In this document: positions 1 through 64,000 of the stretch, piece after piece
Numbering within the stretch: position 1 is the first letter of the stretch
Layout of the letters: the number at the start of each line of letters is the position of its first letter
Source of the DNA: Shigella phage SSG23
DNA length: 64,000 bases
Sequence record: PQ351811
Reading direction: 5' to 3' (one strand)
Position numbers and translations under genes: made by a program
The notes under the pieces: model-generated
Told to the model about the DNA's origin: nothing
The model's input: the letters and a program-made list of their open reading frames with translations, nothing else
Databases searched by the model: none

Positions 1-329
1 ACCGTTACGCAAAACACGGTAAAATTGATGCTGGCGTATTGAGCATGGTTATCGAAAGTAGCAATACCGAAGTAACCGATGTGGTGGAAGCACTTAAAAC
101 TAAACAGTTTGCTAATGTGCGTAAACTTGCGCCACGATATACCAATACATACGCTCAATTTGTCAAGAAACTTTATAATGAGTTGTATACTCAAGTTAAG
201 CCAGCGTCGATTATTCGTCTCACTGAGATCATCGGTGAAAATAATCAGATGTTTGCACACGCGGCTGATAAAGAGATTCACATTGTCTTTTTGTTAATGC
301 AATTAATGGTTGAATTGGAGTTCGTATAA
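1..329 (+). CDS. 44: clamp-loader large subunit (gp44-like), 3' fragment; 5' end outside window
   Basis: Frame open from window edge to TAA 327-329; stop overlaps ATG of next gene (TAATG); lies upstream of 62-regA-43 as in T4. Positional call only. Confidence 0.5.
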   Translation, partial: RYAKHGKIDAGVLSMVIESSNTEVTDVVEALKTKQFANVRKLAPRYTNTYAQFVKKLYNELYTQVKPASIIRLTEIIGENNQMFAHAADKEIHIVFLLMQLMVELEFV

Positions 330-907
330 TGTTAGGTCAATTTTTCGGTGAAGATGATACACAATTAAACGAGCATGAAATTGCATGGCGCTCTCGTGAT
401 TGGGAAAAGGTGTCTGAACTAGCGGACACATTCACCGAGAAAACCGACAATGCATTATTTGCTCTGATGGATCATATCACCTTAGATAAACAGCGCGTTA
501 ATGTGGGAAACAATTCTGCATATAACCAGAGATGGATTAACACCGCTCTTTCCCAGCACGCAGATTGTCTATATAGCGCGTATGTGATGAATTTAATCGG
601 TCATGGCCTCCCAGATCAAATGCATTTTGATTATCTCTTACAGAGTATTTCTAAGGGGAAACGATACGGTAAATGGGCTAAACTAACAGAAGAATTGGAC
701 CAAAAATTGGTTTTAATGGCAGTGGCGAAAGCATATTGTGTAAATATGGATGACGCCCGGTTTTATCTCGATTTGGCTAATGAAAAGGGATATATGGACA
801 AGTTATTGAAGCACATTAAACCGTATGCGACCGATGAACTTTTGGCGGGTGTTACTAAGAATCAGACAGAAAGGAAACGACTTAAAAAGATTATAGAAAG
901 GTGGTAA
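329..907 (+). CDS. 62: clamp-loader small subunit gp62
   Basis: 192 aa; motifs QLNEHEIAW, MNLIGHGL, KRYGKWAKL and C-terminal KRLKK..W resemble T4 gp62 as recalled; T4 synteny. Confidence 0.8.
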   Translation: MLGQFFGEDDTQLNEHEIAWRSRDWEKVSELADTFTEKTDNALFALMDHITLDKQRVNVGNNSAYNQRWINTALSQHADCLYSAYVMNLIGHGLPDQMHFDYLLQSISKGKRYGKWAKLTEELDQKLVLMAVAKAYCVNMDDARFYLDLANEKGYMDKLLKHIKPYATDELLAGVTKNQTERKRLKKIIERW

Positions 908-908
908 A

Positions 909-1271
909 ATGATTGAAATTAATTTGATTAATCCTGAAAACTTCCTTAAAATTAAGGAGACTTTAACCCGCTGCGGCATTGCCAACAATCGAGACAAGAC
1001 GCTGTATCAGTCTTGTCATATTCTCCAGAAGAAGGGGCGTTATTACATCGTTCATTTCAAGGAGTTGTTGAAATTAGATGGTCGTAGTGTTAAAATGACG
1101 TGGGAAGATGAATTACGCCGTAATAACATTGCAAAACTTCTTGCGCAGTGGAATCTATGCACCCTGATTGATAGTGATTTTGAAACTACCGAAGTTAATA
1201 ATTTCCGCGTACTGTCTTTTAAACAGAAAGAAGAGTGGACGCTGATCGAGAAATATCAGATCGGACGCTAA
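909..1271 (+). CDS. regA: translational repressor RegA
   Basis: 120 aa; MIEINLINPENFLKIKETLTRCGIANNRDKTLYQSCHILQKKG near-identical to T4 RegA N-terminus; located between 62 and 43. Confidence 0.9.
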   Translation: MIEINLINPENFLKIKETLTRCGIANNRDKTLYQSCHILQKKGRYYIVHFKELLKLDGRSVKMTWEDELRRNNIAKLLAQWNLCTLIDSDFETTEVNNFRVLSFKQKEEWTLIEKYQIGR

Positions 1272-1292
1272 GATACTGATGGGATAGGGGTG

Positions 1293-1321
1293 TTGACAAA
1301 CTAGTTCGACTCCCCTATAAT
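1293..1321 (+). promoter_or_regulatory. sigma70-like early promoter TTGACA-17-TATAAT upstream of gene 43; spacer flanked by inverted repeat ATAGGGG/CCCCTAT
   Basis: TTGACA 1293-1298, TATAAT 1316-1321, 17-bp spacer; RBS AAGGAG then ATG 1354. Confidence 0.6.
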
Positions 1322-1353
1322 GAGTGTCTTTCGTAAGTGAAGGAGTTTATATT

Positions 1354-4032
1354 ATGTATTTTCTGTCATGTGAGCGAGTAGGTGATAAGATCTACGAGCG
1401 TTATATTGATGATGCTGGACAAGAACAAGAGCGTTACGTTGAATATACGCCAACATTATTTCATCATGCCGCGCCTGGTATGGTTACTAATTATAAAGAT
1501 ATCTATGGCAAGCCTTGCATTGCTAAAAAATTCCCATCTATGAACGAGGCCAACAAATGGCGTAAAAAGATGGGGGAAATGGGGCAAGAGGCACTAGGGA
1601 TGGATGATTTTATCATCTCCTATCTGTCTGATACATATAAAGGTGAGATTCGATATGACCGAAATAAAATCCGTGTAGCATGGGTTGATATTGAGGTCAC
1701 TGCACCGGAATTTCCTAAACCAGAAGAGGCGAAATATCCTATCGATGCAATTACGCATTATGACTCCGTACATGATCGTTTCTTTGTATTTGATTTGAAA
1801 GGAAAAAACGGTGAAATCTGGGAAGCAAGAAAGTCTATTCTTCGACCTGATATTGTAGAGCGCGTTGTTTATAACGTCTATGATACAGAAGATGAATTGC
1901 TATTAGAATACATCCGATTCTTTGAGGAAAATCGACCAGTTGGCTTCACTGGCTGGAACACAGAAACATTCGATATCCCGTATATCATTAAGCGTATCAG
2001 TAATAAGTTTGGAAGTCGAACGGCAAACCGTTTAAGCCCGTGCGGTAAGATTAAATCCCGAATCTCACAGGATGATTTTGGCAACGAGCGTGAAGCATTT
2101 ACGATCATGGGGATCGAAAGCCTTGATTACATTGACCTGTACAAGAAATTTAGCTTTACGACTCAACCAACATATGCATTAGATTATGTTGCTGAATATG
2201 AGACAGGAATCGGTAAGGTTGATTATGATGGTCCGTTAAAGAAATTGCGTGATGACAACCATCAACTTTACATCGATTATAACATCGGCGACGTTGACCG
2301 TGTGCTGGCGATTGATAAAAAACGTGGTTTTATTGATCTGGTGTATAGCCTATGTTTCTATGCAAAAATTAAATTTAACCATGTTTATAATCCGATGAAA
2401 GTATGGGATGCTATTATCTTCGGATCTCTGAAAGCAGAGGGTAAAGTAGTACCGGAAAATAAGATACAGCCTAAGCAGACTTATCCCGGCGCATTTGTAA
2501 AAGAACCTGTGCCGAATGCTTACCGTTGGATGATGAGCTTTGACTTAACAAGTCTTTATCCATCTATTATTCGACAGGTTAATATTTCGCCGGAAACTAT
2601 CGCTGGGTCTTTTGATGCTGCACCGATGCACGAGTATATCAATAAAACTGCCCCGCGTCCGAGTGATGAGTATTCTTGCTCGCCTAACGGATGGATGTAT
2701 CGAAAAGATATTCATGGTATCGTACCGATTGAGATTAAAAAGGTATTCGACCAGCGTAAGCAGTACAAAAACATGATGTTGGCATGTGATCGCAATGCTG
2801 AACTCTGTAAAGCGATTCTACACGATGAAAATCATGTTTATGGGGGAACCATTAGCTATAGCGTTGAAGTTCGTCATGACTTCGATGAAGCGTTTAAATC
2901 TATGCTTTCGGAATTGAGCAAAGATACCCTAGAAAAATTGCTGGAAGAATGTAAAGACGAGTCGATCTTGTGCAACACAAACCAGCTTTCTCGAAAAGTT
3001 TTGATCAACTCCCTTTATGGTGCGTTGGGGAATCCTAAATTCCGCTTTTATGATCTCCGTAACGCTAGTGCGATCACATTGTTTGGTCAGCTTGCAATTC
3101 AGTGGATTGAGCGTAAGATTAACGAATACTTAAACGAGCTTTGCGGAACAACTGATTTTGCATATGTTCGTTATTGTGATACTGACTCCGTTTATGTGCT
3201 GGTTAACAATGTTGTTGATAAGGTTGGCGGGGAAGACCGTTTCGACGATACCGAAAAACTTGTTGACTTCCTTGATAATTTCGGTAAGCATAGAATGGAA
3301 CCGATTATCGACAAGGGATATCGCGAGTTATGCGAGTACATGAACAACTATGAGCACTTGATGTTTATGGACCGTGAGGCAATTGCCGGACCGCCTTTGA
3401 AGTCTGCGGGTATCGGTGGATTCTGGACTGGTAAAAAGCGTTATGCTCTTAATGTTTGGGATATGGAAGGAACGCGCTTTGCTGAACCTAAGCTAAAAAT
3501 CATGGGCTTGGAAACACAACGTAGTTCTACTCCTAAAGCATGTCAGAAATCACTGAAAGAATGTATTCGTCGTATGTTGCAGGAAGGTGAAGAGTCATTG
3601 CAGGAATACTACGGTATTTTTGAGCAAGAATTTAGAAAACTTGACTATCTTGAGGTTGCTGCGGTATCATCTGCAAACAACCTACAGAAATACAGCGATT
3701 CAAACGGGTATCCGATTAAGGGTTGTCCGTATGCGGTTAAGAGTGTATTGTGTTATAATCGTAATGCTCGAAAATTCGGACTAGATCCGATTCGTGAGGG
3801 CGAGAAAGTTATGATCGTACCGCTCAAAGATCGAAATCCGTTTGGAGAAATCTGTTTTGGTTGGTTGTCTGGTACTCGTATTCCGCCAGAAATTGAATCA
3901 GAAGTGTTAAAGTGGTTAGACTGGCCTTTGTTGTTTAATAAGACTTTCGTCAAACCACTGGAGAACATTACCACGGCTGCAAAGCTGCAATATGAAAAAG
4001 TTGCTTCTCTGACTGACCTGTTTGACATTTAA
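1354..4032 (+). CDS. 43: DNA polymerase gp43 (family B)
   Basis: 892 aa from RBS-proximal ATG; long collinear similarity to T4 gp43 (YGKPCIAKKFPSMNEA, DIEV exo motif, SLYPSII, NSLYGALGN, YCDTDS pol motifs). Confidence 0.95.
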   Translation: MYFLSCERVGDKIYERYIDDAGQEQERYVEYTPTLFHHAAPGMVTNYKDIYGKPCIAKKFPSMNEANKWRKKMGEMGQEALGMDDFIISYLSDTYKGEIRYDRNKIRVAWVDIEVTAPEFPKPEEAKYPIDAITHYDSVHDRFFVFDLKGKNGEIWEARKSILRPDIVERVVYNVYDTEDELLLEYIRFFEENRPVGFTGWNTETFDIPYIIKRISNKFGSRTANRLSPCGKIKSRISQDDFGNEREAFTIMGIESLDYIDLYKKFSFTTQPTYALDYVAEYETGIGKVDYDGPLKKLRDDNHQLYIDYNIGDVDRVLAIDKKRGFIDLVYSLCFYAKIKFNHVYNPMKVWDAIIFGSLKAEGKVVPENKIQPKQTYPGAFVKEPVPNAYRWMMSFDLTSLYPSIIRQVNISPETIAGSFDAAPMHEYINKTAPRPSDEYSCSPNGWMYRKDIHGIVPIEIKKVFDQRKQYKNMMLACDRNAELCKAILHDENHVYGGTISYSVEVRHDFDEAFKSMLSELSKDTLEKLLEECKDESILCNTNQLSRKVLINSLYGALGNPKFRFYDLRNASAITLFGQLAIQWIERKINEYLNELCGTTDFAYVRYCDTDSVYVLVNNVVDKVGGEDRFDDTEKLVDFLDNFGKHRMEPIIDKGYRELCEYMNNYEHLMFMDREAIAGPPLKSAGIGGFWTGKKRYALNVWDMEGTRFAEPKLKIMGLETQRSSTPKACQKSLKECIRRMLQEGEESLQEYYGIFEQEFRKLDYLEVAAVSSANNLQKYSDSNGYPIKGCPYAVKSVLCYNRNARKFGLDPIREGEKVMIVPLKDRNPFGEICFGWLSGTRIPPEIESEVLKWLDWPLLFNKTFVKPLENITTAAKLQYEKVASLTDLFDI

Positions 4033-4093
4033 GATAAAGTGTGTATAATGGCGGGTGTTGGGTGACGATACCCGCCAATGTGAGAAATATACT

Positions 4094-4282
4094 ATGAGAG
4101 ACATTGAAAAGATTAAACGTGAACGAGAGGAAGGTATAGAGCATTTCAAGAAAGTTCACGGAAATCACAGCAACGAAGTATTTGTGACGATCGATGTTGA
4201 TGCGATGAAAAAGTTAATTCAAGAGCACTACAAAGATCGAATAACAATGAAGCAATTAAAGTATTACGGATTAACTGAATAG
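4094..4282 (+). CDS. hypothetical small protein
   Basis: 62-aa ORF in the 43-uvsX gap; no motif recognised. Confidence 0.3.
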   Translation: MRDIEKIKREREEGIEHFKKVHGNHSNEVFVTIDVDAMKKLIQEHYKDRITMKQLKYYGLTE

Positions 4283-4293
4283 AGGTATTAATA

Positions 4294-5364
4294 ATGTCTG
4301 TACTGGAAAAACTGAAAAAGAACTCTACCCTGAAAACTACTGCGGTACTGTCTAAATCCAGCTTCTTTAACGAAAAAACAAATACTCGCACTAAGATCCC
4401 GATGCTGAATATTGCGTTTTCTGGTGATCTTAAAAAAGGCTTTCAATCTGGTCTGATTTTCTTTGCTGGTCCGTCTAAGCACTTTAAATCAAACATGGGA
4501 TTAACTTGTGTTAGTGCATACATGAAACAGAATCCTGATGCGGCTTGCTTGTTCTTTGATTCTGAGTTTGGTATTACTTCCGCATATCTGGAATCTATGG
4601 GAGTAGATCCTGATCGCGTGGTGCATGTTCCAATCAAGAACATCGAAGAACTTAAATTTGAAATCATGAACCAGCTTGAGCAAATTACCCGCGAAGATAA
4701 AGTGATTATCTTTATTGACTCAATCGGTAACTTAGCAAGTAAAAAAGAAGTTGAAGACGCGATTAATGAGAAATCCGCGCAGGATATGACGCGAGCTAAA
4801 GCACTTAAAGGCTTGTTCCGTATGGTTACGCCATATCTGACTATGAATGATATCCCGTGCATCGCCATTAACCACACTTACGAAACGCAAGAAATGTTTA
4901 GTAAGACCGTTATGTCCGGCGGTACTGGCGCGATGTATTCAGCCAATGAAGTTTTCATTATCGGTCGTCGTCAGCAGAAAGAAGGAACCGAAATTACTGG
5001 TTATGATTTTATCCTGAATGCGGAAAAATCACGAACCGTTAAAGAAAAATCTAAGTTCCCGATTAGCGTAACCTTTAGCGGTGGTATCGATCCATATTCT
5101 GGCTTGCTGGAATTGGCTGTAGAGTTAGGTTGGGTAGTGAAACCGTCAAACGGCTGGTATTCTCGTTCCATCCTGAATACAGAGACCGGAGAGATGGAAA
5201 CCGAAGAACGCAAGTTCCGTGCTAAAGAAACCAATAGTATTGAGTTCTGGAAACCACTTCTGACAAACGATAAGTTTAACGAAGCAATCAACGATCATTA
5301 TAAGCTGGGACAAGTGATCAGCAATGAAGCAGTTGACAAAGAAATCGAAGATATGTTAGCATAA
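4294..5364 (+). CDS. uvsX: recombinase UvsX (RecA-like)
   Basis: 356 aa; FFNEKTNTRTKIPMLNIAFSG, Walker A FAGPSKHFKSN, DSIGNLASKKE and NHTYETQEMFSKTVMSGGTG match T4 UvsX. Confidence 0.95.
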   Translation: MSVLEKLKKNSTLKTTAVLSKSSFFNEKTNTRTKIPMLNIAFSGDLKKGFQSGLIFFAGPSKHFKSNMGLTCVSAYMKQNPDAACLFFDSEFGITSAYLESMGVDPDRVVHVPIKNIEELKFEIMNQLEQITREDKVIIFIDSIGNLASKKEVEDAINEKSAQDMTRAKALKGLFRMVTPYLTMNDIPCIAINHTYETQEMFSKTVMSGGTGAMYSANEVFIIGRRQQKEGTEITGYDFILNAEKSRTVKEKSKFPISVTFSGGIDPYSGLLELAVELGWVVKPSNGWYSRSILNTETGEMETEERKFRAKETNSIEFWKPLLTNDKFNEAINDHYKLGQVISNEAVDKEIEDMLA

Positions 5365-5375
5365 CAATGGTAGTA

Positions 5376-5397
5376 AAGGGGCTACTTGCCCCTTTTT
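5376..5397 (+). terminator. rho-independent terminator after uvsX
   Basis: Hairpin AAGGGGC-tactt-GCCCCTT followed by T-run. Confidence 0.6.
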
Positions 5398-5419
5398 CAT
5401 ATCTAGAGAGGATTATATT

Positions 5420-5737
5420 ATGGATAAGAAACCAACAAGTTTAGAAGAAGCACACGGCTTGATTCAAGAAGCAATGAAGACAGTTATTCAGGAATTGATA
5501 ATTGTTGATGAAGAGGGAGAGCATCATATTGTCTATATTCATAATGTTGAATACGATCCAGACACTAAAGGTATTGTGGTCGACTACTCCACGCCGTCAG
5601 ATCGTGATGTGGTATATCCTCACGTCATTAAGGCGTTAACCGCGCAGATCAAAGAAGCAGAAGAAAAGTTGAAAAAGGAAACTTTCTGGTATAAACTCAA
5701 GACCTTTGTTATGCGTGTAGTCGGGGGCTATGTATGA
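5420..5737 (+). CDS. hypothetical protein in the gene 40 position
   Basis: 105-aa ORF between uvsX and 41, stop overlaps 41 start; positional only. Confidence 0.4.
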   Translation: MDKKPTSLEEAHGLIQEAMKTVIQELIIVDEEGEHHIVYIHNVEYDPDTKGIVVDYSTPSDRDVVYPHVIKALTAQIKEAEEKLKKETFWYKLKTFVMRVVGGYV

Positions 5738-7146
5738 TTAAAACTATCTTTTCACAGTTGATTTACAATGGCGCATTCTTTACGAATGTATGGCCTCACC
5801 TTAAAGCGGACTACTTCACCGAAGACGAAGAAAAACTGATTTATAAGCTGATTAAAAAGCACGTAGACGAATATTCTAATATTCCTACGCCAACTGCATT
5901 ACAGATTGCTTTAGACAAGGAGAGAGGCAATCAGACAACATATGAAGGGGCTAAAACTCTTCTCGATTCGCTGGAGAATACACCGGAAGACCTTGATTGG
6001 TTAATGAAGGAAACCGAAAAATTTATCCGCGACCGCGCTATGTATAATGCAATGTCACGGGCGCTAGAGATTCAGGCGAACGCACAACTACCAAAAGAGA
6101 AACAGAATAAGAAATTGCCAAGTGAAGGCGCTATTCCTGAGATCATGCAGGAAGCACTATCCATTACGTTTGATTCTGATGTAGGTCATGACTGGTTTAA
6201 TGACTTTGAAAAACGATTCTTGTTATATCAGACTAAAGCGAATAAGATCCCGTTTAAGCTGTCTATTCTGAATAAAATCACGAAAGGCGGGGCAGAGAAA
6301 AAGACATTGAATGTTTTACTTGCTGGTGTAAACGTTGGTAAATCGTTGGGATTGTGTTCTCTTGCTGCGGATTATATGGAATGTGGTTATAATGTTCTGT
6401 ATATCTCAATGGAGATGGCAGAGCATGTCGTAGCCAAACGTATTGACGCAAATTTGCTTGACATTACCTTAGATGAATTGGATGATGGCAATGTTTCCTT
6501 TGCTGAATATTCCGCACGCATGAAACGCGTCAAGAATAAGAAAGCTGGAGAACGTCCAATCGGCAAGCTGATGATCAAACAGTATCCGACTGGTGGCGCG
6601 AACTCCAATCACTTTGAGGCGTTAATGAATGAATTGCGACTCAAGAAACAGTTTAAACCTGATGTTGTGATTGTTGACTATCTGGGGATTTGCGCATCGT
6701 CTCGCTTGCGTGTATACTCTGAAAATAGTTACACACTAGTTAAGGCTATTGCGGAAGAACTTCGCGGATTTTTTGTTAAGTGGGATGTTGTTGGTTGGAC
6801 TGCGGCACAGACTACCCGCGCGGGTTGGGATGCTTCCGACCTTAACATGAGTGATACCGCTGAATCAGCAGGTCTTCCGGCTACAGCCGATTTTATGTTG
6901 GGTGTAATTGAGACCGAAGATCTTGCAAAAATGGGTGTTCAATTACTCAAGCAGATTAAATCTCGTTACGGTGATAAGAACTATTATTCACGGTTTAACG
7001 TTGGTGTGAAAAAAGGCAATCAGCGTTGGTATGAAGTCCCAAACCAGATCGCAGATCAGGAGAATGCACAAGTTAAACCACAAAGCGCACAGCAAGCCGA
7101 GAAACGAGAAAAACTCGACGAGCTAGCAAATAACATGACTTTCTAA
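5734..7146 (+). CDS. 41: replicative helicase gp41 (DnaB-like)
   Basis: 470 aa; Walker A LLAGVNVGKS; size and position as T4 gp41. Confidence 0.9.
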   Translation: MIKTIFSQLIYNGAFFTNVWPHLKADYFTEDEEKLIYKLIKKHVDEYSNIPTPTALQIALDKERGNQTTYEGAKTLLDSLENTPEDLDWLMKETEKFIRDRAMYNAMSRALEIQANAQLPKEKQNKKLPSEGAIPEIMQEALSITFDSDVGHDWFNDFEKRFLLYQTKANKIPFKLSILNKITKGGAEKKTLNVLLAGVNVGKSLGLCSLAADYMECGYNVLYISMEMAEHVVAKRIDANLLDITLDELDDGNVSFAEYSARMKRVKNKKAGERPIGKLMIKQYPTGGANSNHFEALMNELRLKKQFKPDVVIVDYLGICASSRLRVYSENSYTLVKAIAEELRGFFVKWDVVGWTAAQTTRAGWDASDLNMSDTAESAGLPATADFMLGVIETEDLAKMGVQLLKQIKSRYGDKNYYSRFNVGVKKGNQRWYEVPNQIADQENAQVKPQSAQQAEKREKLDELANNMTF

Positions 7147-7196
7147 TAAAATGCGCCCTACGGGGCGCTGGTGAATGATTTGATAGGAGATATAAC

Positions 7197-7832
7197 ATGA
7201 TCGCTAATGCTTTACCGCCAAAATGGATCGTAAGTCGTTTTTATACTCTCAAGGAAGGTAACGCACCTGATGGTCGTCCGATCCGAGATCTGTTTCTGGA
7301 GATGACTACAGCCGAAGCACAGTTTTATAATGATCTGACAGACGATAAGCCATTTCTCGTAAATTCGGTGGACCTTGATGGTAATGTTACGTCAATTATC
7401 GCACATGGTGGGGAAGTGAAAAATATTACTTCCTTGCGTGATCACGGTTGGGAAATTGCTTGTGTATTTCCTGCGGATGTACGCGGATTCTTTGATGAGG
7501 TATCTGATATTAAAGTAAATGCACTGGAACCATATGACGAGAACCCACCACTGAAAGAAGAAAAAGAGTTGACACCGGAAGATGTAGGCAGTATACTACA
7601 ACCCGACCTGTTTAAAAAGATTAGCGGTTTATGGACTATTACCCTGTATCCAACCGCATTAGGTTTAGAATTGGGTATGCCAACTTATTCTGATATTGAT
7701 AATTGGACTAAGCACATTGATAAAGATGTTGAAAAACAGCGAAACAATGCTAAACTACAGTTGAAAGAGAAACGCAAAGATCTTGAACGACAACTGAAAG
7801 AAACAAAACATTTGCTTTCTACGTTCGCTTGA
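7197..7832 (+). CDS. hypothetical protein
   Basis: 211-aa ORF with upstream RBS; no motif recognised. Confidence 0.45.
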   Translation: MIANALPPKWIVSRFYTLKEGNAPDGRPIRDLFLEMTTAEAQFYNDLTDDKPFLVNSVDLDGNVTSIIAHGGEVKNITSLRDHGWEIACVFPADVRGFFDEVSDIKVNALEPYDENPPLKEEKELTPEDVGSILQPDLFKKISGLWTITLYPTALGLELGMPTYSDIDNWTKHIDKDVEKQRNNAKLQLKEKRKDLERQLKETKHLLSTFA

Positions 7833-7862
7833 TCTATAATGAAACTCTAAGGAGACTATATT

Positions 7863-8237
7863 ATGAAAAATATGATTACACCGGAAGATGTAGCATTTAA
7901 AACCGCAAATAACGGAGACATTCTTATCTTTATTAACGGTAAACATGCTGGTATGGTTGAACCGGAAGGACGCTGGGGAGTCGCCGAACTTTATGATGTG
8001 GCTGGTGTAGATCCGAAAACTGCAATTGTTTTTCTGGCTGATAAAGATCAAATGCGTCGAAAAATTGCTGCGCTCTATAATGAAGCAGTATATTTCTACG
8101 AACCGTTTCATCGTATTAAAACGATCTCCCGCGTGACTCGAAAAGATGTTAACGCTTGTATTATCAAGATTGTAGAGAATCAGGATAAACTGACGAAAGA
8201 CCAGATCGTTGACTTACTGAAAGAGATTATTCTATGA
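7863..8237 (+). CDS. hypothetical protein
   Basis: 124-aa ORF, RBS GGAGA upstream. Confidence 0.45.
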   Translation: MKNMITPEDVAFKTANNGDILIFINGKHAGMVEPEGRWGVAELYDVAGVDPKTAIVFLADKDQMRRKIAALYNEAVYFYEPFHRIKTISRVTRKDVNACIIKIVENQDKLTKDQIVDLLKEIIL

Positions 8238-8557
8238 TTGGCTTTAAACAGTTTGTTGAAGAAAATAAACTCAAAGAAGATATGACCGCTGGCGATGCTG
8301 GCGGCAATCCTGAGAAGATCGCAGCAGGGGAAACGAGCGGATCTATTACCAATCGTGGACCTAGCGTAGTGGGTAAAGAAAAACGCAAGAAGGAGAAAGA
8401 CGGTGCTTAGTATCATCATGTTTATCGTTGGCTTGCTGTCCGCTATTATCGGTGTTGTTGTTTTCGGATTATCTGGACACAAAACAAAAACAGAAAAGTT
8501 ATCCGAGATCACAATGTATGTTGGTGTAGTTCTCATTCTGTTATCGGTGGCGCTTAA

Positions 8558-8761
8558 ATGATTACGATGAAATGTCTTAAAAGCACATATGCACTTTTTG
8601 AAGCCGGAAAAGAATATGAATTTACAGAACTTGATCCGGTAGGCCGTTTTCGTGTATTCTCTTACACATCGCCAGATGGTAGTGTCTACAAATTTGGCTT
8701 AGATGAGAACGGAGAGAATGAAAATGAAAGTGTTGGAACTTTCATGAAATTTGAGCTATAA
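8558..8761 (+). CDS. hypothetical protein
   Basis: 67-aa ORF directly upstream of primase gene. Confidence 0.4.
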   Translation: MITMKCLKSTYALFEAGKEYEFTELDPVGRFRVFSYTSPDGSVYKFGLDENGENENESVGTFMKFEL

Positions 8762-8770
8762 GAGGTTATT

Positions 8771-9799
8771 ATGATTTACTACGCAGATTATGAAATAGCG
8801 GAAAAAGCCATATACGGCGAACGAAATTTTAAACGGTTGCATACTAGCTCATTTACGCTGGTCTGTAGTTGTCCGATCTGCGGTGACTCAAAGAAAAATC
8901 ATACTCAAGCGCGATTCCGTATCTATACCTATAAGGATAGTTTGCGTTGTGGTTGTTTCAACTGTAACTACAATCAGCCGTTAGGTGAATTTCTCAAACA
9001 GTATAAGCCGGACCTATTCAGGGAATGGCTTATGGAACGACGGAAGGAACAAGGCGACCACAAGAACACCACGTTCAAGCCACTGAAAAAGGTAGAAAAG
9101 CCGGAGATTAAGAAAGTGCAAACATTGCCTTTCTGCGAGAGATTAGATACTCTTCCGGCTAATCATCCTATAATAAAGTATGTCAGTGATCGTTGCATTC
9201 CCAACGATAAATGGGATCTTCTGTATTTCACGAGAGAATGGCAAAAGGTAGCAAATCACATTAAAGCGGATACCTTCAAGAATCCGCAACCTGAACCGCG
9301 TTTAGTGATTCCTATCTTTAACCGTGAGAACAAGATAGAATCCATTCAGGGGCGAGCATTGAGAAAGGATTACGGAAAGACCAAATATATGACGATTAAA
9401 ACTCATGAGTTAGCGAGTAAGGTCTACGGTCTTGAACGTGCTGATCCGAGCAAACCAGTGTACTTCTTAGAGGGTCCGATAGATTCCCTGTTCATTGATA
9501 ATGGATGTGCTATCACTGGCGGTACTTTGGGATTGGATGAAATTCCTTTCCCTGATCAGCGAGTGTTTGTACTTGACGCCGAACCACGGTCAGCCGATAC
9601 AATGCACCGACTGGAAAAGTTTATCAATGCAGGGGAAAAGATTGTATTGTGGGATCGTTGCCCGTGGCATTCTAAAGACGTTAACGCCATGATTCAGGAC
9701 GAGGGCGCTACACGCGACCAGATCATGGAATATATCAAAGAGAACACCGTACAAGGTCTGATGGCTAAAATGCGGTTTATGAAATATTGTAAATTTTAA
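8771..9799 (+). CDS. 61: DNA primase gp61 (zinc ribbon + TOPRIM)
   Basis: 342 aa; zinc ribbon CSCPICGD...CGCFNC; TOPRIM-like EGPIDSLF...VLDAE; same length as T4 gp61. Confidence 0.85.
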   Translation: MIYYADYEIAEKAIYGERNFKRLHTSSFTLVCSCPICGDSKKNHTQARFRIYTYKDSLRCGCFNCNYNQPLGEFLKQYKPDLFREWLMERRKEQGDHKNTTFKPLKKVEKPEIKKVQTLPFCERLDTLPANHPIIKYVSDRCIPNDKWDLLYFTREWQKVANHIKADTFKNPQPEPRLVIPIFNRENKIESIQGRALRKDYGKTKYMTIKTHELASKVYGLERADPSKPVYFLEGPIDSLFIDNGCAITGGTLGLDEIPFPDQRVFVLDAEPRSADTMHRLEKFINAGEKIVLWDRCPWHSKDVNAMIQDEGATRDQIMEYIKENTVQGLMAKMRFMKYCKF

Positions 9800-9813
9800 T
9801 TAATGAGGTGAAT

Positions 9814-10332
9814 ATGTCAGAATTTAATTCTTGCGCTGGTCTGGTTAGCGACGAAACTATGTCTAAAGCTGGTATTGCGTATTCCGAGGCAATCACTAGC
9901 GGCAAAGATCCGCTGCAAGTAATGTTAGATATGCAAAAAGGCTTACAGGTCGCACTAGCTGATAAATTTGAGTGGGTGCCGCATCCTGATAAGCTGGAAA
10001 CTTGCGGGGAGATCCTTGATTGGATGAAGTTGTGGGATGACGCAATCGACGACGAGACACGAGAACTTTATGTTGCCCTGGGTGGCATGTCAAATGGCAA
10101 AGATGCAAGCGCAATTACTAAAGTGTGGAAGAAGAACCACGGCGAAGCACGAGCGCGTAAATTTGCTGATCTGTCAGATGACGATAAAATCGAAATTGCG
10201 ATGGAATTGATCGATATCTGGCATTTCGTGCTGATTAAAATGCTGGGCTTAGGTTTAACCGCTAAGGATATCTTCAAGCTGTACTACCTGAAAAATGCTG
10301 AAAATTTCGCCCGTCAAGAACGCGGCTACTAA
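9814..10332 (+). CDS. 56: dCTPase/dUTPase gp56 (MazG-like)
   Basis: DPLQVMLDMQ, HPDKLET, IFKLYYLKNAENFARQERGY match T4 gp56 almost residue-for-residue at the C-terminus. Confidence 0.85.
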   Translation: MSEFNSCAGLVSDETMSKAGIAYSEAITSGKDPLQVMLDMQKGLQVALADKFEWVPHPDKLETCGEILDWMKLWDDAIDDETRELYVALGGMSNGKDASAITKVWKKNHGEARARKFADLSDDDKIEIAMELIDIWHFVLIKMLGLGLTAKDIFKLYYLKNAENFARQERGY

Positions 10333-10368
10333 AAATTAGTTGACACTACTCTATAATGGTTTTATTAT

Positions 10369-10398
10369 GCCTCCCGTCGAAAGATTGGAGGCTTTTTA
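10369..10398 (+). terminator. rho-independent terminator after gene 56
   Basis: Hairpin GCCTCCC...GGAGGC followed by TTTTT. Confidence 0.6.
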
Positions 10399-10400
10399 TT

Positions 10401-10904
10401 ATGCAATTCACACCAGAAGAACTTAACATCATTGATGAAGTGATGAACTCTAAAGAAAATATCGATATGTCGATCCTTAATGGATTGATTGAAAAGACTG
10501 AACGGTTAGTGCATCACGAAGCCTTGTATCGCGGTGTGAGCAAAAGAGAAGGCCGTAAGCTGGATACCTTAATTGTGGGTGATTCTTTCGTTGTAGAGCG
10601 TCCTATGAGCTTTACGCCACTACAATCAACAGCAGAGGACTTTGCAACCGATGTTTATGCAACAGGAAAGATTATTGCAGTAAAACCTACCAAGCCTTGC
10701 ATGAATTATTACGAACATGCTATAGACCGAGTGGTGTCTAAAGAGTATGACAATCCGACTACTCGACTGTCTTTGTATGCTATGTTGGCTGATGAGCGCG
10801 AGTGCATATACAAGACAGGGACGACCATGATCCTTGATGAGATCGAGGAAGTTTACGCGTGCAATGGCGACCTGATAGAGATTTACAAATTTTCTTTAAT
10901 TTAA
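10401..10904 (+). CDS. hypothetical protein; possible mono-ADP-ribosyltransferase (ModA/ModB-like)
   Basis: 167 aa; candidate R-S-ExE triad (LYRGVS, S/T-rich LQST, ERECIY) with ART-like spacing; occupies the modA/modB slot between 56 and dda. Confidence 0.3.
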   Translation: MQFTPEELNIIDEVMNSKENIDMSILNGLIEKTERLVHHEALYRGVSKREGRKLDTLIVGDSFVVERPMSFTPLQSTAEDFATDVYATGKIIAVKPTKPCMNYYEHAIDRVVSKEYDNPTTRLSLYAMLADERECIYKTGTTMILDEIEEVYACNGDLIEIYKFSLI

Positions 10905-10906
10905 GT

Positions 10907-10936
10907 GTTGACAGCACAAACCAGATAGACAATAAT
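10907..10936 (+). promoter_or_regulatory. sigma70-like early promoter (PeSL-family leader, no palindrome)
   Basis: TTGACA 10907-10912, A/T-rich -10 about 18 bp downstream, conserved leader cataccaactaaggagaatcaatt before ATG 10966. Confidence 0.45.
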
Positions 10937-10965
10937 ACACACATACCAACTAAGGAGAATCAATT

Positions 10966-11721
10966 ATGAAACTGTTTGCTTTTAAATCTAACGAAGAATT
11001 GGCGCTGGTTGTTTTCCGTTTGAACTCTATCATGGCTGGCGCTTCTCGTCGTAACAAAGACTTCTCTATGAGCTTAGTCACTGTGCGTAACATCTATCGC
11101 CAGACTCATTGCGCATATTCAGGTGAGGCGTTCGGTGAAGGTGATGATGGACTCTCCTTAGAGCGCATTGATTGCAATCTGGGCTATGTTGATGGCAATG
11201 TGATTCCGGTTAAACTGAAATACAATTCTTTCCGTGGTAATCACACTATCGAATCTCTTAAAGAGATCCAGGAACTAGGAACTAACGGTAAACTTTCTGA
11301 TGATGAGATCGCCCTACGTGCAAAGTACATCGAGTGGATCGAACTTAACGAGAATCGCATCAAGAATCAGGAAATGGCGATTGAAGAAAAGAAATTAGCG
11401 GTAGAACGCCACAAAAAGCACAATGAACCGGAGAAAGCAGAGGCAGCAGAGAAAGCAATTAAAAACACTCTCTTCCGTATGGAAGAACGTTATCAGAAAA
11501 TTGCAGATCTCAAGCAAGCCCTTAGCGAAATCAACAAGAAAGAGGAAAAACTTAAGGCTATTGCAAATAATACCGAAATCGTGCTAAAATATACCAGCGT
11601 TTTGATTGAATCTCTTTCTAAGTATGAGAACTTAACGCCAGCACAAAAAGAACGCGTGAAATACGGGCTTCCGATTGATGCGTCGTGGATTGAATTGATG
11701 AAAGCGAAGGTAGGTTTATAA
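10966..11721 (+). CDS. hypothetical protein with coiled-coil C-terminal half (Srd position)
   Basis: 251-aa ORF; charged repeat-rich C-terminus; position between ART-like gene and dda matches T4 srd; no sequence confirmation. Confidence 0.4.
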   Translation: MKLFAFKSNEELALVVFRLNSIMAGASRRNKDFSMSLVTVRNIYRQTHCAYSGEAFGEGDDGLSLERIDCNLGYVDGNVIPVKLKYNSFRGNHTIESLKEIQELGTNGKLSDDEIALRAKYIEWIELNENRIKNQEMAIEEKKLAVERHKKHNEPEKAEAAEKAIKNTLFRMEERYQKIADLKQALSEINKKEEKLKAIANNTEIVLKYTSVLIESLSKYENLTPAQKERVKYGLPIDASWIELMKAKVGL

Positions 11722-12035
11722 TGCATGTATTTGCTGTATGTTATCGTGATAAAGACGGATTCTTTCAATACTCAGTGGACGCGAAAGGTCGCGTCCTAAC
11801 TTGCGAAACACATGATGCAGCGTTAGCGTCAATGTGTGATCAGATAGATTATTGTGAGAGTCTATTGGCAGGTGAACCGAAATACAAGGTTGTGCCTAAA
11901 CGAAAATTTGGTATAATCCGGTCTTCTGAAATTGTTCGGGATGGTGTAGAATACAAAATTCCAGACTATGAAAAAGAGCGGGTACGACGAGAACTCAATA
12001 CTATCTGTGTTCGCAAGGTGAGGATTTTAGGATAA
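11721..12035 (+). CDS. hypothetical protein
   Basis: 104-aa ORF, start overlaps upstream stop (TAATG). Confidence 0.4.
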   Translation: MHVFAVCYRDKDGFFQYSVDAKGRVLTCETHDAALASMCDQIDYCESLLAGEPKYKVVPKRKFGIIRSSEIVRDGVEYKIPDYEKERVRRELNTICVRKVRILG

Positions 12036-13426
12036 TGAGCAGAGTATTAACTTTCGATATGTTGACAGACGGACAAAAACATGCTTTCGATGTTCTGATG
12101 AAACGCATTGAACAAAAGAAACATACAACTGTCCGAGGTGCGGCGGGTACTGGTAAAACCGCAATGATGAAATTCATTGTTCAGGAAATGGTCCGCCGTG
12201 GTGTAACTGGTGTGGTTTTGGCAACGCCTACCCACCAGGCTAAAAAAGTTTTGAGTAAGGCGGTAGGTCGTCAAGCATTTACTTTACATGCTTTATTGCG
12301 TCTTAATCCGACCAATTATGAAGATACTCAAGTATTTGAACAAAAAGATACTCCTAAGCTAGATGATGTTCAGATCATCATTGTTGATGAAGCGAGTATG
12401 GTCGATAAGAAGTTATTTGATATTCTCATGAAGAGTATCAACGGGCGAATTGTTATTATTGCCGTGGGTGATCCGCACCAGTTACGACCAGTTGATCCGA
12501 GCGGTGCAACGTCAATTTCTCCTTTCTTCACGGTTGAAGAGTTTCAGAACGTGGAGTTAACAGAAATTAAAAGGTCTAATGCACCAATAATTGATGTGGC
12601 GACCGCTGTCCGTAACGGTAAATGGGTATTCGAAAAGCAGTGCGGTAACGAGGGTGTATTCCATAGCTCAACTCTACCGGAGTTTATGACTCGTTATTTT
12701 GAAGCAGTGAAAACGCCGGAAGACCTTCTAGAAAACCGTATTCTGGCTTACACTAATAAGAGTGTCGAAAAACTCAATGAAATTGTGCGTAAGCGCATTT
12801 ACAATACAGAAGATCCGGTCATTGTAGATGAAATTCTGGTTACTCAGGAACCGTTGATCGAATATCTGCGAGATGAACGCGGGAAGAAGATTCCTAATGT
12901 GATTTTTAACAACGGTGAGATGATCCGAGTTAAAGAGGTTATACCGCGCGAATTTACATTACGTTGCACGGGGGTAGATCCGCAACCAGTTTTAGGGTAT
13001 ACTCTTAAAGTCGAAAGCGTCGATAATGACGAAGACAAAGAGATCCTGAATCAGAAAGTTGGTTTAGATGCAGTCGGAATCACTACCGACAAACCGGATT
13101 TAGTAGAAATCAATATTCTGACAGAACAACGACAGAAGAACATTTTCTCTATCTACCTGAATACGGTAGCCGGACAATATCGCGAAATGAAGAAAGAGAA
13201 TCCAAACTTTAAACCAGATTGGGATTCTTTCTGGACGATGAAACGTATGTTCCTTAATGTAAAAGCATTACCAGCTTGCACTATTCATAAGTCACAAGGG
13301 ATCAGCGTAGACCGCGTGTTCCTGTATACTCCTTGCATGTGTACAGATAATGTTGACTTTGAACTGGCAATGCAGTTATTATATGTGGGTGTTACCCGTG
13401 CACGTTATCGGGTAGACTATATTTGA
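12035..13426 (+). CDS. dda: DNA helicase Dda (SF1)
   Basis: 463 aa; DMLTDGQKHAFDVLMK, Walker A GAAGTGKT, VDEASMVD, KRSNAPIIDVATAVRNGKW and C-terminal LLYVGVTR match T4 Dda. Confidence 0.9.
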   Translation: MSRVLTFDMLTDGQKHAFDVLMKRIEQKKHTTVRGAAGTGKTAMMKFIVQEMVRRGVTGVVLATPTHQAKKVLSKAVGRQAFTLHALLRLNPTNYEDTQVFEQKDTPKLDDVQIIIVDEASMVDKKLFDILMKSINGRIVIIAVGDPHQLRPVDPSGATSISPFFTVEEFQNVELTEIKRSNAPIIDVATAVRNGKWVFEKQCGNEGVFHSSTLPEFMTRYFEAVKTPEDLLENRILAYTNKSVEKLNEIVRKRIYNTEDPVIVDEILVTQEPLIEYLRDERGKKIPNVIFNNGEMIRVKEVIPREFTLRCTGVDPQPVLGYTLKVESVDNDEDKEILNQKVGLDAVGITTDKPDLVEINILTEQRQKNIFSIYLNTVAGQYREMKKENPNFKPDWDSFWTMKRMFLNVKALPACTIHKSQGISVDRVFLYTPCMCTDNVDFELAMQLLYVGVTRARYRVDYI

Positions 13427-13605
13427 GGAAACTATTATGATTATGCGAAATATCCCCGAATTTGACGAAGTGACGGTACGCCGTCACAATGGAACTGTTA
13501 CCATGTGTTTTAGTTGGGGTCATTATGGATGGAACGTGTCCGGCGACAGTGAAGCTGAATGTATCAATAAAATGATCGAACATTTCACTAAGCGAGGTTT
13601 TTGAT

Positions 13606-13848
13606 ATGGTTGTTATTAACGATATCTCTAAGGTAATTCATCTTGAATCAATTGTCGCGTGGAACCGTCAAAAGATTCATTGTGACTATGCACAACATGT
13701 AATGAATTTTAACAACAAGGTACGCGCATACATGGCAACGGACCGACTGTTAACCGATAATTACGGTAAAGGAATTATTGATTGTAGCGGTTTCATTCTG
13801 GACAAAAACGATCTTGAGTTGTTCCGGCATATAGCGGAGGATATTTAA
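13606..13848 (+). CDS. hypothetical protein
   Basis: 80-aa ORF between dda and dexA. Confidence 0.35.
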   Translation: MVVINDISKVIHLESIVAWNRQKIHCDYAQHVMNFNNKVRAYMATDRLLTDNYGKGIIDCSGFILDKNDLELFRHIAEDI

Positions 13849-13849
13849 A

Positions 13850-14518
13850 ATGCTTCCAGTGGATTTAATGATTGACTTTGAAAGTTTAGGTTATCCGCCT
13901 GATGGGGCGGTAATCAATATGGCGGCAATCGGATTTAAAGAAGATCCACACAATCCACCGACATTTAAAGAACTGGTTGATAATTCCTTTCTGGTAAAAT
14001 TTGATATTCCTTCCCAGAAAGGTGTAAGGATCTTTGATCATGGTGTGGTTGAATGGTGGAAGAATACCGCCTCAGAAGGCATGAGAAAGCAATTAATCAC
14101 AAATGGGACGGAAGTATCAACCAAAGAAGGTTTAGCGCGTTTTAACGCATTCTGTGAATCCGTGGGAGTAGATCCGGTTAAATCCGTAATGTGGTCACGC
14201 GGTAATGCGTTTGATATTCCGTTGCTAGTTGATATGATTCGACGCGCTCATAATACCCGTGAGACGTTCACTCTTGAACCTGTGCGATTCTGGAACATCC
14301 GAGATGTTCGCACCGCCATTGAGCGTACATTAATGCATCGTGGTATGTGTGAGTGTCCGCTACCAATGGGTACATTAGACGGATTCATCGCACATGATGC
14401 AATTCACGATTGCGCTCGCGATATTCTTATGCTAATCTATGCACAACGTTATGCTATGGGTCTGGAAGACCTGCCAGAAAATCCAGACCCAAATTCAGTT
14501 AAGAAACAAAGGGGATAA
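13850..14518 (+). CDS. dexA: exonuclease A (DexA)
   Basis: 222 aa; DFESLG, FDIPSQKG, VEWWKN, FDIPLLVDMIRR, GTLDGFIAHDAIHDCARDILM and ALRYAMGLED-type C-terminus match T4 DexA. Confidence 0.85.
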   Translation: MLPVDLMIDFESLGYPPDGAVINMAAIGFKEDPHNPPTFKELVDNSFLVKFDIPSQKGVRIFDHGVVEWWKNTASEGMRKQLITNGTEVSTKEGLARFNAFCESVGVDPVKSVMWSRGNAFDIPLLVDMIRRAHNTRETFTLEPVRFWNIRDVRTAIERTLMHRGMCECPLPMGTLDGFIAHDAIHDCARDILMLIYAQRYAMGLEDLPENPDPNSVKKQRG

Positions 14519-14519
14519 T

Positions 14520-14693
14520 ATGCCATTATACGATTATTCTTGTGAAGAACACGGTCAATTTCAGAAAATCCGCAAAATTTCCGAGCGTGAAAAGGCAGAA
14601 TGTCCTGAATGTGGGAAAGAATGTAAACAGGGATTAACTGCCCCGCGCGGTATTAATGGCGGGTATTACGATAAAAATGTGCGCGTGTCATGA
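14520..14693 (+). CDS. small zinc-ribbon protein (FmdB-like CxxC...CxxC)
   Basis: 57 aa MPLYDYSCEEHG...CPECGKEC; RBS GGGGA upstream. Confidence 0.45.
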   Translation: MPLYDYSCEEHGQFQKIRKISEREKAECPECGKECKQGLTAPRGINGGYYDKNVRVS

Positions 14694-14702
14694 GTCATAT
14701 AC

Positions 14703-14730
14703 TTGACAATCACTCAATTTTTAATATGAT
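14703..14730 (+). promoter_or_regulatory. candidate sigma70-like promoter upstream of gene 39
   Basis: TTGACA 14703-14708, 16-bp spacer, TATGAT. Confidence 0.4.
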
Positions 14731-14792
14731 TGTTGCAGCCGTCTTTGTGGCGGTTGCAGTAAGTTATGGTTATGTTATGAAGAGGTTTAATA

Positions 14793-16616
14793 ATGAGTGA
14801 GTTCCGCATTTTATCGGATCGTGAACATGTCCTTAAGCGTGCAGGAATGTACATAGGATCAACTACTTATGAAGAACATCAACGTTTCCTGTTCGGTAAG
14901 TGGACAAAAATTTCATACGTTCCTGGACTGGTTAAAATCATTGATGAGATCATCGACAACTCTGTAGATGAGGCGATCCGCACTAACTTTGAATTTGCCA
15001 ATGTGATTAGCGTCGATATCCAAAACAATATTGTTACGGTAACAGACAATGGTCGCGGTATTCCTCAACATATGGTTACTACTCCAGAGGGTACGCAGAT
15101 TCCGCAACCTGTAGCCGCATGGACACGAACAAAAGCCGGGTCTAACTTTGATGATACCAATCGATTAACGCAAGGGATGAACGGCGTAGGATCGTCGTTG
15201 TCAAATTTCTTTAGCGATTGGTTTACTGGTGTAACCTGTGACGGTGAAACAGAAATGACCGTTCAATGCACAAATGGTGCTGAAAATATCACATGGTCAT
15301 CAAAACCATCAAAATTAAAGGGAACAAAGGTTACATTTTGTCCAGACTTCGATCACTTCGAAGGTTATATGATGGACAACTCTGTTTTAGATATCGTTCA
15401 TGATCGTCTGCAATCATTGAGCGTAATATTTCCGAAGATCACGTTTAAGTTTAATGGTAAACGTATTGTTAGTAAGTTCAAGGAGTATGCTAAACTCTAT
15501 AATGATGATCCGTTTGTCATTGAAGATAAAAACTTTTCACTTGCCCTAGTTCCTGCGGTTGAGGGTGAAGGTTTTAAATCTGTATCCTTTGCTAATGGTC
15601 TGTTTACCAAAAACGGGGGAACACACGTTGATTATGTGATGGATGATCTTTGTGAAGAGATTGTAAAACGAATCAAGAAAGAATATAAGGTTGATGTTAC
15701 TAAAGCTGCGGTTAAGTCTGGTTTGACCTGTATCCTTATTGTTCGTGAATTGCCTAACCTTCGTTTTGATTCACAGACAAAAGAGCGATTGACTAACCCG
15801 ACTGGTGATATCAAGCGTCATATTGATCTGGACTTTAAAAAACTGGCTAAGGTCATTGCTAAGAAAGAAAACATTATCATGCCTATTATTGCTGTAGTTC
15901 TAGCACGCAAAGAGGCAGCAGATAAAGCGGCAGCGACTAAGGCAGCAAAGGCAGCAAAACGGGCTAAGGTTGCAAAACACGTTAAAGCTAACCTTATTGG
16001 AACTGACGCAGAAACTACCCTGTTTCTGACGGAAGGTGATTCCGCAATCAACTATCTGATTTCTGTACGTGATCAAGATTTACATGGCGGTTTCCCGTTG
16101 CGAGGTAAAACTCTTACAACGTGGGAACAACCGGAGGCAAAGATCGTTAAGAATGCCGAAATTTTTAACATCATGGCGATCACTGGCTTGCAATTTGGTG
16201 TTGATGCATTGGAAGTTATGCAATACAAAAATATTGCGATTATGACTGACGCGGATACTGACGGGATCGGATCTATTAAGCCTAGTCTGATCTCTTTCTT
16301 TGCACGTTGGCCTGAATTGTTCGAAGATGGACGAATCCGGTTTATCAAAACACCTATTATCATTGCAGAACCAAAGAAAGGTGATGATGTTCGATGGTAT
16401 TATGACCTAGAAGATTTCGAGAACGACCGAGATAATATCAAAGGTTATAACATTCGATATATCAAAGGGTTAGCATCGCTTACAGAATCAGATTATCATC
16501 GCGTGATCAATGATCCTGTCATGGAGATCATCACGTTACCGGAAAACTATAAAGAGCTATTCGATTTGCTCTATAGCGAAGATTCAGACCGCCGTAAAGA
16601 GTGGATGTGTAGCTAA
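14793..16616 (+). CDS. 39: topoisomerase II large subunit, fused gp39+gp60 form (GyrB-like ATPase + TOPRIM)
   Basis: 607 aa continuous ORF; GHKL ATPase motifs (DNGRGIP, GxxGxG-type GMNGVGSS), TOPRIM EGDSA...DADTDG; T4 splits this into 39 (516 aa) and 60. Confidence 0.85.
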   Translation: MSEFRILSDREHVLKRAGMYIGSTTYEEHQRFLFGKWTKISYVPGLVKIIDEIIDNSVDEAIRTNFEFANVISVDIQNNIVTVTDNGRGIPQHMVTTPEGTQIPQPVAAWTRTKAGSNFDDTNRLTQGMNGVGSSLSNFFSDWFTGVTCDGETEMTVQCTNGAENITWSSKPSKLKGTKVTFCPDFDHFEGYMMDNSVLDIVHDRLQSLSVIFPKITFKFNGKRIVSKFKEYAKLYNDDPFVIEDKNFSLALVPAVEGEGFKSVSFANGLFTKNGGTHVDYVMDDLCEEIVKRIKKEYKVDVTKAAVKSGLTCILIVRELPNLRFDSQTKERLTNPTGDIKRHIDLDFKKLAKVIAKKENIIMPIIAVVLARKEAADKAAATKAAKAAKRAKVAKHVKANLIGTDAETTLFLTEGDSAINYLISVRDQDLHGGFPLRGKTLTTWEQPEAKIVKNAEIFNIMAITGLQFGVDALEVMQYKNIAIMTDADTDGIGSIKPSLISFFARWPELFEDGRIRFIKTPIIIAEPKKGDDVRWYYDLEDFENDRDNIKGYNIRYIKGLASLTESDYHRVINDPVMEIITLPENYKELFDLLYSEDSDRRKEWMCS

Positions 16617-16621
16617 AACAC

Positions 16622-16649
16622 TTGACATACAAGGGAGATTCTCTATAAT
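16622..16649 (+). promoter_or_regulatory. sigma70-like early promoter with flanking GGGAG/CTCCC repeat
   Basis: TTGACA 16622-16627, 16-bp spacer, TATAAT 16644-16649. Confidence 0.55.
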
Positions 16650-16683
16650 GGGAGTCTCCCTTTTCTTTTATGAGGATTTAATA

Positions 16684-16983
16684 ATGAGCAAAAAGAATAA
16701 CATGATGATGAGCATGGCAAAGTTCATGGAAGCAGACCTGATCAAAAATACAGTACAGCATGAACGTCAGCGAGAAGCCGCAGTGATTGCAGAACAAGGT
16801 TTTCAGGTTATCCGCAATCCACCTAAAGACACGGTTAAATCGAAATACAGAGACGATTTGAAAGACCATGAAGTACGGGAACTGGTTAATGATCTGCGTG
16901 ACATTGCTATCAAATATCATGGTTATCAGTGCTTAAGAGAACTGATTGCAGAGCGAGTAATGGATGCACTGAAAAAAGATTAA
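16684..16983 (+). CDS. hypothetical protein
   Basis: 99-aa ORF from RBS-proximal ATG; ORF-track upstream extension runs through the promoter. Confidence 0.4.
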   Translation: MSKKNNMMMSMAKFMEADLIKNTVQHERQREAAVIAEQGFQVIRNPPKDTVKSKYRDDLKDHEVRELVNDLRDIAIKYHGYQCLRELIAERVMDALKKD

Positions 16984-16990
16984 AAAGTTG

Positions 16991-17019
16991 TTGACGCTGG
17001 ATCGGGGATATAGCATAAT
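16991..17019 (+). promoter_or_regulatory. PeSL-type promoter TTGACG-17-CATAAT inside palindrome GGGGATAT...ATATCCCC
   Basis: Near-identical copy at 63508-63536. Confidence 0.55.
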
Positions 17020-17040
17020 ATCCCCATCGAAAACAAAAGG

Positions 17041-17244
17041 TTGACTTATATGAAACCGTTTAAGAATGAAGAAACTCAAAAATTTTGTGAAAAAATTGCA
17101 GAAATCTACTTGACAGGAGAGAAGGAAAAGGCTAATATTATGTTCAAAGAGGCAGTTTCCTTGATGAAAGTAGCACGCTGGGAACTGATTGCAATGCAAG
17201 ACCAAATTCGTTATCTAGTAACAAAGGAGAATCAAAATGCGTAA
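17041..17244 (+). CDS. hypothetical protein
   Basis: 67-aa ORF; start uncertain (alternative ATG at 17050). Confidence 0.35.
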   Translation: MTYMKPFKNEETQKFCEKIAEIYLTGEKEKANIMFKEAVSLMKVARWELIAMQDQIRYLVTKENQNA

Positions 17245-17431
17245 CCATTACATCGAACTGGCAAGCCGTAAAGTTTCCGATCTGAAAGGCGTAATTGCTT
17301 ACTATGAAGAAGTCCTGAAAAACGAAATTGCTGATTGGGAACGTAAAGAATACAGCAAGTGCTTAGAGAAAAGCCGCGCTGAATTGGTTGACGCAGAAGC
17401 CCATCTGCAATGGGTGATTGAAAATGTGTAA
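17237..17431 (+). CDS. hypothetical protein
   Basis: 64-aa ORF, RBS AAGGAGA upstream. Confidence 0.35.
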   Translation: MRNHYIELASRKVSDLKGVIAYYEEVLKNEIADWERKEYSKCLEKSRAELVDAEAHLQWVIENV

Positions 17432-17441
17432 GGAGTAGAAA

Positions 17442-17699
17442 ATGAGTCGAAGTTTTGATTTTATGTTCGCCAAGTATCATCGAGACAAGAAATCGATGGA
17501 CCTGTTTATGGAATGTTTGAGGTATGAATATGCTCACCTTCGGAAGAACAAAATTGATCCGCAAGTTTCCTACGAAAACATCAAGAAATATGCGAAAGAA
17601 GTGATTGACAATAATTGCACCGTGACATATAATGCGTTTATTGATTTATGGGCGTGGGATGTAATCTACGCAGAGATGGACAAAGAAGATTTTAATTAA
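17442..17699 (+). CDS. hypothetical protein
   Basis: 85-aa ORF, RBS AGGAG upstream. Confidence 0.35.
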   Translation: MSRSFDFMFAKYHRDKKSMDLFMECLRYEYAHLRKNKIDPQVSYENIKKYAKEVIDNNCTVTYNAFIDLWAWDVIYAEMDKEDFN

Positions 17700-17713
17700 G
17701 TGAGGATTATATT

Positions 17714-19822
17714 ATGAAAATGCATATTGATAATGAAGAAGTATTTGGCAGTGACCTGAGCGGTGCGGTTGATTTTTCACTGAAAGCAAGTAGCAAGGCT
17801 TTTATGGTGCTTTCTAAGAACACATATCAATATTGTGAGCGTGCTTGCGTCCGTGAGTATTCGTGCAATGCTACCGACACTCACAAAGAAGCCGGAACCT
17901 TAGATCGTCCGTTTGATATTCATTTGCCGACTGCAATCGAACCGTATTTCTCTGTACGTGATTATGGTACTGGTATTCCATCTAAGAAAGAATTAGAACA
18001 ACTGTTTACGGTTTACTTTGAATCAACCAAAGACCAGACTAATGACTATATCGGATCTTTTGGTTTGGGTGCGAAGTCTGCTTATAGCTACACCGACACC
18101 TTTACAATCGTGAACTATTACAATGGTCGCGCTTATGGCTTTACTGCATTCGTGCAAAACTCTATGCCGAAAATGGTGCAGATTTTCGACGAACCAACCT
18201 ATGAAGACAATGGTCTGAAAATCACTATTCCGGTGAAAGAGAAAGATATTCAGACATGGCATCGAGAAGCACAATTTGTACTGCGTCATTTTGGGGAACA
18301 TAAACCGAATATCAACGCAATCGAAATTAATTATTTCCCTAGCTTTGATAATTATTATGTGTGTAATGGACGTGATAACGATTCCTATGTGGTATATGCA
18401 ATCATGGGTAAGATCCAGTATCCGATCCCGTATGAATATGTTCGCGGAACATGGTTAGAAGCTGTAAACCGCCAGCACCAGACCATTTACATTAATTTTG
18501 AGTTGGGTGATCTGGACCTGATGCCATCGCGTGAAGAAGTTCACTTGTCAATTGAGACTAAAGCGAACATCGAAAAACGTATTGCAGAAATCAATGAAAT
18601 GATGTTGGAAAAGGTTAAAGAGAAGATCGCCAGCATTGAAACGGAGCGTAAACTCGCGCAATTTATGAGCGAGTATTCATCGACTCAACGCAATATTATT
18701 AGCAAGATGGGTAAGATCGGACAATGGGACGATCCGGTAGCAATCTATAACAAGTTTGTAAATGCTGGTAAAGATTCGCCTAATGACGTAGAAGGTCAAG
18801 TGTATACTCTGTATCGTACTCGACACACAATCAGCAAATTGCGCCCTGCTTTCGTTAGCAGTCAATACAACATTACGCACTTTGTATGGATTCATAAAGA
18901 AGATATTCTATGTGTAATTGATGATACGGATAAACCGAAACTGCGTGCACTGACTCTTAACGGCATGGTCCAGGAATACGGCATCAATAAAAAGGTACTG
19001 GTGTTCCGTCAGAGCAACGAAAAACACATGGAGACTTTCGAGTACATCAAACAGTATTATGATGAATCGGAAATGACCGTGATTAAGGTATCCGAGGCCG
19101 ATGATCTGCGTGCTAAAGCAGTTAAGCCGGAGAAGACCGAACGTGCACAGCGTGAAGCTACTCCTAAGCTGCCTAACGTGTATATCATGGAAAAGATTGG
19201 TGACAGTTGGCATAAAACCAGCCATCATATGAAAGCGGCAGAGATTCGCGAGTTATCAGGCTTGCACATGTTCCGCGTGGGTGATGCATTCGAAAGCCGT
19301 AGCCGTCAATCGATCTATAGTGAAGATACCTTACACACGGCGCTTGACTACTTCGGGGTAACAAAGTATATTATTACCAGAAACGAGACACAAAAATATC
19401 TCGTTGACGAACAACTGGAATGCGCGCTAGAATTTGTTCGCGGTAAGCTGGCTGGTCTGGCTAAGAAGGTTAAGACCAATCATCTGGGGTATGGCGAATA
19501 TCTGGGTGTGATCACTATGTTGTTTCATGACGATGAATTAGAACGCTGTATTCCAGAATTTATTGACAGACTCTATGGTCGTCATTATAATAAAGAGGTT
19601 TCCAAGTTGCTCCTTCGTACTCGTTGGATTATGGACGAAGAAACTAAGAAGATCTGCGATGAAAAATTCACGGCAGCAAACGAACGAATTAAAGCAGTTT
19701 GTGCGAAGTTTAAAGAGAATAGCCCGTTACTGTATGATATTGTAGATAACTGGTATCGTATTCTGCATAATGACAAACGCGCACAAGACTTTATGAAACT
19801 GGTTAAGAATGTTAAATTTTAA
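17714..19822 (+). CDS. rIIA: rIIA protein (membrane-associated, GHKL-type ATPase fold)
   Basis: 702 aa; VRDYGTGIP and IGSFGLGAKSAYSYTDTF match T4 rIIA Bergerat-fold motifs; followed by rIIB. Confidence 0.85.
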   Translation: MKMHIDNEEVFGSDLSGAVDFSLKASSKAFMVLSKNTYQYCERACVREYSCNATDTHKEAGTLDRPFDIHLPTAIEPYFSVRDYGTGIPSKKELEQLFTVYFESTKDQTNDYIGSFGLGAKSAYSYTDTFTIVNYYNGRAYGFTAFVQNSMPKMVQIFDEPTYEDNGLKITIPVKEKDIQTWHREAQFVLRHFGEHKPNINAIEINYFPSFDNYYVCNGRDNDSYVVYAIMGKIQYPIPYEYVRGTWLEAVNRQHQTIYINFELGDLDLMPSREEVHLSIETKANIEKRIAEINEMMLEKVKEKIASIETERKLAQFMSEYSSTQRNIISKMGKIGQWDDPVAIYNKFVNAGKDSPNDVEGQVYTLYRTRHTISKLRPAFVSSQYNITHFVWIHKEDILCVIDDTDKPKLRALTLNGMVQEYGINKKVLVFRQSNEKHMETFEYIKQYYDESEMTVIKVSEADDLRAKAVKPEKTERAQREATPKLPNVYIMEKIGDSWHKTSHHMKAAEIRELSGLHMFRVGDAFESRSRQSIYSEDTLHTALDYFGVTKYIITRNETQKYLVDEQLECALEFVRGKLAGLAKKVKTNHLGYGEYLGVITMLFHDDELERCIPEFIDRLYGRHYNKEVSKLLLRTRWIMDEETKKICDEKFTAANERIKAVCAKFKENSPLLYDIVDNWYRILHNDKRAQDFMKLVKNVKF

Positions 19823-19833
19823 GAGGTGATATT

Positions 19834-19965
19834 ATGACTAAACTGACCGCTATCCAGAAAGAAACTATTCGTAAACAATACGCTCGCGGCTTGACTAAAG
19901 GCGAACTGGCACGAATCTATAATGTATCAGACCGCACAATCCGCAAGGTTGTCGAAGCAAAATAA
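19834..19965 (+). CDS. 43-aa helix-turn-helix peptide resembling the rIIB N-terminal domain
   Basis: MTKLTAIQKETIRKQYARGLTKGELARIYNVSDRTIRKVVEAK; RBS GAGGTGA 6 nt upstream; below ORF-track size cutoff. Confidence 0.45.
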   Translation: MTKLTAIQKETIRKQYARGLTKGELARIYNVSDRTIRKVVEAK

Positions 19966-19977
19966 TTCTGGTATAAT
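19949..19977 (+). promoter_or_regulatory. promoter with extended -10 (TTGTCG-17-TGgTATAAT) upstream of rIIB
   Basis: Overlaps 3' end of the 43-aa HTH ORF. Confidence 0.5.
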
Positions 19978-20026
19978 GATGTGAATCGGGCGGCGATAGT
20001 CGCCCACTAATAGAGGAATGAATACT

Positions 20027-21019
20027 ATGACTAAAGCAAAAATCACCGTCTCTGACCGTAACGTTCAATGCCTGGACTCTGCGAAACAAATCAAACTGGC
20101 TAAACAGTGGGGCGAAGGTAAGTTTACTACCCGCGAAGCACTTGCGGCAGCATTTGGTGTATCTCGTCGCACTGCCTCCCGTGTATTACTGATTCAGAAA
20201 GACGCAGTAGCGGAAGGTCGCAAGGCACTGGAAAACCGTAAAGCACGCCGTAAAACCAGTAAAGGAAAAGGCGGTGAACGCGCAAAAAAGCCCGTGACTA
20301 CTTCCTCAAAAATCGTAGCAATAGCCTCATCTAAATTCATTACTATTACATGTGGTGACATTGTTTATACTGCTGACCCATCACATGTTAACTTTAATGA
20401 AGCACTGGAAGCGATTAAACAAAATGATTTCATCAAAGCTATTACGCTGATTGACATTAAGAAAGCGGTTGAAGTATATTATCACGGCGCTTTCCGTATC
20501 GAAAATGGCATTGTGTATTATCATAATATTGTTCTTGATAATAATCTGACTCGTCGAGTTGTTGAGTCGATTAAAGAGAATAAGCCATATACGCACTATC
20601 TGAACTTCTTTGAGAAGTGCAAGAAAAACCCTAGCCGTAAGGCGGTAGATCGTCTGTTTGACTTCTTAGAGCACAACGACATTGAGATCGGGGAAGATGG
20701 TTGTTTCTATGCATGGAAACGTGTTGATGTTGATTATAAAGATTTCTTTACGCATACGTTTGATAATAGCCCAGGGCGCACGGTTAAAATGAAGCGTAAA
20801 GACGTGGACCCAGATGATGACCGCACTTGCTCTAATGGCCTCCATGTTGCAGCGAAACACTACATTCCGCACTATGGCGGTGGACGAGGCCGAATCATTA
20901 AATGCAAAGTTGATCCGCGTCACGTTGTAAGTATTCCGAAAGATTATGCGAATGCCAAAATGCGCTGTCATCGTTACTATGTGGTTGAAGATGTAACCGA
21001 AGGTTTTAGCCATTACTAA
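20027..21019 (+). CDS. rIIB: rIIB protein
   Basis: C-terminal two thirds match T4 rIIB (NPSRKAVDRLFDFL, FYAWK, FDNSPGRTVKM, CSNGLHV, DYANAKMR, VVEDVTE); start may be 20018 or 20027. Confidence 0.85.
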   Translation: MTKAKITVSDRNVQCLDSAKQIKLAKQWGEGKFTTREALAAAFGVSRRTASRVLLIQKDAVAEGRKALENRKARRKTSKGKGGERAKKPVTTSSKIVAIASSKFITITCGDIVYTADPSHVNFNEALEAIKQNDFIKAITLIDIKKAVEVYYHGAFRIENGIVYYHNIVLDNNLTRRVVESIKENKPYTHYLNFFEKCKKNPSRKAVDRLFDFLEHNDIEIGEDGCFYAWKRVDVDYKDFFTHTFDNSPGRTVKMKRKDVDPDDDRTCSNGLHVAAKHYIPHYGGGRGRIIKCKVDPRHVVSIPKDYANAKMRCHRYYVVEDVTEGFSHY

Positions 21020-21027
21020 CAGAGGAA

Positions 21028-21351
21028 TTGATTATGATTGATATGAAGGTTACTTGCGAAAGTGCACATGTTGAAGTAGAACAGGTATTATATCCATCTC
21101 AACGCGTTACGGTGACTTTAGACGAGGTGGATCTGGCTAATAGTGTTACCGTTGAAGATATTGCTAACGAGTATGACCATGATGAACTGTTAGATGCAAT
21201 CCCTGAACATGTTGTCATTCAGCATGTAGTAAGCAATAATGATCCATCGACTTTCATTAAAGAATATGGCGCTGATGAAATGCTCGATGAAATTGGCGAA
21301 AAGATTGTTATTGCATGGCTTGAAAACAACGGTTATACTGTAGAACAATAA
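21028..21351 (+). CDS. hypothetical acidic protein
   Basis: 107-aa ORF. Confidence 0.4.
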   Translation: MIMIDMKVTCESAHVEVEQVLYPSQRVTVTLDEVDLANSVTVEDIANEYDHDELLDAIPEHVVIQHVVSNNDPSTFIKEYGADEMLDEIGEKIVIAWLENNGYTVEQ

Positions 21352-21358
21352 TCAACAT

Positions 21359-21382
21359 AGGCCGCTTTGCGCGGCCTTTCTT
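21359..21382 (+). terminator. rho-independent terminator
   Basis: Hairpin AGGCCGC-tttgc-GCGGCCT followed by TTCTT. Confidence 0.55.
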
Positions 21383-21396
21383 AGAGGGAATATATT

Positions 21397-21690
21397 ATGA
21401 CGGTCACGATTATTACCAAATACGACGACGAAAATGTGATTTACGGTGATGTGGTTGTTGTTCACGGTCGTAGCATGAAAGTTACTGGTAATTGTAAAGA
21501 TGGTGCTATTATTTGCGGTGAACTTGTGCGAACCGTCAATCCTATCACCGACGAACAAAAGCGAGACATTATCAGAAAATTTAAAGACAGCGGATATTGT
21601 AACGTTGTGGTGATTCAAGAAAAATTTGAAGTAGGACACCTATACACAAACCAGAAAACAATTCCAGTATCAATGATGAAAGGCGGTTAA
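21397..21690 (+). CDS. hypothetical protein
   Basis: 97-aa ORF. Confidence 0.4.
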   Translation: MTVTIITKYDDENVIYGDVVVVHGRSMKVTGNCKDGAIICGELVRTVNPITDEQKRDIIRKFKDSGYCNVVVIQEKFEVGHLYTNQKTIPVSMMKGG

Positions 21691-21692
21691 TA

Positions 21693-22055
21693 ATGCTAGG
21701 TCATTCTAAAATAGAAGATTGCTCATTCAGAGCAATGAAAGATGATTTTTCTGTCCTGTATGCGTCTATCCGAGAATTGTTTGTAGATTTTAAGCAATTC
21801 AGGGAATACAAAGGCGTTAAGATGCGGGAGTGGGTATTCTGGCCTTTCTATATCATTACTCTGTTTTCTATGGTATTTTGTTTTGTCGGGATCACTATCG
21901 CTAGCTTTGTCACTTGCGTTTTCCTGATTATCCGGTGTATCATGTTTGCTTTGATTGCTGCCCCGTTTATTGTTTCAATCCTTCCGTTAAAATGGCTATT
22001 GGATTGGGCTGATAAATCTGATAAAGTAAAGAATGTGATTTGTAAGCGTGTATGA
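21693..22055 (+). CDS. hypothetical membrane protein
   Basis: 120 aa with two long hydrophobic segments (FWPFYIITLFSMVFCFVGITIASFVTCVFLII...). Confidence 0.45.
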   Translation: MLGHSKIEDCSFRAMKDDFSVLYASIRELFVDFKQFREYKGVKMREWVFWPFYIITLFSMVFCFVGITIASFVTCVFLIIRCIMFALIAAPFIVSILPLKWLLDWADKSDKVKNVICKRV

Positions 22056-22062
22056 GGTGAAG

Positions 22063-23427
22063 ATGGATAAAATTAGTCAAATTATAAACACAATTACTTA
22101 CCGTAGCCTTGAAAGCATTGTACACAATGAAGCTAAGGAATATGCGATCTATTCTGCCGAGGAACGCGGGATTCCTCAATTAGTAGATGGGCTTAAACCA
22201 GTGCAACGCTTTGTTATGGAATGTGCTTTGCAAAAGAGTAAAGGCGACCGTAAGAAATTCCGTAAGATGGCAGATATTGGATCTGGTGTTGCTGAGTTGG
22301 GGTATCACCACGGGGAAACTAATGCCGTAGAAGCTGGATCACTCATGGCGAATACATGGAGCAATAATACTCCACTGCTTGACGGTCAAGGTAACTTTGG
22401 ATCGCGTTTAGTCCAGAAAGCGGGGGCAGCACGTTATATCTTTGCTCGTGTGCATGAAAACTTCTTTAAAATCTATAAAGATATGAATTGCGCACCTAAG
22501 CACGAAGATCTGGAACACATCCCGCCAGCATTCTACTTGCCAGTCGTGCCAATGGTATTAGCTAATGGTATTAGTGGTATTGCTACAGGGTACAAAACTG
22601 ACATTTTACCGCATTCACTGGAAAGCCTCATTGAATGCACAGAGCTAGCACTTGCCGGAAAACTGGATAAAGAACCTACTGTTCAATTCCCGAAATTCAC
22701 GGGTAAAGTTATCCCGCGAGATGATCGCGATGGTGTGATTCTTGAGGGTACATATGAACTAAACGGCAAGACTAAGCTGACAATAACGGAAGTTCCTTAT
22801 AAGTTCGACCGTGAAGAATATGTAGCGGTACTGGATGCGCTGGAAGAAAAAGATCTGATTGTATCGTATAATGACCGTTGCTCTAAGGACGGATTCAGAT
22901 TTGAAGTAACCCTGAAACGCGATTATTTCAAAAGTGAAGATGAATCCGCTCGACATGAGCAGATCATGAAGGATTTTAAGTTAACGCAGCTAGTAGCACA
23001 GAATATCGTAGTAGTTAACGAACGTGGTTTAGTTGAAGTATTCGAGAAAGCGAGCGATCTGATCCGTCGATTCGTCGAAATCAGATTAGGCTATGTAGAT
23101 AAACGCATTGAATTGATGCAAGCCGAAACACTGGAAGCATACAATTATGCAATGGCTAAAGCAGAATTTATCGACCGCGTAATTAAGGGCGAAATCGAGC
23201 TACAGGGCAAGAAAAAGGCCGAGGTGATGCAATCCATCAATGGACATGAAAAACTGCGTCCATATGCCGATAAGCTCGTTTCTATGCCATTGTATAGCGT
23301 TACTCAAGAAGAGTATGATCGACTGGTCAAAGATGCCGATAAACATCATAGTGAATATGAGTATTGGACAAAGACGACCGCAATGAAGGAATATAAGAAA
23401 GATCTTAAAGAACTTAAGAAGGGTTGA
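22063..23427 (+). CDS. 52: topoisomerase II medium subunit gp52 (GyrA-like)
   Basis: GLKPVQRFV motif and size match T4 gp52; start chosen at RBS-proximal ATG. Confidence 0.85.
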   Translation: MDKISQIINTITYRSLESIVHNEAKEYAIYSAEERGIPQLVDGLKPVQRFVMECALQKSKGDRKKFRKMADIGSGVAELGYHHGETNAVEAGSLMANTWSNNTPLLDGQGNFGSRLVQKAGAARYIFARVHENFFKIYKDMNCAPKHEDLEHIPPAFYLPVVPMVLANGISGIATGYKTDILPHSLESLIECTELALAGKLDKEPTVQFPKFTGKVIPRDDRDGVILEGTYELNGKTKLTITEVPYKFDREEYVAVLDALEEKDLIVSYNDRCSKDGFRFEVTLKRDYFKSEDESARHEQIMKDFKLTQLVAQNIVVVNERGLVEVFEKASDLIRRFVEIRLGYVDKRIELMQAETLEAYNYAMAKAEFIDRVIKGEIELQGKKKAEVMQSINGHEKLRPYADKLVSMPLYSVTQEEYDRLVKDADKHHSEYEYWTKTTAMKEYKKDLKELKKG

Positions 23428-23633
23428 TTATGAAAGATTATCCCGTAGGTGGTTATGTGGCTTTCGTGTTCAACAATGAAAAGATTGCACCAATGGTCGT
23501 TGAGACTATGGAAGAAGCCAACCGGATCACTATTGAATCTCTGAACAAGTTAGCAGAGATAACAAACACACCAAAACACAGAGCAACGATAGATTATTTG
23601 ATGAAAGAATTTTTGGAGGGAAAGTATGACTGA
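23424..23633 (+). CDS. hypothetical protein
   Basis: 69-aa ORF overlapping gp52 stop. Confidence 0.35.
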   Translation: MIMKDYPVGGYVAFVFNNEKIAPMVVETMEEANRITIESLNKLAEITNTPKHRATIDYLMKEFLEGKYD

Positions 23634-24021
23634 ACGACGCATCACTGCAACTGGTTTGGGTAATCATCATGCATGGATGGTTAATCCAGACAAAAATCCT
23701 TATAAACTGTACGATACAACGATTAAACCGTGGGATAATGGCGTGTGGAAAACATCACCGACAACAGCACCTATTATGACCGATCCGAAACCGATTAGCC
23801 CGATGGCGGAACCAGTACAGATTAAGCCGTTACCATACCAGATAACGACGAATAGCATCGCCAACAAGCAAGAAAATGATATTGATATGATCTACGAGAT
23901 GATTAAACTTTGGCGTGATGTTTATCTGGGTGTTCTTTGCAACACAGATAAAAGTGCACATGCGGCAGCGGTACTTGCATCTCATGCGGTAGACGAAGCC
24001 AAAAAGAAATTTAGCAAGTAA
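23626..24021 (+). CDS. hypothetical protein
   Basis: 131-aa ORF. Confidence 0.4.
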   Translation: MTERRITATGLGNHHAWMVNPDKNPYKLYDTTIKPWDNGVWKTSPTTAPIMTDPKPISPMAEPVQIKPLPYQITTNSIANKQENDIDMIYEMIKLWRDVYLGVLCNTDKSAHAAAVLASHAVDEAKKKFSK

Positions 24022-24030
24022 CTGATTATT

Positions 24031-24059
24031 AAGCCGATCCTTGTGGTCGGCTTTTTTTT
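24031..24059 (+). terminator. rho-independent terminator (AAGCCGATCC-ttgtg-GTCGGCTT + T8)
   Basis: Strong hairpin and T-run; same element in inverted orientation at 34614-34636. Confidence 0.7.
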
Positions 24060-24072
24060 ATTTTAAAAGTTG

Positions 24073-24101
24073 TTGACTTCCATAATCCAACATTGCATAA
24101 T
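24073..24101 (+). promoter_or_regulatory. sigma70-like early promoter TTGACT-17-CATAAT
   Basis: Conserved leader cataccaaacaaaaggagattcaaaa then ATG 24133. Confidence 0.55.
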
Positions 24102-24132
24102 ACACCCATACCAAACAAAAGGAGATTCAAAA

Positions 24133-24339
24133 ATGAAAGTACGTTGCATTGAAACCGATCACATCAATTATAGCTTTAGTGTCGGGTGTGATTATGATGT
24201 TGATATATTCACGGACAATAGCGGAAACACATTTGATGTAGTTCACGGTGACTATATTTGGTTTTACTTTGACAAACAACAACTTACTGCAACCAAACGA
24301 AATGGTGATCCGGTAGCAAAATTTGAAATAATCGAATAA
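24133..24339 (+). CDS. hypothetical protein
   Basis: 68-aa ORF from RBS-proximal ATG. Confidence 0.4.
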   Translation: MKVRCIETDHINYSFSVGCDYDVDIFTDNSGNTFDVVHGDYIWFYFDKQQLTATKRNGDPVAKFEIIE

Positions 24340-24345
24340 AGTCTA

Positions 24346-24374
24346 TTGACACCAGAACAAGGGAGTAGTAACAT
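24346..24374 (+). promoter_or_regulatory. PeSL-type promoter TTGACA-17-TAACAT within palindrome GGGAGTA...TACTCCC
   Basis: Palindrome 24361-24380; conserved leader and RBS before ATG 24406. Confidence 0.55.
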
Positions 24375-24405
24375 ACTCCCATACCAAACAAAAGGAGAAT
24401 CAAAG

Positions 24406-24678
24406 ATGAGCAACAAAAACAGCAAAGTGTTAGCAATTGCAGATAAAGTAGGCTACTGGAAATGTTGGGATGATATGGAGAAATTAGGCGGTCGCTATCT
24501 CGATAACTTAGAGTTGCATTATTGCCAAGCGCGTAATGCAGAAGTTGCGGGAGTAGCAATCGAAGATATTCCGTCTAAAGTCTTCGGATTCTCTAAAGAT
24601 GATACCTTAGAGTATGTTTTTAAGGCTGTAATGGATCAAGCATGGGAAGACGCAGAGACACGCGCTCTTGATTGGTGA
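24406..24678 (+). CDS. hypothetical protein
   Basis: 90-aa ORF. Confidence 0.4.
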   Translation: MSNKNSKVLAIADKVGYWKCWDDMEKLGGRYLDNLELHYCQARNAEVAGVAIEDIPSKVFGFSKDDTLEYVFKAVMDQAWEDAETRALDW

Positions 24679-24853
24679 TAATATGAACTGGTATAAAATT
24701 TGGAAAAATCAGGTGGAGGCTTATCTAGGGTATAAGCCCACCGACGAAGAATTACTCGATGCAATGTACGAAGACGGACTAAATCCGAAAGTAGCCGCGC
24801 AAGAATACGCGGAATGGATGAAGGTCGAAGATAACCTAAAGGGGAAACTATGA
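24668..24853 (+). CDS. hypothetical protein
   Basis: 61-aa ORF; start uncertain (possibly 24683). Confidence 0.3.
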   Translation: MIGDNMNWYKIWKNQVEAYLGYKPTDEELLDAMYEDGLNPKVAAQEYAEWMKVEDNLKGKL

Positions 24854-25074
24854 AGAAAATGATTGCAATTGCTTTGCTGGCTAGTGCATGTACTGTAAAT
24901 GCTAATACCGCAGCGATGGTCGCGGCTGTAACTGCTGCAAATGCTTCCGTTATGGCTTCACAAGAGGCAGCACGCCAGCAAGCACAACAAGAAGCCCAGC
25001 GAAAAGCACATGAGGCGACGAAAAATTTTCACGAAAATAATAAAAAAGAAGTTGACGCCAAAGGTCGTCGGTAG
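24850..25074 (+). CDS. small secreted protein (N-terminal signal peptide)
   Basis: MKKMIAIALLASACTVNA signal-like N-terminus, Ala/Gln-rich mature part; 3' end overlaps next promoter. Confidence 0.4.
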   Translation: MKKMIAIALLASACTVNANTAAMVAAVTAANASVMASQEAARQQAQQEAQRKAHEATKNFHENNKKEVDAKGRR

Positions 25075-25080
25075 TATTAT
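25052..25080 (+). promoter_or_regulatory. PeSL-type promoter TTGACG-17-TATTAT
   Basis: Followed by ACTCCC half-palindrome and conserved leader. Confidence 0.5.
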
Positions 25081-25114
25081 ACTCCCATACCGAAACGAAC
25101 TGGAGGAAATAAAA

Positions 25115-25357
25115 ATGGTTAAAGTTAATGTTATCGAAGTTGCACTGTACGACGCTGGGATCTTCCTGAATGAAAAAGAAGCTGCCGTCCTCGACGAACT
25201 GAAAACTGTTTTTGTTCCTGTAGTAGAAGACGTAGAAGCAATCAAAATCGCTTCTCGTAAACTGTCCCATGAAGCATTTGACATGATTGATCCGGTTTTC
25301 AAAGTTATGCACGAATGCGCGGTTATGATGACCGAAGAAGAAGCGAAAAATTTCTAA
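25115..25357 (+). CDS. hypothetical protein
   Basis: 80-aa ORF from RBS-proximal ATG. Confidence 0.4.
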   Translation: MVKVNVIEVALYDAGIFLNEKEAAVLDELKTVFVPVVEDVEAIKIASRKLSHEAFDMIDPVFKVMHECAVMMTEEEAKNF

Positions 25358-25363
25358 AATTAG

Positions 25364-25392
25364 TTGACGTAAAGAAACGGGAGTAGTAAGAT
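25364..25392 (+). promoter_or_regulatory. PeSL-type promoter TTGACG-17-TAAGAT within palindrome GGGAGTAgtaagaTACTCCC
   Basis: Palindrome 25379-25398; leader ataccaaacgaaaggagaatcac. Confidence 0.55.
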
Positions 25393-25421
25393 ACTCCCAT
25401 ACCAAACGAAAGGAGAATCAC

Positions 25422-25634
25422 ATGAAATCTATCGAGCAAGTAGTAACCGAGTTTATGAGCTACGAAGGAAACCGCATCTTTGGACGTTCTCAAGTTCGCG
25501 AGATCGTAGAAGAAGTTGCGAGAGAGTTTGCGGAATCTGGTCACATTATCACGAAAGACCGTAAAGAAGAAGCAGTAAACCAGATCATGGCTATACAGAA
25601 AATGCGTATTAATTTACGCGTGGGTAAACATTAA
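25422..25634 (+). CDS. hypothetical protein
   Basis: 70-aa ORF. Confidence 0.4.
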   Translation: MKSIEQVVTEFMSYEGNRIFGRSQVREIVEEVAREFAESGHIITKDRKEEAVNQIMAIQKMRINLRVGKH

Positions 25635-25643
25635 AAATAGTTG

Positions 25644-25672
25644 TTGACAGGGGATCGGTGATCCCCTATAAT
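25644..25672 (+). promoter_or_regulatory. PeSL-type promoter TTGACA-[GGGGATCggtGATCCCC]-TATAAT
   Basis: 17-bp palindromic spacer with two GATC sites forms the whole spacer between consensus -35 and -10. Confidence 0.6.
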
Positions 25673-25703
25673 GAACTCATCAAGACAACGAAGGAGAATC
25701 AAA

Positions 25704-25859
25704 ATGAAACATACTCACAAATTAATGGTTAAATTTGAAGGTGCTAAGGGATATGAACGTTACGGTGTATTCTTCTCTGAGGATGATGCATGGGATGCTG
25801 GTTTGGCAACGTTCGCCGAACACAACAACATTGAAGACTTTACTGTAGAAGAAATTTAA
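25704..25859 (+). CDS. hypothetical protein
   Basis: 51-aa ORF from RBS-proximal ATG. Confidence 0.35.
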   Translation: MKHTHKLMVKFEGAKGYERYGVFFSEDDAWDAGLATFAEHNNIEDFTVEEI

Positions 25860-25867
25860 AAAAGTAG

Positions 25868-25896
25868 TTGACACCGGATTATGGGAGTAGTAAGAT
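25868..25896 (+). promoter_or_regulatory. PeSL-type promoter TTGACA-17-TAAGAT within palindrome GGGAGTAgtaagaTACTCCC
   Basis: Palindrome 25883-25902. Confidence 0.55.
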
Positions 25897-25929
25897 ACTC
25901 CCATCAAGAAAAACATTGAGGAATATATT

Positions 25930-26688
25930 ATGAAAAACATTATCGCTGCTATCGTTCTTTCTGCTACTGCTTTCGGTGCTAATGCTGCGTCCTTTGATTG
26001 CACTAAGGCTACTACCAAATCAGAGAAGTTTATTTGTGCTAATGAGTCAATCTCCGCACTGGATTCTAAACTTCATGAAGTATATGTTAAGGCCGTTAAG
26101 ATTGATCCGTCTCTGAAACAAGAGCAACGTAACTGGAATAAAACTGTTCGTGATACTATGATCAATATCGGGCAGATTCAGCCACTGGAGGCTGTATATA
26201 ACGCTCAAATCCAAAACTTGATGAATGTATTACCTAAAGAAGAAACAGCGTCAGAAAGCGATTCAGAGACTTCTGCGAAGGTTGAAAAAGAACAACCGAA
26301 ACAGGAAGCAAAAGTGGTAGAAGAACCGAAGGTTGAAACTTTTACTTATCAATGCAACATTCGCTATGAGTGGAGTATTAAAGATGGAATTTCCACCAAA
26401 ATTAAAGAAGCGCCACTGTATGCCAAATATGGAAATCAACCAGGAGATCTTCAAGTAACAATTAAAAATGGGGAAATGGTCGATTTTGTATACATTGATG
26501 AATACAACGTACACAAAGCAAACGTACAAGAAACCGTTATGACTAAAGGCGGGTTTTATAAAAATGTTGGCAAGAAAGATCTATATGAATACTCCGTTTT
26601 CGAACCAAACGACGGAACTATTCGATTTGAAAAACGTCATCCTACATTCGGTGGCGCAATTGATGTAGATCAATACGTTTGCAAGTAA
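25930..26688 (+). CDS. secreted protein with DUF1311/LprI-like (lysozyme-inhibitor family) N-terminal domain
   Basis: 252 aa; signal peptide MKNIIAAIVLSATAFGANA; FDCTKATTKSEKFICANESISALDSKLHEVY...QEQRNWNKTVRD fits DUF1311 pattern as recalled. Confidence 0.45.
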   Translation: MKNIIAAIVLSATAFGANAASFDCTKATTKSEKFICANESISALDSKLHEVYVKAVKIDPSLKQEQRNWNKTVRDTMINIGQIQPLEAVYNAQIQNLMNVLPKEETASESDSETSAKVEKEQPKQEAKVVEEPKVETFTYQCNIRYEWSIKDGISTKIKEAPLYAKYGNQPGDLQVTIKNGEMVDFVYIDEYNVHKANVQETVMTKGGFYKNVGKKDLYEYSVFEPNDGTIRFEKRHPTFGGAIDVDQYVCK

Positions 26689-26699
26689 GAGGTTAAATT

Positions 26700-26978
26700 A
26701 TGCAATTCAATAACATGAAGATCACAAAAGATTGGTGGGATGCTATGAGAGCTAACGACCGGATCGGAATTGGAAAGGCAGAAAAGACAGTTGTTATTGT
26801 CGAGTATAAAGCGACGCAAGATCTTTTAATTAAGGAACTTATTCGAGCGGGGAGCTATCAAACACCGGAGGGTCTTATTGACATGATGGTTGATAACATG
26901 TATAGTGACGAACCGCCAAACATTAAACAACATTACAAGCAGTATTACCGAAAGTGGCAGAAGTATAACCGAAAATAG
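26700..26978 (+). CDS. hypothetical protein
   Basis: 92-aa ORF. Confidence 0.4.
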   Translation: MQFNNMKITKDWWDAMRANDRIGIGKAEKTVVIVEYKATQDLLIKELIRAGSYQTPEGLIDMMVDNMYSDEPPNIKQHYKQYYRKWQKYNRK

Positions 26979-27001
26979 TTTGTTGACGTGAGGATTATAT
27001 T

Positions 27002-27193
27002 ATGGTAATTTTTAATCGCGATGGTATCATAGTTCGGCAACACCCATTCCTTGAATACTATCAGGTTGAACAATGGGGATACGGGGATTGCTCGCGCTCA
27101 TACGGTCAAAGCTGGAGATACCGTACAGTTTTTGAATCAACTAATATTGACAAAGTACGACAGAAAGTTTTAGAACTTCTTAACGATAAGTGA
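27002..27193 (+). CDS. hypothetical protein
   Basis: 63-aa ORF, RBS GAGGA upstream. Confidence 0.35.
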   Translation: MVIFNRDGIIVRQHPFLEYYQVEQWGYGDCSRSYGQSWRYRTVFESTNIDKVRQKVLELLNDK

Positions 27194-27203
27194 GGATTAC
27201 ATC

Positions 27204-27572
27204 ATGGAAATTCAAAACAATTACGAAAAATGTGTTATTATCAATGATCTGCAACGTCAATTGCACCACTACGAAACCGATTATAAGACAGCAACCAAAA
27301 CCGGAAAACTGAAAGTGTGGGAAGTTTGGTATAACCGAAACTATCTAGGCAGTATCCACAAACTTGATCGCAGTGATGTTTATACAATGCATGTAGGCGC
27401 TTGCGGTGAATCGGATGTAGCATTTAATTTCATGGAAGCACTTGCATTCTATGTAGAATATCTGGTAGACTATATCGAGTTGGAAGAGGAAGTGGTAGAA
27501 TTGCTTCCTCCACCGGAAGAAGCGCCGGAAGCAACTATCCTTAAAGCATTAAAGAAAATCTTTGTTAAGTGA
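27204..27572 (+). CDS. hypothetical protein
   Basis: 122-aa ORF, RBS GAGGA upstream. Confidence 0.4.
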   Translation: MEIQNNYEKCVIINDLQRQLHHYETDYKTATKTGKLKVWEVWYNRNYLGSIHKLDRSDVYTMHVGACGESDVAFNFMEALAFYVEYLVDYIELEEEVVELLPPPEEAPEATILKALKKIFVK

Positions 27573-27580
27573 GGTGAACT

Positions 27581-27913
27581 ATGAAAAATGTACTGATTGT
27601 ATGGGAACTGATTCCAGAAACTACCGAATTGTACATGGTACAGGTTGACGATAAAGAATTTGAAATTCTGAAACGCGTCAACTGCAAATATATTAACATT
27701 GATGACATGACCCCAGAAATGGACTATGTAAACTATGCTCTCATGCAGCCTAGCTGGATTATGGATGAAACTAAAGCAGATGCCGAATCGCTGGGTGTAC
27801 CGGAAGAAGTATTAGCGAAATGGCATCAATTCAAAGTTGAGATAAAAGAGGGTGAACCGTTTATCCCTAGCGGTATGATCGACGCGGTGATCGTAACAGG
27901 TTTTCATCTGTAA
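27581..27913 (+). CDS. hypothetical protein
   Basis: 110-aa ORF. Confidence 0.4.
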   Translation: MKNVLIVWELIPETTELYMVQVDDKEFEILKRVNCKYINIDDMTPEMDYVNYALMQPSWIMDETKADAESLGVPEEVLAKWHQFKVEIKEGEPFIPSGMIDAVIVTGFHL

Positions 27914-27925
27914 GGGTATTCTATA

Positions 27926-28258
27926 ATGTTTAATTATGACAAATATGAATCATGGAAAGCATCCGAACTGAAAGAGGCAGCGCGGTTAATCACACCGCGT
28001 CTTTATCCGGTACTGTTTAGCGCCGATAAAGTAACAAGGGAAGTAAACGAGGCGCTATCGGTTTTAGGTTATCTAATCGATAAAGTAGAGAAAACATCGG
28101 TATTCACAAATAGTGTAGAATATACCCGTTATCGAGTGTTTTTAGATTCCCTGCTCGTTGTCATTAAGGCGCTAAATGATCATAACTACACCATGAACAT
28201 GACGAAAATAATCGACGAAGCAAGAATTATGACAGAGAATATTTTCGGAAGATTTTGA
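27926..28258 (+). CDS. hypothetical protein (paralog of 28374-28688)
   Basis: 110 aa; C-terminus IIDEARIMTENIFGRF resembles IIIDARKLAENVYGKF of the next-but-one ORF. Confidence 0.4.
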   Translation: MFNYDKYESWKASELKEAARLITPRLYPVLFSADKVTREVNEALSVLGYLIDKVEKTSVFTNSVEYTRYRVFLDSLLVVIKALNDHNYTMNMTKIIDEARIMTENIFGRF

Positions 28259-28373
28259 TTATGAAAGATGATGAATCATTGAAAATTGCACTGGTTATTC
28301 TATTACAAGGTATAGAATTAGCAAACCACGAAAAAATGTTGATACAACAACGTGAAATTATGAGAGGTTGATT

Positions 28374-28688
28374 ATGAGTGATATTAAAACCGATGAAGAA
28401 ATGCAGGATATTGCAAAGGAATTAACCACCATCATGATCCGTCGCGGATCGTATAATGCAAAAACCATTATCGATGAAGTCAATACAGCGATTAAGGCAA
28501 TCGAGAAAGTAAAGTCAGACGTTGCATTTGAAAGATACACATGGGAAGATATTCGCAATCGAAGCCGCTATAATTTCTTTGTTGATTGTATTATGTCAAT
28601 GGTTGAACATTACGGGCATAGCATGAATGACATTATCATCGATGCACGTAAGCTGGCAGAGAATGTTTACGGGAAGTTTCCAGAATGA
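28374..28688 (+). CDS. hypothetical protein (paralog of 27926-28258)
   Basis: 104 aa. Confidence 0.4.
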   Translation: MSDIKTDEEMQDIAKELTTIMIRRGSYNAKTIIDEVNTAIKAIEKVKSDVAFERYTWEDIRNRSRYNFFVDCIMSMVEHYGHSMNDIIIDARKLAENVYGKFPE

Positions 28689-28933
28689 AATTAGAGCAAG
28701 CGATTGTTTATTTTGAGATGGGCTATGATATTGCTCGTGTAGAATGGGAAGATGGTGATTTTGTTCGATTGATTGATCTTCCAGAAACAGCTATTGCACT
28801 GGTCAAAGTAGAAAACGGCGTACAACGAAATTACGCGTTTTCTGACGAAGACAAACAAGCCGATGACTGGTACGCTACCTGTTTTCATCATACAGCGTCA
28901 AAATTCGATTCAGGCGCGTCTATGCGTCAATAA
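28685..28933 (+). CDS. hypothetical protein
   Basis: 82-aa ORF. Confidence 0.4.
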   Translation: MKLEQAIVYFEMGYDIARVEWEDGDFVRLIDLPETAIALVKVENGVQRNYAFSDEDKQADDWYATCFHHTASKFDSGASMRQ

Positions 28934-28937
28934 AAAA

Positions 28938-28965
28938 GAAGGGGAGGCCGAAAGGCTTCCCCTTT
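28938..28965. terminator. bidirectional terminator hairpin between convergent plus-strand block and holin gene
   Basis: AAGGGGAGGCC-gaaa-GGCTTCCCCTT with A-run upstream and T-run downstream. Confidence 0.6.
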
Positions 28966-28968
28966 AAG

Positions 28969-29625
28969 TTATCTAATCCTTCCGAGGATTCTGGCAGATT
29001 GATTACAAAGAGTATCTAAATTCTCGATATCAATATCTGGTTTATTCTTCCATGCAATGGCAATACTACCAGAATAGACATTATCGAGATTGAATATAGG
29101 ACAAGAATACATGAATCCTATATCGATATTCTCTAATTTTTTCTCCCTCGATGGAATATACTGGAAATCTTTATCGGTAAAATAGGATTTACCTAAAAGA
29201 TGCCTACGATATTCTTCACTCGTTTTATTGATAGGGAATCCGCCTAAATTCTTTTCATCGATTGTATGCGGTAGCTTTCCTTCATATGCCACCAAATCAA
29301 CAAAATAGTTTAGGTTTTTCGGACGAAAACTAAAAACAGCAGAAAAATCGGCATCAGCCGACACATGAACTATCTGTAACTGCTCCTGTGCTGCATTATC
29401 AAAATTGCGGTCTTTCTCTACCTGGAGAACGTGAGCATAAGTCTCATAACGAGTCTCTTTATACAAAGCAAACAACTCGTTTTTGCTATAAACGACAAAT
29501 GCTAATATGGACAACACGACGGCAGCAAAAACACGAAGTACGAGCAACTCCGTGCTTTTAGTTGTGAAAATAGCGCGCAGGACATTTGAGATAGCAAAGT
29601 CTTTCTCTTTTTCAGAAACTTGCAT
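28969..29625 (-). CDS. t: holin T
   Basis: 218 aa; single TM then EQLQIVHVSADADFSAVFSFRPKNLNYFVDLVAYEGKLP and ARILGR match T4 holin T. Confidence 0.85.
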   Translation of the reverse strand: MQVSEKEKDFAISNVLRAIFTTKSTELLVLRVFAAVVLSILAFVVYSKNELFALYKETRYETYAHVLQVEKDRNFDNAAQEQLQIVHVSADADFSAVFSFRPKNLNYFVDLVAYEGKLPHTIDEKNLGGFPINKTSEEYRRHLLGKSYFTDKDFQYIPSREKKLENIDIGFMYSCPIFNLDNVYSGSIAIAWKNKPDIDIENLDTLCNQSARILGRIR

Positions 29626-29658
29626 ATAATGCCCTAAGATAACTATGACAGTGTACTC

Positions 29659-29898
29659 TTATTTAGGTACTTGACTATCACTAGGTTTATCTTGCTCGTT
29701 GCTATCTTCCGACTGATCTTTATTAAACTCCTTATAAAGTTCTTCCACAAAACGGTCATCAATTGGCGTATTGGTATAAGCCGCAAGACGACGAGCGCAA
29801 TAGAAGAAAATTTTAGTGAGCATCTTTTCACTAATTAACTTTGATAATAGTTTCATTCCGAAACTAGACAAAGCACCAATGACGATATTATAGACCAT
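29659..29898 (-). CDS. hypothetical small protein between gene 37 and t (not gp38-like in size)
   Basis: 79 aa, hydrophobic/amphipathic N-terminus, acidic C-terminus. Confidence 0.35.
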   Translation of the reverse strand: MVYNIVIGALSSFGMKLLSKLISEKMLTKIFFYCARRLAAYTNTPIDDRFVEELYKEFNKDQSEDSNEQDKPSDSQVPK

Positions 29899-29940
29899 AG
29901 CCGTTTCTCCTTAGTAGTTTCCCTTCCCTGGGAGTTTTCC

Positions 29941-32883
29941 TTAATTCTTTTTAAGTTCCGCTAGTTCAGCTTTAACGGCTTTCAATTCTTCGCTCATTTC
30001 CTGAAACGCCTTAATTAAAAGAGCGTTGACAGCAGAGTTAGAAATTGTTAATATCTCTTCTGGTTTATCTGGATCGCCGACCTTAGAAGTTGTTACGGCT
30101 TCCGGCAATTCTTTTTCAAGATCCTGTGCAATAATACCAACTTCATGAGCAATGACAGTACGGTCAGTTAAAGATTTAACCTTATCGTAGGTGTATACAG
30201 TCAAGCGATTAACTTTATCGGTGGCATTCTCTTTATACTCTTCCTTGTTGATTTTAAGGCGAGCATCAGAACGAATATACACATCGTTAAACGAACCGTT
30301 ACGACCTACCGACATATCACCGGAGGCGTTAAAGTCAAAGTTGGCGTCATGAACGTTTAGGCGAGCTAAAGCATTGGTAATAGTACCACTAGGAACATGT
30401 ACACCCATTGCTGCGATATGATATTTACCCCAATGCGTCGCTTTCCATACGTTATGTGCCGAGTCAACGGATTGAGGACACCCAACCATAAGGCCAGCAG
30501 CACGGTCACGCCAGCTAGCCCAACTACCGCCAGCAACTTCACCACGAATCAGGCCATTACCGCCACCAGTTACAGTACCAGCTTCCAATTGGATCATTTT
30601 ATCTGCAAATTTCCACGTCTGGGCTTGTTTCTGACCACGGAAGCGAATAACACCAGCATCATCGGAATACATCAAACCTAGTTCTAAACCGTCTGGATCT
30701 CTAAACCAGATATGCTTATTACCAGTGCGACGAAATTCAATATCAGCACCGTTCAAAAGAATATTGCCGCCAGTGTGAATTGCTTGAGGCTTAACAGTAC
30801 CGTTGATGGCAAACTCAATTGCAGAAGTACCCGGACCGCCAGGCCGTTGAGTATACCAATGCCAACCACTTTCATCTACACACTCGAAAACCTGTTTACG
30901 GGAACCACTATTACCCCATGCACGAATGTTAAAGCCAGATGTGGCTGTACCCTTGCCCCACGTTAATTTCCCTTCTGTGGTTAAATCCCCTCGGAAGTGA
31001 GCAAGCAATCCACCATCAGCATTACGTTCGGTTGTAAAATGTGTTCCTTTCGTGTCTTCAAATTGTAAAACATTATATCGTCCAGCGTTACTATTCCCCC
31101 AATGGTTAATAGTGAAAGAATCCATCGACTGATTCCCACCCGCAGAGAAAGTAAGCAATCCTTTTTCTAAGAATACATTGTTGCTAAAACGAGCAGCACG
31201 GCTATCTCTTTCGAGAACTAATGCGCCTTCGTTACCATCACCACCTAAAGTAACTTTACCATTTGTCAAATCGTAGATGAATGGTCGGTTGCCGTTCCAT
31301 CCACCAAAACGGTCATTTTCTTCTGTGGAAAGAAGATAAATTTTCGTACCGTCATTACGCCAGAATGCACCGTAATTACCAAAGATCATGCGATATGCAT
31401 CTGAGTTAGCGGAATAGTATTGTCCGTTGGTATATACAATTTTTGTTTTTCCTGTAGTCAAATTTACTTGTCCACTACCTTCCAAATCAAATGAGTTAGC
31501 ACCAACATCATTACGCCACACAAAACCATCACTAGTACCATCCGCATGACCGATATAACCACTACGTTGGTTTTTACCATCACGACGATCCCACCACGCC
31601 ATATAGGCAGCTTGATCAGTCTGGCGATGTAAAGTCATCGCATTACCACTACCGTGCAATTCCATTTTACCAGTAATTACATATCCTTTATAGCTACCAG
31701 GTATAGCACTATTAGAATCAACTCTAAGAACTTCCGTAGAATCTGTAACACCAGTAGCAAGACGATATACAGCACCCTGAACGGTTTCATGCCAAACCAT
31801 TTCATTATAGTTACTACGGAATTTACGAATATATTTCCTACCAGTACCTCTATCATTACTCAAGTGAACAATATCATAGCTATTTTGTGTGTTGTCGTCA
31901 AAACTCAACACACCTCGTTTGTTTTCGGTGTTGAAAAGAGTTACAGCGCGACCGCCAATAACATTATCGCCAGCAGGACGTTCAGCAACAAAATCTGGAA
32001 CGTCATGCACTGTTAAATTAACATCAACACTTTTACCAAATTCAACAATAACGTTATCAGTATAACGCTGATATTTCACATAGATATCATAGTTATCGCC
32101 AGAAGTGTTAACAGCCAAAACATCAAATGATTTGTTTGTATTTCGGCGATATGCAATAACGTTAACACCTTTAGGGCGATTATTTCCACTACGAATAACA
32201 ATTTCTACAATATCAACTTGATCGTATGCAGTAACGTTATATCCGTTGCCGCCATGAATACGGAAAAATACGCTACGCCCATTTTGTGGAATCATTGCAG
32301 TTGCTAATTTAAAATAGCCTTCAACGGTATCAACAGGAACTGTAGCAAGTTTAACGTTCTTAACAAACATTCTATCTACTTCTTGTTTGCTATAAACGTT
32401 CAATTCTCCTGGAGTTGGCTTATCACCTTCGTGATACATGCGGTAACTGAATCTCTTGTTGCCATCCTTATCAAAACCATAGGTTTTAACCTGAGAGGAA
32501 CTAGAACCATATTGAAATTCAAACCCGCGACCGTGTGCTTTACCGTTAGAATGAGGAATGTTCAGAATCAAGTTAGACCAACCATCAGCATTATTCGTTC
32601 GAAACGCACCAAATTTGTCAAGGTCGCGAGCGGTTGAATCGTCCATATAGTTAGCGGTTTTACCTAAAATATAGTTGTCGCCGTCAACCTTACCAGCGAA
32701 TCTAACTTGTCGGTCATAAACCGGAGGACAACTTAAATTGATAATAGCACCGGAATCATTTTTAGTAAGAAGATATTGATCCGCAAGGTTGATTGCCAAT
32801 TCCCCCGGATTCATCGTACCAGCATCAGGTCGACGACCTTTAGTGCTAGTGCGTTTAAATTGGATTCTGCTTAAATCTGCCAT
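29941..32883 (-). CDS. 37: long tail fibre distal subunit gp37 with C-terminal intramolecular chaperone (peptidase S74-like) domain
   Basis: 980 aa; N-terminus MADLSRIQFKR...GELAINL matches T4 gp37; C-terminal about 110 aa has SDARLKIN and GIIAQDLEKELPEAV. Confidence 0.8.
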   Translation of the reverse strand: MADLSRIQFKRTSTKGRRPDAGTMNPGELAINLADQYLLTKNDSGAIINLSCPPVYDRQVRFAGKVDGDNYILGKTANYMDDSTARDLDKFGAFRTNNADGWSNLILNIPHSNGKAHGRGFEFQYGSSSSQVKTYGFDKDGNKRFSYRMYHEGDKPTPGELNVYSKQEVDRMFVKNVKLATVPVDTVEGYFKLATAMIPQNGRSVFFRIHGGNGYNVTAYDQVDIVEIVIRSGNNRPKGVNVIAYRRNTNKSFDVLAVNTSGDNYDIYVKYQRYTDNVIVEFGKSVDVNLTVHDVPDFVAERPAGDNVIGGRAVTLFNTENKRGVLSFDDNTQNSYDIVHLSNDRGTGRKYIRKFRSNYNEMVWHETVQGAVYRLATGVTDSTEVLRVDSNSAIPGSYKGYVITGKMELHGSGNAMTLHRQTDQAAYMAWWDRRDGKNQRSGYIGHADGTSDGFVWRNDVGANSFDLEGSGQVNLTTGKTKIVYTNGQYYSANSDAYRMIFGNYGAFWRNDGTKIYLLSTEENDRFGGWNGNRPFIYDLTNGKVTLGGDGNEGALVLERDSRAARFSNNVFLEKGLLTFSAGGNQSMDSFTINHWGNSNAGRYNVLQFEDTKGTHFTTERNADGGLLAHFRGDLTTEGKLTWGKGTATSGFNIRAWGNSGSRKQVFECVDESGWHWYTQRPGGPGTSAIEFAINGTVKPQAIHTGGNILLNGADIEFRRTGNKHIWFRDPDGLELGLMYSDDAGVIRFRGQKQAQTWKFADKMIQLEAGTVTGGGNGLIRGEVAGGSWASWRDRAAGLMVGCPQSVDSAHNVWKATHWGKYHIAAMGVHVPSGTITNALARLNVHDANFDFNASGDMSVGRNGSFNDVYIRSDARLKINKEEYKENATDKVNRLTVYTYDKVKSLTDRTVIAHEVGIIAQDLEKELPEAVTTSKVGDPDKPEEILTISNSAVNALLIKAFQEMSEELKAVKAELAELKKN

Positions 32884-32920
32884 TTGATAAAATCCTTAAA
32901 CGGTTATTAGAATAATATTA

Positions 32921-32948
32921 TTTAGAAAAGCGGGGAGATAATCCCCGC
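32921..32948 (-). terminator. terminator-like hairpin between genes 36 and 37
   Basis: GCGGGGA-gataa-TCCCCGC; U-run on minus strand. Confidence 0.45.
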
Positions 32949-32953
32949 TAAAA

Positions 32954-34444
32954 TTAGAAAGTACCAAAATCAATCACCGCATTAAGTGGAACCGCGCCAA
33001 CCTCTGCGGGTGTCGGTTTATGGCCTTCGTGGTAAAGTTCATAGCGATCTGTGTCTTGAGTATTTCCACGCGCTTTAATGAAAACAGCTTTAGAATCGTG
33101 TGTAATACCCAATTTTTCGGTGGCTTTGATATCGCTGATACGGTGAATCATAGCCGTGCCATCGGCACTATTTAACCCAGCATAGTAGTTATCACCGTTA
33201 TATGCACCTCTAGCCGTTTTAACGCCATTTGCAGCCGGAACAGTTAACGGTCCTGTCATGGTGTCGCCAGTTACGTTAACATAGCGAATATCGGCTAATT
33301 TACGGTGATCTACATAGTTCCATGCAGTCCACGATTCATTAGAACAGGAACGCCAGCACATCGGATGGTCAATAGATTCAGGATAATACACCTGAACAAT
33401 TCGACGAGTACCGACCGCATCTTCTGGGCGGTATACCATCAAAACGCCGTTATAATAGCTATCAGACGGTTTATTAGTACCTGATCCAGCATTTTCCACA
33501 CGATAGATACCGCGATTAATAAGAGTGTTCCAATCAACGTTTCCAATGATGGTTGGATTTGCTACCATTGATTTTTTCTCAAAGTAGCTCAAACGAACCA
33601 ATTCATTAGGACCAGCAGGATCGTTTGTCGCCAACATTCTAGGCGCTTGCAAGTTACCTTCCATAATATCACCAGCACGTTTAACCTGTGCATCATTGGT
33701 GACATTACCTAGACCAACATCGGCTTTAGTTGGTTTATTGTTGGTGTGATAAAAACGACCTTCTTTGCCATTAACAAAAATGGTAGGCTCATCTTTACTT
33801 CGGAATACCAACGTATCAAGAACGTTACCATAATAGATTTTAGTGGCATCAAAATTAATTAAATCACGTCCCCTTGCAATTAATTTCGAATCAACCGATA
33901 ATTTAACTGTGACAGTGTTTAAATTATATGTTCCTGAGAGAGTATCACCGCGACGGGAGACTAAATCCAAATCATTATTCGTCGGTTTATTGACAGGGCT
34001 ATAGACGCGCTGACCTGTGTCTTTAATGGTTGTCCCTTCGATAGTCCCTTTAGACTTAAATTCGCCCGTTGTGGTGTCAATATAAGCCATGATAACACCA
34101 TCACGGGCATTAACAAAGCCGATTGACTTCCATGAATGCAAACCCCAGCTTACACCGTCAAAATTAGCGGCATCGCTCTGTCCTTTAAAAATACCGTTCT
34201 TTTTGGTTTCCCCAGCCGATGCACTACCTACGCTTAAACCTTCCTCAAAATGAACTTGCTTTTGAAATGTACCACCCTCGGATGCACTAACAGCATCAAA
34301 ATCGGTAGCCGAAGGTCTATCAAAAGCGGTATAGATTTTATGACCTTTGTAGAAAAGCTGATCTCCCGCTGGCTGGATCGTCAAGTTTCCTTGCGTCCAA
34401 ATGGGAGATCCGCCTACAGTAGATCCATGTTTCAAATCTGCCAT
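32954..34444 (-). CDS. 36: long tail fibre hinge subunit gp36 (enlarged, 496 aa)
   Basis: N-terminus MADLKHGSTVGGSPIWTQGNLTIQPAGD matches T4 gp36 (MADLKVGSTTGGSVIWHQGNF...); much longer than T4 gp36. Confidence 0.7.
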   Translation of the reverse strand: MADLKHGSTVGGSPIWTQGNLTIQPAGDQLFYKGHKIYTAFDRPSATDFDAVSASEGGTFQKQVHFEEGLSVGSASAGETKKNGIFKGQSDAANFDGVSWGLHSWKSIGFVNARDGVIMAYIDTTTGEFKSKGTIEGTTIKDTGQRVYSPVNKPTNNDLDLVSRRGDTLSGTYNLNTVTVKLSVDSKLIARGRDLINFDATKIYYGNVLDTLVFRSKDEPTIFVNGKEGRFYHTNNKPTKADVGLGNVTNDAQVKRAGDIMEGNLQAPRMLATNDPAGPNELVRLSYFEKKSMVANPTIIGNVDWNTLINRGIYRVENAGSGTNKPSDSYYNGVLMVYRPEDAVGTRRIVQVYYPESIDHPMCWRSCSNESWTAWNYVDHRKLADIRYVNVTGDTMTGPLTVPAANGVKTARGAYNGDNYYAGLNSADGTAMIHRISDIKATEKLGITHDSKAVFIKARGNTQDTDRYELYHEGHKPTPAEVGAVPLNAVIDFGTF

Positions 34445-34477
34445 AAAGTAACCTCAAAAATTAGTTATAGTTCCGAG

Positions 34478-34485
34478 TATTTATA
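34478..34485 (-). promoter_or_regulatory. T4-type late promoter TATAAATA upstream of gene 36
   Basis: Plus-strand TATTTATA 34478-34485, about 34 nt upstream of start codon at 34444. Confidence 0.6.
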
Positions 34486-34603
34486 GAATGTTAACAAAAT
34501 ATCGCTTCGCGACGTGCCGTAGGCACTGACTATTTTTTAACCGAAACAAACTTTTCTATATTCTAAAGATCTTTCTTCGTTTTGGCTACGTTTTAACCAA
34601 CTG

Positions 34604-34636
34604 TATAAAAATAAAGCCGACCACATGGATCGGCTT
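34604..34636 (-). terminator. rho-independent terminator after gene 35 (minus strand)
   Basis: Hairpin 34614-34636 nearly identical (1 mismatch in 23) to reverse complement of terminator at 24031-24053; U-run on minus strand. Confidence 0.6.
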
Positions 34637-34646
34637 GTTAAAAATG

Positions 34647-35786
34647 TTAATCAACATCGAACTCTTTAAAGTTGTTGGATGTGATATGTTTATTATCTCT
34701 AGGCAGCTTAAGAAGACTCATTACAGGGTTAGTAAAATCACCGTTATCCTGAATATGAGTTGTTCTAACACCATTAACACCAAAGGAAGTAGGACCAGTC
34801 GTTTTGACAACCCCACTGATCGGCGTTATTAGTATGTTTCTAACTTTAACAATACCTTCATTGGAGTTGGTTGGATATCTAACGCAACCAGTTACTACAC
34901 TATCAACTCCTTCCGGTACAGTATAAACAGCTTCAAACTTTTCCCATTGATCTTTTTTGCTGGCATTGTATCGAACACCAGTTTTGTATTGTCCATCAGT
35001 AAAATAGTTGTGATAGAAACGCGCTGTTACGTTAGCTGCGGCTGCGGCACTATCACGGAACAATTCAAAAGATATTGATAGTTTGTCACCCGCCTTTATG
35101 TTAAAATCTTCAAGTGGTGCGCTGATCTCATCATGAGGCCATTGTATTAGCTCGAAATGTTCGGCATCTTCGCTAACATACTCAACCGGATAATCTAAAA
35201 ATCTCTGTGGTGTTCCTGTGATCGCAAGATCATCTATAGTATCATAAACCTTCTCAATTTGTATAGACGAATCTTGTCCTTCCCCGTGGGTCGCTTGCAT
35301 ACCCTCACAAACAATTTTACCCATTTTCGTAGAATAAATTGCTGCATATGATACACGAGGCATTTGCTGTAACAAAATATGGTTAGGGAATGATACAGCC
35401 CCCAGCTTAGAGAATACATCATCGCTTACCGGGTCTGCAAACAATTCTCCATGCGTTGCCATCGCAATGATATAGTCACCTTTCAGCAAAGAAAGATAAT
35501 CACGCATTGCCAAAACAGCACCCCGACCATAGAATACCTTTTCTTCGTGTAGTTGTCCAGTTTGGGTAAGAACTTTAAAATTTAGGCCAGTTTCATAGCC
35601 AGTCCCGACGATCTCCACTCCATTAAATCTAATCCTTGCTGGTTTGGTAGAATCCGCATTAGATCCGCGTACTTCCAGCTTATACATCACAGAGTTGTTT
35701 TCTGAAATGCTTGTAAATGTCGCGGAGTCCTCATCGAAATGCGCAAATTTAATTCCAGTGTTGCGTAATTCTATCTCTTGTGTCAT
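34647..35786 (-). CDS. 35: tail fibre protein in the gp35 (hinge connector) position
   Basis: 379 aa between gp34 and gp36 homologs, same size class as T4 gp35; not sequence-confirmed. Confidence 0.5.
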   Translation of the reverse strand: MTQEIELRNTGIKFAHFDEDSATFTSISENNSVMYKLEVRGSNADSTKPARIRFNGVEIVGTGYETGLNFKVLTQTGQLHEEKVFYGRGAVLAMRDYLSLLKGDYIIAMATHGELFADPVSDDVFSKLGAVSFPNHILLQQMPRVSYAAIYSTKMGKIVCEGMQATHGEGQDSSIQIEKVYDTIDDLAITGTPQRFLDYPVEYVSEDAEHFELIQWPHDEISAPLEDFNIKAGDKLSISFELFRDSAAAAANVTARFYHNYFTDGQYKTGVRYNASKKDQWEKFEAVYTVPEGVDSVVTGCVRYPTNSNEGIVKVRNILITPISGVVKTTGPTSFGVNGVRTTHIQDNGDFTNPVMSLLKLPRDNKHITSNNFKEFDVD

Positions 35787-35819
35787 AATAACCCCATAGG
35801 GGGCTTTCGCCCCCTTTAA

Positions 35820-38800
35820 TTAGTCTTCCCAGATAAAGTCTACGGTACGAGTCAGATTATTGGCGATGATTTTAACATTACCAACTTTGATCCAATCACG
35901 AACCGTCATAGAGTTCATTAAACCACCTTCCGCAACCACTGCCCCGATTTCCTGAGCGGTAGGCTTATTCTGTTTGGTGTAAATTTCACCCCAGGCGGTC
36001 CATTGACCACCAGTACCGGAACGGATATAATGTTTATGAGTACCATCAGGGGACCAAAGCTGGGTAAGCCCGTCCTCGTCAGTGCCCCATTGCATCAGAG
36101 TACCGTTTTTCTTCTCTGGATAAGTATCTTTGATGTTCTTGGTAGTAACGCGCATATTCCAGAAACCGATATTACCGATTGCCGGAGCGGTTGCCGCGCT
36201 AGCTTCATGCTTAACAGAAACAATAGGCGCATTATCCATAATCAGCTTACCGACCATTGTATCGCCAGCATTCTTAACAAACTGACGGTTAAGAACTTCG
36301 TCAGCGTTTCCTGCGTGTACGATCTGATATTTCTGTCCGGCGATCTCTGTAGTTAACGTTTGATAACCTGCCTTGATGTTAACACTTCCACCGTGACCGA
36401 TATTCAACATACCATCAGGGGAACGAGTCATTGCCGGATTAGACTGGTCAACAATGTATAAACCGCCTTGTTTCGCATACAGGTTACGACCTGCAATAAA
36501 GTCTCGATATGCTGCCGCGTCGCCATTATGTTCCATAGCAAAGGCGTAATGCTCGACAAATCCAGAATCGTTAATCTTACCAAAAGCGATAGCATCACTA
36601 TCAACAACTTGCGCTGTTCCAGTACCACCAACGATAATAGACCATGAGTTTTCCATACCTTCCGATGCGGTTGTGCCGTGCAGAGTAATTCCGGTGTGAC
36701 CGTCAACTCCACGCTCACCCAATACCAGATGACCATTACTCGGATCATCAGTCGAGTTCTTAGTCACAAACAGAGTTTCAAAGGAACCAGATTTTAAGCA
36801 CTCTAAATCGCCCTTCACGTTAACGTTTTTATTAAACGTGTAATTGCTCTCAATGGTCTGGTCAATGTCTCTACGCGCCCATTTAGCGGCCTCTACGTTA
36901 CCCAATTTCAAACTATTCTGAGCGGTTGCCATCTTAGGTAAGAAATTAGCAAGTGCGTAGTTTAATCCTTTAGGGGTAACAGCTATTCCGTCATGCTGGT
37001 AATTTCCTAGTTCTTGAGTAGAACCTTGCAGATTATCACCAACAAAACAGTTTTCCTGAGTAGCAACTTTCAAGAAACCACGACGCGCTTCGGTTGCTTT
37101 CCATGTATCCTCTGTCTGAACAACATATTTGAAGTTCTTCGGAGAAATTGCTACATTGTCCAGTGTACCAGCGACGGTTTCGGCTTGAGTACCAACTCGG
37201 ATAATACCTTCTTTAACTTCGGTGGCCTTTTTGCCTTGCAGCTTTTTAGGGGTAATGATCGTGGCGTCATCTTTTCCCGCATCGGTAAGCTGAGTAGTAG
37301 CAACTTTAGCGACACCTTTTGTATCTTCGGTTGCATCAAGACCGCTGATCATGATACCTTGCCACAAATCACCAGTAAGGTTAAGCCCCTGAGTCGGATC
37401 TACTTTCAAACGCTGTGCATTCTCAAAGAAGGTTTTAATCTTCAATGGGGTAGAAATGCGAGCGTCGTCACGACCTGCGTCAAATTCCGGCTGAGTTGCA
37501 ATTTCTGCTAAACCGTGTAGAGTTTCCGTCGCACGGCGAGTATGCAGCTTTTTAGGCGTGATGATATGGTTATCACTCTGACCTAAGTTTGTTTCTTCCT
37601 GAGTTGCAATTTCAGCGATACCAGTACGCGATTCGGTAGCAGTACGTTTCGTTAGCGTGCGAGTAGTGATCAGCAATGCATCTTGCGGGGTTGATTCTGT
37701 AGCCCCTTGCACTTCCGCGTCAGTTGCCAGATAGCCAACACCACGGGAAGTTTCGGTCGCCTTGACCTCGTTGATGTTTTGTGGTGTAACAATTTTAGCA
37801 TGGTCATTGATGTTATAGATCCCTGTACCAGCTTCGCCACGTCGAGCGGCAGCACGACCGCCTACCTGAACAATTTCAGCAATACCAGCGAGGTCTTCGG
37901 AAGCGCGACGTTCTTCTAATTTCTTAGGAGTAATAGCGCGGGTATCGTCTAAACCTTCATTGGTTTCGTGCTGGGTTGCAATTTCCATCACACCACGACG
38001 GGCTTCGGTAGCAACACAGTCATTTAACTTTTTAGGTGTAACGATAACATCATCCAGGAAGCTGGAACCAGTATCTTGATGCGTTTCCGCCTGAGTAGCA
38101 ATACGAGCAATACCGCGTCGAGTTTCGTTGGCGGTTTTATTAGCCAGCATTTTTGGCGTTACTGCAACTTCGTCGCTAGGATTCTCTTCATGGTTTTTAT
38201 TCGTTTCATTCTGGGTAGCCAGTGCAATTACACCAACACGCTCTTTGCGAGTCGGATCTACTCGTTCTACGATCGGGTGAGCGTGTGCTACCAACCAGTG
38301 TTTCTTACCATCATCACCTTCTGAATAAGAGAACTCCAGATAAGGTACATAATCATTTGCAGCGTTGAACGACAATTCAGACACTTCCTTCCACGTCTCG
38401 GTCCCGTTGAATGGGTACTCGCTACGTTTCGGAAACTGAACCATGTTTTTCTGCATAAGGATTTTTGTATCCTCTGCGGCGGTGATAATACGGCAATTCT
38501 GGTTTCCGTGCATATACTGCATAGAAACTTGGATACGATCACCAGGCTCGACGTTGGTCGGTAGCGTCAGAGTAACATCATGATCACCAAATACAGCAAC
38601 ATAGCTATTAGGTTGCAAGCGAGTGTCATCGATGATCGGTTTAAGACGAACAGACTGATCACCATCCCACACACGCCATAAGTTTTCCGGCTTATCAAAG
38701 ATGAATACACCATGACCGCTACGCTTACCGATAATCTCTTTTAGACCGAACGTGCCGATTGATTGTTCTTCTGCGTGCTCATGGACTTTAACCGTAACGT

Positions 38801-39560
38801 GGTTGGTTGCGGTTAATCCGTCAAGGTCTGTAGTCTGGATCATGTCGCCATTGTTGGCAAACTTAGGAAGCACTAAGGTAATATTACCCAATGAACTACG
38901 ACGAAATACTTGATCACCATTCTGCATTTGAATAGCATCAATTGCTGGCTGTGCGTACACACCGCGCGGCTCTGTTCCCGTCTGATAAACGTGCCAACGA
39001 TTGCGAACAAAGATGAAATAGTTCATTGCATAAGGGGTAGTGCAATGCCATTTTCGGTTATACACATTACCGTTATGATAGAACTCATGCCCTGAACTCA
39101 AGAACGATAATTCGTTAACACCACACTTGCCACCGATATCTTTTACTGTTATAGTGTCTCCCTCTGCTGGTTTATTTGGCATAGAGAAAGTCAAGTTTGC
39201 AAATTGACCATCTGCTGCGATATAATCACCAGACTTTAAAGGAGTATCACCGGAAGTTGCTGCAACATAGTCCCAACGTGGGTCCGTGCGCAGTGCTTGC
39301 CATTTAGTCGGGTCAAAATCACCTGCTGGCTTTGTGATATCTTCTTTTGCATAATACGGGCGGTTTTGATAGATTGTAGTTCCGTATTGATCATAACCGC
39401 GAGTTGTGTCATACTGAGTAATACCATTATGGTAATTGAAAAATTCAACGTTGACCGCATCGGTGTTGACATTCTTATCAGCCAATGCTACATTGACGAC
39501 CTTTTCATTACCAGCGTCAAAGCCAAATGTGGCCTTGAAATGTTGAGAAAAATCTGCCAT
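35820..39560 (-). CDS. 34: long tail fibre proximal subunit gp34
   Basis: 1246 aa; N-terminus and repeated ...ITPKKL.../...TETRRG(I/V)A(E/R)IAT... modules match T4 gp34; C-terminus ...VDFIWED. Confidence 0.9.
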   Translation of the reverse strand: MADFSQHFKATFGFDAGNEKVVNVALADKNVNTDAVNVEFFNYHNGITQYDTTRGYDQYGTTIYQNRPYYAKEDITKPAGDFDPTKWQALRTDPRWDYVAATSGDTPLKSGDYIAADGQFANLTFSMPNKPAEGDTITVKDIGGKCGVNELSFLSSGHEFYHNGNVYNRKWHCTTPYAMNYFIFVRNRWHVYQTGTEPRGVYAQPAIDAIQMQNGDQVFRRSSLGNITLVLPKFANNGDMIQTTDLDGLTATNHVTVKVHEHAEEQSIGTFGLKEIIGKRSGHGVFIFDKPENLWRVWDGDQSVRLKPIIDDTRLQPNSYVAVFGDHDVTLTLPTNVEPGDRIQVSMQYMHGNQNCRIITAAEDTKILMQKNMVQFPKRSEYPFNGTETWKEVSELSFNAANDYVPYLEFSYSEGDDGKKHWLVAHAHPIVERVDPTRKERVGVIALATQNETNKNHEENPSDEVAVTPKMLANKTANETRRGIARIATQAETHQDTGSSFLDDVIVTPKKLNDCVATEARRGVMEIATQHETNEGLDDTRAITPKKLEERRASEDLAGIAEIVQVGGRAAARRGEAGTGIYNINDHAKIVTPQNINEVKATETSRGVGYLATDAEVQGATESTPQDALLITTRTLTKRTATESRTGIAEIATQEETNLGQSDNHIITPKKLHTRRATETLHGLAEIATQPEFDAGRDDARISTPLKIKTFFENAQRLKVDPTQGLNLTGDLWQGIMISGLDATEDTKGVAKVATTQLTDAGKDDATIITPKKLQGKKATEVKEGIIRVGTQAETVAGTLDNVAISPKNFKYVVQTEDTWKATEARRGFLKVATQENCFVGDNLQGSTQELGNYQHDGIAVTPKGLNYALANFLPKMATAQNSLKLGNVEAAKWARRDIDQTIESNYTFNKNVNVKGDLECLKSGSFETLFVTKNSTDDPSNGHLVLGERGVDGHTGITLHGTTASEGMENSWSIIVGGTGTAQVVDSDAIAFGKINDSGFVEHYAFAMEHNGDAAAYRDFIAGRNLYAKQGGLYIVDQSNPAMTRSPDGMLNIGHGGSVNIKAGYQTLTTEIAGQKYQIVHAGNADEVLNRQFVKNAGDTMVGKLIMDNAPIVSVKHEASAATAPAIGNIGFWNMRVTTKNIKDTYPEKKNGTLMQWGTDEDGLTQLWSPDGTHKHYIRSGTGGQWTAWGEIYTKQNKPTAQEIGAVVAEGGLMNSMTVRDWIKVGNVKIIANNLTRTVDFIWED

Positions 39561-39588
39561 TATTGGGTCTCCTTTTATAGTATGTTCA

Positions 39589-39596
39589 TATTTATA
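39589..39596 (-). promoter_or_regulatory. T4-type late promoter TATAAATA upstream of gene 34
   Basis: Plus-strand TATTTATA 39589-39596, about 29 nt upstream of start codon at 39560. Confidence 0.6.
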
Positions 39597-39634
39597 AAAT
39601 GAGGCTTGATAGAAACAAAAGAGGATGATATACT

Positions 39635-39820
39635 ATGGTTAAAGTTGATTTGTCAGACGGCGCAAAATGGATAGTTGACAGAATCCCAGATAAGGATTAC
39701 AATTATTTCCGTGCCGAATTAAACAATGCAATTCTGCGAGTTATGGAGAAATACGGGTATGATCGTGAAGTATCTAACTCGTTTGGCGAATATGTTGTTG
39801 TGAGAGTGGAGAGAACTTAA
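39635..39820 (+). CDS. hypothetical protein
   Basis: 61-aa ORF directly upstream of rnh. Confidence 0.3.
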   Translation: MVKVDLSDGAKWIVDRIPDKDYNYFRAELNNAILRVMEKYGYDREVSNSFGEYVVVRVERT

Positions 39821-39822
39821 TT

Positions 39823-40770
39823 ATGACGTATAACCCGTTTACAAAAACTACCGCTACACTTAATGATTTCTTCGATGATCCAGAAGATAAACTGCCGGAA
39901 GGTGTGCATTTGATTGATATGTCGCAGCTTATGATTGCTACTATCTCTCATACATTTAAGCCGGAAGATCCGATTAATGAAGGTATGATTCGTCATCTTA
40001 TCCTTGACACCATGCGTTATAATATGACAAAATTCAAAGAGCAATACCCGATTACGGTACTTGCCTTTGACTCTAGCAAAGGTTACTGGCGACGTGATAT
40101 CGCACCATATTACAAACGTAACCGCAAGGAAAAGCGAGACGCAGATCCGCGTGATTGGGATATGATCTTTGCGGCGATCAATAAGATCACCGAAGAGTTT
40201 AAAGAGAACATGCCTTATCACGTTATTAAGGTTGACAAAATTGAAGCAGATGATATAATCGCTGTGTTAACTAAAAAGTTTTCTGTAGAAGGTCGCCAGG
40301 TGCTAATCAACTCCGGCGATGGTGACTACACACAGTTGCACAAATACAAAAACGTGAAACAGTGGGCACCAGTACAGAAAGCATGGAAGAAGTGCAAATA
40401 TGGTAGCCCATACAAAGACCTTATGGTAAAATGTGTTAAGGGCGACGCAAAAGACGGTGTAGCCTCTGTCAAATGTCGTAGTGATTTTATTATCTCTCGA
40501 CTGGAAGGGGAGCGAGCTAAACCAATTGCAACCAAATGGTTAGAGCAAATTTTCGATGTCGAAGATCCAAAGTCTTTGATGACAGAGGAAGAAGCACGAC
40601 GCTTTGACGAAAACCGCGAACTTATTGATTTTGAATTTATTCCTGATAACATCGAATATGAAATTTTGTTAGCCTGGGAGAAATCTAAACCAGCACCACG
40701 CGGTAAAATTTATAACTATTTTGTAACAAATGCGTTAGTTAAAATGTTGCAGAAAATTGGTGAGTTCTAA
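39823..40770 (+). CDS. rnh: RNase H / 5'-3' exonuclease (FEN family)
   Basis: 315 aa; VRHLILD, GYWRRDIAPYYK, MPYHVIKVDKIEADDIIAVL, DGDYTQLHKYKNVKQW, PRGKIYNYFV and C-terminal ..KIGEF match T4 Rnh. Confidence 0.9.
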   Translation: MTYNPFTKTTATLNDFFDDPEDKLPEGVHLIDMSQLMIATISHTFKPEDPINEGMIRHLILDTMRYNMTKFKEQYPITVLAFDSSKGYWRRDIAPYYKRNRKEKRDADPRDWDMIFAAINKITEEFKENMPYHVIKVDKIEADDIIAVLTKKFSVEGRQVLINSGDGDYTQLHKYKNVKQWAPVQKAWKKCKYGSPYKDLMVKCVKGDAKDGVASVKCRSDFIISRLEGERAKPIATKWLEQIFDVEDPKSLMTEEEARRFDENRELIDFEFIPDNIEYEILLAWEKSKPAPRGKIYNYFVTNALVKMLQKIGEF

Positions 40771-40780
40771 GGGTTGACAC

Positions 40781-41377
40781 ATGAAAGAACTTGAATTAAA
40801 ATACTATGCTCATTCACAGGAAGGTGTAGAAACAATCTGTGATTTGTGGGTGGCAATGTATGACGGGTACAATCTCATAGACCGAGATAACATATTAAAA
40901 CACGAATTTTATTATGATACCGAAGATCATGCACTGCGTCGAAAAGGAATTTATGCTCGACTTGACGTTAACAGATCATTGATCATGGTCAAAATAGGTG
41001 ATAGTGAATCTGGACTATTCAACCGAGAAGAAATTACTTTTTCAACAATGGATGATTTCTATCACTATGTTGATAGTCTAGGCGTAAACTCCGACCTTAT
41101 CGTCCCTTTACTGCAAGTTATGACATATCGCAAGTCATTGACACTTGACCTTGAGGGTGCTATAGTGGAAATGTGCAAAGACACTTTCTATTATTGCAAA
41201 GTAGGCGAAGGAATGGGCGACGCTCACTATGAACTTGAGTTCGAGTTAAAATCAGGTGATGAAAAAGCACTTGACATTATCCGAGAAATGATGCTAGAAT
41301 ATGTCGGCGATGATTTAAGTCCTAGCGAAATCTCAAAAGCTGAACGTGGTTTTCAATTAATGATTAAAGAGGGTTAA
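40781..41377 (+). CDS. CYTH-domain (triphosphate tunnel metalloenzyme) protein
   Basis: 198 aa; N-terminal ExExK (ELELKY), YYDTEDHALRRKGIYARLD, NREEIT, YELEFELK fit CYTH (CyaB/ThTPase) signature as recalled. Confidence 0.55.
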   Translation: MKELELKYYAHSQEGVETICDLWVAMYDGYNLIDRDNILKHEFYYDTEDHALRRKGIYARLDVNRSLIMVKIGDSESGLFNREEITFSTMDDFYHYVDSLGVNSDLIVPLLQVMTYRKSLTLDLEGAIVEMCKDTFYYCKVGEGMGDAHYELEFELKSGDEKALDIIREMMLEYVGDDLSPSEISKAERGFQLMIKEG

Positions 41378-41381
41378 TATT

Positions 41382-41657
41382 ATGACTGAACAGAAAAAAG
41401 AAAAAGTAGTATTTGACGAAGCAGTACACGGAAATACCCTGGCACAACTGATTAAAGAAGCCAGCGATCAGAAAACCATTCAAGAAGCATACGGCGATAA
41501 GATCAAAGAGATCAAACAGCGTGCTAAAGAAGAATTAGGAGTAGATGGTAAAATGTGGGGCATTCTGTTTAAACTGTATCACCAGCAACAGCGCGAAACC
41601 TTCGAAGCGGAACGCGATGAAGCGGTAGAACTCTATGATCGGGTGTTCAATGCTTAA
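41382..41657 (+). CDS. hypothetical protein in the dsbA position
   Basis: 91-aa ORF upstream of 33; positional only. Confidence 0.35.
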   Translation: MTEQKKEKVVFDEAVHGNTLAQLIKEASDQKTIQEAYGDKIKEIKQRAKEELGVDGKMWGILFKLYHQQQRETFEAERDEAVELYDRVFNA

Positions 41658-41904
41658 TGAACATGCGGTAAAGGCCGCGAACAAAACAGCAAACGGTCTT
41701 GCAATCGAAAAACTGGTCGTTGAAGAGGGATTGACTTATCTTGAAGCGACAACGCAGTTTGTAGAGGAAAACTCTATCGAATATGGTCACTATCAGAAAT
41801 ATATTCCGGTGTCCATTATTGACAAGATCACACAAGAATGTATAGTAAATAGAACGCTCAGGAAGGGAGTGATCGACGAACCGACCAACACTCTCGATAT
41901 TTAA
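41650..41904 (+). CDS. 33: late transcription co-activator gp33
   Basis: EKLVVEEGLTYLEATTQFVEENSI...YIPVSIIDKI and C-terminal PTNTLDI match T4 gp33; start uncertain. Confidence 0.8.
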   Translation: MLNEHAVKAANKTANGLAIEKLVVEEGLTYLEATTQFVEENSIEYGHYQKYIPVSIIDKITQECIVNRTLRKGVIDEPTNTLDI

Positions 41905-41913
41905 GGGGTATGT

Positions 41914-42594
41914 ATGATCAGAAACCGTCTTCCTCCAGATCCAGATATGCGAATTAATGCTAAATCTGTGTATATGTTATATTGCATGATGAAAGCTCAT
42001 ATGAACGGGCGTTATGATTGTGTAAAATATAATTGGAGGATGCGGTTATCTGATGCCGCATTCAATAAACGCAGAGATAAGTATTATTTCGCGAAATTAG
42101 CGGAAAAGTACAATCTAAGAGAATTATACTTCCTATTCCTAAGCAATCTGGTAGCTAATACCGATGCATGGGTAGGTGAAATCACTGATGTTGACGCATA
42201 CGGATTTTACATGGAGTATATCGGTAAGATCACTGATGCGGCAACACGATTTGACGATGACATTAAAAGTCTTGTATACTTCTCCGAGAAACGCGGGGTT
42301 ACTCTTAAAGAGCTAATTACATACAATCCCGCAACCGAAACTAGCGGTATCTTTAAGCTACTGCAAAATCGGATTATATCGTTTGAGTCGTTTATGTTGT
42401 TAGATAGCTTTCTAAATATAATCGACGAACACGACAAGGTAGCCAAAGACTTGATTTGGCAAACTTATAGTGTTAAAATGAAGGCGTACAAGAAACTACT
42501 TGTTATTGACGCCACAAAAGCAAGAGCATTATTTGTTAAAGTAGTTAAAGAGTGTAAAGAAATATCTCAATTAAAAGCCGAAACAAATAGTTGA
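41914..42594 (+). CDS. 59: helicase loader gp59
   Basis: 226 aa; KSVYMLYCMMKAHMNGRYDCVKYNWRMRLSDAAFNKRRDKYYF, LVANTDAW, IFKLLQNRIISFESFMLLDSFLNIIDEHD match T4 gp59. Confidence 0.9.
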   Translation: MIRNRLPPDPDMRINAKSVYMLYCMMKAHMNGRYDCVKYNWRMRLSDAAFNKRRDKYYFAKLAEKYNLRELYFLFLSNLVANTDAWVGEITDVDAYGFYMEYIGKITDAATRFDDDIKSLVYFSEKRGVTLKELITYNPATETSGIFKLLQNRIISFESFMLLDSFLNIIDEHDKVAKDLIWQTYSVKMKAYKKLLVIDATKARALFVKVVKECKEISQLKAETNS

Positions 42595-42618
42595 CAAGTA
42601 AATCTAAATCTGTATAAT
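42591..42618 (+). promoter_or_regulatory. sigma70-like promoter with extended -10 (TTGACA-16-TGtTATAAT) upstream of gene 32
   Basis: -35 overlaps the gp59 stop codon. Confidence 0.55.
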
Positions 42619-42654
42619 AGTCTAGTAAATTAATCAAAAGAAGGAATAGTGAAT

Positions 42655-43596
42655 ATGTTTAAACGCCAAGATTCTTCCAAACTGCAAGCTCAACTGGCCG
42701 CACTGAAAGGTGGCAACGGTTTCTCTAAAGAAGATCCGAAAGAGTGGAAGATTAAGACTGATGCAGCAGGTAACGGTGAAGCCCTGATTCGCTTCCTGCC
42801 GTCTAAGACAGAAGACGGTCTGCCGATTGTGAAACTGGTAAACCATTCCTTCAAAGTTAATGGAAAATGGTATTGGGAAAACTGCTCCAGCACCCACGGT
42901 GATTTTGATTCTTGCCCTGTGTGCAAATATATTAACGAAAAAGATTTGTACAATACCGATAAAACCGAATGGCAACTGATCAAGCGTAAAGCGTCTTACT
43001 ACGCAAATATTCTGGTACTGAAAGATCCTCAAGCACCGGAAAACGAAGGCAAGGTATTTAAATTCCGCTTCGGTCAGAAAATTTATGATAAGATCGTTGC
43101 AATGGTGAACGTGAATACCGATATGGGCGAAGTTCCGGTCGATGTAACTTGTGTGTTCTCCGGTGCTAACTTCCTCCTGAAAGCTAAGAAGGTTGATAAA
43201 CACCAGAACTATGATGATTCTCGTTTCATGCAGCAATCACAGCTTCCGAAAATTGAAGACGAAGCATACCAGAAATATCTGATGGAAAACATGGTTGATC
43301 TGGGTGAGATTGTAGCACCTAGCCAGTTTAAACCGTTTGACGAACTGGAAACCAAATTTAAGAAAACTATGGGTGTGTCTATGGTAGCGGGTGCTGCGGC
43401 TTCCAGTGCTGCGGCGGCGATTAACAGCCAGCTTGATGATTTTGATGCTCAGATGAATGCATTCGATTCTGGTATTACCGCAGCTAGCACGGCGTCAGAT
43501 TCTTCCGCTGATGACCTGATGGCATCTCTGGACCTGGGTGGCGGTACTTCCTCCGCTTCTGATCTGGATGACCTGGATTCTCTGTTAGCGATGTAA
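42655..43596 (+). CDS. 32: single-stranded DNA-binding protein gp32
   Basis: [67 protein letters not shown] and acidic Ser/Asp-rich C-terminus match T4 gp32. Confidence 0.9.
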
Positions 43597-43607
43597 TGAA
43601 TTTTTAT

Positions 43608-43632
43608 AGCCTCCCTTCGGGGAGGCTTTTTT
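43608..43632 (+). terminator. rho-independent terminator after gene 32
   Basis: AGCCTCCC-ttcg-GGGAGGCT followed by T6. Confidence 0.7.
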
Positions 43633-43658
43633 ATTACCTAAAAATTTATGAAAAGGTG

Positions 43659-43686
43659 TTGACATGTTGGTGAGGTAATGTATAAT
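43659..43686 (+). promoter_or_regulatory. sigma70-like early promoter TTGACA-16-TATAAT
   Basis: Consensus hexamers; leader ends ggaggattaaca before ATG 43716. Confidence 0.55.
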
Positions 43687-43715
43687 GAACTCATCGAAAC
43701 AATGGAGGATTAACA

Positions 43716-44045
43716 ATGTTTTTGAATGCTACCCTTTCCCAGAAAAGTGATAAAATCGAACTTCTGTATGTCATTGCTGATGTGGACGTACAACGAAGAA
43801 ATATAGATTTAAAAATTCACAAATATTATACTATGAGTGAATATCATGAAATCGAGATCCCACATAGTGTGTATCCTGCATTATTGTTAGGAAAAGGAAA
43901 TCTAAGTGAATATTCTTTGAAAGTCATCAAAGATTCTAAATCAATGCTTGCTCATATGGAAAAAGATTTTCTTGATGAAATTTCCGCGCTAGTTATTAAA
44001 CTGAAAGAAGAAACAGCACCGCTTTTCATGGAACAAAAAGGTTGA
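43716..44045 (+). CDS. hypothetical protein
   Basis: 109-aa ORF. Confidence 0.4.
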   Translation: MFLNATLSQKSDKIELLYVIADVDVQRRNIDLKIHKYYTMSEYHEIEIPHSVYPALLLGKGNLSEYSLKVIKDSKSMLAHMEKDFLDEISALVIKLKEETAPLFMEQKG

Positions 44046-44069
44046 CTCCGAACACAGATGATGTATAAT
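44042..44069 (+). promoter_or_regulatory. sigma70-like promoter TTGACT-16-TGtTATAAT
   Basis: -35 overlaps stop of preceding ORF. Confidence 0.5.
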
Positions 44070-44100
44070 ACAAACATCAAAACAAAGAGAGGATTATATT

Positions 44101-44430
44101 ATGTGGACAGTAGAACAAATCGTAGATGAAACAGTAAGTATTATCGCATGTGGCACTATTGAAGAATGCCTTAAAGCCGCTAACCGTGAATGTATTATGG
44201 TTTATGAAGCCCGTCGCGGTGATGGTACTGTGTTAACCAGCGACTATCGATATGAACCAAAAATGATTACCTTTCGTTTTTGGGAAAATGGTGTTAATGT
44301 TGGGGTATCTCACTTAAAACGTTTTCGTGATTATTCTGACCGTTATTTCATCACACCGGATAATGGTCAAGAATTTAAGACAGCAATCACCGAAGAAAAT
44401 GTAAACGAAAACTTCTTTAAACTGATTTGA
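44101..44430 (+). CDS. hypothetical protein
   Basis: 109-aa ORF. Confidence 0.4.
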   Translation: MWTVEQIVDETVSIIACGTIEECLKAANRECIMVYEARRGDGTVLTSDYRYEPKMITFRFWENGVNVGVSHLKRFRDYSDRYFITPDNGQEFKTAITEENVNENFFKLI

Positions 44431-44444
44431 TAGGAGATTATATT

Positions 44445-45014
44445 ATGATTCAATGTGTATTTGCGATTGGTGACACTAAAATGTCAGATGAAAATTGGGC
44501 GTTTGGTTTTAAAGGTGGCTTACCGTGGGGTCGTCCAATCAAAAAGGATATGGAAAACTTCCAAATGCGCACTATGACGCGGTTTAGCGATGCTGCGGTA
44601 GTAATGGGGCGTAATACCTTTGAAAGTCTTCCTAAAGCTCTTGCAGGACGTCTTAATGTGGTTATTAGCACCGATGCCAGTAAGCCGACACCAAAAGCTA
44701 AAAACGGCGACCAGCCAGATGTGTATACTGGAATTGAATTAAAGGATCTGTTAAAAGCCCTTGAGAAAACGCAAGGTTTGGTAAGCGTTATCGGTGGACC
44801 TTCCCTGATTGAAAAAGCAGTTGAGTTTGCGGACCGTATTGTGTTAACGTATGTTCAACGTTCAGGAATCAACGATCCGTTTGAATATGATGTTGGTATC
44901 TCTAAGGAAATGATTCAGGAATTGTATTTTGACTTTGCAACAAAAGAAGAACATAATTACTTCCTTGATGATTACCTGATCAGTGAGCAAATTTTAGAAC
45001 GTAAGAAGGCGTAA
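44445..45014 (+). CDS. frd: dihydrofolate reductase
   Basis: AFGFKGGLPWG, MGRNTFESLP, VSVIGGPSL DHFR motifs; adjacent to td as in T4. Confidence 0.85.
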   Translation: MIQCVFAIGDTKMSDENWAFGFKGGLPWGRPIKKDMENFQMRTMTRFSDAAVVMGRNTFESLPKALAGRLNVVISTDASKPTPKAKNGDQPDVYTGIELKDLLKALEKTQGLVSVIGGPSLIEKAVEFADRIVLTYVQRSGINDPFEYDVGISKEMIQELYFDFATKEEHNYFLDDYLISEQILERKKA

Positions 45015-45015
45015 C

Positions 45016-45108
45016 ATGAAAATTCTGACAGATTATGAGTGTAAACATTGCGGTGAATCTTTGATGTTTGCTGGTAGTCGGTGTTTACATTGTGGGAGGG
45101 AACAATAA
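45016..45108 (+). CDS. 30-aa zinc-ribbon-like peptide
   Basis: MKILTDYECKHCGESLMFAGSRCLHCGREQ; CxxC...CxxC; stop overlaps next ATG. Confidence 0.3.
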   Translation: MKILTDYECKHCGESLMFAGSRCLHCGREQ

Positions 45109-45377
45109 TGAAAATAACCATTATTCAATTATGGTCGGCTACCAGTGAAAACTACGCAGTAGCCGTAGATTATTACGGTTTACAATATCTCTATGATGAA
45201 GCGAGCGCATCATGGCTTCCGGTGCAAGAAAATAGCGATATCTCAAGACCTGCTACTGTATTCGATCCGGGCGTTGTCTTTATCAATATTGACGAGACAG
45301 TAGCAAAACTGCGTAAGAAAGCAATCAATAAGAAAAAGGTGATGTGGGATGAAAGAATATTTGAAACTATTGCGTGA
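45108..45377 (+). CDS. hypothetical protein
   Basis: 89-aa ORF; 3' end overlaps td start. Confidence 0.35.
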   Translation: MKITIIQLWSATSENYAVAVDYYGLQYLYDEASASWLPVQENSDISRPATVFDPGVVFINIDETVAKLRKKAINKKKVMWDERIFETIA

Positions 45378-46581
45378 TGTTCTTGATAATGGCTGGCCTC
45401 GTGAAGACCGAACGGGGGTAGGTACGCTCTCTAAATTCGGCGCAGAGATGCGAATTGACTTAAGCAAGGGTTTCCCCTTACTGACAACTAAAAAGATGGC
45501 TACAGCCTCTGTAATTGGCGAGTTGCTATGGTTTATGGAAGGGTCGCTGGACCGCCGTCGCTTACAGGAAATTACACGCGGTAAATTCGATGACGAAGCC
45601 TTTGATATTTGGCGCGGTAACTGTCTTGATATGAAAGAAAAGAATCCTTTGCGATTCAACGGCTATAATGTTGGCAATATGTATGGTATGGCGTGGCGAC
45701 GCAAGCCGATTCATCCACACGGTGAAATCAAAATTAAGCGCGTTAAGAGCAAATATACACATACATTTAAGCACCCGTGGGTAGAAGACTTTACGCCAAC
45801 CAACGACACAGAAGACCGTTTATGTGCTATCTGGCGTGGTATGCGTTATGAAGAGTTTGATTCTGAATATAATCAATTCTTAGTAGCAGACCACTGGAAG
45901 ACTCAATCCAATTTTGTTAATGATGCATACTGCTTGTGGGGATTCCAGGAATGGGTAGATGATGGTTATTTCGGTTATCTGCTTGATAGTGATTATCTGG
46001 GTGGGGATATGTTCGCACCGGATACCACAATCTTTGTTAATATGGACGTAGACACATCAAGCCCTAAAGACGATGAAGAATATATCTATCGCCCGAAGAT
46101 TTGGGAAGACCAGTTACAAAACGTGATTGAACAAATTAAAAATAATCCAACGGATCGCCGGATCATTATTGACTCATGGAACGTACAAGGAACACATAAT
46201 GCTGTATTAGGTGTATGTCATCCTTTCGTGCAATTCTACGTCAATGAAGGTAAACTGTCCTGTATGTGGTTTCAGCGAAGCGTAGACAGCTTTTTGGGCT
46301 TGCCCTTTAACGTCGCCAGCTATGCGCTGTTAACTCACATCATAGCGAAAATGTGCGACCTTGAGGTTGGCGAACTGATTTTCTCCGGCGGAGATACTCA
46401 CATTTACAAAAACCACTTTGACCAAGTTATGGAGCAATTAAACCGTGTTCCGTTTGATAAACCAACAATTGAGTTGCCGGAATTTAAATCTTTAGATGAG
46501 GTATTGACAAAAACTCCGAAAGACTTTAAAATTCACAACTATCAAAGCCACCCGGCAATCACCGCTCAAATGGCAGTATAA
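45349..46581 (+). CDS. td: thymidylate synthase (ThyA family) with large internal insertion
   Basis: 410 aa; both ends collinear with E. coli ThyA/T4 Td (DRTGVGTLS, FPLLTTKK, catalytic VCHPFVQFY, LGLPFNVASYALL, GGDTHIY); about 125 aa inserted after YGMAWRR. Confidence 0.85.
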   Translation: MKEYLKLLRDVLDNGWPREDRTGVGTLSKFGAEMRIDLSKGFPLLTTKKMATASVIGELLWFMEGSLDRRRLQEITRGKFDDEAFDIWRGNCLDMKEKNPLRFNGYNVGNMYGMAWRRKPIHPHGEIKIKRVKSKYTHTFKHPWVEDFTPTNDTEDRLCAIWRGMRYEEFDSEYNQFLVADHWKTQSNFVNDAYCLWGFQEWVDDGYFGYLLDSDYLGGDMFAPDTTIFVNMDVDTSSPKDDEEYIYRPKIWEDQLQNVIEQIKNNPTDRRIIIDSWNVQGTHNAVLGVCHPFVQFYVNEGKLSCMWFQRSVDSFLGLPFNVASYALLTHIIAKMCDLEVGELIFSGGDTHIYKNHFDQVMEQLNRVPFDKPTIELPEFKSLDEVLTKTPKDFKIHNYQSHPAITAQMAV

Positions 46582-46587
46582 ACAAAT

Positions 46588-46605
46588 GCGGGGAGAAATC
46601 CCCGC
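46588..46605 (+). repeat. GC-rich stem-loop GCGGGGA-gaaa-TCCCCGC
   Basis: Same stem-loop inside promoter at 49189-49206; related copies 32930, 53189, 57904. Confidence 0.5.
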
Positions 46606-46617
46606 AAGGAGTATCAA

Positions 46618-46920
46618 ATGAAAATATGCCGCGTTGTAAACAAGTACAATAGCGATTTTGATGTTAATATTCAGCGTGGTACTATGTGGGGAAATCCATA
46701 CACCGCCAAAGAATACGGACGAGAGAAAGCTATTGCATTATACAAAGAGTGGTTGTATAATAAGATTCGAAATGGTGAGATAACACGAGCGCATTTAGAA
46801 GTATTAAGACATATGCGCTTAGGTTGTACTTGCTACCCTAAGAAATGCCACGGTGAAGTATTGGCGGATCTCGTTAATAGAGTTTTCGGCGATACTCCAG
46901 AAAATACGCTTGATATATGA
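46618..46920 (+). CDS. DUF4326-family protein with gp33-like C-terminal tail
   Basis: 100 aa; GNPYT and LGCTCYPKKCHGEVL fit DUF4326 pattern as recalled; C-terminus DTPENTLDI closely matches gp33 C-terminus DEPTNTLDI. Confidence 0.5.
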   Translation: MKICRVVNKYNSDFDVNIQRGTMWGNPYTAKEYGREKAIALYKEWLYNKIRNGEITRAHLEVLRHMRLGCTCYPKKCHGEVLADLVNRVFGDTPENTLDI

Positions 46921-46931
46921 AGTGAGGTAAT

Positions 46932-49175
46932 ATGATTAAAAATGTTGTTAAGTCTTCCGGTCTGACTGTTCCGTTTGAAAAAGAAAAAGTAATGAAAATT
47001 CTGGAAGCGGCAGCCGAAGGTCATAACGTTGATCCATATGAATTGTTTGATATGGTTGAACCGCTTCTGACAGAAGGTATGTCTACCAACGATATCCAGA
47101 AAGTATTGATTAAGGTCGCCGCAGATAACATTACTGTAGAAACACCTGATTATCAATATGTAGCAAGTAACCTTGCAATGTTCGCGCTTCGTAAATCAGT
47201 ATATGGTCAATTCCAACCGATTGATTTTTACAGCCATATTGAGCGTAATATTGCAACCGGAAAATATGATCGCGAAATTCTGCAAAAGTATTCCCGTGAA
47301 GAAGTGGAATATCTGGAGAAATTCATCGATCATAAACTTGATTTTAAAATGACCTATGCTGGTGCGATGCAGTTAAAAGAGAAATATCTTGTTCAGGATC
47401 GCAGCACTAAGAAAATCATTGAAACACCGCAATTTGCGTATATGCTGATCGGTATGTGCTTACATCAAGAAGAGACAGAAAATCGACTTGAACATGTGAT
47501 TGATTTTTATAATGCTGTTGCGAATAAGCAAATTTCTCTGCCTACTCCGATTATGGCGGGTGTGCGTACCCCGACACGACAATTTAGTTCGTGTGTGGTG
47601 ATTGAAAGTGATGACTCATTGCAGGGCATCAATGAAACAGCAAATGCAATCATCAAGTATATTAGTAAGCGTGCTGGTATCGGCATCAATGCTGGTATGA
47701 TTCGCGCGGAAGGATCTAAGATCGGGCATGGTGAAGTTCGTCATACTGGCGTTATCCCGTTCTGGAAACATTTTCAGACTGCCGTTAAGTCATGTTCACA
47801 AGGCGGTATTCGTGGCGGGGCAGCGACTCTCTATTACCCAATGTGGCATTTAGAGTTTGAAAGTCTTATTGTGTTGAAGAACAACAAAGGGGTAGAAGAT
47901 AACCGCATCCGTCATCTTGATTACGGCGTACAGATTAATAACCTGATGGTAGAGCGATTCCTTAAACGCGATTACATTACTCTGTTTAGTCCAGATGTTG
48001 CGGGTGGCTTGTTGTGGGATCTGTACTTCCGAGATGAGGAAGGATTCCGCCAGCTTTACGAAAAACTGGAAAAAGATCCGAGTGTGCGTAAAACTCGTGT
48101 TAAAGCCGAAGACCTGTTTTTAGCGGTGGCAATTGAACGTTTTAACACTGGTCGAATCTATCCAGCGTTCACAGACAACATGAACAATCACGGGGCGTTT
48201 ATTCGTAATGTAGCACCGATTAAACAATCTAACCTGTGTTGTGAAATTGCTCTGCCGACAAAACCGATGGGTCGTGATGATTCAGAGATCAGCCTATGCA
48301 CTTTGGCAGCATATGTTTTAGGTAATTTCGATATCGAAAACATGGAAGAAGTAGAACGCATTGCTATGGTTATGGTGCGTGCGCTTGACAACTTGTTAGA
48401 TTATCAGGATTATCCTGTAAAACAAGCACTGACAGCCAAAAAACGTCGCTCTCTGGGTGTTGGCGTGACTAACTTTGCATCATATCTGGCGGATAATTTC
48501 TTCACATATGAAGACGCTAACGAGTTTACGCATAAAACGTTTGAACGCTTGCAATATGCTCTGATTAAGGCTAGTGTGCAACTGGCTAAAGAGAAGGGTG
48601 CTTGCGAACTGATGCACGAAACACGTTATGGTCGCGGTGAACTTCCTATTGACTGGTACAAAAAGACAGTAGATGAACTGGTTGATCCGGTGTATGAGAT
48701 GGATTGGGAAGAACTGCGCGAAGACCTGAAAAAATATGGCATTCGTAACAGTACGCTTTCGGCGCTGATGCCTTGTGAGTCGTCTTCTCAGGTGTCTAAC
48801 AGCACAAACGGTATTGAACCGCCTCGCGGGATTGTATCGGTTAAAGGATCAAAGGAAGGACAATTTAATCAGGTTATTCCGAACGTAGAGAATAATGCTG
48901 ATGTTATTGACCTGCTTTGGACACTGATCAAGAAAGGTAACAAGCCTTATCTGACACTGGCAGCGATCATGCAGAAGTTTGTAGATCAGGCGATTAGTTC
49001 CAATACATCCTACGATCCAAGCACTTATAAGACTGGTAAAGTCGATATTGCTGATGTATTAGATGATATGTTGTTTGCTCAATATTACGGCCTCAAGACA
49101 CTGTATTACGCTAACGTGCGTGATGGTGCTGATGGTACGGAAGACGCTAGCGAATGTTCATCTTGCAAACTGTAA
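46932..49175 (+). CDS. nrdA: ribonucleotide reductase large subunit NrdA (class Ia)
   Basis: 747 aa; N-terminal ATP-cone, active-site region NLCCEI, C-terminal CxxC tail (CSSCKL). Confidence 0.9.
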   Translation: MIKNVVKSSGLTVPFEKEKVMKILEAAAEGHNVDPYELFDMVEPLLTEGMSTNDIQKVLIKVAADNITVETPDYQYVASNLAMFALRKSVYGQFQPIDFYSHIERNIATGKYDREILQKYSREEVEYLEKFIDHKLDFKMTYAGAMQLKEKYLVQDRSTKKIIETPQFAYMLIGMCLHQEETENRLEHVIDFYNAVANKQISLPTPIMAGVRTPTRQFSSCVVIESDDSLQGINETANAIIKYISKRAGIGINAGMIRAEGSKIGHGEVRHTGVIPFWKHFQTAVKSCSQGGIRGGAATLYYPMWHLEFESLIVLKNNKGVEDNRIRHLDYGVQINNLMVERFLKRDYITLFSPDVAGGLLWDLYFRDEEGFRQLYEKLEKDPSVRKTRVKAEDLFLAVAIERFNTGRIYPAFTDNMNNHGAFIRNVAPIKQSNLCCEIALPTKPMGRDDSEISLCTLAAYVLGNFDIENMEEVERIAMVMVRALDNLLDYQDYPVKQALTAKKRRSLGVGVTNFASYLADNFFTYEDANEFTHKTFERLQYALIKASVQLAKEKGACELMHETRYGRGELPIDWYKKTVDELVDPVYEMDWEELREDLKKYGIRNSTLSALMPCESSSQVSNSTNGIEPPRGIVSVKGSKEGQFNQVIPNVENNADVIDLLWTLIKKGNKPYLTLAAIMQKFVDQAISSNTSYDPSTYKTGKVDIADVLDDMLFAQYYGLKTLYYANVRDGADGTEDASECSSCKL

Positions 49176-49183
49176 AATAAGTG

Positions 49184-49212
49184 TTGACGCGGGGAGAAAT
49201 CCCCGCTATAAT
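49184..49212 (+). promoter_or_regulatory. PeSL-type promoter TTGACG-[GCGGGGAgaaaTCCCCGC]-TATAAT
   Basis: Palindromic 17-bp spacer 49189-49206. Confidence 0.6.
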
Positions 49213-49243
49213 ACAACCATCAAAAACAAATGAGGATTTTATT

Positions 49244-49411
49244 ATGACCAAATTAAAATGTGTTGCTGTAGATTTTGAGCTAGCTGATAGCTTTGTTGTC
49301 GGTGATGAATATGATGCTCGACATGATGGGACTTGCTACTACGTTAAGGATGAATACGGCGTAGAATGGGCTATTCTTCCTGATGATAAATGTTTTGAGG
49401 TTGTCGGATAA
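49244..49411 (+). CDS. hypothetical protein
   Basis: 55-aa ORF from RBS-proximal ATG. Confidence 0.3.
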   Translation: MTKLKCVAVDFELADSFVVGDEYDARHDGTCYYVKDEYGVEWAILPDDKCFEVVG

Positions 49412-49584
49412 TGGCTACTGTATGGTTATTGATTGCAATAAGCAATTCAATGTATAATTACGGAAATATGTCAAGCATTGAATTTGCCACAAAGCAGGAT
49501 TGCGTTAAAGCTCGCGAGATTATCCGCGAAGACAATAAACGCTTTATGAATCTGTATTGCATTGAAAAGCAGAAGGTGAACTAA
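49411..49584 (+). CDS. 57-aa micro-protein (tandem paralog A)
   Basis: MATVWLLIAISNSMYNYGNMSSIEFATKQDC...; start overlaps upstream stop (TAATG); below ORF-track cutoff. Confidence 0.35.
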   Translation: MATVWLLIAISNSMYNYGNMSSIEFATKQDCVKAREIIREDNKRFMNLYCIEKQKVN

Positions 49585-49751
49585 TGGCTACATTATGGTT
49601 ATTGCTTTCCGTTAGTGTCGGCGTATATAATAAAGGAACTGTTACCAGCGTAGAGTTTTCATCACATCAAAGTTGTTTTGAAGCCATGCAGGAATTGCAA
49701 CAGGATAGCGAAATAAACAGAAATACTAAGTTCTTTTGTGTTAAAAAGTGA
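49584..49751 (+). CDS. 55-aa micro-protein (tandem paralog B)
   Basis: MATLWLLLSVSVGVYNKGTVTSVEFSSHQSC...; start overlaps stop of paralog A. Confidence 0.35.
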   Translation: MATLWLLLSVSVGVYNKGTVTSVEFSSHQSCFEAMQELQQDSEINRNTKFFCVKK

Positions 49752-49820
49752 TAGTGAGGTGAATTAATCCTTCTTCTGGATACCTGATAAATAATGGTAT
49801 ACAGAAAAGAGGATTTATTC

Positions 49821-50468
49821 ATGAACTTACAAAAACTACACGACGCAATCATAGAAAAAGCGAAGATAAGAGGAACCGTTGAAGGATATAAGGAAACACA
49901 TCATATTTTACCGCGATCTATGGGTGGCGGTGATGAAGTCGATAACCTGATTGATTTGACAGCCAAAGAACATTTTGTGATTCATCACCTGCTAGCAAAA
50001 ATTCATGGTGGACCTATGGCGCAAGCATTTGGTATGATGTGTTTGGCAAAAAATGCTAAGACCAATAAAAGAGATTATGTTGTTTCGTCTAGGGTATATG
50101 AACAAGCTAGGGTACTGATATCTGAACAAAGAAAGGGTAAGCCTATGAAAGAAGAAACGCGAAGAAAGATTAGCGAATCTTCGAAAGGTGTATTGAAATC
50201 AGAAGAGACAAAAGCTAAAATGCGTAAACCAAAAACAAAGGAGCACGCGTTAAACATTTCAAAAGCTAGAATGGGAAGTAAAAATCCTATGTTTGGGAAA
50301 CCATCGCCAACTAAAGGAATACCACATAGCGAGGAAATGAGAAAGCTGATTGCACAAAGGACAAAGGAAGCAACAATGGCAGATCCTTGTCCGCATTGCG
50401 GTAAAATTACCAATAAAGGCAATGCTCTACGATGGCACTTTGATAACTGCAAAATGAGGAATATGTGA
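49821..50468 (+). CDS. HNH homing endonuclease (MobE-like; HNH + NUMOD3 repeats + C-terminal zinc finger)
   Basis: ETHHILPRSMGGGDEVDNLIDLTAKEHFVIH; repeated basic K-rich motifs; CPHCGK; inserted between nrdA and nrdB like T4 mobE. Confidence 0.75.
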   Translation: MNLQKLHDAIIEKAKIRGTVEGYKETHHILPRSMGGGDEVDNLIDLTAKEHFVIHHLLAKIHGGPMAQAFGMMCLAKNAKTNKRDYVVSSRVYEQARVLISEQRKGKPMKEETRRKISESSKGVLKSEETKAKMRKPKTKEHALNISKARMGSKNPMFGKPSPTKGIPHSEEMRKLIAQRTKEATMADPCPHCGKITNKGNALRWHFDNCKMRNM

Positions 50469-51635
50469 ATGGGAAATACGGTATTTAATCGTGAACATGT
50501 TGATATTATGAATGAACCGATGTTTCTGGGTAGCGGTTTAGGTATCGCTCGTTATGACATTCAGCGTCATCAAGTATTTGAAGAACTAATTGAAAAATCT
50601 CTGTCATTTTTCTGGCGTCCAGAAGAGATTTCACTTGCAACTGACCGCATTCAATATCTGAATATGGGCGATGTTGAAAAACGTTTCTTTACAGAAAACT
50701 TGAAGTATCAGACATTACTTGATTCTATTCAAGGTCGCGCACCATCCGCAGCATTTGGTCCAATTGTATCTGATCCGACTCTCGATACATGGTTGCAAAC
50801 ATGGACATTCAGCGAGACAATTCATAGCCGCAGTTATACTCACATTATGCGTAACTGTTTCATTGATCCGGCTAGTGAGTTTGACCAGATCATCGATAAC
50901 CCTGCTATCATGAAGCGAGCGGAATCTATCGGGCAATATTATGATGATGTTCTTTATTGGATTCGTAAGTATGAGAATGCAAAAGAAGATCTCCGCTATT
51001 GGGAAGAACGAGACGACCAGACAGCATTAGATGATGCAAGAAGAGTTTTTGAAGATACAAAACGAGATCTGATGGCGTCGATTTATCTGTGTGCACACTG
51101 CGTTAATGCACTGGAAGCAATCCGTTTTTATGTATCCTTTGCATGTACTTTCAGCTTTGCCGAACGTGGTTTACTGGAAGGTAACGCGAAGATCATGAAA
51201 TTTATTGCGCGTGATGAACAACTTCACTTAAAAGGTACACAATACATTATTCGTCAATGGCAAACGGGGGCTGACGGTGATGAGTGGAAACAGATTGCGG
51301 AAGAACTTGAAGACGAAGCAACGAAAATCTTTCTGGATGTTGTCGAGCAAGAAAAAGAATGGGTAGACCACCTATTCGCAATGGGGGCAATTCCTAACCT
51401 GTCACCGGAAATTCTGAAAACCTATGTAGAATACCTGGCAGATTCCCGTATGCGTGCTGCCGGACTGAAAAGCCCGTTTAGTGTTCGTCGTCATCCTTTA
51501 CCGTGGATGCGTAAGTGGTTAAACTCTGACGAAGTTCAAAACGCGGCGCAAGAAGTAGAGATCATGTATCTGGTATCTCAGGTTAATACCGATTTAACAG
51601 ACGACGACTACAACCGATTCGGGAAATATCTATGA
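50469..51635 (+). CDS. nrdB: ribonucleotide reductase small subunit NrdB
   Basis: 388 aa; VDIMNEPMFLGSGLGIARYDIQRHQVFEEL matches T4 NrdB N-terminus; uninterrupted (no intron). Confidence 0.9.
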   Translation: MGNTVFNREHVDIMNEPMFLGSGLGIARYDIQRHQVFEELIEKSLSFFWRPEEISLATDRIQYLNMGDVEKRFFTENLKYQTLLDSIQGRAPSAAFGPIVSDPTLDTWLQTWTFSETIHSRSYTHIMRNCFIDPASEFDQIIDNPAIMKRAESIGQYYDDVLYWIRKYENAKEDLRYWEERDDQTALDDARRVFEDTKRDLMASIYLCAHCVNALEAIRFYVSFACTFSFAERGLLEGNAKIMKFIARDEQLHLKGTQYIIRQWQTGADGDEWKQIAEELEDEATKIFLDVVEQEKEWVDHLFAMGAIPNLSPEILKTYVEYLADSRMRAAGLKSPFSVRRHPLPWMRKWLNSDEVQNAAQEVEIMYLVSQVNTDLTDDDYNRFGKYL

Positions 51636-52108
51636 TATATTTTGTCGATTTAGATTTTACGATCACAGATCCAACGCATCGACTAGCTAAGATGCCAACC
51701 GAAAATCTTGATAAAGTCGAGTCATGGATCGAATATAACAAGGCATGTGGGGGAGATTCCCCCATTTACGATGTAATTCGTGTTATCAATGCTCTTTCTG
51801 ACAACGGTCATTTGATTTACATCCTCACCGGACGAAGTTCACATGCTTACATAGAAACGGTGGAATGGCTGATCGCTAATGATGTGTGTTTCGATAAAAT
51901 CTTTATGAGAGGTCGCAATGATTCCCGTAAAGACTATCACATCAAATTAGAGGTAATTAAATCCTTTGATAAAGATGAAGTTGTCGGAGTCTTTGAGGAT
52001 AACCCGGAAGTGATTAAAGTTCTCAGAGAAAACGGCTATCGTGTCTTTGACGTAGGAAATCACAAAGACAAGACACGAGCGGATATTGCAAATCACGGTC
52101 ATGATTAA
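51632..52108 (+). CDS. HAD-superfamily phosphatase-like protein
   Basis: 158 aa; N-terminal DLDFT (DxDxT) motif and later GRSS... region. Confidence 0.45.
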   Translation: MIYFVDLDFTITDPTHRLAKMPTENLDKVESWIEYNKACGGDSPIYDVIRVINALSDNGHLIYILTGRSSHAYIETVEWLIANDVCFDKIFMRGRNDSRKDYHIKLEVIKSFDKDEVVGVFEDNPEVIKVLRENGYRVFDVGNHKDKTRADIANHGHD

Positions 52109-52118
52109 TGTTTGTTCA

Positions 52119-52145
52119 AAGTCGCCCATAGTGGCGACTTTTTTG
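52119..52145 (+). terminator. rho-independent terminator
   Basis: AAGTCGCC-catagt-GGCGACTT followed by T-run. Confidence 0.7.
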
Positions 52146-52155
52146 TTATTGGGTG

Positions 52156-52184
52156 TTGACAATCGGATCTTGCCATAGCATAAT
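52156..52184 (+). promoter_or_regulatory. sigma70-like early promoter TTGACA-17-CATAAT
   Basis: Leader acatcgaaacggaggaacat before ATG 52209. Confidence 0.55.
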
Positions 52185-52208
52185 ACGCACATCGAAACGG
52201 AGGAACAT

Positions 52209-52427
52209 ATGGAAACAGAAGAACAAGTCATTGCATATTTTCATCGTAAAAAGATGAAACTTAGAATCGAAAAACAGTACATCAATCACTATATTGACCG
52301 AGTCCACTTAACAAGTACACCTTACCTATTCCGGTTGATAAACCCTCGAAAACGGTGGGATAAGTTGGATAGAAACACAAAAATAATTGATAAACTCACC
52401 CAATGGTGGAATGAATACAACAAGTAA
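52209..52427 (+). CDS. hypothetical protein
   Basis: 72-aa ORF; stop lies in the A-run of the following PeSL. Confidence 0.4.
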   Translation: METEEQVIAYFHRKKMKLRIEKQYINHYIDRVHLTSTPYLFRLINPRKRWDKLDRNTKIIDKLTQWWNEYNK

Positions 52428-52478
52428 AAAAGTAGTTGACACTGAATAACGGGGGTAGTAATATACCCCCATCGAAAC
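52427..52478 (+). repeat. PeSL copy 1: 52-bp promoter/stem-loop cassette (TTGACA-17-TAATAT, palindrome GGGGGTA...TACCCCC)
   Basis: 52 bp identical to 52703-52754. Confidence 0.7.
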
Positions 52479-52492
52479 AAAGGAGAATCAAA

Positions 52493-52711
52493 ATGAAATT
52501 TATCTGCACCGACTCTATCAGCAAACACTTTGTAGTAGGCGAAGTATACGAATCTACTACCATTCGTCAGCGTGACCTGATGGGTCGCCTTTACAATCAG
52601 CCAGTATTCATTATTGGTGAAGAATTGTTCTACATTGAAAACCGTCCGTGGGTTGCTTTCAATAAACGAGGACGCAAGGTAGCAAAATTCGAACTTGTCA
52701 TTAAAAAGTAG
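52493..52711 (+). CDS. hypothetical protein flanked by identical PeSLs
   Basis: 72-aa ORF from RBS-proximal ATG; stop TAG inside second PeSL copy. Confidence 0.45.
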   Translation: MKFICTDSISKHFVVGEVYESTTIRQRDLMGRLYNQPVFIIGEELFYIENRPWVAFNKRGRKVAKFELVIKK

Positions 52712-52754
52712 TTGACACTGAATAACGGGGGTAGTAATATACCCCCATCGAAAC
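52703..52754 (+). repeat. PeSL copy 2: 52-bp promoter/stem-loop cassette
   Basis: 52-bp exact direct repeat of 52427-52478. Confidence 0.7.
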
Positions 52755-52781
52755 GAAACTAACTTACTAAGGAGTATCAAG

Positions 52782-53180
52782 ATGATTAAATTTCAAACTC
52801 GCAAAGACGTTCTGGACTTCGTTAAAGTTTTCGGTTACGCTGCATTGCAACATGCAATGGACAAAATGACCATCACCCCAGATCAGACTATGCTGATCCG
52901 TATGGTTAAAGCAACCGCCTACAAAAACGACATTACCCTCTCAGAAATCAACGACGGTAATACTGTCCGCGAGGTGATTGTTTCTTTCGAATCACCGAAA
53001 ATTGGCGGTTTTCATACCACGATGTTAGGCGAAATCACTGTCACTGTATACGGGCAAGGTGGCGGAGTGTTCACCGTAAAAGAAGCGATGGAAAACGGGA
53101 CACTGAACAAAGAAAAACTGGAATTTGTCCTGAAAATCATCAAGGAGCGTAACGAAGCTCGCGATATTCTGGAAAGTTAA
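52782..53180 (+). CDS. hypothetical protein
   Basis: 132-aa ORF. Confidence 0.4.
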   Translation: MIKFQTRKDVLDFVKVFGYAALQHAMDKMTITPDQTMLIRMVKATAYKNDITLSEINDGNTVREVIVSFESPKIGGFHTTMLGEITVTVYGQGGGVFTVKEAMENGTLNKEKLEFVLKIIKERNEARDILES

Positions 53181-53230
53181 TAAGGTGGGCGGGAGAAATC
53201 CCGCCTTTGTTGTGACGTGAGGAAAGGATA

Positions 53231-53692
53231 ATGATTAATGAGCTAATAGAAAACTATGGATTCGTTAAATATTCATGTTTAGAGTGTAAAGATGGTGATG
53301 TGATTCTACCGCCTCAGAAGAACCGTTTAAATGTTCTTTACGCTATTGTGGTTGATGATGAACTGGTATATATTGGTCAGACTGTTAATCTAAGAAAGCG
53401 GATCAATTATTACCGGACTAGCATTAACAGACAGACACCAACGGCGGATACTCGCAAGAGTAAGAATATTCATAAGGCGCTAGAGGAAGGGAAGACAGTA
53501 ACATTCTATTACCGCCAGTGCTTTGAGTTGTACATCGAGAATCCAACGGGTAAGGATATTATAAGCACTGCCGATATCGAAGAACCTGTTTTGATCACCA
53601 AATTTAAACCAGAATGGAACACAAATTATGTCAACAAAAGAAAACAACAAAAAAGTTTTAGCATTGTTCAAAAATCTGATGACACTATGTGA
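53231..53692 (+). CDS. denA: endonuclease II (DenA; GIY-YIG family)
   Basis: YGFVKY..., NVLYAIVVDDELVYIGQTVNLRKRINYYRTSINR, ARQCF match T4 DenA; about 17 aa longer at C-terminus. Confidence 0.85.
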   Translation: MINELIENYGFVKYSCLECKDGDVILPPQKNRLNVLYAIVVDDELVYIGQTVNLRKRINYYRTSINRQTPTADTRKSKNIHKALEEGKTVTFYYRQCFELYIENPTGKDIISTADIEEPVLITKFKPEWNTNYVNKRKQQKSFSIVQKSDDTM

Positions 53693-54797
53693 CGGATCTG
53701 ATACGTTCTATTACAAAGATGAAATTACGGCAATGCAAACCCGTATGCGCATTTTTAGTTATCTGTACTTGAGCAAACCTGAAATGTGGAATAAACCAGA
53801 TGCGTTAGAGTGTCGCGGGATCATGTTTGAAATCGATGATAAAGACCGACCAGTCCGCATTGCATCTCGTCCTATGGAGAAGTTTTTTAATTTAGGCGAG
53901 AATGACCGCGCTCGCTTTAAGCCGGAAGAGGTGGAAATGGTCATGGACAAAATGGACGGTAGTCTAGTAAGCACATACATTGATAACGGCTATGTTCAGT
54001 TGAAGTCTAAAGCGGCCTTGTACTCAAGCCAGGCAGAGAGAGCAAACGGTCTTCTGTATTCAGAGAAGTATGCGGAACTACGTGCTAAGATCGCCGATAT
54101 TGGATCTGATTATACTTTCAACTTTGAATATACAGCACCAAGCAACCGAATTGTTGTAGAATACAACGAACCGTCGCTAACACTTCTGAATGTACGCCAT
54201 AACGTCACAGGAGAGTATGTACCGCATCAAATTCTATTCGCCGATGCAATCCTGCGTCCTCATCTGGTAAATGCGTTACAGGTTGATTCAGCGCGGTTTA
54301 GCAATATTCTTGATGAAGTTCGGACCGCAGAAGGTATCGAGGGAATTGTTGCACGAACCAAAGACGGTCAGATGTTCAAGGTGAAAAGTGAATGGTATAT
54401 TGGTGTGCATAACATTAAAAACACATCGATGTTTCCTAATAACCTGATCTACTATGTCGTAGAAAGCGAAACCGATGATTTGCGTGCTGCATATGAAGGT
54501 GAACCGGAAGCACTGGAACGAATCGAGCTATTCGAGGAAGCATTCAGGTCTATTCTTCGCAATGCCTTCACGACAGCAACAGAATTTTATAACGCACACG
54601 CGGGAGAAGACAGAAAGACATATGCATCCAATGCGACTATCGAATCACGTAAACATGGTGATGCACAAGCATATATTTTCATGTGTCTGATGATTGCATT
54701 TGATGGTCTTGATTATGACCGTATTCTGGCTTCAATGAAAACTTACTATCTACGGAATTATAAGAAACTGATTCCGGCTGATAAGATTGATTGGTAA
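53628..54797 (+). CDS. 63: RNA ligase 1 (gp63)
   Basis: DALECRGIMFE, PVRIASRPMEKFFNL, KMDGSLVSTY (ligase lysine motif), LLNVR.NVTGEY, KLIPADKIDW-type end match T4 Rnl1; start overlaps denA 3' end. Confidence 0.9.
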   Translation: MSTKENNKKVLALFKNLMTLCDGSDTFYYKDEITAMQTRMRIFSYLYLSKPEMWNKPDALECRGIMFEIDDKDRPVRIASRPMEKFFNLGENDRARFKPEEVEMVMDKMDGSLVSTYIDNGYVQLKSKAALYSSQAERANGLLYSEKYAELRAKIADIGSDYTFNFEYTAPSNRIVVEYNEPSLTLLNVRHNVTGEYVPHQILFADAILRPHLVNALQVDSARFSNILDEVRTAEGIEGIVARTKDGQMFKVKSEWYIGVHNIKNTSMFPNNLIYYVVESETDDLRAAYEGEPEALERIELFEEAFRSILRNAFTTATEFYNAHAGEDRKTYASNATIESRKHGDAQAYIFMCLMIAFDGLDYDRILASMKTYYLRNYKKLIPADKIDW

Positions 54798-54839
54798 TAA
54801 TAAGCGGGGCTTGCCCCGCCTATTGTCGTTGGGGGTAAT

Positions 54840-55163
54840 ATGTCAAAGCTGATATACGTTGTTATCATATCTGTGTTGCTGGGGGTAGGCGGCAATATGT
54901 GGTGGGAAAATAAGAAGGAGGTGGACCGATTAAATCAGGAATTTACAGAGTATAAGAAAAAGACAGATGAAAAGATGAAGGTCGTAGACTCACTACAAAA
55001 GGAGATGTACGGGATAAGAACTAAGTTCGCGGAAGAACAAAACAAAGCAATGAAAGACGCTACGCGAGGCTATGTAGTAGCACAAAAACCTAAGTTGGTA
55101 GAGAAACAGCTTAATGATTCATTTAAGGAGTTTACCGAAGAATTAAAGGAGGCGACTAAATGA
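54840..55163 (+). CDS. putative i-spanin (N-terminal TM + coiled coil)
   Basis: 107 aa; TM LIYVVIISVLLGVGG then charged helical region; position next to pseT as T4 pseT.3. Confidence 0.45.
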   Translation: MSKLIYVVIISVLLGVGGNMWWENKKEVDRLNQEFTEYKKKTDEKMKVVDSLQKEMYGIRTKFAEEQNKAMKDATRGYVVAQKPKLVEKQLNDSFKEFTEELKEATK

Positions 55164-55612
55164 GCATAGAAATATTGCCTACGCAAGAGCAGATAAGCAA
55201 TTTTAATCTGGTTGATTATCTGGGGATAGGTGCAAGCATTATTATCCTGATGGTGTTTTCAATTTTCGTAATACATTGGATGTTTAAGAAAGCACATAAG
55301 AATTTCCAGACCGCCATAATCCATGTTTTTGCTGTACCGATTGTATTTGCGCTTTCTTCATGTACAATGGACCATTATTCACAGGAACCGAAATTACATC
55401 CACCACTACCAGCACCAATAGAAAAAGTTGACATTGACCTGAATGTGGATACAATAGACGGTAAGCCTAGAGTTTCTATGTCGTGGGAGGACTCCCAAAA
55501 ATTTAGAGTCTGGTTGGCTGATATTAAGAGATATACACTTGAAAGTAAGTTGATCATGTGTTATTATCGCAAAGAACTCAATGAGGAACGGTGTAAACCG
55601 AAGGAGAAATAA
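55160..55612 (+). CDS. putative o-spanin (lipoprotein); start uncertain
   Basis: Internal signal plus lipobox FALSSC; possible true start at an internal ATG near 55280. Confidence 0.4.
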   Translation: MSIEILPTQEQISNFNLVDYLGIGASIIILMVFSIFVIHWMFKKAHKNFQTAIIHVFAVPIVFALSSCTMDHYSQEPKLHPPLPAPIEKVDIDLNVDTIDGKPRVSMSWEDSQKFRVWLADIKRYTLESKLIMCYYRKELNEERCKPKEK

Positions 55613-56490
55613 TGCCGAAATGTGAAGTGATTTTAACCGTTGGTTGTTCTGGGTCCGGTAAAACTACATGGGCTATGGAAACATGTAAACGGTTTAGTAA
55701 TTATCGTAATGTGAATCGTGATGATCTTCGTCTTATGTTGTTTGGTGTTGACTCACCTTTGAAATACAAATATACTAAGGAAAAGGAAAAGCTGGTAGAG
55801 TCTATTCAGAGAATGATTGCTCGCGAGACTCTATCACGCGGATTGAGTATCATTATCTCTGATACCAACCTGAAAGAAAAACATCGTGTATTCTACAAAG
55901 AACTTGCAAAAGAATTTAACGCGGTGTATACTGAACAAGTGTTCAATGAACCGTTTGAGACACTAAAGAAACGTAATTTCTATCGCGGCGAGAAAGCAAT
56001 TCCGCTATCTCATTTGCGTAACCAATTTTATCTGATGCAGGAATATATGGGTCAAGAAGTATACAAACCGAATACCATGCTGCCAAAGGCAGTGATCTTT
56101 GATATTGATGGAACATTAGCGGATAAGGGCGGTCGTCATCCGTTTGACTGGACAAAGGTCAAAGAAGATAAACCGCGTCCGCAAGTGATCGAAATGCTTA
56201 AACTGTATCGTGATAATGGTTATCGTATCATTACATGCTCAGGGCGTGAGGATGTTTGCGAAGAAGATACGCTGCAATGGTTGCGTGAACAGGGTATTGA
56301 ACCTAGCGATCACTTCCAGCGTGAAACTAATGATCGACGTCCAGACCATGAAGTCAAGAAAGAAATTTTCTTCTCTGAAATTGCACCGCGTTATCATGTT
56401 GTTTTGGCGGTAGATGACCGTGATCAAGTGGTTGACATGTACCGCGCAATCGGTGTAGAATGTTTTCAGGTTAACTACGGAGACTTTTAA
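55612..56490 (+). CDS. pseT: polynucleotide 5'-kinase/3'-phosphatase
   Basis: 292 aa; Walker A GCSGSGKTTWA, IISDTNL, HAD DIDGTLA, CSGRE, VVLAVDDRDQVVDMYRAIGVECFQV...GDF match T4 Pnk. Confidence 0.9.
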   Translation: MPKCEVILTVGCSGSGKTTWAMETCKRFSNYRNVNRDDLRLMLFGVDSPLKYKYTKEKEKLVESIQRMIARETLSRGLSIIISDTNLKEKHRVFYKELAKEFNAVYTEQVFNEPFETLKKRNFYRGEKAIPLSHLRNQFYLMQEYMGQEVYKPNTMLPKAVIFDIDGTLADKGGRHPFDWTKVKEDKPRPQVIEMLKLYRDNGYRIITCSGREDVCEEDTLQWLREQGIEPSDHFQRETNDRRPDHEVKKEIFFSEIAPRYHVVLAVDDRDQVVDMYRAIGVECFQVNYGDF

Positions 56491-56693
56491 TGTTTACCGA
56501 TAAAATTAAGAAATTAGGCGAATCACTTGCTAAACGTGGTTTTAATGTTGAGATTGAACCAGCACCAATTAACCCGTTTAGCGATGAGCGTCGTAGTGTA
56601 TATGTCATTATGAGCAATGATCATGGTGTGAATACATTCAATGTAAAACAGTATAGCGACGGGTCAGTAGAATACTTTCGCGTATACGGTTAA
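56490..56693 (+). CDS. hypothetical protein
   Basis: 67-aa ORF. Confidence 0.35.
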   Translation: MFTDKIKKLGESLAKRGFNVEIEPAPINPFSDERRSVYVIMSNDHGVNTFNVKQYSDGSVEYFRVYG

Positions 56694-56714
56694 TTGATAT
56701 GTGAGGATTATATT

Positions 56715-57221
56715 ATGTTATCACAAACTTACATGCAGATCGCCTATCTGATCGCAAAGAACTCTAAATGTGTTTCGTGGAAGGTAGGCGCACTAATTGA
56801 AAAAGACGGTCGAATCATTTCTACTGGATTTAATGGCACTCCGGCAGGGCAAGTAAATTGTAGCTGTCATGCACATAAAAGCGGTTGGCTGGATGATGAA
56901 GGTAAAATGATCCCTGAAAAGCGACCGGAACATAGCGCATGGTCACAGAAAAACGAGATCCACGCTGAATTAAATGCTATTTTGTTTGCTGCCCGTAATG
57001 GTGTATCGATTGAAGGGGCTAGTATGTGGTGCACTGCTTCACCGTGTCCAGATTGCGCTAAAGCAATTGCAAACAGTGGCATTAAACATCTATACTATTG
57101 CGATACATACGACCGAAATGGTGGGCGTGATTGGGCTGATATTTTGGATAAAGCCGACATTACGGTTACGCGTATTCCAAAAGCATTATTGACTGATTTG
57201 AAGGGTATTGATAATGACTGA
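56715..57221 (+). CDS. cd: dCMP deaminase
   Basis: QIAYLIAKNSKCVSWKVGALIEKDGRIISTGFNGTPAG, HAELNAILFAARNG, SPCPDCAKAIANSGIK match T4 Cd. Confidence 0.85.
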   Translation: MLSQTYMQIAYLIAKNSKCVSWKVGALIEKDGRIISTGFNGTPAGQVNCSCHAHKSGWLDDEGKMIPEKRPEHSAWSQKNEIHAELNAILFAARNGVSIEGASMWCTASPCPDCAKAIANSGIKHLYYCDTYDRNGGRDWADILDKADITVTRIPKALLTDLKGIDND

Positions 57222-57528
57222 ACAAATTGATAATATCGTACTTCGTGAAGCACTCAAGAAAATGTTTTCGGTCGGTACTCACTCTTTGCAGTTTACTAAG
57301 AAAGATGGTACTGTCCGAGATATGATCGCCACGCGAGATCCGGCACTGATGCCATTTGAAACATACGAAAAGTGGTTAGTGCCTAATGTTGATAAACCGC
57401 GTAAAGAATCAGAAACATCTTTGCCAGTATATGAAATTGCAGTTGAAGGTTTTCGTAGCTTCGGGCTTGATAGTCTGATTCATGTAAACGGCTTAACGCC
57501 AGCGCAGATCATCGAAATTTATAAATAA
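57214..57528 (+). CDS. hypothetical protein
   Basis: 104-aa ORF overlapping cd stop. Confidence 0.4.
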   Translation: MTEQIDNIVLREALKKMFSVGTHSLQFTKKDGTVRDMIATRDPALMPFETYEKWLVPNVDKPRKESETSLPVYEIAVEGFRSFGLDSLIHVNGLTPAQIIEIYK

Positions 57529-57569
57529 TTCATCATTAAACTGTATTGATTTGAAGAGGTAATAAAATT

Positions 57570-57893
57570 ATGACCGTTAAGACTCCTAAAGCACTTGGTG
57601 ATTATGTAATTATCGAAGCTAAAGCAGAAAGCGCAGGGACCGAAGTAAAAAGCTCTATGGGGATCATTATTGAGCAAAAGCGCAATATGGGCGAGATTCC
57701 GCTGGTAGGTAAGATTATTGATATTGGTGAAACTGTAGATAAAGAATTGCTGGGTAAAACTGTTCTACTGCCACACGGCAAGATGAATAAAGTTCCTCAC
57801 CCAGACGTTATTAACGGCGTTAAGAAGGAAGAAGAGATCGATCTTAAATGGACTGTAACACACAAACAGAATATTGTGGTAGTTTACGGTTAA
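57570..57893 (+). CDS. 31: co-chaperonin gp31 (GroES-like)
   Basis: 107 aa; GDYVIIEA..., mobile-loop-like region, KVPHPDV matches T4 gp31 NVPHPFV; position next to cd. Confidence 0.75.
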   Translation: MTVKTPKALGDYVIIEAKAESAGTEVKSSMGIIIEQKRNMGEIPLVGKIIDIGETVDKELLGKTVLLPHGKMNKVPHPDVINGVKKEEEIDLKWTVTHKQNIVVVYG

Positions 57894-57975
57894 TGATTTT
57901 AAACGGCGGGAATTATCCCGCCTATATTTTGGCTATATGATTTTGTAAGTTATTGATTATTAAGGAATTTTTATT

Positions 57976-58140
57976 ATGAAAACTATGAATGTAAACATCC
58001 ACGAAATCCATACCGAAGTATTCACCGAAGAAGACCAGTTTGGTGTATGGGTAAATCCTCACTCGATTACTATCGATATTCCTCATGACGATTACGATCC
58101 GTTCTCTATGATTAGCGAGATTAGTTTCAATGACTTCTGA
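57976..58140 (+). CDS. hypothetical 54-aa protein
   Basis: RBS-preceded ATG; below ORF-track cutoff. Confidence 0.3.
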   Translation: MKTMNVNIHEIHTEVFTEEDQFGVWVNPHSITIDIPHDDYDPFSMISEISFNDF

Positions 58141-58609
58141 AATTGATATCTATGCGGGTGGACCTTATCCATCTGGCGAGTTGAGTAATTTCAATAAAAG
58201 ACCATTCCGTCTATTTGGTTGCGATATTAACAGCACAGAAGGATTTTTACAGGGGCTAAGATTTAAGAACCCTCAGAGACAAAGAGAAATCTTTTTGATG
58301 CACGGTGGCAAAGCAAAAAGAACCGGAAGGACTGAAAAGATAGAGAATCACATGCTATATTTTCAGGGTCGCCCGATTCATCGAATGAGTGAGCATTATT
58401 ACAGACTGGTACATCTGGCATTTGTTACGATGGCACGGAATAACCCAGAATTTTGTAAAGCATTACTCGCTACCGGAAATAAGAAATTGCGTCATAGCAT
58501 AGGTGGAACTGATCCGTTAAAGACCATATTGACCGAATCGGAATTTTGTAGTATCCTCAATGATATTCGTGAACGTTTAACAAAACGAGGTGAAAATGTC
58601 AATTCTTAA
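58130..58609 (+). CDS. NADAR-like (YbiA/DUF1768 family) protein
   Basis: 159 aa; ELSNF, STEGFLQGLRF (cf. YbiA DFSNF...TSEHYFQAQKF), KALLATGNKKL fit NADAR pattern as recalled. Confidence 0.5.
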   Translation: MTSEIDIYAGGPYPSGELSNFNKRPFRLFGCDINSTEGFLQGLRFKNPQRQREIFLMHGGKAKRTGRTEKIENHMLYFQGRPIHRMSEHYYRLVHLAFVTMARNNPEFCKALLATGNKKLRHSIGGTDPLKTILTESEFCSILNDIRERLTKRGENVNS

Positions 58610-60092
58610 TATCATTAATCAGCTTGCAGCGACCGACAAAACATCGCTGAAAGAAAAGATCCTGAAAGAATCTGCAAGCAATGAAACGCTGAAAGAATGC
58701 TTTTATCTGGCATATTGCAAACAGGTTACGTTTGGCGTAAAGAAATACGATAAACCGTCGCGTTATTCATCTGTGTTGTCTTTATCCGGTGCATTACAGG
58801 TCTTTAAAAATAAACTTGCCACGCGTCAAGTAACTGGTAATGCCGCATTACAGCTAGTTACCGATACTCTGACTTGCTTGTCAGAAGATGATGCTAAAGT
58901 TGCAATGATGGTCCTGAATCGTGATCTGGAATGCGGTTGTTCCGCTACCACAGCAAACAAGGTATGGAAGAAGCTGATTCCTCAGCAGCCGTGCCATCTT
59001 GCATCGTCATGTTCTGATAAGACTATTGCCAATATCAAATATCCGGCGTATGCACAACTTAAAAGCGATGGCGCTCGTGGTATGGCTGATATTGACGGGG
59101 AAACATTAGCAATCTATACCCGTTCAGGTAATACCTATCAGGGGCTGGATGATTTGTTTGCTGTTTTAGAGCGTCTACGAGGCCGTGGAGTTGTTTTAGA
59201 TGGTGAGTTGGTATATATGCCTACCCTTTCGCAAACACCAGCGCAGAACTTCGTTGATAGCGTTTATGATGGTACTCTGTCATGGATATTTGAAGAAGAG
59301 GAAATGCCATTAACGCCAGTAGCGGAAGCAGTGAAAGAATCAGTTGTTGCAGATCGTCAGACCGGAAATGGTATCCTTAACAAATCACTGAAAGGAACTA
59401 TTCCGAAAGAAGAAGCCCAATGTATTGTATACACCGTCTGGGATGTTATCGACCGTGATGTGTATTACGGAAACGAGAAAGCAACGAAGCAGTATAAAGA
59501 TCGATTTGAGGAACTAAAACAGATTGTTGAAGAACTTAACGATCCTCGTGTTCAGATAATCGAAAATACTGTAGTTAACAATATCGATGAGGCTCGCGAA
59601 GTATATCATCGCTATGTAAACATGGGATTAGAAGGTATTATCCTTAAAAATTTACATGGTGTATTTGAAGATCGTCGCAGTAAAGATCAGGTTAAATTTA
59701 AAGAAGTGATTGACTTCGACGCGGAAATTGTTGATGTATATCCGCATAGTAAAGATCCTAACAAGGTAGGCGGTTTTACTGTCCGTAGTGCGTGCGGACG
59801 AATGACGACTAACACCGGATCGGGATTGACCGACACCACAACCGAAAAAGATGATGATGGTATTGAACGTGTAATTCCGTTCGATCGTCGAAATGAACTC
59901 GACCGAGAAATGTTATGGGCTGACCGTCATAACCTGATTGGAAAAGTCATTGAGATGACATGCAACGGGTATATCCGCAGCAAATCACGTAAAGAAGATG
60001 AACCGGAGTTCTCTTTATTTCTCCCGATCATCAAACGTATTCGCTACGACAAGACCACTGCAAATACAGTAAAAGAGGTATTCGATGTGTGA
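58596..60092 (+). CDS. 30: ATP-dependent DNA ligase gp30
   Basis: NRDLECG, ANKVW, YPAYAQLKSDGARG (ligase KxDG), VLDGELVY, GIANKSLKGTI, EGIILKN, KFKEV match T4 gp30. Confidence 0.9.
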   Translation: MSILNIINQLAATDKTSLKEKILKESASNETLKECFYLAYCKQVTFGVKKYDKPSRYSSVLSLSGALQVFKNKLATRQVTGNAALQLVTDTLTCLSEDDAKVAMMVLNRDLECGCSATTANKVWKKLIPQQPCHLASSCSDKTIANIKYPAYAQLKSDGARGMADIDGETLAIYTRSGNTYQGLDDLFAVLERLRGRGVVLDGELVYMPTLSQTPAQNFVDSVYDGTLSWIFEEEEMPLTPVAEAVKESVVADRQTGNGILNKSLKGTIPKEEAQCIVYTVWDVIDRDVYYGNEKATKQYKDRFEELKQIVEELNDPRVQIIENTVVNNIDEAREVYHRYVNMGLEGIILKNLHGVFEDRRSKDQVKFKEVIDFDAEIVDVYPHSKDPNKVGGFTVRSACGRMTTNTGSGLTDTTTEKDDDGIERVIPFDRRNELDREMLWADRHNLIGKVIEMTCNGYIRSKSRKEDEPEFSLFLPIIKRIRYDKTTANTVKEVFDV

Positions 60093-60561
60093 TAATGAAG
60101 GGGCGAAAGCCCCTAAACCTAAAAAATTGTCAAAGAAAGAGCAACGCCAGATCCTGAAAATGAAATACGGTGGACGTTGTGCCTATTGTGGCGAGGAACT
60201 AGGGGATCGCTGGCACGCAGACCACATCAAACCAGTATTGCGACGCTCAAAAGTAGTCTATGATGAAAGTGGACGAATTGCCCGTAATGATGATGGATCG
60301 TGGAAGTATAAGGTTGTAGGAATGCATAAACCGGAGCACGATATACTTGATAACATGAATCCGGCTTGTGTGCAATGCAATCTTTACAAAAGCTGTATGG
60401 GCTTAGAATACTGGCGTAAGTGTATACGCGAGAACTTCCAGAAGTACATTCAACGTAACATGGGATTACGTGCGGCTAAACGCTTTGGCTTACTTTCAAT
60501 CCACGATCAGCCAGTAGAATTTTATTTCGAAAAGTACGAGCGCGAGCATCAAGAAAAATAA
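60085..60561 (+). CDS. HNH endonuclease (free-standing)
   Basis: 158 aa; CAYCGEEL...HADHIKPV...NMNPACVQCNLYK classical HNH motif. Confidence 0.7.
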   Translation: MCDNEGAKAPKPKKLSKKEQRQILKMKYGGRCAYCGEELGDRWHADHIKPVLRRSKVVYDESGRIARNDDGSWKYKVVGMHKPEHDILDNMNPACVQCNLYKSCMGLEYWRKCIRENFQKYIQRNMGLRAAKRFGLLSIHDQPVEFYFEKYEREHQEK

Positions 60562-60574
60562 TTCAAAAAAGTTG

Positions 60575-60603
60575 TTGACAGGGGATCGCCGATCCCCTAT
60601 ACT
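60575..60603 (+). promoter_or_regulatory. PeSL-type promoter TTGACA-[GGGGATCgccGATCCCC]-TATACT
   Basis: Palindromic 17-bp spacer with two GATC sites. Confidence 0.6.
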
Positions 60604-60637
60604 GCACACATACCGAAACGAACTAGGAGAATCAATT

Positions 60638-60817
60638 ATGAACTTCAACGAAATCATCGCTAAAATCCGCTACAACGAAGAAACCATTGAACTGATGCAA
60701 AACAATATCACCAATGGTTATATGATTGCAGCGTCACAAGAAATCATTGATTTGACAGTAGCAGAAAATGCTCAGTTGAAACATCAACTTTCAACGGCTG
60801 GCGTGATTGTTATGTAA
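60638..60817 (+). CDS. hypothetical protein
   Basis: 59-aa ORF from RBS-proximal ATG. Confidence 0.4.
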   Translation: MNFNEIIAKIRYNEETIELMQNNITNGYMIAASQEIIDLTVAENAQLKHQLSTAGVIVM

Positions 60818-60834
60818 TAAAGAGAGGTGACTAA

Positions 60835-61167
60835 ATGGCAAAAGTTCAGGTAGGCGAGGTCTTCAAAATGGAAGACCACACCGTGGAAGAGATGAAAGGC
60901 GCGGTATTGAAAGTAACTAATTCAATGTGGCGTAGTGTGCTTTACATCAACTTTATCGACGGTGATGTGTGGTGGGCTAGTGATAACGTTAAATGGGGCG
61001 TTAAATGGGACGAAGAAGGCAATATGGCCATCAAGTTCTACAAAGGTCATACTCACTGGTTAGGAACAGAGGATGTTGTAGAAGTTCTGGCGGTTGATGT
61101 TATGCCAGGAGAGATCGAAAGTCTTAGCGGAACCGCAAAAGAAGCATTGACACGCCATTTTGTGTGA
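60835..61167 (+). CDS. hypothetical protein, member of HxHW...LAVDV paralog family
   Basis: 110 aa; ...GHTHWLGTEDVVEVLAVDV... Confidence 0.45.
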   Translation: MAKVQVGEVFKMEDHTVEEMKGAVLKVTNSMWRSVLYINFIDGDVWWASDNVKWGVKWDEEGNMAIKFYKGHTHWLGTEDVVEVLAVDVMPGEIESLSGTAKEALTRHFV

Positions 61168-61224
61168 TGTAATATAACAATCATTGGGAGGGGTAATACT
61201 CTCCCACAAATTGAGGATAATATT

Positions 61225-61416
61225 ATGTGTGGTCTTAAAATGGTTGCTGAATATAAGCAAACTGGTAATGTCATGATGTATCGTCGCAATGCTAACGAAG
61301 ACTGGAAACCTTCCAACCGAATTAAATCCATTCAGACGTTTATGAATAACATCAAAGAAAACCTTTTCGTTAAGCGTGCTGGTGTTGGACATTGGGAAGT
61401 TTACGAAGTTGTATAA
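61225..61416 (+). CDS. hypothetical protein
   Basis: 63-aa ORF, RBS GAGGA upstream. Confidence 0.4.
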   Translation: MCGLKMVAEYKQTGNVMMYRRNANEDWKPSNRIKSIQTFMNNIKENLFVKRAGVGHWEVYEVV

Positions 61417-61432
61417 TTTTGAGGAAATTGTT

Positions 61433-61726
61433 ATGGAACATACTAATTTGTTTGTAGCCGAACCTTTCGTTGAAGGCAATAAAAATCTGGCTAATACCGT
61501 TATTCTTTATGAAGATTGGATCTTTTACATCGACGAGCATTTAGATGTATTTTGTCGCACAGATAAAAGCGACCAATTTCCAATTGAAAAAAATCGAACA
61601 TCAAATCATTGGTACGGCGGGAATGACGAAACCGACCTAGCTATTGTTCTCGAATCAGGCGTAGAATCTGAACATGCCAATGAAGTGGCAGACAAATTTA
61701 TGAAATACGCATATAAAGCATTATAA
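61433..61726 (+). CDS. hypothetical protein
   Basis: 97-aa ORF from RBS-proximal ATG. Confidence 0.4.
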   Translation: MEHTNLFVAEPFVEGNKNLANTVILYEDWIFYIDEHLDVFCRTDKSDQFPIEKNRTSNHWYGGNDETDLAIVLESGVESEHANEVADKFMKYAYKAL

Positions 61727-61731
61727 AGTTG

Positions 61732-61760
61732 TTGACAGGGGATCACAGATCCCCTATAAT
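61732..61760 (+). promoter_or_regulatory. PeSL-type promoter TTGACA-[GGGGATCacaGATCCCC]-TATAAT
   Basis: Palindromic spacer 61738-61754 with two GATC sites. Confidence 0.6.
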
Positions 61761-61794
61761 GCACACATACCAACGAGATATAGGAGAATCAAAA

Positions 61795-61962
61795 ATGTTC
61801 CAGACTAAAGAAGAATGTGAAGCATACATTGTAGCAAACCACGGTGAAGACTACCTGAAATTCGATATCGTAGTAGCACAGAAGATCACCGGAATGGTTG
61901 CAAAATATCTGGGTGTTAAAGAAGGTTACTATCCGAGCAACGCACCAGAAATTAACAAATAA
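61795..61962 (+). CDS. hypothetical protein
   Basis: 55-aa ORF from RBS-proximal ATG. Confidence 0.35.
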   Translation: MFQTKEECEAYIVANHGEDYLKFDIVVAQKITGMVAKYLGVKEGYYPSNAPEINK

Positions 61963-61965
61963 TAG

Positions 61966-61994
61966 TTGACAATGATTAACGGGAGTAGTAAGAT
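61966..61994 (+). promoter_or_regulatory. PeSL-type promoter TTGACA-17-TAAGAT within palindrome GGGAGTAgtaagaTACTCCC
   Basis: Same module as 25364 and 25868. Confidence 0.55.
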
Positions 61995-62026
61995 ACTCCC
62001 ATCAAGAAAACAAACGGAGAATCAAA

Positions 62027-62206
62027 ATGAAAGCTATCGAAGTTCAGAAGTACATGGAAATCATCGTTGAAGGTAAAGCACATTTAGTGTTGACTACTCA
62101 CGTAGGATATGATAAAAATGTACATATGCTGGTAGACAATATCGGTTGGATGAAGTTTAATCCTAACGAGAATATACAAGCTCAAGAAATGACCATCCCT
62201 TTCTAA
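62027..62206 (+). CDS. hypothetical 59-aa protein
   Basis: RBS ACGGAGA then ATG; below ORF-track cutoff. Confidence 0.35.
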   Translation: MKAIEVQKYMEIIVEGKAHLVLTTHVGYDKNVHMLVDNIGWMKFNPNENIQAQEMTIPF

Positions 62207-62218
62207 GAGGAATATATT

Positions 62219-62497
62219 ATGATGCGAATTACTGCAACACTGGATAAGACACACAAAGAAAGATTTTTCGGTATGATCTTAAAAACGCCGATTTTCGATA
62301 ATTACCTTTATGTTGACTATGAAGGCCATATTAGCTATAAATGTAAAAATGATATTCGTGATTCCTTTGGTGATAAATCACAAGCTGATATTCATGACCA
62401 CTGGTGGACCTTCGACGAACCTTTACGGATTATCGCAGTTGATGTAAAAACAATAAAAGAAGCTGATAAGGTAGTTAACGATTATGAGCAAATTTAA
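62219..62497 (+). CDS. hypothetical protein, member of HxHW...(I/L)AVDV paralog family
   Basis: 92 aa; ...IHDHWWTFDEPLRIIAVDV... Confidence 0.45.
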   Translation: MMRITATLDKTHKERFFGMILKTPIFDNYLYVDYEGHISYKCKNDIRDSFGDKSQADIHDHWWTFDEPLRIIAVDVKTIKEADKVVNDYEQI

Positions 62498-62693
62498 AGA
62501 CTACAAAGCATATCAACAGATCCTGCGAGTATATGACGCGGAGTTCGCCGAAAAGATGATGGAAGATGCATCAAAATGCCCGTCCTTTTCTGGAAACAAG
62601 AATCATTATTCGACCGGGATTGTATCGTGGAAAGAAACCGCATATACTAAACAATGGATAGATGTGTTTTCAAAAACTCTTGAATGGTGTTAA
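62484..62693 (+). CDS. hypothetical protein (MSKFKDY tandem paralog 1)
   Basis: 69 aa. Confidence 0.4.
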   Translation: MSKFKDYKAYQQILRVYDAEFAEKMMEDASKCPSFSGNKNHYSTGIVSWKETAYTKQWIDVFSKTLEWC

Positions 62694-62695
62694 TT

Positions 62696-62911
62696 ATGAG
62701 CAAATTTAAAGATTATCGAGCATATAAAGCGATCTGCGATATATTCGATGAAAAGACCGCTCATGCAATGATGGAAGATGCAGAACAATATGAATCATTC
62801 GTCAATTCCAAAGATTGCGCAGTAAACGGGATTGTGTGTTGGAAAGATACAAAGTATGAAGAAAAATGGATTACCGTGTATTACGGAGAACTAGAATATG
62901 AAATTAACTAA
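62696..62911 (+). CDS. hypothetical protein (MSKFKDY tandem paralog 2)
   Basis: 71 aa. Confidence 0.4.
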   Translation: MSKFKDYRAYKAICDIFDEKTAHAMMEDAEQYESFVNSKDCAVNGIVCWKDTKYEEKWITVYYGELEYEIN

Positions 62912-63218
62912 AAAGATTTTTCCAGAATTGCGTAACTGTCTGTTACTGGTTACTGAATATAAGCCGTATACGATCTACTTGTACGTTGATGAAAATCTGA
63001 AAATCCGTTACTATGATTATACTTCTCCAGTGATGAAATCATTTGCTCACTCGATCGCAAATAACTGTATGAATCATAATCATTGGGTATCAGAAACGGA
63101 TGACGATGCGTCAGAAGTTGTAGTGGTTGCATGGAATCTATCACCAGCGGAAGCAGATCAAGCACGCATTAAGCATTATGCGAAAAACAATTGGTTTGAC
63201 CTTATAAGTGAGGACTAA
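62898..63218 (+). CDS. hypothetical protein, divergent member of HxHW paralog family
   Basis: 106 aa; ...NHNHWVSETDDDASEVVVVAWN... Confidence 0.4.
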   Translation: MKLTKKIFPELRNCLLLVTEYKPYTIYLYVDENLKIRYYDYTSPVMKSFAHSIANNCMNHNHWVSETDDDASEVVVVAWNLSPAEADQARIKHYAKNNWFDLISED

Positions 63219-63222
63219 TATT

Positions 63223-63501
63223 ATGTTCAAAGTAGGTGATAAGTTTATTCTTAGTCGTGATATTCTCCCTAATCTGAAAGGTTGTATCATCAATCCTAGT
63301 AAAAATTCATGGTTTTATCTGTTTATCGATGATGATCTAAATGTACGCGCCGAATATAAAGAAGGTCTTCGTACTGGTCTAGGCTTCTTTCACGATCATG
63401 ACCATAGCCATTGGCTAAACGGTGGATTCGAAGCAACGGTGTTAGCGGTTGATGTGACTTACACCAACATCATAGAAAAATATCAAAAAATTATTTTATA
63501 A
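63223..63501 (+). CDS. hypothetical protein, member of HxHW...LAVDV paralog family
   Basis: 92 aa; ...HDHSHWLNGGFEATVLAVDV... Confidence 0.45.
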   Translation: MFKVGDKFILSRDILPNLKGCIINPSKNSWFYLFIDDDLNVRAEYKEGLRTGLGFFHDHDHSHWLNGGFEATVLAVDVTYTNIIEKYQKIIL

Positions 63502-63507
63502 AAAGTG

Positions 63508-63536
63508 TTGACACCGGATAGGGGATATAGCATAAT
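63508..63536 (+). promoter_or_regulatory. PeSL-type promoter TTGACA-17-CATAAT inside palindrome GGGGATAT...ATATCCCC
   Basis: Near-identical to 16991-17019. Confidence 0.55.
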
Positions 63537-63582
63537 ATCCCCATCGAAACGAGATACACTTTCTAACTAGGAGAATCAAATT

Positions 63583-63870
63583 ATGGCATACATCACTATC
63601 ACTCTGAAAGTTAACAAATTCGCTCACGCTGCACACGAAACCGACAATGCAATCCGCAACAATAAGTTTGCACGTCTGGTACGCGATGCAGTAGCTAAAG
63701 AGTTCAACTTCAAATTTGCAGATGGTAAAGTTATCACTAAATGGACTCATGACGGCGAAACTAAAGTAGAACTTGCTGACAACTTCGCAAATCAGGAATA
63801 TGCGCACCGTCGCATTAATGAAATTATCAGCGATGAACTCTACTACGGCGTACAGGAAGGACTGTTTTAA
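63583..63870 (+). CDS. hypothetical protein
   Basis: 95-aa ORF. Confidence 0.4.
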   Translation: MAYITITLKVNKFAHAAHETDNAIRNNKFARLVRDAVAKEFNFKFADGKVITKWTHDGETKVELADNFANQEYAHRRINEIISDELYYGVQEGLF

Positions 63871-63874
63871 TATA

Positions 63875-63898
63875 AAGGGGGCTTTAAAGCCCCCTTTT
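63875..63898 (+). terminator. rho-independent terminator
   Basis: AAGGGGG-ctttaaag-CCCCCTT followed by T-run. Confidence 0.7.
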
Positions 63899-63923
63899 CA
63901 TCCAACTATTGAGGATAATACTA

Positions 63924-64000
63924 TGAAAGATATTACTTTTGAGTTTACCCGCGAAATTCTCCCAATGCTTCGAAAGTCTCTACTTAAGCTAGAGAACAGT
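63924..64000 (+). CDS. hypothetical protein, 5' fragment (continues beyond window)
   Basis: RBS GAGGA then ATG 63924; open to window end. Confidence 0.3.

Follow-up and report, generated by a model that had tools for sequence, protein, structure and literature searches.

GC-rich intergenic stem-loops of Shigella phage SSG23 and their relation to the PeSLs of RB49-type phages

Several genes of Shigella phage SSG23 are followed by short GC-rich stem-loops that look alike, among them the one at positions 46588-46605 between td and the next open reading frame (ORF), which raises the question of whether such stem-loops are members of one family and whether they end transcripts, stabilise or process RNA, or serve as sites of recombination. 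The window analysed here, a stretch of 64,000 nucleotides from sequence record PQ351811, is identical in sequence comparison to positions 76162-140161 of Shigella phage SFHK24 (PQ351812.1), and the phage is a T4-like Krischvirus of the RB49/phi1/JSE group. Nine relatives were compared with it, namely RB49, Makalu_002, JSE, LF73P4, phiS, pEJ01, AV108 and two IMG/VR contigs. The genes td (stop end at 46581), nrdA (ending at 49175), rnlA (54797) and gene 31, encoding the co-chaperonin (57893), are annotated where an initial annotation of the stretch had placed them, and the two genes for tail fibres, 32954-34444 and 29941-32883, are encoded by the minus strand.

The stem-loops are intergenic modules of a type already known and described from RB49-type phages. 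Our reading, which we hold to be probable, is that these modules end or insulate transcripts, that one of them acts as a promoter-early stem-loop (PeSL), and that their repeats serve as crossover points for gene cassettes. The element has been known for this genus since 2010, the new isolate confirms it, and the current understanding is unchanged. New are small additions: a foreign methyltransferase gene at the nrdA PeSL of a related phage, two forms of the td junction, a loop-based indication of selection on RNA and the apparent convergence of an 18-mer. The modules are of use for annotating promoters, terminators and cassette boundaries in Krischvirus genomes, where some tiny annotated ORFs look spurious, and for the engineering of therapeutic phages, for which PeSLs are natural insertion points.

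Stem-loops at gene junctions

In a mechanical scan, the window yielded 23 perfect hairpins rich in GC, compared with 2.7 +/- 1.8 in dinucleotide shuffles, and 16 of the 23 fall within the 4.6% of the DNA that is intergenic; the feature thus exceeds chance by far and is real. By a thermodynamic criterion, a hairpin with dG <= -9 kcal/mol is present in 33 of the 45 intergenic regions. The six hairpins flagged by the initial annotation make up part of a larger set, some 30 stable hairpins between genes that fall into several sequence classes and also include an intrinsic terminator after gene 32 (43608-43635, plus strand) with a UUCG tetraloop and a U-run, used as an internal control, and a hairpin between tail-fibre genes (35798-35815, minus strand) with the loop GAAA on the transcribed minus strand. 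The whole window, searched on both strands, gave no matches to Rfam 15 at the gathering score.

The six had been described as a near-identical family located at gene junctions. All six are real GC hairpins and all lie 5-12 nt downstream of a stop codon, but the exact arms GCGGGGA-N-TCCCCGC occur at three sites only (32930-32948, 46588-46605 and 49189-49206; three matches in the window versus 0.00 in 100 dinucleotide shuffles), the hairpins at 53188-53205, 54804-54819 and 57905-57922 being related and of other sequence. Four sets of coordinates were correct as first given, and those of the 53188-53205 and 57905-57922 hairpins had each been one base off. Fold z-scores range from -3.2 to -4.5 for five of the six, with only -0.42 for the hairpin at the rnlA site, which lies amid a G-rich context.

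The hairpin after td (46588-46605, plus strand, GCGGGGA-GAAA-TCCCCGC) lies 6 nt after the td stop and has a minimum free energy of -16.1 kcal/mol (z = -4.45); directly 3' of it, with no U-tract, comes the AAGGAG ribosome-binding site of an nrdA.1-like ORF. It is one identical 18-mer, GCGGGGAGAAATCCCCGC, with the hairpin at 49189-49206, whose region folds at -21.5 kcal/mol (z = -3.8). The third exact copy, at 32930-32948 between the two tail-fibre genes, has the loop GATAA on the plus strand; the transcribed strand here is the minus strand, on which GCGGGGA-UUAUC-UCCCCGC is followed by UUUUCUAAAU (z = -3.49). The sequence of this hairpin is unchanged in RB49. The element after ORF 52782-53180 (53188-53213, plus strand) consists of the hairpin GGCGGGA-GAAA-TCCCGCC (53188-53205) with a UUUGUUGU tail and is identical in nine of nine relatives. 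After rnlA, the plus-strand hairpin at 54804-54819, GCGGGG-CUUG-CCCCGC, has a 6-bp stem and a weak U tail; all nine relatives compared have a CUAGUU loop at this site, and the five of them with flanks read have CUUUUGUCGUU as the tail. The hairpin after gene 31 (57905-57922, plus strand) is GGCGGGA-AUUA-UCCCGCC with the tail UAUAUUUUGG, and the seven relatives covering the site have an AAUAA loop. The stems of these target hairpins are invariant among the relatives compared and thus provide no covariation evidence.

The flagged copies have unlike flanks and only the hairpin in common, unlike the PeSL repeat families D1 and D2 described below, which extend over 55-73 nt. A recognisable promoter is absent at 46588, 53188, 54804 and 32930 (minus strand), and the best that inspection by eye gives at 57905 is a weak TTAAAC-18-TATATT.

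PeSLs and the shared 18-mer

PeSLs were described for RB49 and phi1, phages of the same genus as the window phage, by Arbiol 2010 (PMC2839356). About 50 PeSLs are present in RB49 and as many in phi1. Each joins a consensus sigma70 promoter to an AT-rich stretch upstream of it and to a stem-loop, generally of the form GGGG...CCCC, and in the commonest subclass the stem-loop is situated between the -35 and -10 hexamers (PMC2839356). The idea was extended to other T4-like phages by Comeau et al. 2014 (PMC4122927).

The initial annotation had proposed that one of the six serves as a promoter spacer, and this is the case: the hairpin 49189-49206 fills the 17 bp of TTGACG-17-TATAAT at 49184-49212 on the plus strand, 8 nt after the nrdA stop, with 11 of 12 hexamer positions matching the sigma70-type consensus and a spacer within the 16-18 bp sought. 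The order is nrdA stop (49175), AAATAAGTG, PeSL, GAGGA and the ATG of a small ORF at 49244, and the PeSL is identical in nine of nine relatives compared. It has the stem-loop between -35 and -10, as in the commonest RB49/phi1 subclass. Judged at the sequence level, the 49189 copy carries every feature by which Arbiol 2010 recognises a PeSL, and it is the only one of the six to fall under that definition, the other five being classed as stand-alone stem-loops of the same design because they have no promoter. The window elements thus share with the RB49/phi1 PeSLs the AT-rich stretch, the sigma70 hexamers, the GGGG...CCCC stem-loop between or over them, the Shine-Dalgarno sequence and the start codon, as well as an association with cassette indels, and they differ in that five of the six flagged hairpins are without a promoter. 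The main text of Arbiol 2010 (PMC2839356) makes no mention of the nrdA or td junctions.

Further PeSLs are found on the plus strand of the window. Those at 25644-25672 (TTGACA-17-TATAAT with a hairpin spacer) and 60575-60603 belong to the AGGGGATC class, and the one at 61732-61760, with the same 17-bp hairpin spacer between TTGAC and TATAAT and a AGGGGATC stem, is the orthologue of RB49 PeSL206/205, reported to be a very strong promoter that drives about 13,000 Miller units from lacZ (PMC2839356). In the PeSL at 52436-52470, a member of the 55-nt repeat family D1, the loop of the hairpin holds the -10 hexamer, TAATAT; a second copy, at 52712-52746, is 98% identical over 55 nt and likewise has the -10 hexamer in the loop. 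The repeats of families D1 and D2, of 55 and 73 nt, take in the promoter and hairpin together with the 5' leader and the ribosome-binding site, and their members are clearly copies of one another. The 72-aa ORFs 52209-52427 and 52493-52711 each lie behind a PeSL, 98% identical over 55 nt; a tandem duplication of these ORFs was considered and rejected, the proteins being without similarity and only the upstream PeSLs alike.

The identical 18-mer at 46588 and 49189 is a different matter. It occurs exactly in at least 120 unrelated viral contigs of IMG/VR with very different sizes and GC contents and so does not define a family; as a family marker it was discarded. Among the matches listed, it lies mostly just past a stop codon, 37 copies are then followed by a T-run, and one copy only is a Krischvirus PeSL. 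From these sequences the 18-mer is a recurrent, thermodynamically favourable design and not a sign of common descent.

Whether the six hairpins as a group are alike by convergence on one thermodynamically good design, and are not copies, we regard as an even question. Past the hairpin, the flanks of 46588, 49189, 32930 and 53188 share nothing, and the spread of the 18-mer over so many unrelated phages points the same way. A hairpin usually follows nrdA in about 60 diverse T4-like contigs as well, similar in design and with unrelated stems (loops UUCG in five cases, UACG in two and GAAA in two), and no similar GC hairpin was found at the junctions examined beside the nrdA.1 homologues of three other T4-like phages, a Yersinia phage, a Klebsiella phage and the T4-like wV7. 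Against convergence, the identical hairpins of this genome exceed a rough estimate of about 0.06 identical pairs among some 33 freely drawn hairpins, the true PeSL families are clearly mutual copies, and short-patch gene conversion between 46588 and 49189 is possible. For the identity of these two copies, either convergence or short-patch conversion may be the explanation.

Transcript ends, RNA stability and termination

The two strands of a perfect hairpin read alike save for the loop and any wobble pairs. Eleven of the intergenic hairpins have a loop of four bases, which on the transcribed strand is GNRA, UNCG or CUUG in nine (GAAA six times, and UACG, UUCG and CUUG), compared with 0 of 11 on the opposite strand, and the bias is about 7 to 0 when probable copies are counted once and a hairpin between convergent genes is omitted. 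The 35798 hairpin fits this pattern, with GAAA on the minus strand only, the strand of its genes. Such stable tetraloops on the sense strand suggest selection on RNA; the sections of Arbiol 2010 (PMC2839356) consulted do not note a tetraloop bias.

Stem changes among the relatives add to this. They run through G.U on the sense strand: the stem at 43608 passes from C-G via U.G to U-A, and the GGGRGTA class alternates between G-C and A-U with a G.U intermediate. In addition, 63517 has two compensatory pairs. A formal analysis of the GGGRGTA class gives a modest result, with one covarying pair, a level reached by 14 of 500 shuffles. An apparent energy advantage of the sense strand (first test p = 0.0015) was dropped: that test was biased because the hairpins had been picked on the sense strand, and when the best hairpin of each strand was compared, free of this bias, in every intergenic region, the result was 18 for sense versus 13 for antisense (p = 0.19). 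With the energy asymmetry not significant, what carries the RNA-level argument is the identity of the loops, together with a few G.U intermediates. Taken together, these sequence patterns favour selection at the transcript level for a termination or 3'-end function; recombination would then follow as a by-product of repeated sequence.

The function of the copies lacking a U-tract could be mainly post-transcriptional, in that they would block 3'-5' exonucleases or cap 5' ends after cleavage and so set mRNA half-lives without terminating. We hold this to be possible, though only tentatively as their main role. It agrees with the skew of GNRA, UNCG and CUUG tetraloops to the sense strand, with the missing U-tract at 46588, where the hairpin abuts the ribosome-binding site of the next gene, and with the occurrence of two different stems at one position after td (see below), but the sense versus antisense energy test was not significant, our literature search found no transcript 3'-end or processing data for any Krischvirus, and the reporter result of Arbiol 2010 (PMC2839356) does not tell termination apart from RNA decay. 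The related idea that RegB cuts within the stem also speaks little for it. The target sought was an unpaired GGAG, usually A-rich, of the form GG*AGRAYARAA, and in the GGAG of GCGGGGAGAAAU the GGA lies within the folded stem; since GGAG is shielded from RegB by secondary structure (review PMC3014915), cleavage there is unlikely under the published substrate rules. The ribosome-binding site GGAGUAUCAAA after 46605, which lies outside the hairpin, partly fits the RegB consensus.

Precedents for such a role come from T4 itself: Tuerk et al. (1988, PNAS) reportedly connected its intergenic C(UUCG)G hairpins with termination and with the stability of mRNA. That work is said to concern T4 and RNA thermodynamics, with no embedding in a promoter spacer and no role in recombination described. 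The T4 C(UUCG)G and GNRA hairpins share with those of the window the short GC stems, the UUCG, UACG or GAAA caps and the position right after T4-type genes. On balance, an RNA stabiliser or processing barrier fits all the observations and is a plausible co-explanation for the U-less copies. It is far less credible that the U-less GNRA-capped hairpins (46588, 54804, 35798) and the spacer hairpins are recognised by a phage factor, such as a protein that binds the GGGG...CCCC stem-loop, whether extruded or transcribed, and couples the shut-off of early promoters to cassette recombination, or that they give rise to discrete processed mRNAs specific to RB49-type phages.

U-tracts were scored with our own implementation of a d'Aubenton-Carafa-style d-score, on which the control terminators at 43608 and 24031 reach +38 and +29. 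In the first 8 nt past the six hairpins there are 5, 1, 3, 6, 4 and 6 U. The hairpins at 53188 (+18) and 32930 (minus strand, +12) are terminator-like, 57905 is borderline (-5.6, or -6 when rounded), and 49189 (-15), 54804 (-25) and 46588 (-42) are not terminator-like; 53188 and 57905 are in addition matched by a terminator scan, and the 53188 element in particular looks like an intrinsic terminator. The initial annotation had stated that most of the stem-loops lack a strong U-run and may act in other ways rather than as terminators. The former was about half right, with 46588, 49189 and 54804 negative, 53188 and 32930 (minus strand) positive and 57905 in between. The latter does not stand, given two terminator-like copies of six and a borderline third, and given that a stem-loop without a U-run, that of RB49 PeSL211/210 (AGGGGATCACGTATCCCCT as read in the RB49 sequence), cut downstream lacZ about as much as rrnB T1 (PMC2839356). 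A U-tract is therefore not required for a strong polar effect, and termination and RNA decay were not separated in this reporter.

It is nevertheless unlikely that Rho-independent termination is the whole role of all six. The position of all six 5-12 nt after stop codons, the terminator-scan matches at 53188 and 57905, the positive d-scores at 32930 (minus strand) and 53188 and the published reporter, in which a PeSL stem-loop had termination-like activity (PMC2839356), would fit such a reading, and a GC-rich hairpin past a stop codon is what these elements share with intrinsic terminators, 53188, 32930 (minus strand) and 43608 each having a U-rich tail and a positive d-score as well. The U-tract by which the class is defined is, however, absent at 46588, 49189 and 54804, the tail AAGGAGUA after 46588 holding 1 U in 8 nt; the 49189 copy doubles as a promoter spacer, and PeSL copies demonstrably border inserted cassettes. 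For the U-less copies the purely terminating role thus fails on sequence grounds.

We return to the reading of insulating modules, for which promoter and terminator activity have been reported in the sister PeSLs of RB49/phi1 and termination or stabilisation is what we infer at these six hairpins. Each module is a short GC stem, 6-8 bp long and in most cases topped by an unusually stable tetraloop, a few bases past a stop codon. Once the upstream gene is transcribed, the stem would fold in that RNA and stop or attenuate RNA polymerase, most clearly at the sites with a U-rich tail (53188, probably 57905, and 32930 on the minus strand). It may in addition shield the 3' end so created from exonucleases, and in both cases adjacent transcription units would be insulated from each other. 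At 49189, about 30 bp would suffice to end the transcription of nrdA and restart it for the next small ORF.

Cassettes and recombination

In Arbiol 2010 (PMC2839356), PeSLs were proposed as crossover points for the shuffling of cassettes, and mini-circles were detected. In the modules of the window, the homologous recombination machinery of the phage may likewise use the repeated PeSLs as crossovers, by which cassettes would be gained, lost and replaced; because PeSLs are nearly identical genome-wide, they can act as crossover points for homologous recombination.

The clearest case bears out, for the promoter-embedded copy, the suggestion of the initial annotation that the stem-loops may be recombination sites. 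In LF73P4, an 893-bp cytosine-methyltransferase cassette is located at the 49189 PeSL between exact 32-bp direct repeats, CTGTTGACGCGGGGAGAAATCCCCGCTATAAT, that include the hairpin. The cassette DNA is at least 98.7% identical in three more Krischviruses (its position was read for KMB43 alone among the three, where it is near nrdB), and its next relatives are in a Cronobacter phage and several siphoviruses, which are non-T4 phages. By these matches, the LF73P4 methyltransferase is a foreign gene captured at a PeSL.

Several other cassette indels that distinguish the relatives have a breakpoint no more than about 40 nt away from a PeSL or hairpin. At 52727, two PeSLs enclose an additional ORF in RB49, Makalu_002 and LF73P4; RB49 and JSE are longer by about 760 bp immediately upstream of the 60575 PeSL; and a replacement in phiS that begins just past this PeSL is bounded within 12-24 nt of the hairpins 60580 and 61737. 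Indels without a hairpin also occur, namely a homing endonuclease at 49794-50468 and an insertion of phiS at 57518. Proximity is weak evidence, because most breakpoints are intergenic and most intergenic regions have a hairpin; the direct repeats flanking a cassette are the stronger signal.

The td junction shows a further polymorphism. The nrdA.1-like ORF that follows (46618-46920, plus strand, 100 aa; Pfam DUF4326, E = 6.5e-23) is homologous to T4 NrdA.1, and in wV7 NrdA.1 lies between td and nrdA. Only six phage records have at least 99% identity to the ORF, it is absent from RB49, JSE, phiS, pEJ01 and AV108, and the left boundary of this presence/absence polymorphism is the td hairpin. SFHK24, Makalu_002 and LF73P4 have the ORF together with GCGGGGA-GAAA-TCCCCGC, the loop in Makalu_002 being GGAA and still GNRA, and seven other genomes have no ORF and GGGGGC-GAAA-GCCCCC at the same distance from the td stop. 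Structure, position and the GNRA loop are thus kept at this junction while the sequence of the stem differs. The hairpin, ribosome-binding site and ORF were also considered as one travelling cassette and this was rejected, as contig L107 has the same hairpin and AAGGAG followed by an ORF unrelated to the nrdA.1-like gene, and as the junctions examined beside nrdA.1 homologues in the Yersinia, Klebsiella and wV7 phages lack a similar GC hairpin.

That the GGGG...CCCC hairpins are DNA sites for a dedicated recombination protein specific to their sequence or structure, in the manner of a mobile element or attC, and not passive patches of homology, is very improbable: a cassette bordered by exact PeSL repeats, unrelated ORFs each behind a near-identical PeSL, and the PeSL mini-circles and the speculation on such a protein in Arbiol 2010 (PMC2839356) would agree with it, but that paper has no integrase or recombinase identified in RB49/phi1 and puts the homology required for T4-type recombination below 50 bp, with repeats here of 32-73 bp, the non-PeSL copies have 18 bp alone in common, at least 120 unrelated viral contigs share the 18-mer, for the most part past stop codons and a third with a T-run, and the tetraloop bias to the sense strand is unexpected for a DNA site.

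The comparison with integron attC sites and lambdoid 'moron' cassettes, which is Arbiol's own (PMC2839356), holds insofar as these too are single-gene cassettes with their own expression signals at repeated sites. Unlike attC, PeSL sites are promoters and terminators and not folded single-strand recombination substrates, no integrase is known for them, and their recombination appears to be homology-dependent. If the 46588 hairpin recombined with its identical copy at 49189, the predicted junction would be ACAAATGCGGGGAGAAATCCCCGCTATAAT, and a circle of about 2.6 kb with nrdA.1 and nrdA would result.

Terminator-like hairpins and overlapping annotations

In addition to the stem-loops associated with promoters, the window carries a near-identical pair of terminator hairpins, AAGCCGATCC[T/A]TGTGGTCGGCTT, located on opposite strands and both followed by a T-rich tail. 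The first lies in the early region (24031-24053, plus strand) and has seven T's 3' of position 24053, and the second is found between tail-fibre genes (34614-34636, minus strand) with the tail TATTTTTATA. These two represent a further hairpin sub-family of the window. A very stable hairpin, GAAGGGGAGGCC-GAAA-GGCTTCCCCTTT (28938-28965; -22 kcal/mol), is placed between convergent genes, where the end of a plus-strand ORF faces the minus-strand holin gene, and is probably a two-way terminator.

Two hairpins overlap annotated ORFs. The ORF annotated as an HNH endonuclease (60085-60561) contains the hairpin AGGGGC-GAAA-GCCCCT (60099-60114), which lies directly 3' of the DNA ligase (gene 30) stop at 60092. 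This hairpin may serve as the terminator of the ligase gene, in which case the start of the HNH ORF has been annotated across it. The annotated 30-aa ORF at 52086-52178 is overlain by both a terminator-like hairpin with a T-run (52118-52141) and a promoter, TTGACA-17-CATAAT (52156-52184), and is probably spurious.

Stems of the promoter-early stem-loops

Promoter-early stem-loops (PeSLs) combine a sigma70-type promoter with a GC hairpin. Promoter-plus-hairpin elements are found on both sides of the DNA polymerase gene 43 (1284-1321 and 4022-4082), an arrangement that the window has in common with RB49/phi1, for which the same bracketing was noted by Arbiol 2010 (PMC2839356). In three PeSLs, the stems AGGGGATC...GATCCCCT (25649-25667, 60580-60598 and 61737-61755) place two GATC (Dam) sites within the promoter spacer. 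These sites are not conserved in the JSE and LF73P4 variants, and their presence in the spacers is thus probably incidental.

The hairpin itself is lost in a few PeSL copies of relatives, orthologous to those at 52451 and 63517 of the window, with GGTGGTA...TACCCAC (-3.5 kcal/mol) in the copy of pEJ01 and only -0.2 kcal/mol in that of LF73P4. Therefore, either the stem-loop is dispensable at some sites, or these copies represent paralogous matches or sequencing errors.

Variable genes and the annotation of td

A homing endonuclease gene (49794-50468) resides between small ORFs and nrdB. It is present in SFHK24 and is annotated at the equivalent position in JSE, phiS and AV108, and it is absent from RB49, Makalu_002 and LF73P4; in the comparison with relatives, its breakpoints were not at hairpins. 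In LF73P4, the cytosine-methyltransferase ORF inserted at the PeSL following nrdA (21092-22010 of that genome) needs a frameshift to be read through in the assembly; either the ORF is a pseudogene or the frame disruption is a sequencing error. The gene is annotated as intact in KMB43, Delraymugoa and Aragogtheria.

T4 Td is approximately 286 aa long. The td gene of the window (45349-46581) is annotated at 410 aa, as it is in RB49, and its N-terminal extension overlaps the preceding ORF.

Follow-up and report, generated by a model that had tools for sequence, protein, structure and literature searches.

Why does a protein of 100 amino acids, encoded between two nucleotide-synthesis genes of a T4-like phage, end in nearly the same peptide as the late-transcription co-activator gp33? 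Among sliding clamps, gp45 of T4 is the textbook example of one that serves both replication and transcription, and its accepted clients are few: the polymerase, the clamp loader, gp33, gp55, DNA ligase and RNase H. The hydrophobic-acidic C-termini of T4 gp43, gp33 and gp55 are, as an earlier note on this DNA had rightly stated, established gp45-binding motifs; they are interchangeable and follow short or variable linkers, and the motif of gp33 is essential, its clamp contact being required for activation (PMC2988020; PMC7892883). The same note had proposed that the small protein is recruited to the clamp by its own tail, at replication forks or at late promoters. This proposal is examined here on a window of 64,000 nucleotides from Shigella phage SSG23 (PQ351811). 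Genome-wide open reading frame (ORF) counts were made on Shigella phage SFHK24 (PQ351812.1), an RB49-like Krischvirus that matches the window with 100% identity (subtracting 76161 from a record position gives the window position).

The ORF at 46618-46920 (+), stop codon included, is flanked by td (45349-46581) on one side and nrdA (46932-49175) on the other and encodes 100 amino acids with the C-terminus ...VNRVFGDTPENTLDI. Its product matches the Pfam DUF4326 profile (PF14216) with an E-value of 6.5e-23 and a score of 81.6 bits (gathering cut-off 25), residues 4-83 covering profile positions 1-81 of 82; ORF and profile thus confirm the presence of a 100-aa DUF4326 protein ending in DTPENTLDI between these two genes. 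The homologous ORF of the T4-type phage RB10, located between nrdA.2 and nrdA, is annotated nrdA.1, and on the strength of this shared position and homology the window ORF is taken as the Krischvirus ortholog of T4 NrdA.1. The two forms share 55-60% identity. The td/nrdA-cluster synteny extends to loci L112-L114, and nrdA.1 adjoins nrdA in most T4-like phages, Aeromonas phage 65 and the metagenomic locus L126 being cases where it lies elsewhere. Near-identical proteins (98-100% identity) occur in 6 phage records, and at a threshold of 99% identity the gene is carried by only 6.

Genome comparison found nrdA.1 missing from RB49 and most Krischvirus genomes, so any role of its product must be dispensable. 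In RB49 the difference is a clean indel, roughly 300 bp long (window 46582-46931 compared with RB49 locus L135 2550-2617), bounded by the end of the hairpin downstream of td and by the ribosome-binding site of nrdA. This GC-rich hairpin (46587-46606) sits in the gap between td and nrdA.1, at the upstream edge of the segment missing in RB49. The RB49 sequence retains ..ATATGAA ahead of GTGAGG, which resembles the 3' end of nrdA.1. A sigma-70-type promoter-like site, TTGACA-17-TAAAAT (46504-46532, +), which precedes nrdA.1 and falls within the 3' end of td, matches the consensus at 11 of 12 positions; promoter-like sites near the gene are no more numerous than in shuffled sequences. The neighbourhood shows two further peculiarities. 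The td product has 410 aa, its relatives ranging from 401 to 522 aa with a form of 282 aa in locus L127, a size spread that suggests a large insertion, some 120 aa long, in the thymidylate synthase. Between rnh and dsbA, an interval devoid of genes in RB10, the window encodes a CYTH-domain protein of 198 aa (40781-41377; Pfam E-value 1.5e-06).

The proteins to which the NrdA.1 tail must be compared are encoded by the same phage. The late-transcription co-activator gp33 (41635-41904, +; Pfam Trans_coact, E-value 1.8e-26) ends in ...GVIDEPTNTLDI, its tail DEPTNTLDI being encoded by positions 41875-41901; the earlier note had read this tail correctly and placed the start at 41650, which is an internal methionine, an error without effect on the tail. 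The DNA polymerase gp43 (1354-4032, +), 57% identical to T4-type gp43, ends in ...EKVASLTDLFDI, with the tail ASLTDLFDI encoded by 4003-4029, and the LTDLFDI terminus previously attributed to it is correct. Outside the window, gp55 of this phage ends in ..PSLDQFYEIEN, and a gp45-type clamp of 228 aa is encoded just upstream of the window. The T4-type tails were confirmed in RB10: ASLDFLFG for gp43, TNTLDFLL for gp33 and PSLDFLYEAND for gp55.

When ..GDTPENTLDI of NrdA.1 is set against ..IDEPTNTLDI of gp33, seven of the last nine residues and all five terminal ones are identical; with ..ASLTDLFDI of gp43 the -DI end is shared. The C-terminal nonapeptides of 259 ORFs from the complete phage genome were compared in all 33,411 pairs, and this match is the best between unrelated proteins. 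The sole higher-scoring pair consists of two small ORFs both ending in PSNAPEINK (window 61729-61962, and PQ351812.1 141210-141377 outside the window), which are apparently paralogs. The corresponding NrdA.1 and gp33 DNA segments agree at 15 of 27 bases and use different codons at 6 of the 7 identical residues; the similarity is therefore kept at the protein level, as the earlier note had asserted. Two other origins of the match were considered and ruled out: a recent transfer of DNA from one tail to the other, by these same base and synonymous codon differences, and a constraint on the tail codons from a ribosome-binding site or gene overlap, by the location of both stop codons ahead of the ribosome-binding site of the next gene.

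Short acidic tails could resemble one another by chance or by composition, or the tail could serve the fold or the stability of the DUF4326 domain, and in either case the resemblance would be without function. Column shuffling, repeated 200 times, gave a genome-wide maximum identity of 5 in 169 cases, 6 in 26 and 4 in 5; the observed 7 of 9 was never reached. Furthermore, an [LFW]DI terminus is found in exactly 5 of the 259 SFHK24 ORFs (positions 6001-168820 scanned), namely gp43, gp33, NrdA.1, a DNA methyltransferase and a DprA/SLOG-like protein; of these, two are established clamp ligands, and annotation or predicted role links the remaining three to nucleotides or DNA.

The distribution of the tail bears on the same alternative. 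DUF4326 proteins from viral contigs that are not T4-like showed no tail and end near the core at ..CHGDVLAxLVxxx, and an Ackermannviridae homolog carries an unrelated basic tail. In T4-like phages NrdA.1 continues past the core for some 10 flexible residues that include a hydrophobic-acidic motif. This extension is particular to these phages, and its absence elsewhere shows that the DUF4326 fold can do without it. Within the last nine residues, 91 of the 116 distinct NrdA.1 tails from T4-like phages have a hydrophobic-[DE]-(x)-hydrophobic arrangement. Counted over the distinct tails in the T4-like loci that were fetched, the same loose pattern is present in 94% of NrdA.1, 100% of gp33, 72% of gp32 and 3% of NrdB tails, and in 16% of those of all other proteins. 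Scored solely against polymerase and gp55 tails, NrdA.1 ranks third among the gene families of the neighbourhood, after gp32 and gp33, with a median of 19 as opposed to 12 in the background (Mann-Whitney p 6.6e-19). A resemblance without function retains some arguments, since 16% of the other proteins fit the loose pattern, the T4-type NrdA.1 tail is non-canonical and RB49 dispenses with the gene; but the shuffles, the small set of [LFW]DI proteins, the tailless homologs, the frequency of the motif in NrdA.1 and, against a role in folding, the modelling of the tail as a lower-confidence coil by AlphaFold2 (AF2) make it improbable.

A tail lost from the orthologs, which the earlier note had named as a refutation, is not what the comparison shows: most orthologs keep a hydrophobic-acidic motif, and the exact gp33-like sequence is confined to a small clade. 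The NrdA.1 tail resembles different clamp ligands in different lineages. In SFHK24, ENTLDI has its counterparts in gp33 TNTLDI and gp43 LTDLFDI; in locus L114, ENILDMI stands beside gp33 TNTLDI, and in L112, DTPLDIIEVMND (DTPLDII..) beside gp33 ETPVILDI. Aeromonas phage 65 combines EPSLDKLFDI with gp43 VSLEDLFDF, the Aeh1 group THTELDI or TYTGLDI with gp43 ASLSDLFGDM, and metagenomic phage L126 the canonical T4 form KINNLDFLI with gp33 LSLNFLM. Muldoon-like phages (L033/L040) carry TTLEDI and a gp33 ending in TNTLEDLL, the 44RR group VPSVDDFI and NSLDFLM, respectively, while in L028/L077 NrdA.1 DEFTIEDL is found with gp43 ATLDDILGW. A search of other T4-like genomes for tailed DUF4326 proteins, as the earlier note had suggested, thus yielded forms that read as canonical, NNLDFLI and SLDKLFDI among them.

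The correspondence has its limits. Strict co-variation of the NrdA.1 and gp33 tails was not found among the loci compared, as is evident from L113, where NrdA.1 ends in ...NVLDI and gp33 in ...NTLEFLM. Some orthologs have very short tails, such as NDKIYL and DSIL, and NTLDI itself, with just two hydrophobic residues, falls short of the polymerase-type motif in length. Most Tevenvirinae carry FKDxFx[LIV]EDL(Cx); the T4-type tail FKDDFQVEDLCN (FQVEDLCN in T4 proper) is non-canonical, in contrast to GDTPENTLDI in the window, and when ranked against the four established LDFL motifs it came 32nd of 280 ORFs, indistinguishable from background. The claim of clamp recruitment made in the earlier note is consequently upheld in part: conservation of the tail and its lineage-specific likenesses argue for it, while the rank of the T4-type tail and the L113 mismatch weigh against it. 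As for recruitment to late promoters, the shared gp33 motif speaks in its favour and nothing beyond that motif was found to do so.

Three side observations were made on related termini. In the T4-type census, the best non-canonical LDFL match among proteins of known function is the RB10 ADP-ribosyltransferase ModA (KM606999.1 12084-12686), which ends in ..YTLDFEGFNL. In Aeromonas phage Aeh1, the 183-aa protein Aeh1p026, annotated 'clamp loader of DNA polymerase' (L125 14534-15085, -), ends in ..KAKTLDI, the same type of terminus as that of Aeh1 NrdA.1, ..THTELDI. Finally, gp33 of Aeromonas phage 65 (L123 29288-29757) is annotated at 61 aa only; because the frame just downstream reads ..QDNNLDFLFTQ, the record probably contains a frameshift that removes the clamp-binding tail.

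Resemblance to a clamp motif leads to another question, that of the partner. The main rival to clamp docking is that the NrdA.1 tail mimics the acidic C-terminal tip of gp32 and docks to a replisome component other than the clamp, such as the polymerase, the helicase loader, the primase or others; chance, a purely competitive role and mimicry of NrdB are less likely. The A-domain of gp32 is already known to mediate interactions with other proteins (PMC3012046). The tips of gp32 in the window (42655-43596) and in loci L005-L050 score as high as gp33 against the polymerase and gp55 motifs (median 22), and in most Tevenvirinae the NrdA.1 tail is nearer to the gp32 tail of its own genome than to gp33. 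Over 25 distinct genomes, the best match of the NrdA.1 tail within the locus is the gp32 tail in 12, as in the pair FSLEDL (NrdA.1) and GLDDLLAGL (gp32). In the window the trend is the reverse: the NrdA.1 tail scores 36 with gp33 and 10 with gp32 and lacks the likeness to the gp32 tip. Moreover, gp32 of phage 65 ends in ..EKESAPSKE, whereas its NrdA.1 tail is polymerase-like, and the L126 tail is a canonical LDFL. The T4-type gp32 tip ..DLDDLLNDL is itself close to some polymerase tails (ATLDDILGW), and the LDDL type recurs at the RNase H N-terminus (SVLDDLLG), for which a clamp role follows from homology; owing to these occurrences, gp32-type and clamp-type tails perhaps do not form separate classes. 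We know of no documented case of a gp32 tail acting as a clamp ligand, and the likeness raises the question of whether the gp32 tip could also bind the clamp. On balance, docking of NrdA.1 to a gp32-tail partner appears unlikely, if less so than the other alternatives.

The position of the gene next to nrdA in most T4-like phages invites yet another comparison, with the small subunit of ribonucleotide reductase. The tails of class Ia R2 proteins bind R1, and NrdA.1 could in principle mimic the C-terminal peptide of NrdB to bind its neighbour NrdA, the more so as phage 65 NrdB ends in ..SKLDI. In the window and its relatives, however, NrdB ends in ..DDDYNRFGKYL, ..AYTRFDKFKDSLK or ..SYESFKEFL, which do not resemble NrdA.1 tails, and the gene is apart from nrdA in phage 65 and L126. 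With a window NrdB ending in ..TDDDYNRFGKYL and a motif frequency of 3% among NrdB tails, this mimicry was rejected as highly improbable.

The body to which the tail is attached comprises a DUF4326 core of 89 residues (46618-46884, +), folded in the AF2 model with a mean pLDDT of 94.4 and closed by a last helix at residues 78-89. Alignment of homologs reveals invariant positions including D15, R20, G25, N26, C70, C72, P74, C77, H78 and G79; this polar and cysteine set is common to the tailless DUF4326 proteins. The core looks like an enzyme: it is compact and has invariant Cys, His, Arg and Asp residues. Then follow a junction and a short Gly/Pro linker, F90 and G91-D-T-P-E95 (46885-46902, +), modelled as coil, in which F90 and D92 are kept and other positions vary, and the terminal pentapeptide NTLDI (46903-46917, +), identical to the end of gp33 and a candidate sliding-clamp-binding motif. 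The last 10 residues have a mean pLDDT of 75, with five residues of the model in the 50-70 band. Fold searches with NrdA.1 gave no informative solved relative; in BFVD the matches were only other DUF4326 proteins and fusions, and Foldseek returned a DUF2493 protein. In other viruses, DUF4326 domains are fused to SLOG/DUF2493, Macro or NADAR domains and to replication or restriction-modification components (PMC7824862; PMC9503650). Published domain-fusion analysis from the Aravind laboratory proposed a phosphatase-like enzyme whose substrates would be the ribose-linked phosphates in NAD- or ADP-ribose-derived molecules, and DUF4326 has been proposed to belong to a rhodanese-phosphatase superfamily. 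Phosphate processing on ADP-ribose-type substrates is thus a published prediction for the core, which we adopt with considerable reserve. No report on the function of NrdA.1 was found in the searchable literature, nor any paper linking NrdA.1 or DUF4326 to gp45 in the searchable literature library, in keeping with the remark in the earlier note that such a link was unreported.

The enzyme-like appearance of the core also bears on the possibility that NrdA.1 is mainly a competitor or regulator, which by occupying the clamp site would tune late transcription or polymerase loading, its core being no enzyme on DNA-linked substrates. Its terminal pentapeptide is that of gp33, which must contact the clamp for activation to occur (PMC2988020), and the protein is small with a short linker. 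Since the invariant polar and cysteine residues persist in DUF4326 proteins that have no tail, and since the tails of other lineages are polymerase-like rather than gp33-like, a role limited to competition seems doubtful.

We thus favour, with a probability of roughly 0.6, the reading in which NTLDI is a gp45-docking peptide that would bring a small enzyme of the DUF4326 type to phage DNA loaded with the clamp. In this arrangement the compact domain of residues 1-89 would be followed by a five-residue Gly/Pro linker and then by NTLDI, which would act as a sliding-clamp-binding motif and tether the domain to gp45. The AF2 architecture, a confident core with a lower-confidence C-terminal coil, reproduces the linker-plus-motif plan of gp33 and gp55 (PMC7892883; PMC2988020). 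Clamp docking is plausible from the termini compared here, and NrdA.1 is probably a new gp45 client of a known docking system; both its binding to gp45 and its site of action, at forks or on other clamp-loaded DNA, are what we infer from these likenesses. Once tethered, the core could act together with another protein of this phage that ends in LDI, the DprA/SLOG-like one.

That protein (phrog_768; PQ351812.1 163536-164123, L130 35537-36124, +) is encoded outside the window and has the tail SDLSWLDI. It is found in 58 records at a threshold of at least 95% identity, and its relatives in loci L131-L133 end in PPTLDFLW (Slopekvirus Roth26), SPKFDIFSL (Jiaodavirus) and VLEKVDIFNL (an Aeromonas phage). 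Because DUF4326-SLOG fusions exist in other viruses, NrdA.1 and the DprA/SLOG-like protein of SFHK24 may work together. The remaining [LFW]DI protein, also outside the window, is an N6-type DNA methyltransferase of 279 aa (PQ351812.1 19645-20484, L129 13645-14484, -), whose tail GTLSDLFDI is preceded by a long acidic/Pro linker and shares 6 of 9 residues with the polymerase tail, the two being closer at the DNA level (19 of 27 bases) than the NrdA.1 and gp33 tails. Bacterial homologs of 235-245 aa are tailless and stop at ..CEVVTVEY, while the methyltransferases of T4-like phages possess the linker and GTL[ST]DLFDI, GSLSMFDI or TLDFVDFSEI. A further homolog, P0239, of unchecked origin, ends in QQLDLFGEAA, in which QLDLF is presumably a bacterial beta-clamp motif, and the enzyme of another phage group ends in ..LFTFRIE. 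The addition of putative clamp motifs to accessory enzymes would therefore be recurring, and the same docking peptide appears to have been gained by three further T4-like families, DUF4326/NrdA.1, the DprA/SLOG-like proteins and the N6-type methyltransferases.

Taken jointly, these tails could reflect a larger T4-type clamp toolbelt, in which NrdA.1 and the DprA/SLOG-like protein would form a clamp-tethered pair acting on replicating DNA or on nucleotides at the fork, and a clamp-tethered methyltransferase would modify nascent DNA; this extended scheme is speculative and we consider it rather unlikely as a whole. An example of a role for the pair would be the removal of NAD- or ADP-ribose-derived adducts as a counter-defence; another would be a physical link between the replisome and the nucleotide-synthesis enzymes encoded in the surroundings. 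If docking is real, the set of gp45 clients would grow by the three families, and DUF4326, a widespread domain that comparative genomics ties to NAD/ADP-ribose conflicts and to replication, would receive its first functional handle. The location of nrdA.1 among td, frd and nrdAB bears as well on the coupling of nucleotide-synthesis enzymes to T4 replication forks, an old question reportedly pursued by Mathews and colleagues.

Two enzymes of the window provide reference examples of the local motif. In T4 DNA ligase the contact with gp45 is made by an internal loop, EPEGLDFLFD, seen in a crystal structure (PDB 6DRT), the peptide having a Kd of about 10 uM with four hydrophobic residues buried (PMC6212786). 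In the window ligase (58596-60092) we infer, from position and sequence rather than from an alignment, that the loop GTLSWIFEEEE (residues 226-236; 59271-59303, +) is its positional counterpart. The window ligase has in addition a second hydrophobic-acidic terminus, ..NTVKEVFDV. The N-terminal peptide of T4 RNase H binds gp45 (PMC3012046) and, by homology, TATLNDFFDD of the window RNase H (39823-40770; residues 10-19; 39850-39879, +) is probably a clamp-binding peptide.

Compared to gp33, gp43 and gp55, NrdA.1 likewise has a short C-terminal hydrophobic-acidic peptide, a short flexible linker and a folded body. It differs from them in its carrier, an enzyme-like DUF4326 domain instead of a polymerase or a transcription factor, and LDFL-type motifs are longer than its NTLDI. 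T4 NrdA.1 has the domain and the locus in common with the window ortholog and another tail. T4 DNA ligase offers the precedent of an accessory DNA enzyme that gained a gp45 motif independently; its motif is internal, in a loop that is an insertion in the nucleotidyltransferase domain, and experimentally validated, whereas the candidate motif of NrdA.1 is C-terminal. More broadly, the PIP-box clients of PCNA and the QLxLF clients of the bacterial beta clamp form comparable clamp toolbelts: there too, diverse enzymes reach a sliding clamp by means of a portable short linear motif, although the clamp family and the motif consensus are different.

Follow-up and report, generated by a model that had tools for sequence, protein, structure and literature searches.

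Resident mini-protein genes of a widespread phage family lie between nrdA and a homing endonuclease insertion at the nrdB start of a Krischvirus

In phage T4, the intergenic region between nrdA and nrdB holds mobE, which targets nrdB, and in related phages other endonucleases replace mobE, making the region a recurrent insertion site (PMC2988022). The closest described counterpart of the locus reported here is found in phage RB49, whose 2003 record lists two small genes at the same nrdA-nrdB position, RB49p232 (NP_891803) and RB49p231 (NP_891802). They are the orthologues of the genes that we call ORF1 and ORF2, with 98% and approximately 95% identity, respectively, and with the same order and the same TAATG overlaps. 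Nothing of substance differs between the two pairs, and of the two phages only the one studied here has an HNH cassette inserted downstream. On a wider scale, comparable small open reading frames are found in lambdoid nin regions and in the variable parts of T4-like genomes: they likewise have approximately 50-70 codons, are tightly packed with overlapping stops and starts, and are dispensable, variably present, swapped among unrelated phages and without an assigned function, although they form a descriptive class and not a homologous family.

The window analysed here is a stretch of 64,000 nucleotides from Shigella phage SSG23 (PQ351811), and the features given below for 49184-51635 lie on its plus strand. 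By sequence, it is a Krischvirus, i.e., an RB49-like T4-type phage of E. coli/Shigella; over a 701-bp stretch around the small genes, it shares 100% identity with Shigella phage SFHK24 and 95-99% with some 50 other Krischvirus genomes. The genes at the locus run in the order td, a DUF4326 gene, nrdA, ORF0, ORF1, ORF2, an HNH endonuclease gene, nrdB and a polynucleotide kinase/phosphatase gene. The DUF4326 gene (100 aa, 46618-46920; Pfam E=6.5e-23; PHROG 464) lies between td and nrdA, where RB49 has only a 68-bp gap, and it is thus another variable insertion in this nucleotide-metabolism cluster. The thymidylate synthase (45349-46581) has 410 aa with an extra segment in the middle of the protein, some 120 residues above the typical ThyA/Td length; since the RB49 protein is equally long, the long form is shared within the genus.

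ORF1 (49411-49584, 57 aa) and ORF2 (49584-49751, 55 aa) each begin on the stop codon of the preceding gene, the A of the ATG being the last base of the TAA (TAATG at 49409-49413 and 49582-49586). A Shine-Dalgarno-like GAGG lies 10 nt 5' of the ORF1 start, and an AAGGTG lies 5 nt 5' of the ORF2 start. The two proteins are 36% identical over 55 residues, i.e., over their whole length (BLASTP, E=3e-16), and both have profile matches to PHROG 5579 (ORF1, E=2e-23, residues 2-53 on profile positions 1-52; ORF2, full length, E=3.6e-24). Thus, the initial annotation, which had proposed a pair of overlapping paralogous micro-ORFs with stop/start overlaps, was exact in coordinates, lengths and both junctions, except that the overlapped string contains three genes instead of two. 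Over six Krischvirus alleles, pN/pS was 0.08 for ORF1 and 0.17 for ORF2, with 8 of 12 and 16 of 26 variable sites, respectively, at third codon positions. Conservation in related genomes, by which the initial annotation was to be checked, was found, with ORF1 and ORF2 in 52-54 Krischvirus records (ORF2 in 54 at at least 80% identity). ORF1 and ORF2 are genuine protein-coding genes, conserved under purifying selection. They had been described as missed; they do fall below a 60-aa cutoff for open reading frames, but GenBank already annotates both as hypothetical proteins in SFHK24, RB49 and about 50 other genomes, and the record of phage kaaroe assigns both to pVOG VOG8694. They are therefore already known, as annotated hypothetical genes of a catalogued family.

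The first gene of the overlapped string is ORF0 (49245-49411), which encodes an acidic protein of 55 aa with three cysteines (PHROG 16302; annotated as RB49p233) and is unrelated in sequence to ORF1 and ORF2. The strongest hit of a promoter scan lies upstream of it, a sigma-70-type site at 49184-49212 (TTGACG, a 17-nt spacer and TATAAT; 11 of 12 matches) that begins just past the nrdA stop codon and is unchanged in all 12 other Krischvirus genomes inspected. The string ORF0-ORF1-ORF2 is probably driven by this putative promoter. The spacer contains a hairpin (49189-49206) with a 7-bp G+C-rich stem and a GAAA loop, GCGGGGA GAAA TCCCCGC, and with no U-tract. The RNA fold of 49176-49225 reaches -19 kcal/mol (z = -4.9; none of 200 shuffled sequences was as stable), while an Rfam scan of 49000-50000 gave no match. 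The hairpin may be a 3' stabiliser of the nrdA transcript, in which case a single sequence, 49184-49212, could serve both as this stabiliser and as the promoter of the small-gene string.

ORF0 is independently inactivated in eight of the 12 other Krischvirus genomes inspected, by at least five kinds of lesion: an added T in a T-run (kaaroe, FL38 and FL04), a GAG to TAG change at codon 12 (G37-3 and ELT3), a 2-bp deletion (FL20), a stop at codon 41 (JEP8) and a lost A in an A-run (pEJ01). Sequencing errors could lie behind some of the changes in homopolymers. Such recurrent independent loss suggests that ORF0 is dispensable or is counter-selected on some hosts. Since lesions in both ORF0 and ORF1 occur in three genomes, a joint loss of the two genes was considered, but it was dropped given that ORF1 and ORF2 are intact despite a broken ORF0 in kaaroe, FL38, FL04, ELT3 and pEJ01. 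Translational coupling along ORF0-ORF1-ORF2, as the initial annotation had proposed, is plausible, as the stop/start overlaps and the Shine-Dalgarno sequences would fit it. A strict dependence on upstream translation is doubtful, because ORF1 and ORF2 each have a Shine-Dalgarno sequence of their own and remain intact where ORF0 is truncated early.

The paralogs themselves have recombined. In G37-3 and FL20, a single chimeric copy is present in which the MATV of ORF1 is joined to the body of ORF2 (loci L007 and L008, 1501-1668), and a deletion of 174 bp has taken place between the first 21 nt of each paralog, which are near-identical. Judged from these sequences, ORF1 was precisely deleted when the two genes recombined at these 5' ends. 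In addition, ORF1 of JEP8 carries C31F, and a metagenomic protein of 44 aa (P0014) is an ORF1/ORF2 chimera joined at a shared CAGGAT, with the first conserved cysteine lost. These three cases, the first being that of G37-3 and FL20, show that ORF1 is dispensable. A metagenomic contig carries a divergent member (P0015, 47% identical to ORF2) directly 5' of a near-identical nrdB, and a related-loci search of IMG/VR returned two near-identical loci only. On sequence comparison, the slot before nrdB is stable and its occupant is highly variable. ORF1 is 51% identical to family member P0018 and ORF2 is 50% identical to P0017, so that neither is the nearest relative of the other, which points to an old duplication or to separate acquisition of two copies.

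Downstream of ORF2, the window carries a homing endonuclease cassette (49769-50480) that comprises an open reading frame with HNH and NUMOD3 motifs, running from 49794 or 49821 to 50468, and a rewritten 5' end of nrdB (50469-51635). In alignment to RB49, near-identity extends as far as 49768, which matches the AT of the RB49 nrdB ATG, and returns at about 50481, some codons into nrdB; these sharp boundaries indicate a discrete insertion at the nrdB start. The cassette changes the first codons of nrdB from MSVFNRE to MGNTVFNRE, and a cluster of synonymous differences is seen in nrdB just past the rewritten codons. The true start of the endonuclease is likely the ATG at 49821, which has a GAGGA 8 nt upstream, and not that at 49794. 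The label MobE-like, given to this neighbour in the initial annotation, is fair: the protein has the NUMOD3 and HNH motifs (Pfam), matches PHROG 655 and, like the T4-type enzymes, is encoded between nrdA and nrdB, by the nrdB start. Its relation to those enzymes is nevertheless distant, at approximately 30% identity to the Tequatrovirus matches, whereas relatives of approximately 50% identity, also beside nrdA, are found in Mosigvirus HY03 and Proteus phage phiP4-3. A gene of 215/224 aa with HNH and NUMOD3 motifs occupies the junction at the nrdB start in SFHK24, PTE-Eco09 and phiS, while G2494 and G37-3 have a different, unrelated-looking HNH gene of 179 aa at the same junction (L013; L007, 1679-2218). 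The site immediately ahead of the nrdB start codon is a hot spot for homing endonucleases.

The family to which ORF1 and ORF2 belong, PHROG 5579 / VOG8694, is far broader than the Krischviruses. A word-indexed protein search with ORF2 alone returned close Krischvirus alleles only, and it was an exhaustive profile search over 1.84 billion representative proteins that revealed the family, with 46 matches at E<1e-3. Reading of the sequences showed three of these (P0016, P0045 and P0058) to be long proteins of low-complexity repeats, and these false positives were set aside; the rest have 44-113 aa as called. In an alignment of 53 members (51-76 aa as called, the two longest with starts that appear mis-called), F25, C31 and C52 are invariant, W5, L7 and G18 are near-invariant, and a YNxG turn is common. 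Every one of the 53 has exactly two cysteines, in the same two columns and 18-28 residues apart. ORF1 and ORF2 carry all six of these residues and exactly two cysteines, and with their full-length matches, their size and their location in phage DNA they are members of the family. Scans with Pfam, NCBIfam and PADLOC gave no meaningful match for ORF0, ORF1 or ORF2, nor did a Pfam scan of all 53 members; a profile search of the PDB gave chance-level matches only, no sequence relationship to named nin genes was found, and a literature search for ORF1, ORF2 and PHROG 5579 found nothing.

The contexts of the members are always accessory, early or replication regions. By tblastn and context, members are present in T1-like Drexlerviridae, among them Henu7 and FritzSarasin; a T7-like Koutsourovirus, in which the gene is unannotated, an Erwinia jumbo phage, several Vibrio phages and a siphovirus replication module also carry one, and in a P22-like contig the member lies just before ninG. 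Members also occur in Salmonella, Citrobacter and Enterobacter chromosomes, and the single chromosomal locus examined, in Enterobacter cloacae, is a lambdoid prophage nin region, with the member between the replication genes and ninB. Clear members lack annotation in the GenBank records of Henu7 (L003, 3001-3156), where the gene overlaps the last codons of a polynucleotide kinase gene, and of Enterobacter phage SDFMU_EhYP (L005, 2644-2805), these two being listed at 51 and 56 aa, respectively. A polynucleotide kinase/phosphatase gene is also near the member in Krischvirus, after nrdB, and in FritzSarasin, which may be coincidence. In Vibrio phage 1.100.O, the member NVP1100O_40 (L017, 2495-2680) lies amid genes for a DD-peptidase-domain protein, two proteins with transmembrane helices and a lipoprotein; these surroundings look like a lysis cassette, and among the contexts seen no other points to a role in the envelope.

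The fold of ORF2 was modelled with AlphaFold2. With a shallow alignment, the pLDDT was 67.9, and with the 53-sequence family alignment, it rose to 93.7 with a pTM of 0.73. The model contains strand b1 (residues 5-11), strand b2 (20-25), helix a1 (28-39), helix a2 (42-47) and strand b3 (48-54), and each ORF is predicted to form a compact soluble beta-beta-alpha-alpha-beta domain in which the hydrophobic N-terminus is strand b1 of the core sheet and not a helix. BFVD contains many uncharacterised phage proteins of 50-70 aa with the same fold. A Foldseek search against the PDB found nothing; matches to the fold were otherwise generic alpha+beta, and the best structural match was the periplasmic domain of MzrA (PDB 4pwu). 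Strand b1 is hydrophobic on both faces, with W5, L7 and residue 9 on one side and L6, I8 and V10 on the other, and F51 and V53 on strand b3 would point to the side opposite the helices. A monomer of 55 residues could not cover both faces of the sheet, from which we infer self-association or partner binding. This topology puts C31, in the first turn of a1, and C52, on b3, at the same end of the domain, a placement that would allow a staple or one half of a metal site.

Several other explanations of the locus were weighed. Many ORFs of 30-60 aa arise by chance in the window, and ORF1 and ORF2 could in principle be two such frames, not translated, in an A+T-rich intergenic stretch. The paralogy of the two proteins, the PHROG matches at about 1e-23, the low pN/pS values, the homologues in unrelated phage groups and the confident fold prediction refute this for practical purposes and leave it a negligible probability. 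The initial annotation had further suggested that the pair is cargo that travels with the homing endonuclease. Only the adjacency in this window speaks for such an association; two distant family members also have a GIY-YIG or an HNH gene no more than 1-2 kb away, which we attribute to coincidence. The comparative data contradict it. Of the 52 Krischvirus records whose match spans most of the 701-bp query, 49 stop matching at base 619, which is 18 bp beyond the ORF2 stop and short of the HNH insert. In RB49, kaaroe, FL38, ELT3, pEJ01, FL04, JEP8 and FL20, nrdB follows directly after ORF2, as it does in most other Krischviruses; in all, about 50 genomes have the two small genes with nrdB next to them and without an HNH gene. 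As a co-occurrence test, the 52-54 Krischvirus records with ORF1 and ORF2 compare with only seven phage records that contain this endonuclease at at least 95% identity. In addition, the HNH insert is sharply bounded and lies 3' of ORF2, a different HNH gene is found at the same site in G2494 and G37-3, and the T4 literature describes the nrdA-nrdB gap as a place where endonucleases insert repeatedly, nrdB being the gene that they target (PMC2988022). Many phages that encode a family member have no HNH gene adjoining it. The suggestion of cargo is thereby refuted, and we give it next to no chance of being right: by comparison of these genomes, the micro-ORFs are resident genes that pre-date the HNH insertion, which took place downstream of them at the nrdB start, and their link to the endonuclease is coincidental.

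The main rival to a soluble accessory protein, although not the best explanation, is that the products are small membrane-anchored or exported peptides, as the initial annotation had read from the hydrophobic N-terminus. On this reading, the N-terminal run would serve as signal peptide or anchor and a C31-C52 disulfide would staple the remaining 40 or so residues in the periplasm. The proteins might then act in the envelope, e.g., in superinfection exclusion, in lysis control or, like MzrA, by modulating a sensor kinase. We consider this unlikely, as the sequences of the family do not support it. The best 19-residue Kyte-Doolittle mean is 0.61 for ORF1 and 1.07 for ORF2 and ranges from 0.46 to 1.43 in the family, with none of the 53 members reaching 1.6. 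No Lys or Arg precedes the run (up to the W column) in ORF1, ORF2 or 46 of the 53 members, and in two of the other seven the called start looks wrong. The uncharged N-terminal run has only 9-18 residues, Sec signal peptides are rarely as short as the 13-17 residues that a leader would have here, and the near-invariance of W5 and L7 is unlike signal peptides. Moreover, AlphaFold2 builds residues 5-11 as a sheet strand (pLDDT 88-94 for the block), Pro occupies position +1 of the would-be cleavage site in the Erwinia homologue, and the Vibrio record flags transmembrane helices in the neighbours but not in the family gene. A role as accessory factors of the phage ribonucleotide reductase, e.g., as a redox or metal-delivery partner of NrdA or NrdB that uses the cysteine pair, was also considered. 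The nrdA-nrdB location is conserved across Krischviruses, the divergent P0015 directly precedes a near-identical nrdB, the cysteine pair is invariant, and in E. coli yfaE adjoins nrdAB, which offers an analogy. We nevertheless regard this role as improbable, because the family occurs in phages that lack nrdA or nrdB: the T1-like Henu7 has neither gene annotated, its sole reductase-labelled coding sequence being a 123-aa open reading frame in the head-tail module, and the members in lambdoid nin regions and siphovirus replication modules have no ribonucleotide reductase nearby. The proteins also lack a CxxC motif and have no match to NrdH, NrdI or ferredoxin families in Pfam and NCBIfam, and two viable phages have lost ORF1 by deletion.

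The explanation that we prefer is that ORF1 and ORF2 are resident backbone genes of Krischviruses, two old paralogs of a widespread family of phage mini-proteins. They would be transcribed from the sigma-70-type promoter-like site after nrdA and translated as the stop/start-overlapped string ORF0-ORF1-ORF2 ahead of nrdB, and each product would fold as a compact soluble domain with its N-terminus as strand b1. The invariant C31/C52 pair would probably be a structural staple, or else a metal or redox site. The product would be a non-essential early accessory protein that binds a host or phage protein stoichiometrically, in host takeover or counter-defence, and is not an enzyme. The target-binding role is offered as a committed guess that the present data weakly favour, and to the explanation as a whole, i.e., a resident mini-protein family with a soluble fold and a non-essential early target-binding function, we would give an even chance. 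For the way in which such a protein could work, p56 of phage phi29, an inhibitor of UDG, provides an analogy, being an early protein of approximately 55 residues with a beta-sheet and a helix that binds stoichiometrically. The structural overlap with p56 is weak and the match is not significant (TM approximately 0.5, Foldseek E>3); p56 is an acidic DNA mimic, whereas the net charge of the family is about 0 to +2, and there is no evidence that links the two. A more specific and rather speculative version, to which we assign a low probability, is that PHROG 5579 is a class of cysteine-stapled (disulfide- or metal-bridged) obligate dimers that associate through the exposed sheet face and neutralise a host protein, e.g., a component of anti-phage defence, and that the Krischvirus pair forms a heterodimer or has two diverged specificities. 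The heterodimer or two-specificity idea would fit the divergent alleles at the nrdB slot and the recurrent recombination between the paralogs.

Taken together, little is at stake in the question first raised by this locus, since ORF1 and ORF2 are ordinary annotated hypothetical genes of a T4-like phage, and the initial interpretation fails on both points that gave it interest, namely the association with the endonuclease, which is refuted, and the proposal of membrane or secreted products, which finds no support. What is of value is the family itself, which has approximately 55 residues, an invariant cysteine pair and a confident predicted fold, and is both widespread and entirely uncharacterised. 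It recurs in the dispensable regions of T4-like, T1-like, T7-like, lambdoid, jumbo and Vibrio phages. Such regions have yielded many host-takeover and counter-defence proteins, which makes the family a reasonable and cheap candidate for a functional screen. The locus also shows clearly, in natural genomes, how endonucleases replace one another at the nrdB start and how recombination between tandem paralogs deletes a gene.

Follow-up and report, generated by a model that had tools for sequence, protein, structure and literature searches.

A 712-bp, probably selfish cassette with a MobE-type HNH homing endonuclease gene at the nrdB start codon of Krischvirus phages

Local gene order and start of the endonuclease gene

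The window is a stretch of 64,000 nucleotides from Shigella phage SSG23 (PQ351811). Its segment 48800-51000 is 100% identical to Shigella phage SFHK24 (PQ351812.1; Straboviridae, Krischvirus, RB49 group), and SFHK24 is the name used for this sequence in all comparisons within Krischvirus. The local gene order, all on the plus strand, is frd, td (45349-46581), an ORF with a DUF4326 domain (46618-46920), nrdA (46932-49175), three micro-ORFs (49244-49411, 49411-49584 and 49584-49751), the endonuclease gene (49821-50468), nrdB (50469-51635) and, 3' of nrdB, a PNK-phosphatase-like gene. The endonuclease gene is an intact ORF of 215 amino acids plus stop codon, and the ATG of nrdB directly abuts this stop codon.

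The start of the endonuclease gene is placed at ATG 49821, because a GAGGA ribosome-binding site (49809-49813) lies 7 nt 5' of this codon and because the homologues all start at an aligned MN(Y/L)Q that corresponds to it. An ORF of 224 amino acids starting at ATG 49794, as given in the GenBank records of SFHK24 and FL15, was rejected: it has no ribosome-binding site, and the homologues begin at 49821. The start codon in both records is corrected accordingly. GenBank annotation of the gene in SFHK24, JSE and other records already reads 'homing endonuclease'; no published analysis of the Krischvirus copy was found in the literature searched.

Domains and family of the encoded protein

The protein consists of three recognizable parts. 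The HNH catalytic motif (49887-49994, plus strand; residues 23-58) includes Y23, E25, H27, H28, N42, E50, H51 and H55. It is followed by a NUMOD3 repeat region (50229-50351, plus strand; Pfam PF07460, residues 137-177, E 2.6e-9, 37.3 bits against a cut-off of 20.4), presumed to be an extended DNA-binding linker, and by a C-terminal CCHC zinc-finger-like motif (50388-50450, plus strand; C190-P-H-C193 ... W-H206-F-D-N-C210). Conservation within the family was judged in alignments of 34 and 40 members. Invariant in both are Y23, E25, H27, H28, I29, P31, H51, H55 and L58 of the HNH core as well as C190, C193, H206 and C210 of the finger, the latter four also being present in T4 and T6 MobE; G36, N42 and E50 are invariant in the 34-member alignment and conserved to at least 90% in the 40-member alignment. 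All of these HNH and CCHC residues are intact in the window protein. An AlphaFold model, computed from an input alignment without the T4 and T6 sequences, has a mean pLDDT of 90.2.

The protein matches the phrog_655 'homing endonuclease' profile (E 1.8e-55) and aligns with T4 MobE over its full length (BLASTP, 49% identity, 232 columns, E 4e-77). In tblastn searches of the T6 and LZ7 records the best locus is the annotated mobE, with 50% identity (T6 MobE over its full length). An earlier note, made from the letters alone, had described the gene as a free-standing HNH/NUMOD3 endonuclease resembling MobE, and the intact HNH motif, the NUMOD3 match and the identity of 49-50% to T4 and T6 MobE bear this out. 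Judged at the level of sequence, the protein is a member of the MobE family by every feature that could be tested. It has the same order of domains as T4 and T6 MobE, namely HNH, NUMOD3 repeats and CCHC finger, whereas T4 MobE is longer (232 amino acids) and has one additional NUMOD3-like repeat. A comparable layout occurs in I-HmuI, an intron-encoded HNH nicking endonuclease of Bacillus phage SPO1 whose structure has been solved. Its architecture is likewise extended and made of two modules, an HNH nicking domain at the N-terminus and a DNA-binding part at the C-terminus (PMC2790892; established knowledge). The closest proteins outside Krischvirus are merely 53-58% identical; with this low identity, and with no nucleotide-level match beyond Krischvirus, a recent transfer from T-even phages was rejected.

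Extent and junctions of the cassette

The gene is carried by a cassette of 712 bp (49769-50480, plus strand) that replaces four bases, GAGC, of the empty site at the start codon of nrdB. The junctions were taken from pairwise alignments and from an alignment of 16 genomes (SFHK24, five other endonuclease-carrying and ten endonuclease-less Krischvirus phages); an insert of 712 bp with identical junctions is found in all six carriers. The RB49-type empty site reads ..GGTGAATTAATGAGCGTATTTAAC, and the filled site of SFHK24 reads ..GGTGAATTAAT, then the insert from CCTTC... to GAATGGGAAATACG, then GTATTTAAT. In a longer form, the empty site is ..GAGGTGAATTAATGAGCGTATTTAAC.. and the filled site ..GAGGTGAATTAAT, followed by the insert (CCTTC...GAGGAATATGTGAATGGGAAATACG) and by GTATTTAAT.. 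on the nrdB side. The empty site ..AATTAATGAGCGTATTT.. is present in all 13 endonuclease-less loci that were read. Since the insert replaces just GAGC, the alignments place the insertion point at the nrdB start codon.

The cassette is composed of a 5' hairpin, the endonuclease ORF, and a replacement for the translation start of nrdB (50456-50480, plus strand), the latter consisting of a GAGGAA ribosome-binding site and the first four codons, ATG GGA AAT ACG. As a result, NrdB begins with MGNTVFN and has 388 amino acids in the carriers, compared to MSVFN and 386 amino acids in RB49-type phages. Because the cassette supplies both the ribosome-binding site and the first four codons of nrdB, its imprecise loss would damage nrdB expression.

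Distribution and the micro-ORFs

The cassette is present in 7 of 58 Krischvirus records, which correspond to six phages (SFHK24, phiS, PTE-Eco09, JSE, AV108 and FL15). The comparison of nrdA-nrdB junctions across relatives, called for by the earlier note, thus yields exact filled and empty sites with the same junctions in every carrier, and a patchy presence rather than a gene that all relatives share at this site. A survey of IMG/VR with NrdB for further Krischvirus loci gave just two close loci and did not enlarge the sample. Beyond the genus, the order nrdA, homing endonuclease gene, nrdB is also found in T6, T4, Moonvirus KM16, Acinetobacter phage Minot and metagenomic contigs, including two designated L059 and L062.

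The position between the nrd genes resembles that of T4 mobE, as had been proposed, on the nrdB side only. As in T4 and T6, the gene directly precedes nrdB, its stop codon touching or overlapping the nrdB start codon, and as in T4 and T6 its presence is polymorphic among close relatives. On the other side, mobE of T4 and T6 fills the entire gap, overlaps the nrdA stop codon and has no leader, whereas in Krischvirus about 590 bp of backbone with the three micro-ORFs separate nrdA from the cassette, which has a 5' leader of its own. A further difference from the T4/T6 system is that the Krischvirus locus has no nrdB intron or I-TevIII that could be mobilised in trans. In some T4-related phages mobE is replaced by the homing endonuclease Hef, a different gene in the same nrdA-nrdB slot (Sandegren et al. 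2005, as cited in PMC2988022, PMC3653736), which suggests that free-standing endonucleases have landed in this gap repeatedly.

The proposal that the micro-ORFs and the endonuclease together form one mobile island has to be given up. All three micro-ORFs are found in the endonuclease-less phages RB49, Phi1, JK32, ECD7, Makalu_001 and Brandy, and likewise in UPWr_E1, E26, kvi, Delraymugoa, PHB13 and KFS-EC, that is, in all endonuclease-less relatives examined. Conversely, three carriers (JSE, AV108 and FL15) have a deletion of 340 bp (49414-49753) that removes two paralogous micro-ORFs, both assigned to phrog_5579. From this comparison, the three micro-ORFs are resident backbone and not cargo. 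The nrdA-nrdB spacer is prone to indels also elsewhere in the genus: Delraymugoa and Aragogtheria have an insert of 895 bp with a DNA methyltransferase just past nrdA.

Selection on the endonuclease

The six alleles of the cassette differ at 13-25 of 712 positions, and nearly all differences are synonymous. For the endonuclease, Nei-Gojobori pN/pS ranges from 0.01 to 0.19, and pS reaches 0.18 (six alleles). Because six allelic copies give such ratios, the ORF 49821-50468 is confirmed as a real gene, far beyond chance; it is under strong purifying selection, without sign of decay.

The same data bear on a reading in which the endonuclease is retained and no longer mobile. The present distribution would then result from one old insertion, vertical descent, ordinary recombination and several losses, and the cassette would be kept for the ribosome-binding site and start of nrdB, possibly also for an internal promoter. 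The identical junctions in six copies indicate a single original insertion, the allele divergence shows that the cassette is old within the genus, the translation start of nrdB is carried by the cassette, and a promoter-like site (50193-50221) lies inside the ORF. However, the entire protein, with every catalytic and zinc-binding residue, is under purifying selection, which a role as mere spacer or as donor of a ribosome-binding site would not require. Together with the evidence from flanking DNA given below, this makes a cassette that has ceased to move quite unlikely.

Mosaic flanks and a candidate co-conversion tract

The flanks of SFHK24 are most similar to those of the endonuclease-less phages JK32 (98.3%), Makalu (97.8%) and ECD7 (97.5%), compared to 96.0-96.6% for the other carriers. 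In a matrix of variable sites, the left flanks of the carriers fall into at least three haplotypes, each common to different endonuclease-less phages: one unites SFHK24 with JK32 and Makalu, another phiS with E26, and a third PTE-Eco09 with RB49 and kvi. Judged by their flanks, the carriers are therefore not most closely related to one another, which argues against a cassette that has merely been inherited. We note that T4-like phages recombine freely, and mosaic flanks alone thus do not prove endonuclease-driven conversion; general recombination among these phages is an alternative source.

A more local pattern is seen in nrdB itself. The endonuclease-less phage JK32 is otherwise roughly 99% identical to SFHK24 at the locus, and the two differ essentially by the insert and by ten synonymous SNPs in 50489-50556; they are near-identical again from approximately 50585. 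These SNPs fall within 76 bp next to the cassette (50481-50556, plus strand), a stretch of nrdB that is linked to the endonuclease gene and represents a candidate co-conversion tract. In outline, the block looks like a conversion tract that extends from the predicted cut site (see below) to the cassette. Such a sharp block of donor-type SNPs in a JK32-like background is a further point against the non-mobile alternative. The direction of transfer could be either way: JK32-type genomes could instead have lost the endonuclease gene or could be 'immunised' products of a short conversion tract. The positions 50489, 50492, 50513, 50534 and 50552 separate all six carriers from the first ten endonuclease-less loci; the first three of them were downgraded as diagnostic for the endonuclease gene, since PHB13, an endonuclease-less phage that is a patchwork of both nrdB haplotypes, carries all three in mosaic.

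Predicted target and carrier allele in nrdB

A nick that depends on T4 MobE was mapped in T2 nrdB at nt 122-126 (Wilson & Edgell 2009, PMC2790892), in a region of sequence polymorphism (nt 114-131) that immediately precedes the conserved codons for FFWRPEE. For T4 MobE, a bipartite recognition with binding of the FFWRPEE-coding part was proposed, such that the polymorphisms protect the carrier genome; cleavage by T4 MobE was never reproduced in vitro, and the authors left indirect action open (PMC2790892).

The 5' end of nrdB can be aligned codon for codon between T-even phages and Krischvirus. From the alignment with T2, T4 and T6, the predicted target or immunity site is located at 50586-50627 (plus strand). 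It comprises the position equivalent to the T2 nick (50593-50597, approximately 125 nt into nrdB) and, 3' of it, the FFWRPEE codons (50607-50627). The site reads GAA AAG CAG TTG TCA TTT TTC TGG in T2 and GAA AAG CAA TTG TCA TTT TTC TGG in most endonuclease-less Krischvirus phages. In the presence of the endonuclease gene it reads GAA AAA TCT CTG TCA TTT TTC TGG (all six Krischvirus carriers) or GAG AAA TCT TTA TCA TTT TTT TGG (T6). The sensitive-type allele GAAAAGCAATTG of most endonuclease-less relatives is one base away from the T2 nick site; correspondingly, the endonuclease-less Krischvirus sequence homologous to the T2 nick region, GAAAAGCAATTGTCATTTTTCTGG, differs from T2 by 1 nt. All endonuclease-carrying Krischvirus phages have GAAAAATCTCTG at the predicted target site. 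The likeness to the T-even system hence extends to the target: the T2 nick-site sequence is kept in endonuclease-less Krischvirus phages, and the carriers have AAA-TCT (Lys-Ser) in common with the mobE-carrying T6, in place of AAG-CAR (Lys-Gln), resulting in a change from Gln to Ser.

With the allele read directly in 19 loci and inferred from identity class in the remaining records, the 58 records split into 7 with endonuclease gene and AAATCT, 9 without the gene and with AAATCT, and approximately 42 without the gene and with the T2-like allele. The nine exceptional records are JK32, Makalu_001, Makalu_002, Makalu_003, LF73P4, ELT3, KFS-EC (two records) and PHB13. The association of AAATCT with the endonuclease gene is therefore strong but not exclusive (7 of 7 records with, 9 of 51 without the gene). 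Endonuclease-less genomes with the carrier-type allele could be products of loss, which would fit a cassette no longer mobile; alternatively, short conversion tracts may have left these genomes (JK32, the Makalu phages, KFS-EC, PHB13, LF73P4 and ELT3) naturally 'immunised'.

Leader, hairpin and promoter-like elements

Upstream of the endonuclease gene, an RNA hairpin is predicted (49759-49822, plus strand) that pairs the GAGGA (49809-49813) and the first two bases of the endonuclease AUG. Its outer 5' arm (49759-49768, 10 nt) is backbone sequence, and the remainder belongs to the 52-nt leader of the cassette. The fold of 49752-49900 has a free energy of -31 kcal/mol (z = -4.0), and none of 200 shuffled sequences was equally stable. 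The predicted hairpin is kept in all six alleles, with T>A at 49816 (JSE and PTE-Eco09) closing one internal mismatch; the leader is nearly invariant within Krischvirus, leaving no covariation to check the hairpin. The metagenomic relatives L059 and L062, whose proteins are 53-55% identical, also have hairpins that bury the ribosome-binding site, built from other arm sequences.

The loop of the hairpin contains a late-promoter-like element, GATAAATA (49786-49793, plus strand), which matches the T4-type late promoter TATAAATA at 7 of 8 positions; the homologous loops of L059 and L062 contain a perfect TATAAATA. Transcripts that start just 3' of GATAAATA would lack the 5' arm of the hairpin and would expose the ribosome-binding site. 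Farther upstream, just past nrdA, a consensus scan detects a sigma-70-like promoter (49184-49212, plus strand; TTGACG-17-TATAAT, 11 of 12 positions), from which read-through transcripts with the complete inhibitory hairpin would probably originate.

An arrangement of this kind is known from I-TevI, I-TevII, I-TevIII, SegB and Aeh1 mobE, where a hairpin blocks translation of read-through transcripts and late transcripts start inside the hairpin (PMC2988022). The predicted hairpin over the ribosome-binding site, with the late-promoter-like element inside, makes these genes regulatory analogues of the Krischvirus gene, not necessarily close homologues, and the putative promoter here matches at 7 of 8 positions; Aeh1 mobE, moreover, splits nrdA rather than preceding nrdB. 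T4 mobE is controlled differently. It has no promoter, its translation is coupled to that of nrdA, and an intrinsic terminator lies 27 nt inside the ORF (PMC2790892), whereas the Krischvirus gene starts 646 nt downstream of the nrdA stop codon with its own ribosome-binding site, which does not correspond to T4-style coupling, and a T4-like internal terminator was looked for on the plus strand of the ORF and not found. The missing coupling and terminator are a regulatory difference and do not define the family.

On the minus strand, the leader contains a possible operator (49772-49792) that overlaps the late-promoter-like element. It reads ATTTATCAGGTATCCAGAAGA and matches the nrdB sequence ATTTTTCTGGCGTCCAGAAGA (50606-50626) at 17 of 21 positions. 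The pair is reminiscent of I-TevI, which is both endonuclease and repressor and whose operator and homing site match at 15 of 20 positions (PMC2988022). Such a match to nrdB was reached by 1 of 500 shuffled leaders, for a similarity that was spotted post hoc; in the relative L059, an operator-like match was looked for and not found. It is conceivable, though we think it unlikely, that the endonuclease represses its own gene through this leader match to the FFWRPEE-coding half of its presumed nrdB target.

In a different view of the gene, its product is a site-specific nuclease that serves mainly in competition between phages, by damage to the nrdB of co-infecting relatives, or a regulator of the nrd operon, with conversion as a by-product. 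Strong conservation of the protein would fit, as would a regulatory binding site in the leader; I-TevI shows that one protein can be both endonuclease and repressor (PMC2988022), and the authors of the T4 MobE study noted a possible role in regulating another nuclease (PMC2790892). Against this view stand the post hoc nature of the operator-like match and its absence from L059, and competition and homing are not mutually exclusive, as both need the same cleavage. Competition or regulation as the main function is accordingly rated very unlikely.

Proposed mechanism and implications

The gene is best read as a selfish homing endonuclease gene of an ordinary kind, belonging to the T4 MobE family and located just upstream of nrdB in a minority of RB49-like phages. 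Most likely, the 712-bp insert at the nrdB start is a selfish cassette whose MobE-type HNH endonuclease drives nick-initiated homing in the manner of T4 MobE, and its mode of spread is most probably gene conversion aimed at nrdB, combined with translational control in the style of Aeh1 mobE and I-TevI. We infer cleavage and its position, immunity, promoter use and homing events from the comparisons described above. During mixed infection with an endonuclease-less Krischvirus phage, the NUMOD3 and zinc-finger half of the protein would bind the FFWRPEE-coding part of nrdB, and the HNH domain would nick or cut the recipient nrdB approximately 120 nt into the gene, between GAAAAG and CAATTG. Recombinational repair from the carrier genome would then copy the cassette, located roughly 113 bp 5' of the cut, along with the intervening part of nrdB into the recipient. 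The carrier genome would itself be protected by its own allele, GAAAAATCTCTG. Expression would be restrained by the 5' hairpin, which buries the ribosome-binding site on read-through transcripts, and the late-promoter-like element in the loop could yield hairpin-free late transcripts.

The finding matters little beyond the field. Within it, the micro-ORFs are established as backbone rather than cargo, and the Krischvirus lineage of MobE is seen to occupy the niche of T4 MobE, with apparently the same target in nrdB and a different, hairpin-based control region. Autorepression, if real, would be without precedent among free-standing HNH (Mob-type) endonucleases. Target recognition and immunity of MobE are biochemically still poorly defined, and the genus provides a natural set of filled sites, empty sensitive sites and empty sites with the carrier allele (7, 42 and 9 records, respectively) that is usable for tests of both. 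If the endonuclease-less genomes with AAATCT are indeed 'immunised' products, the pressure exerted by the endonuclease would shape nrdB even in phages without the gene.

Indels in the nrdA-nrdB spacer

The spacer between nrdA and nrdB is the site of three independent indels among the Krischvirus phages: a DNA methyltransferase insert, the MobE-type HNH endonuclease cassette, and a 340-bp deletion. The first, found in Delraymugoa and Aragogtheria, is an 895-bp insert that adjoins the end of nrdA and carries the methyltransferase gene directly 3' of it (positions 1932-2771 of the Delraymugoa locus, corresponding to approximately 49190 of the window). The deletion (window 49414-49753) is clean and is found in JSE, AV108 and FL15, all of which carry the endonuclease gene. 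It ends 15 bp from the insertion point of the endonuclease, with a junction microhomology of only about 2 bp, and takes out exactly two tandem micro-ORFs (49411-49584 and 49584-49751, encoding 57 and 55 aa). The two micro-ORFs are paralogues, each matching phrog_5579 with an E-value of about 1e-23. Both products begin with a hydrophobic N-terminus, MAT(V/L)WLL.., a feature that makes them possible small membrane proteins.

Flanking genes

Upstream of nrdA, the thymidylate synthase gene td (45349-46581) encodes a protein of 410 aa, compared to 286 aa in T2. The protein matches the Pfam thymidylate synthase model (266 positions) in two stretches, the best of which aligns residues 254-410 to profile positions 110-266, indicating a large mid-protein insertion of roughly 140 aa. 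Between td and nrdA lies a DUF4326 ORF (46618-46920, 100 aa, E = 6.5e-23), which also matches phrog_464 and, weakly, a 'NrdA-like' phrog. In the T2 record AP018813.1 (5785-6963 and 7015-9279 of the extracted locus), nrdB is labelled 'thymidylate synthase' and nrdA 'single stranded DNA-binding protein', which are evident annotation-transfer errors.

Within nrdB, the conserved FFWRPEE codons (50607-50627) form an inverted repeat, TTCTGG CGT CCAGAA, that was scored as terminator-like in a consensus scan. The repeat probably reflects nothing more than the codons themselves; the same stretch is also the presumed binding half-site of MobE. We note that nrdB of phiS has an in-frame 27-bp insertion at the equivalent of window position 50995, resulting in a gene of 1194 nt rather than 1167 nt.

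Near the RNA ligase gene, a further ORF (53231-53692, 153 aa) shares 65 nt with the beginning of the ligase gene; the SFHK24 record labels it 'endonuclease'. Its match to the GIY-YIG domain is borderline (E = 1.4e-4, 22.5 bits versus a cut-off of 22.6), and the ORF may encode a second free-standing, seg-like homing endonuclease.

A promoter-like site within the endonuclease gene

The endonuclease ORF itself contains a sigma-70-like site at 50193-50221 (TTGAAA-17-TAAAAT, 10/12). Over 30 nt, its -10 element and the part downstream of it are 73% identical (direct repeat D2) to the corresponding parts of the strong predicted promoter at 49184-49212. The site could serve as a cassette-borne promoter for nrdB, in which case it would be the counterpart of the nrdB middle promoter that lies within T4 mobE (PMC2790892).
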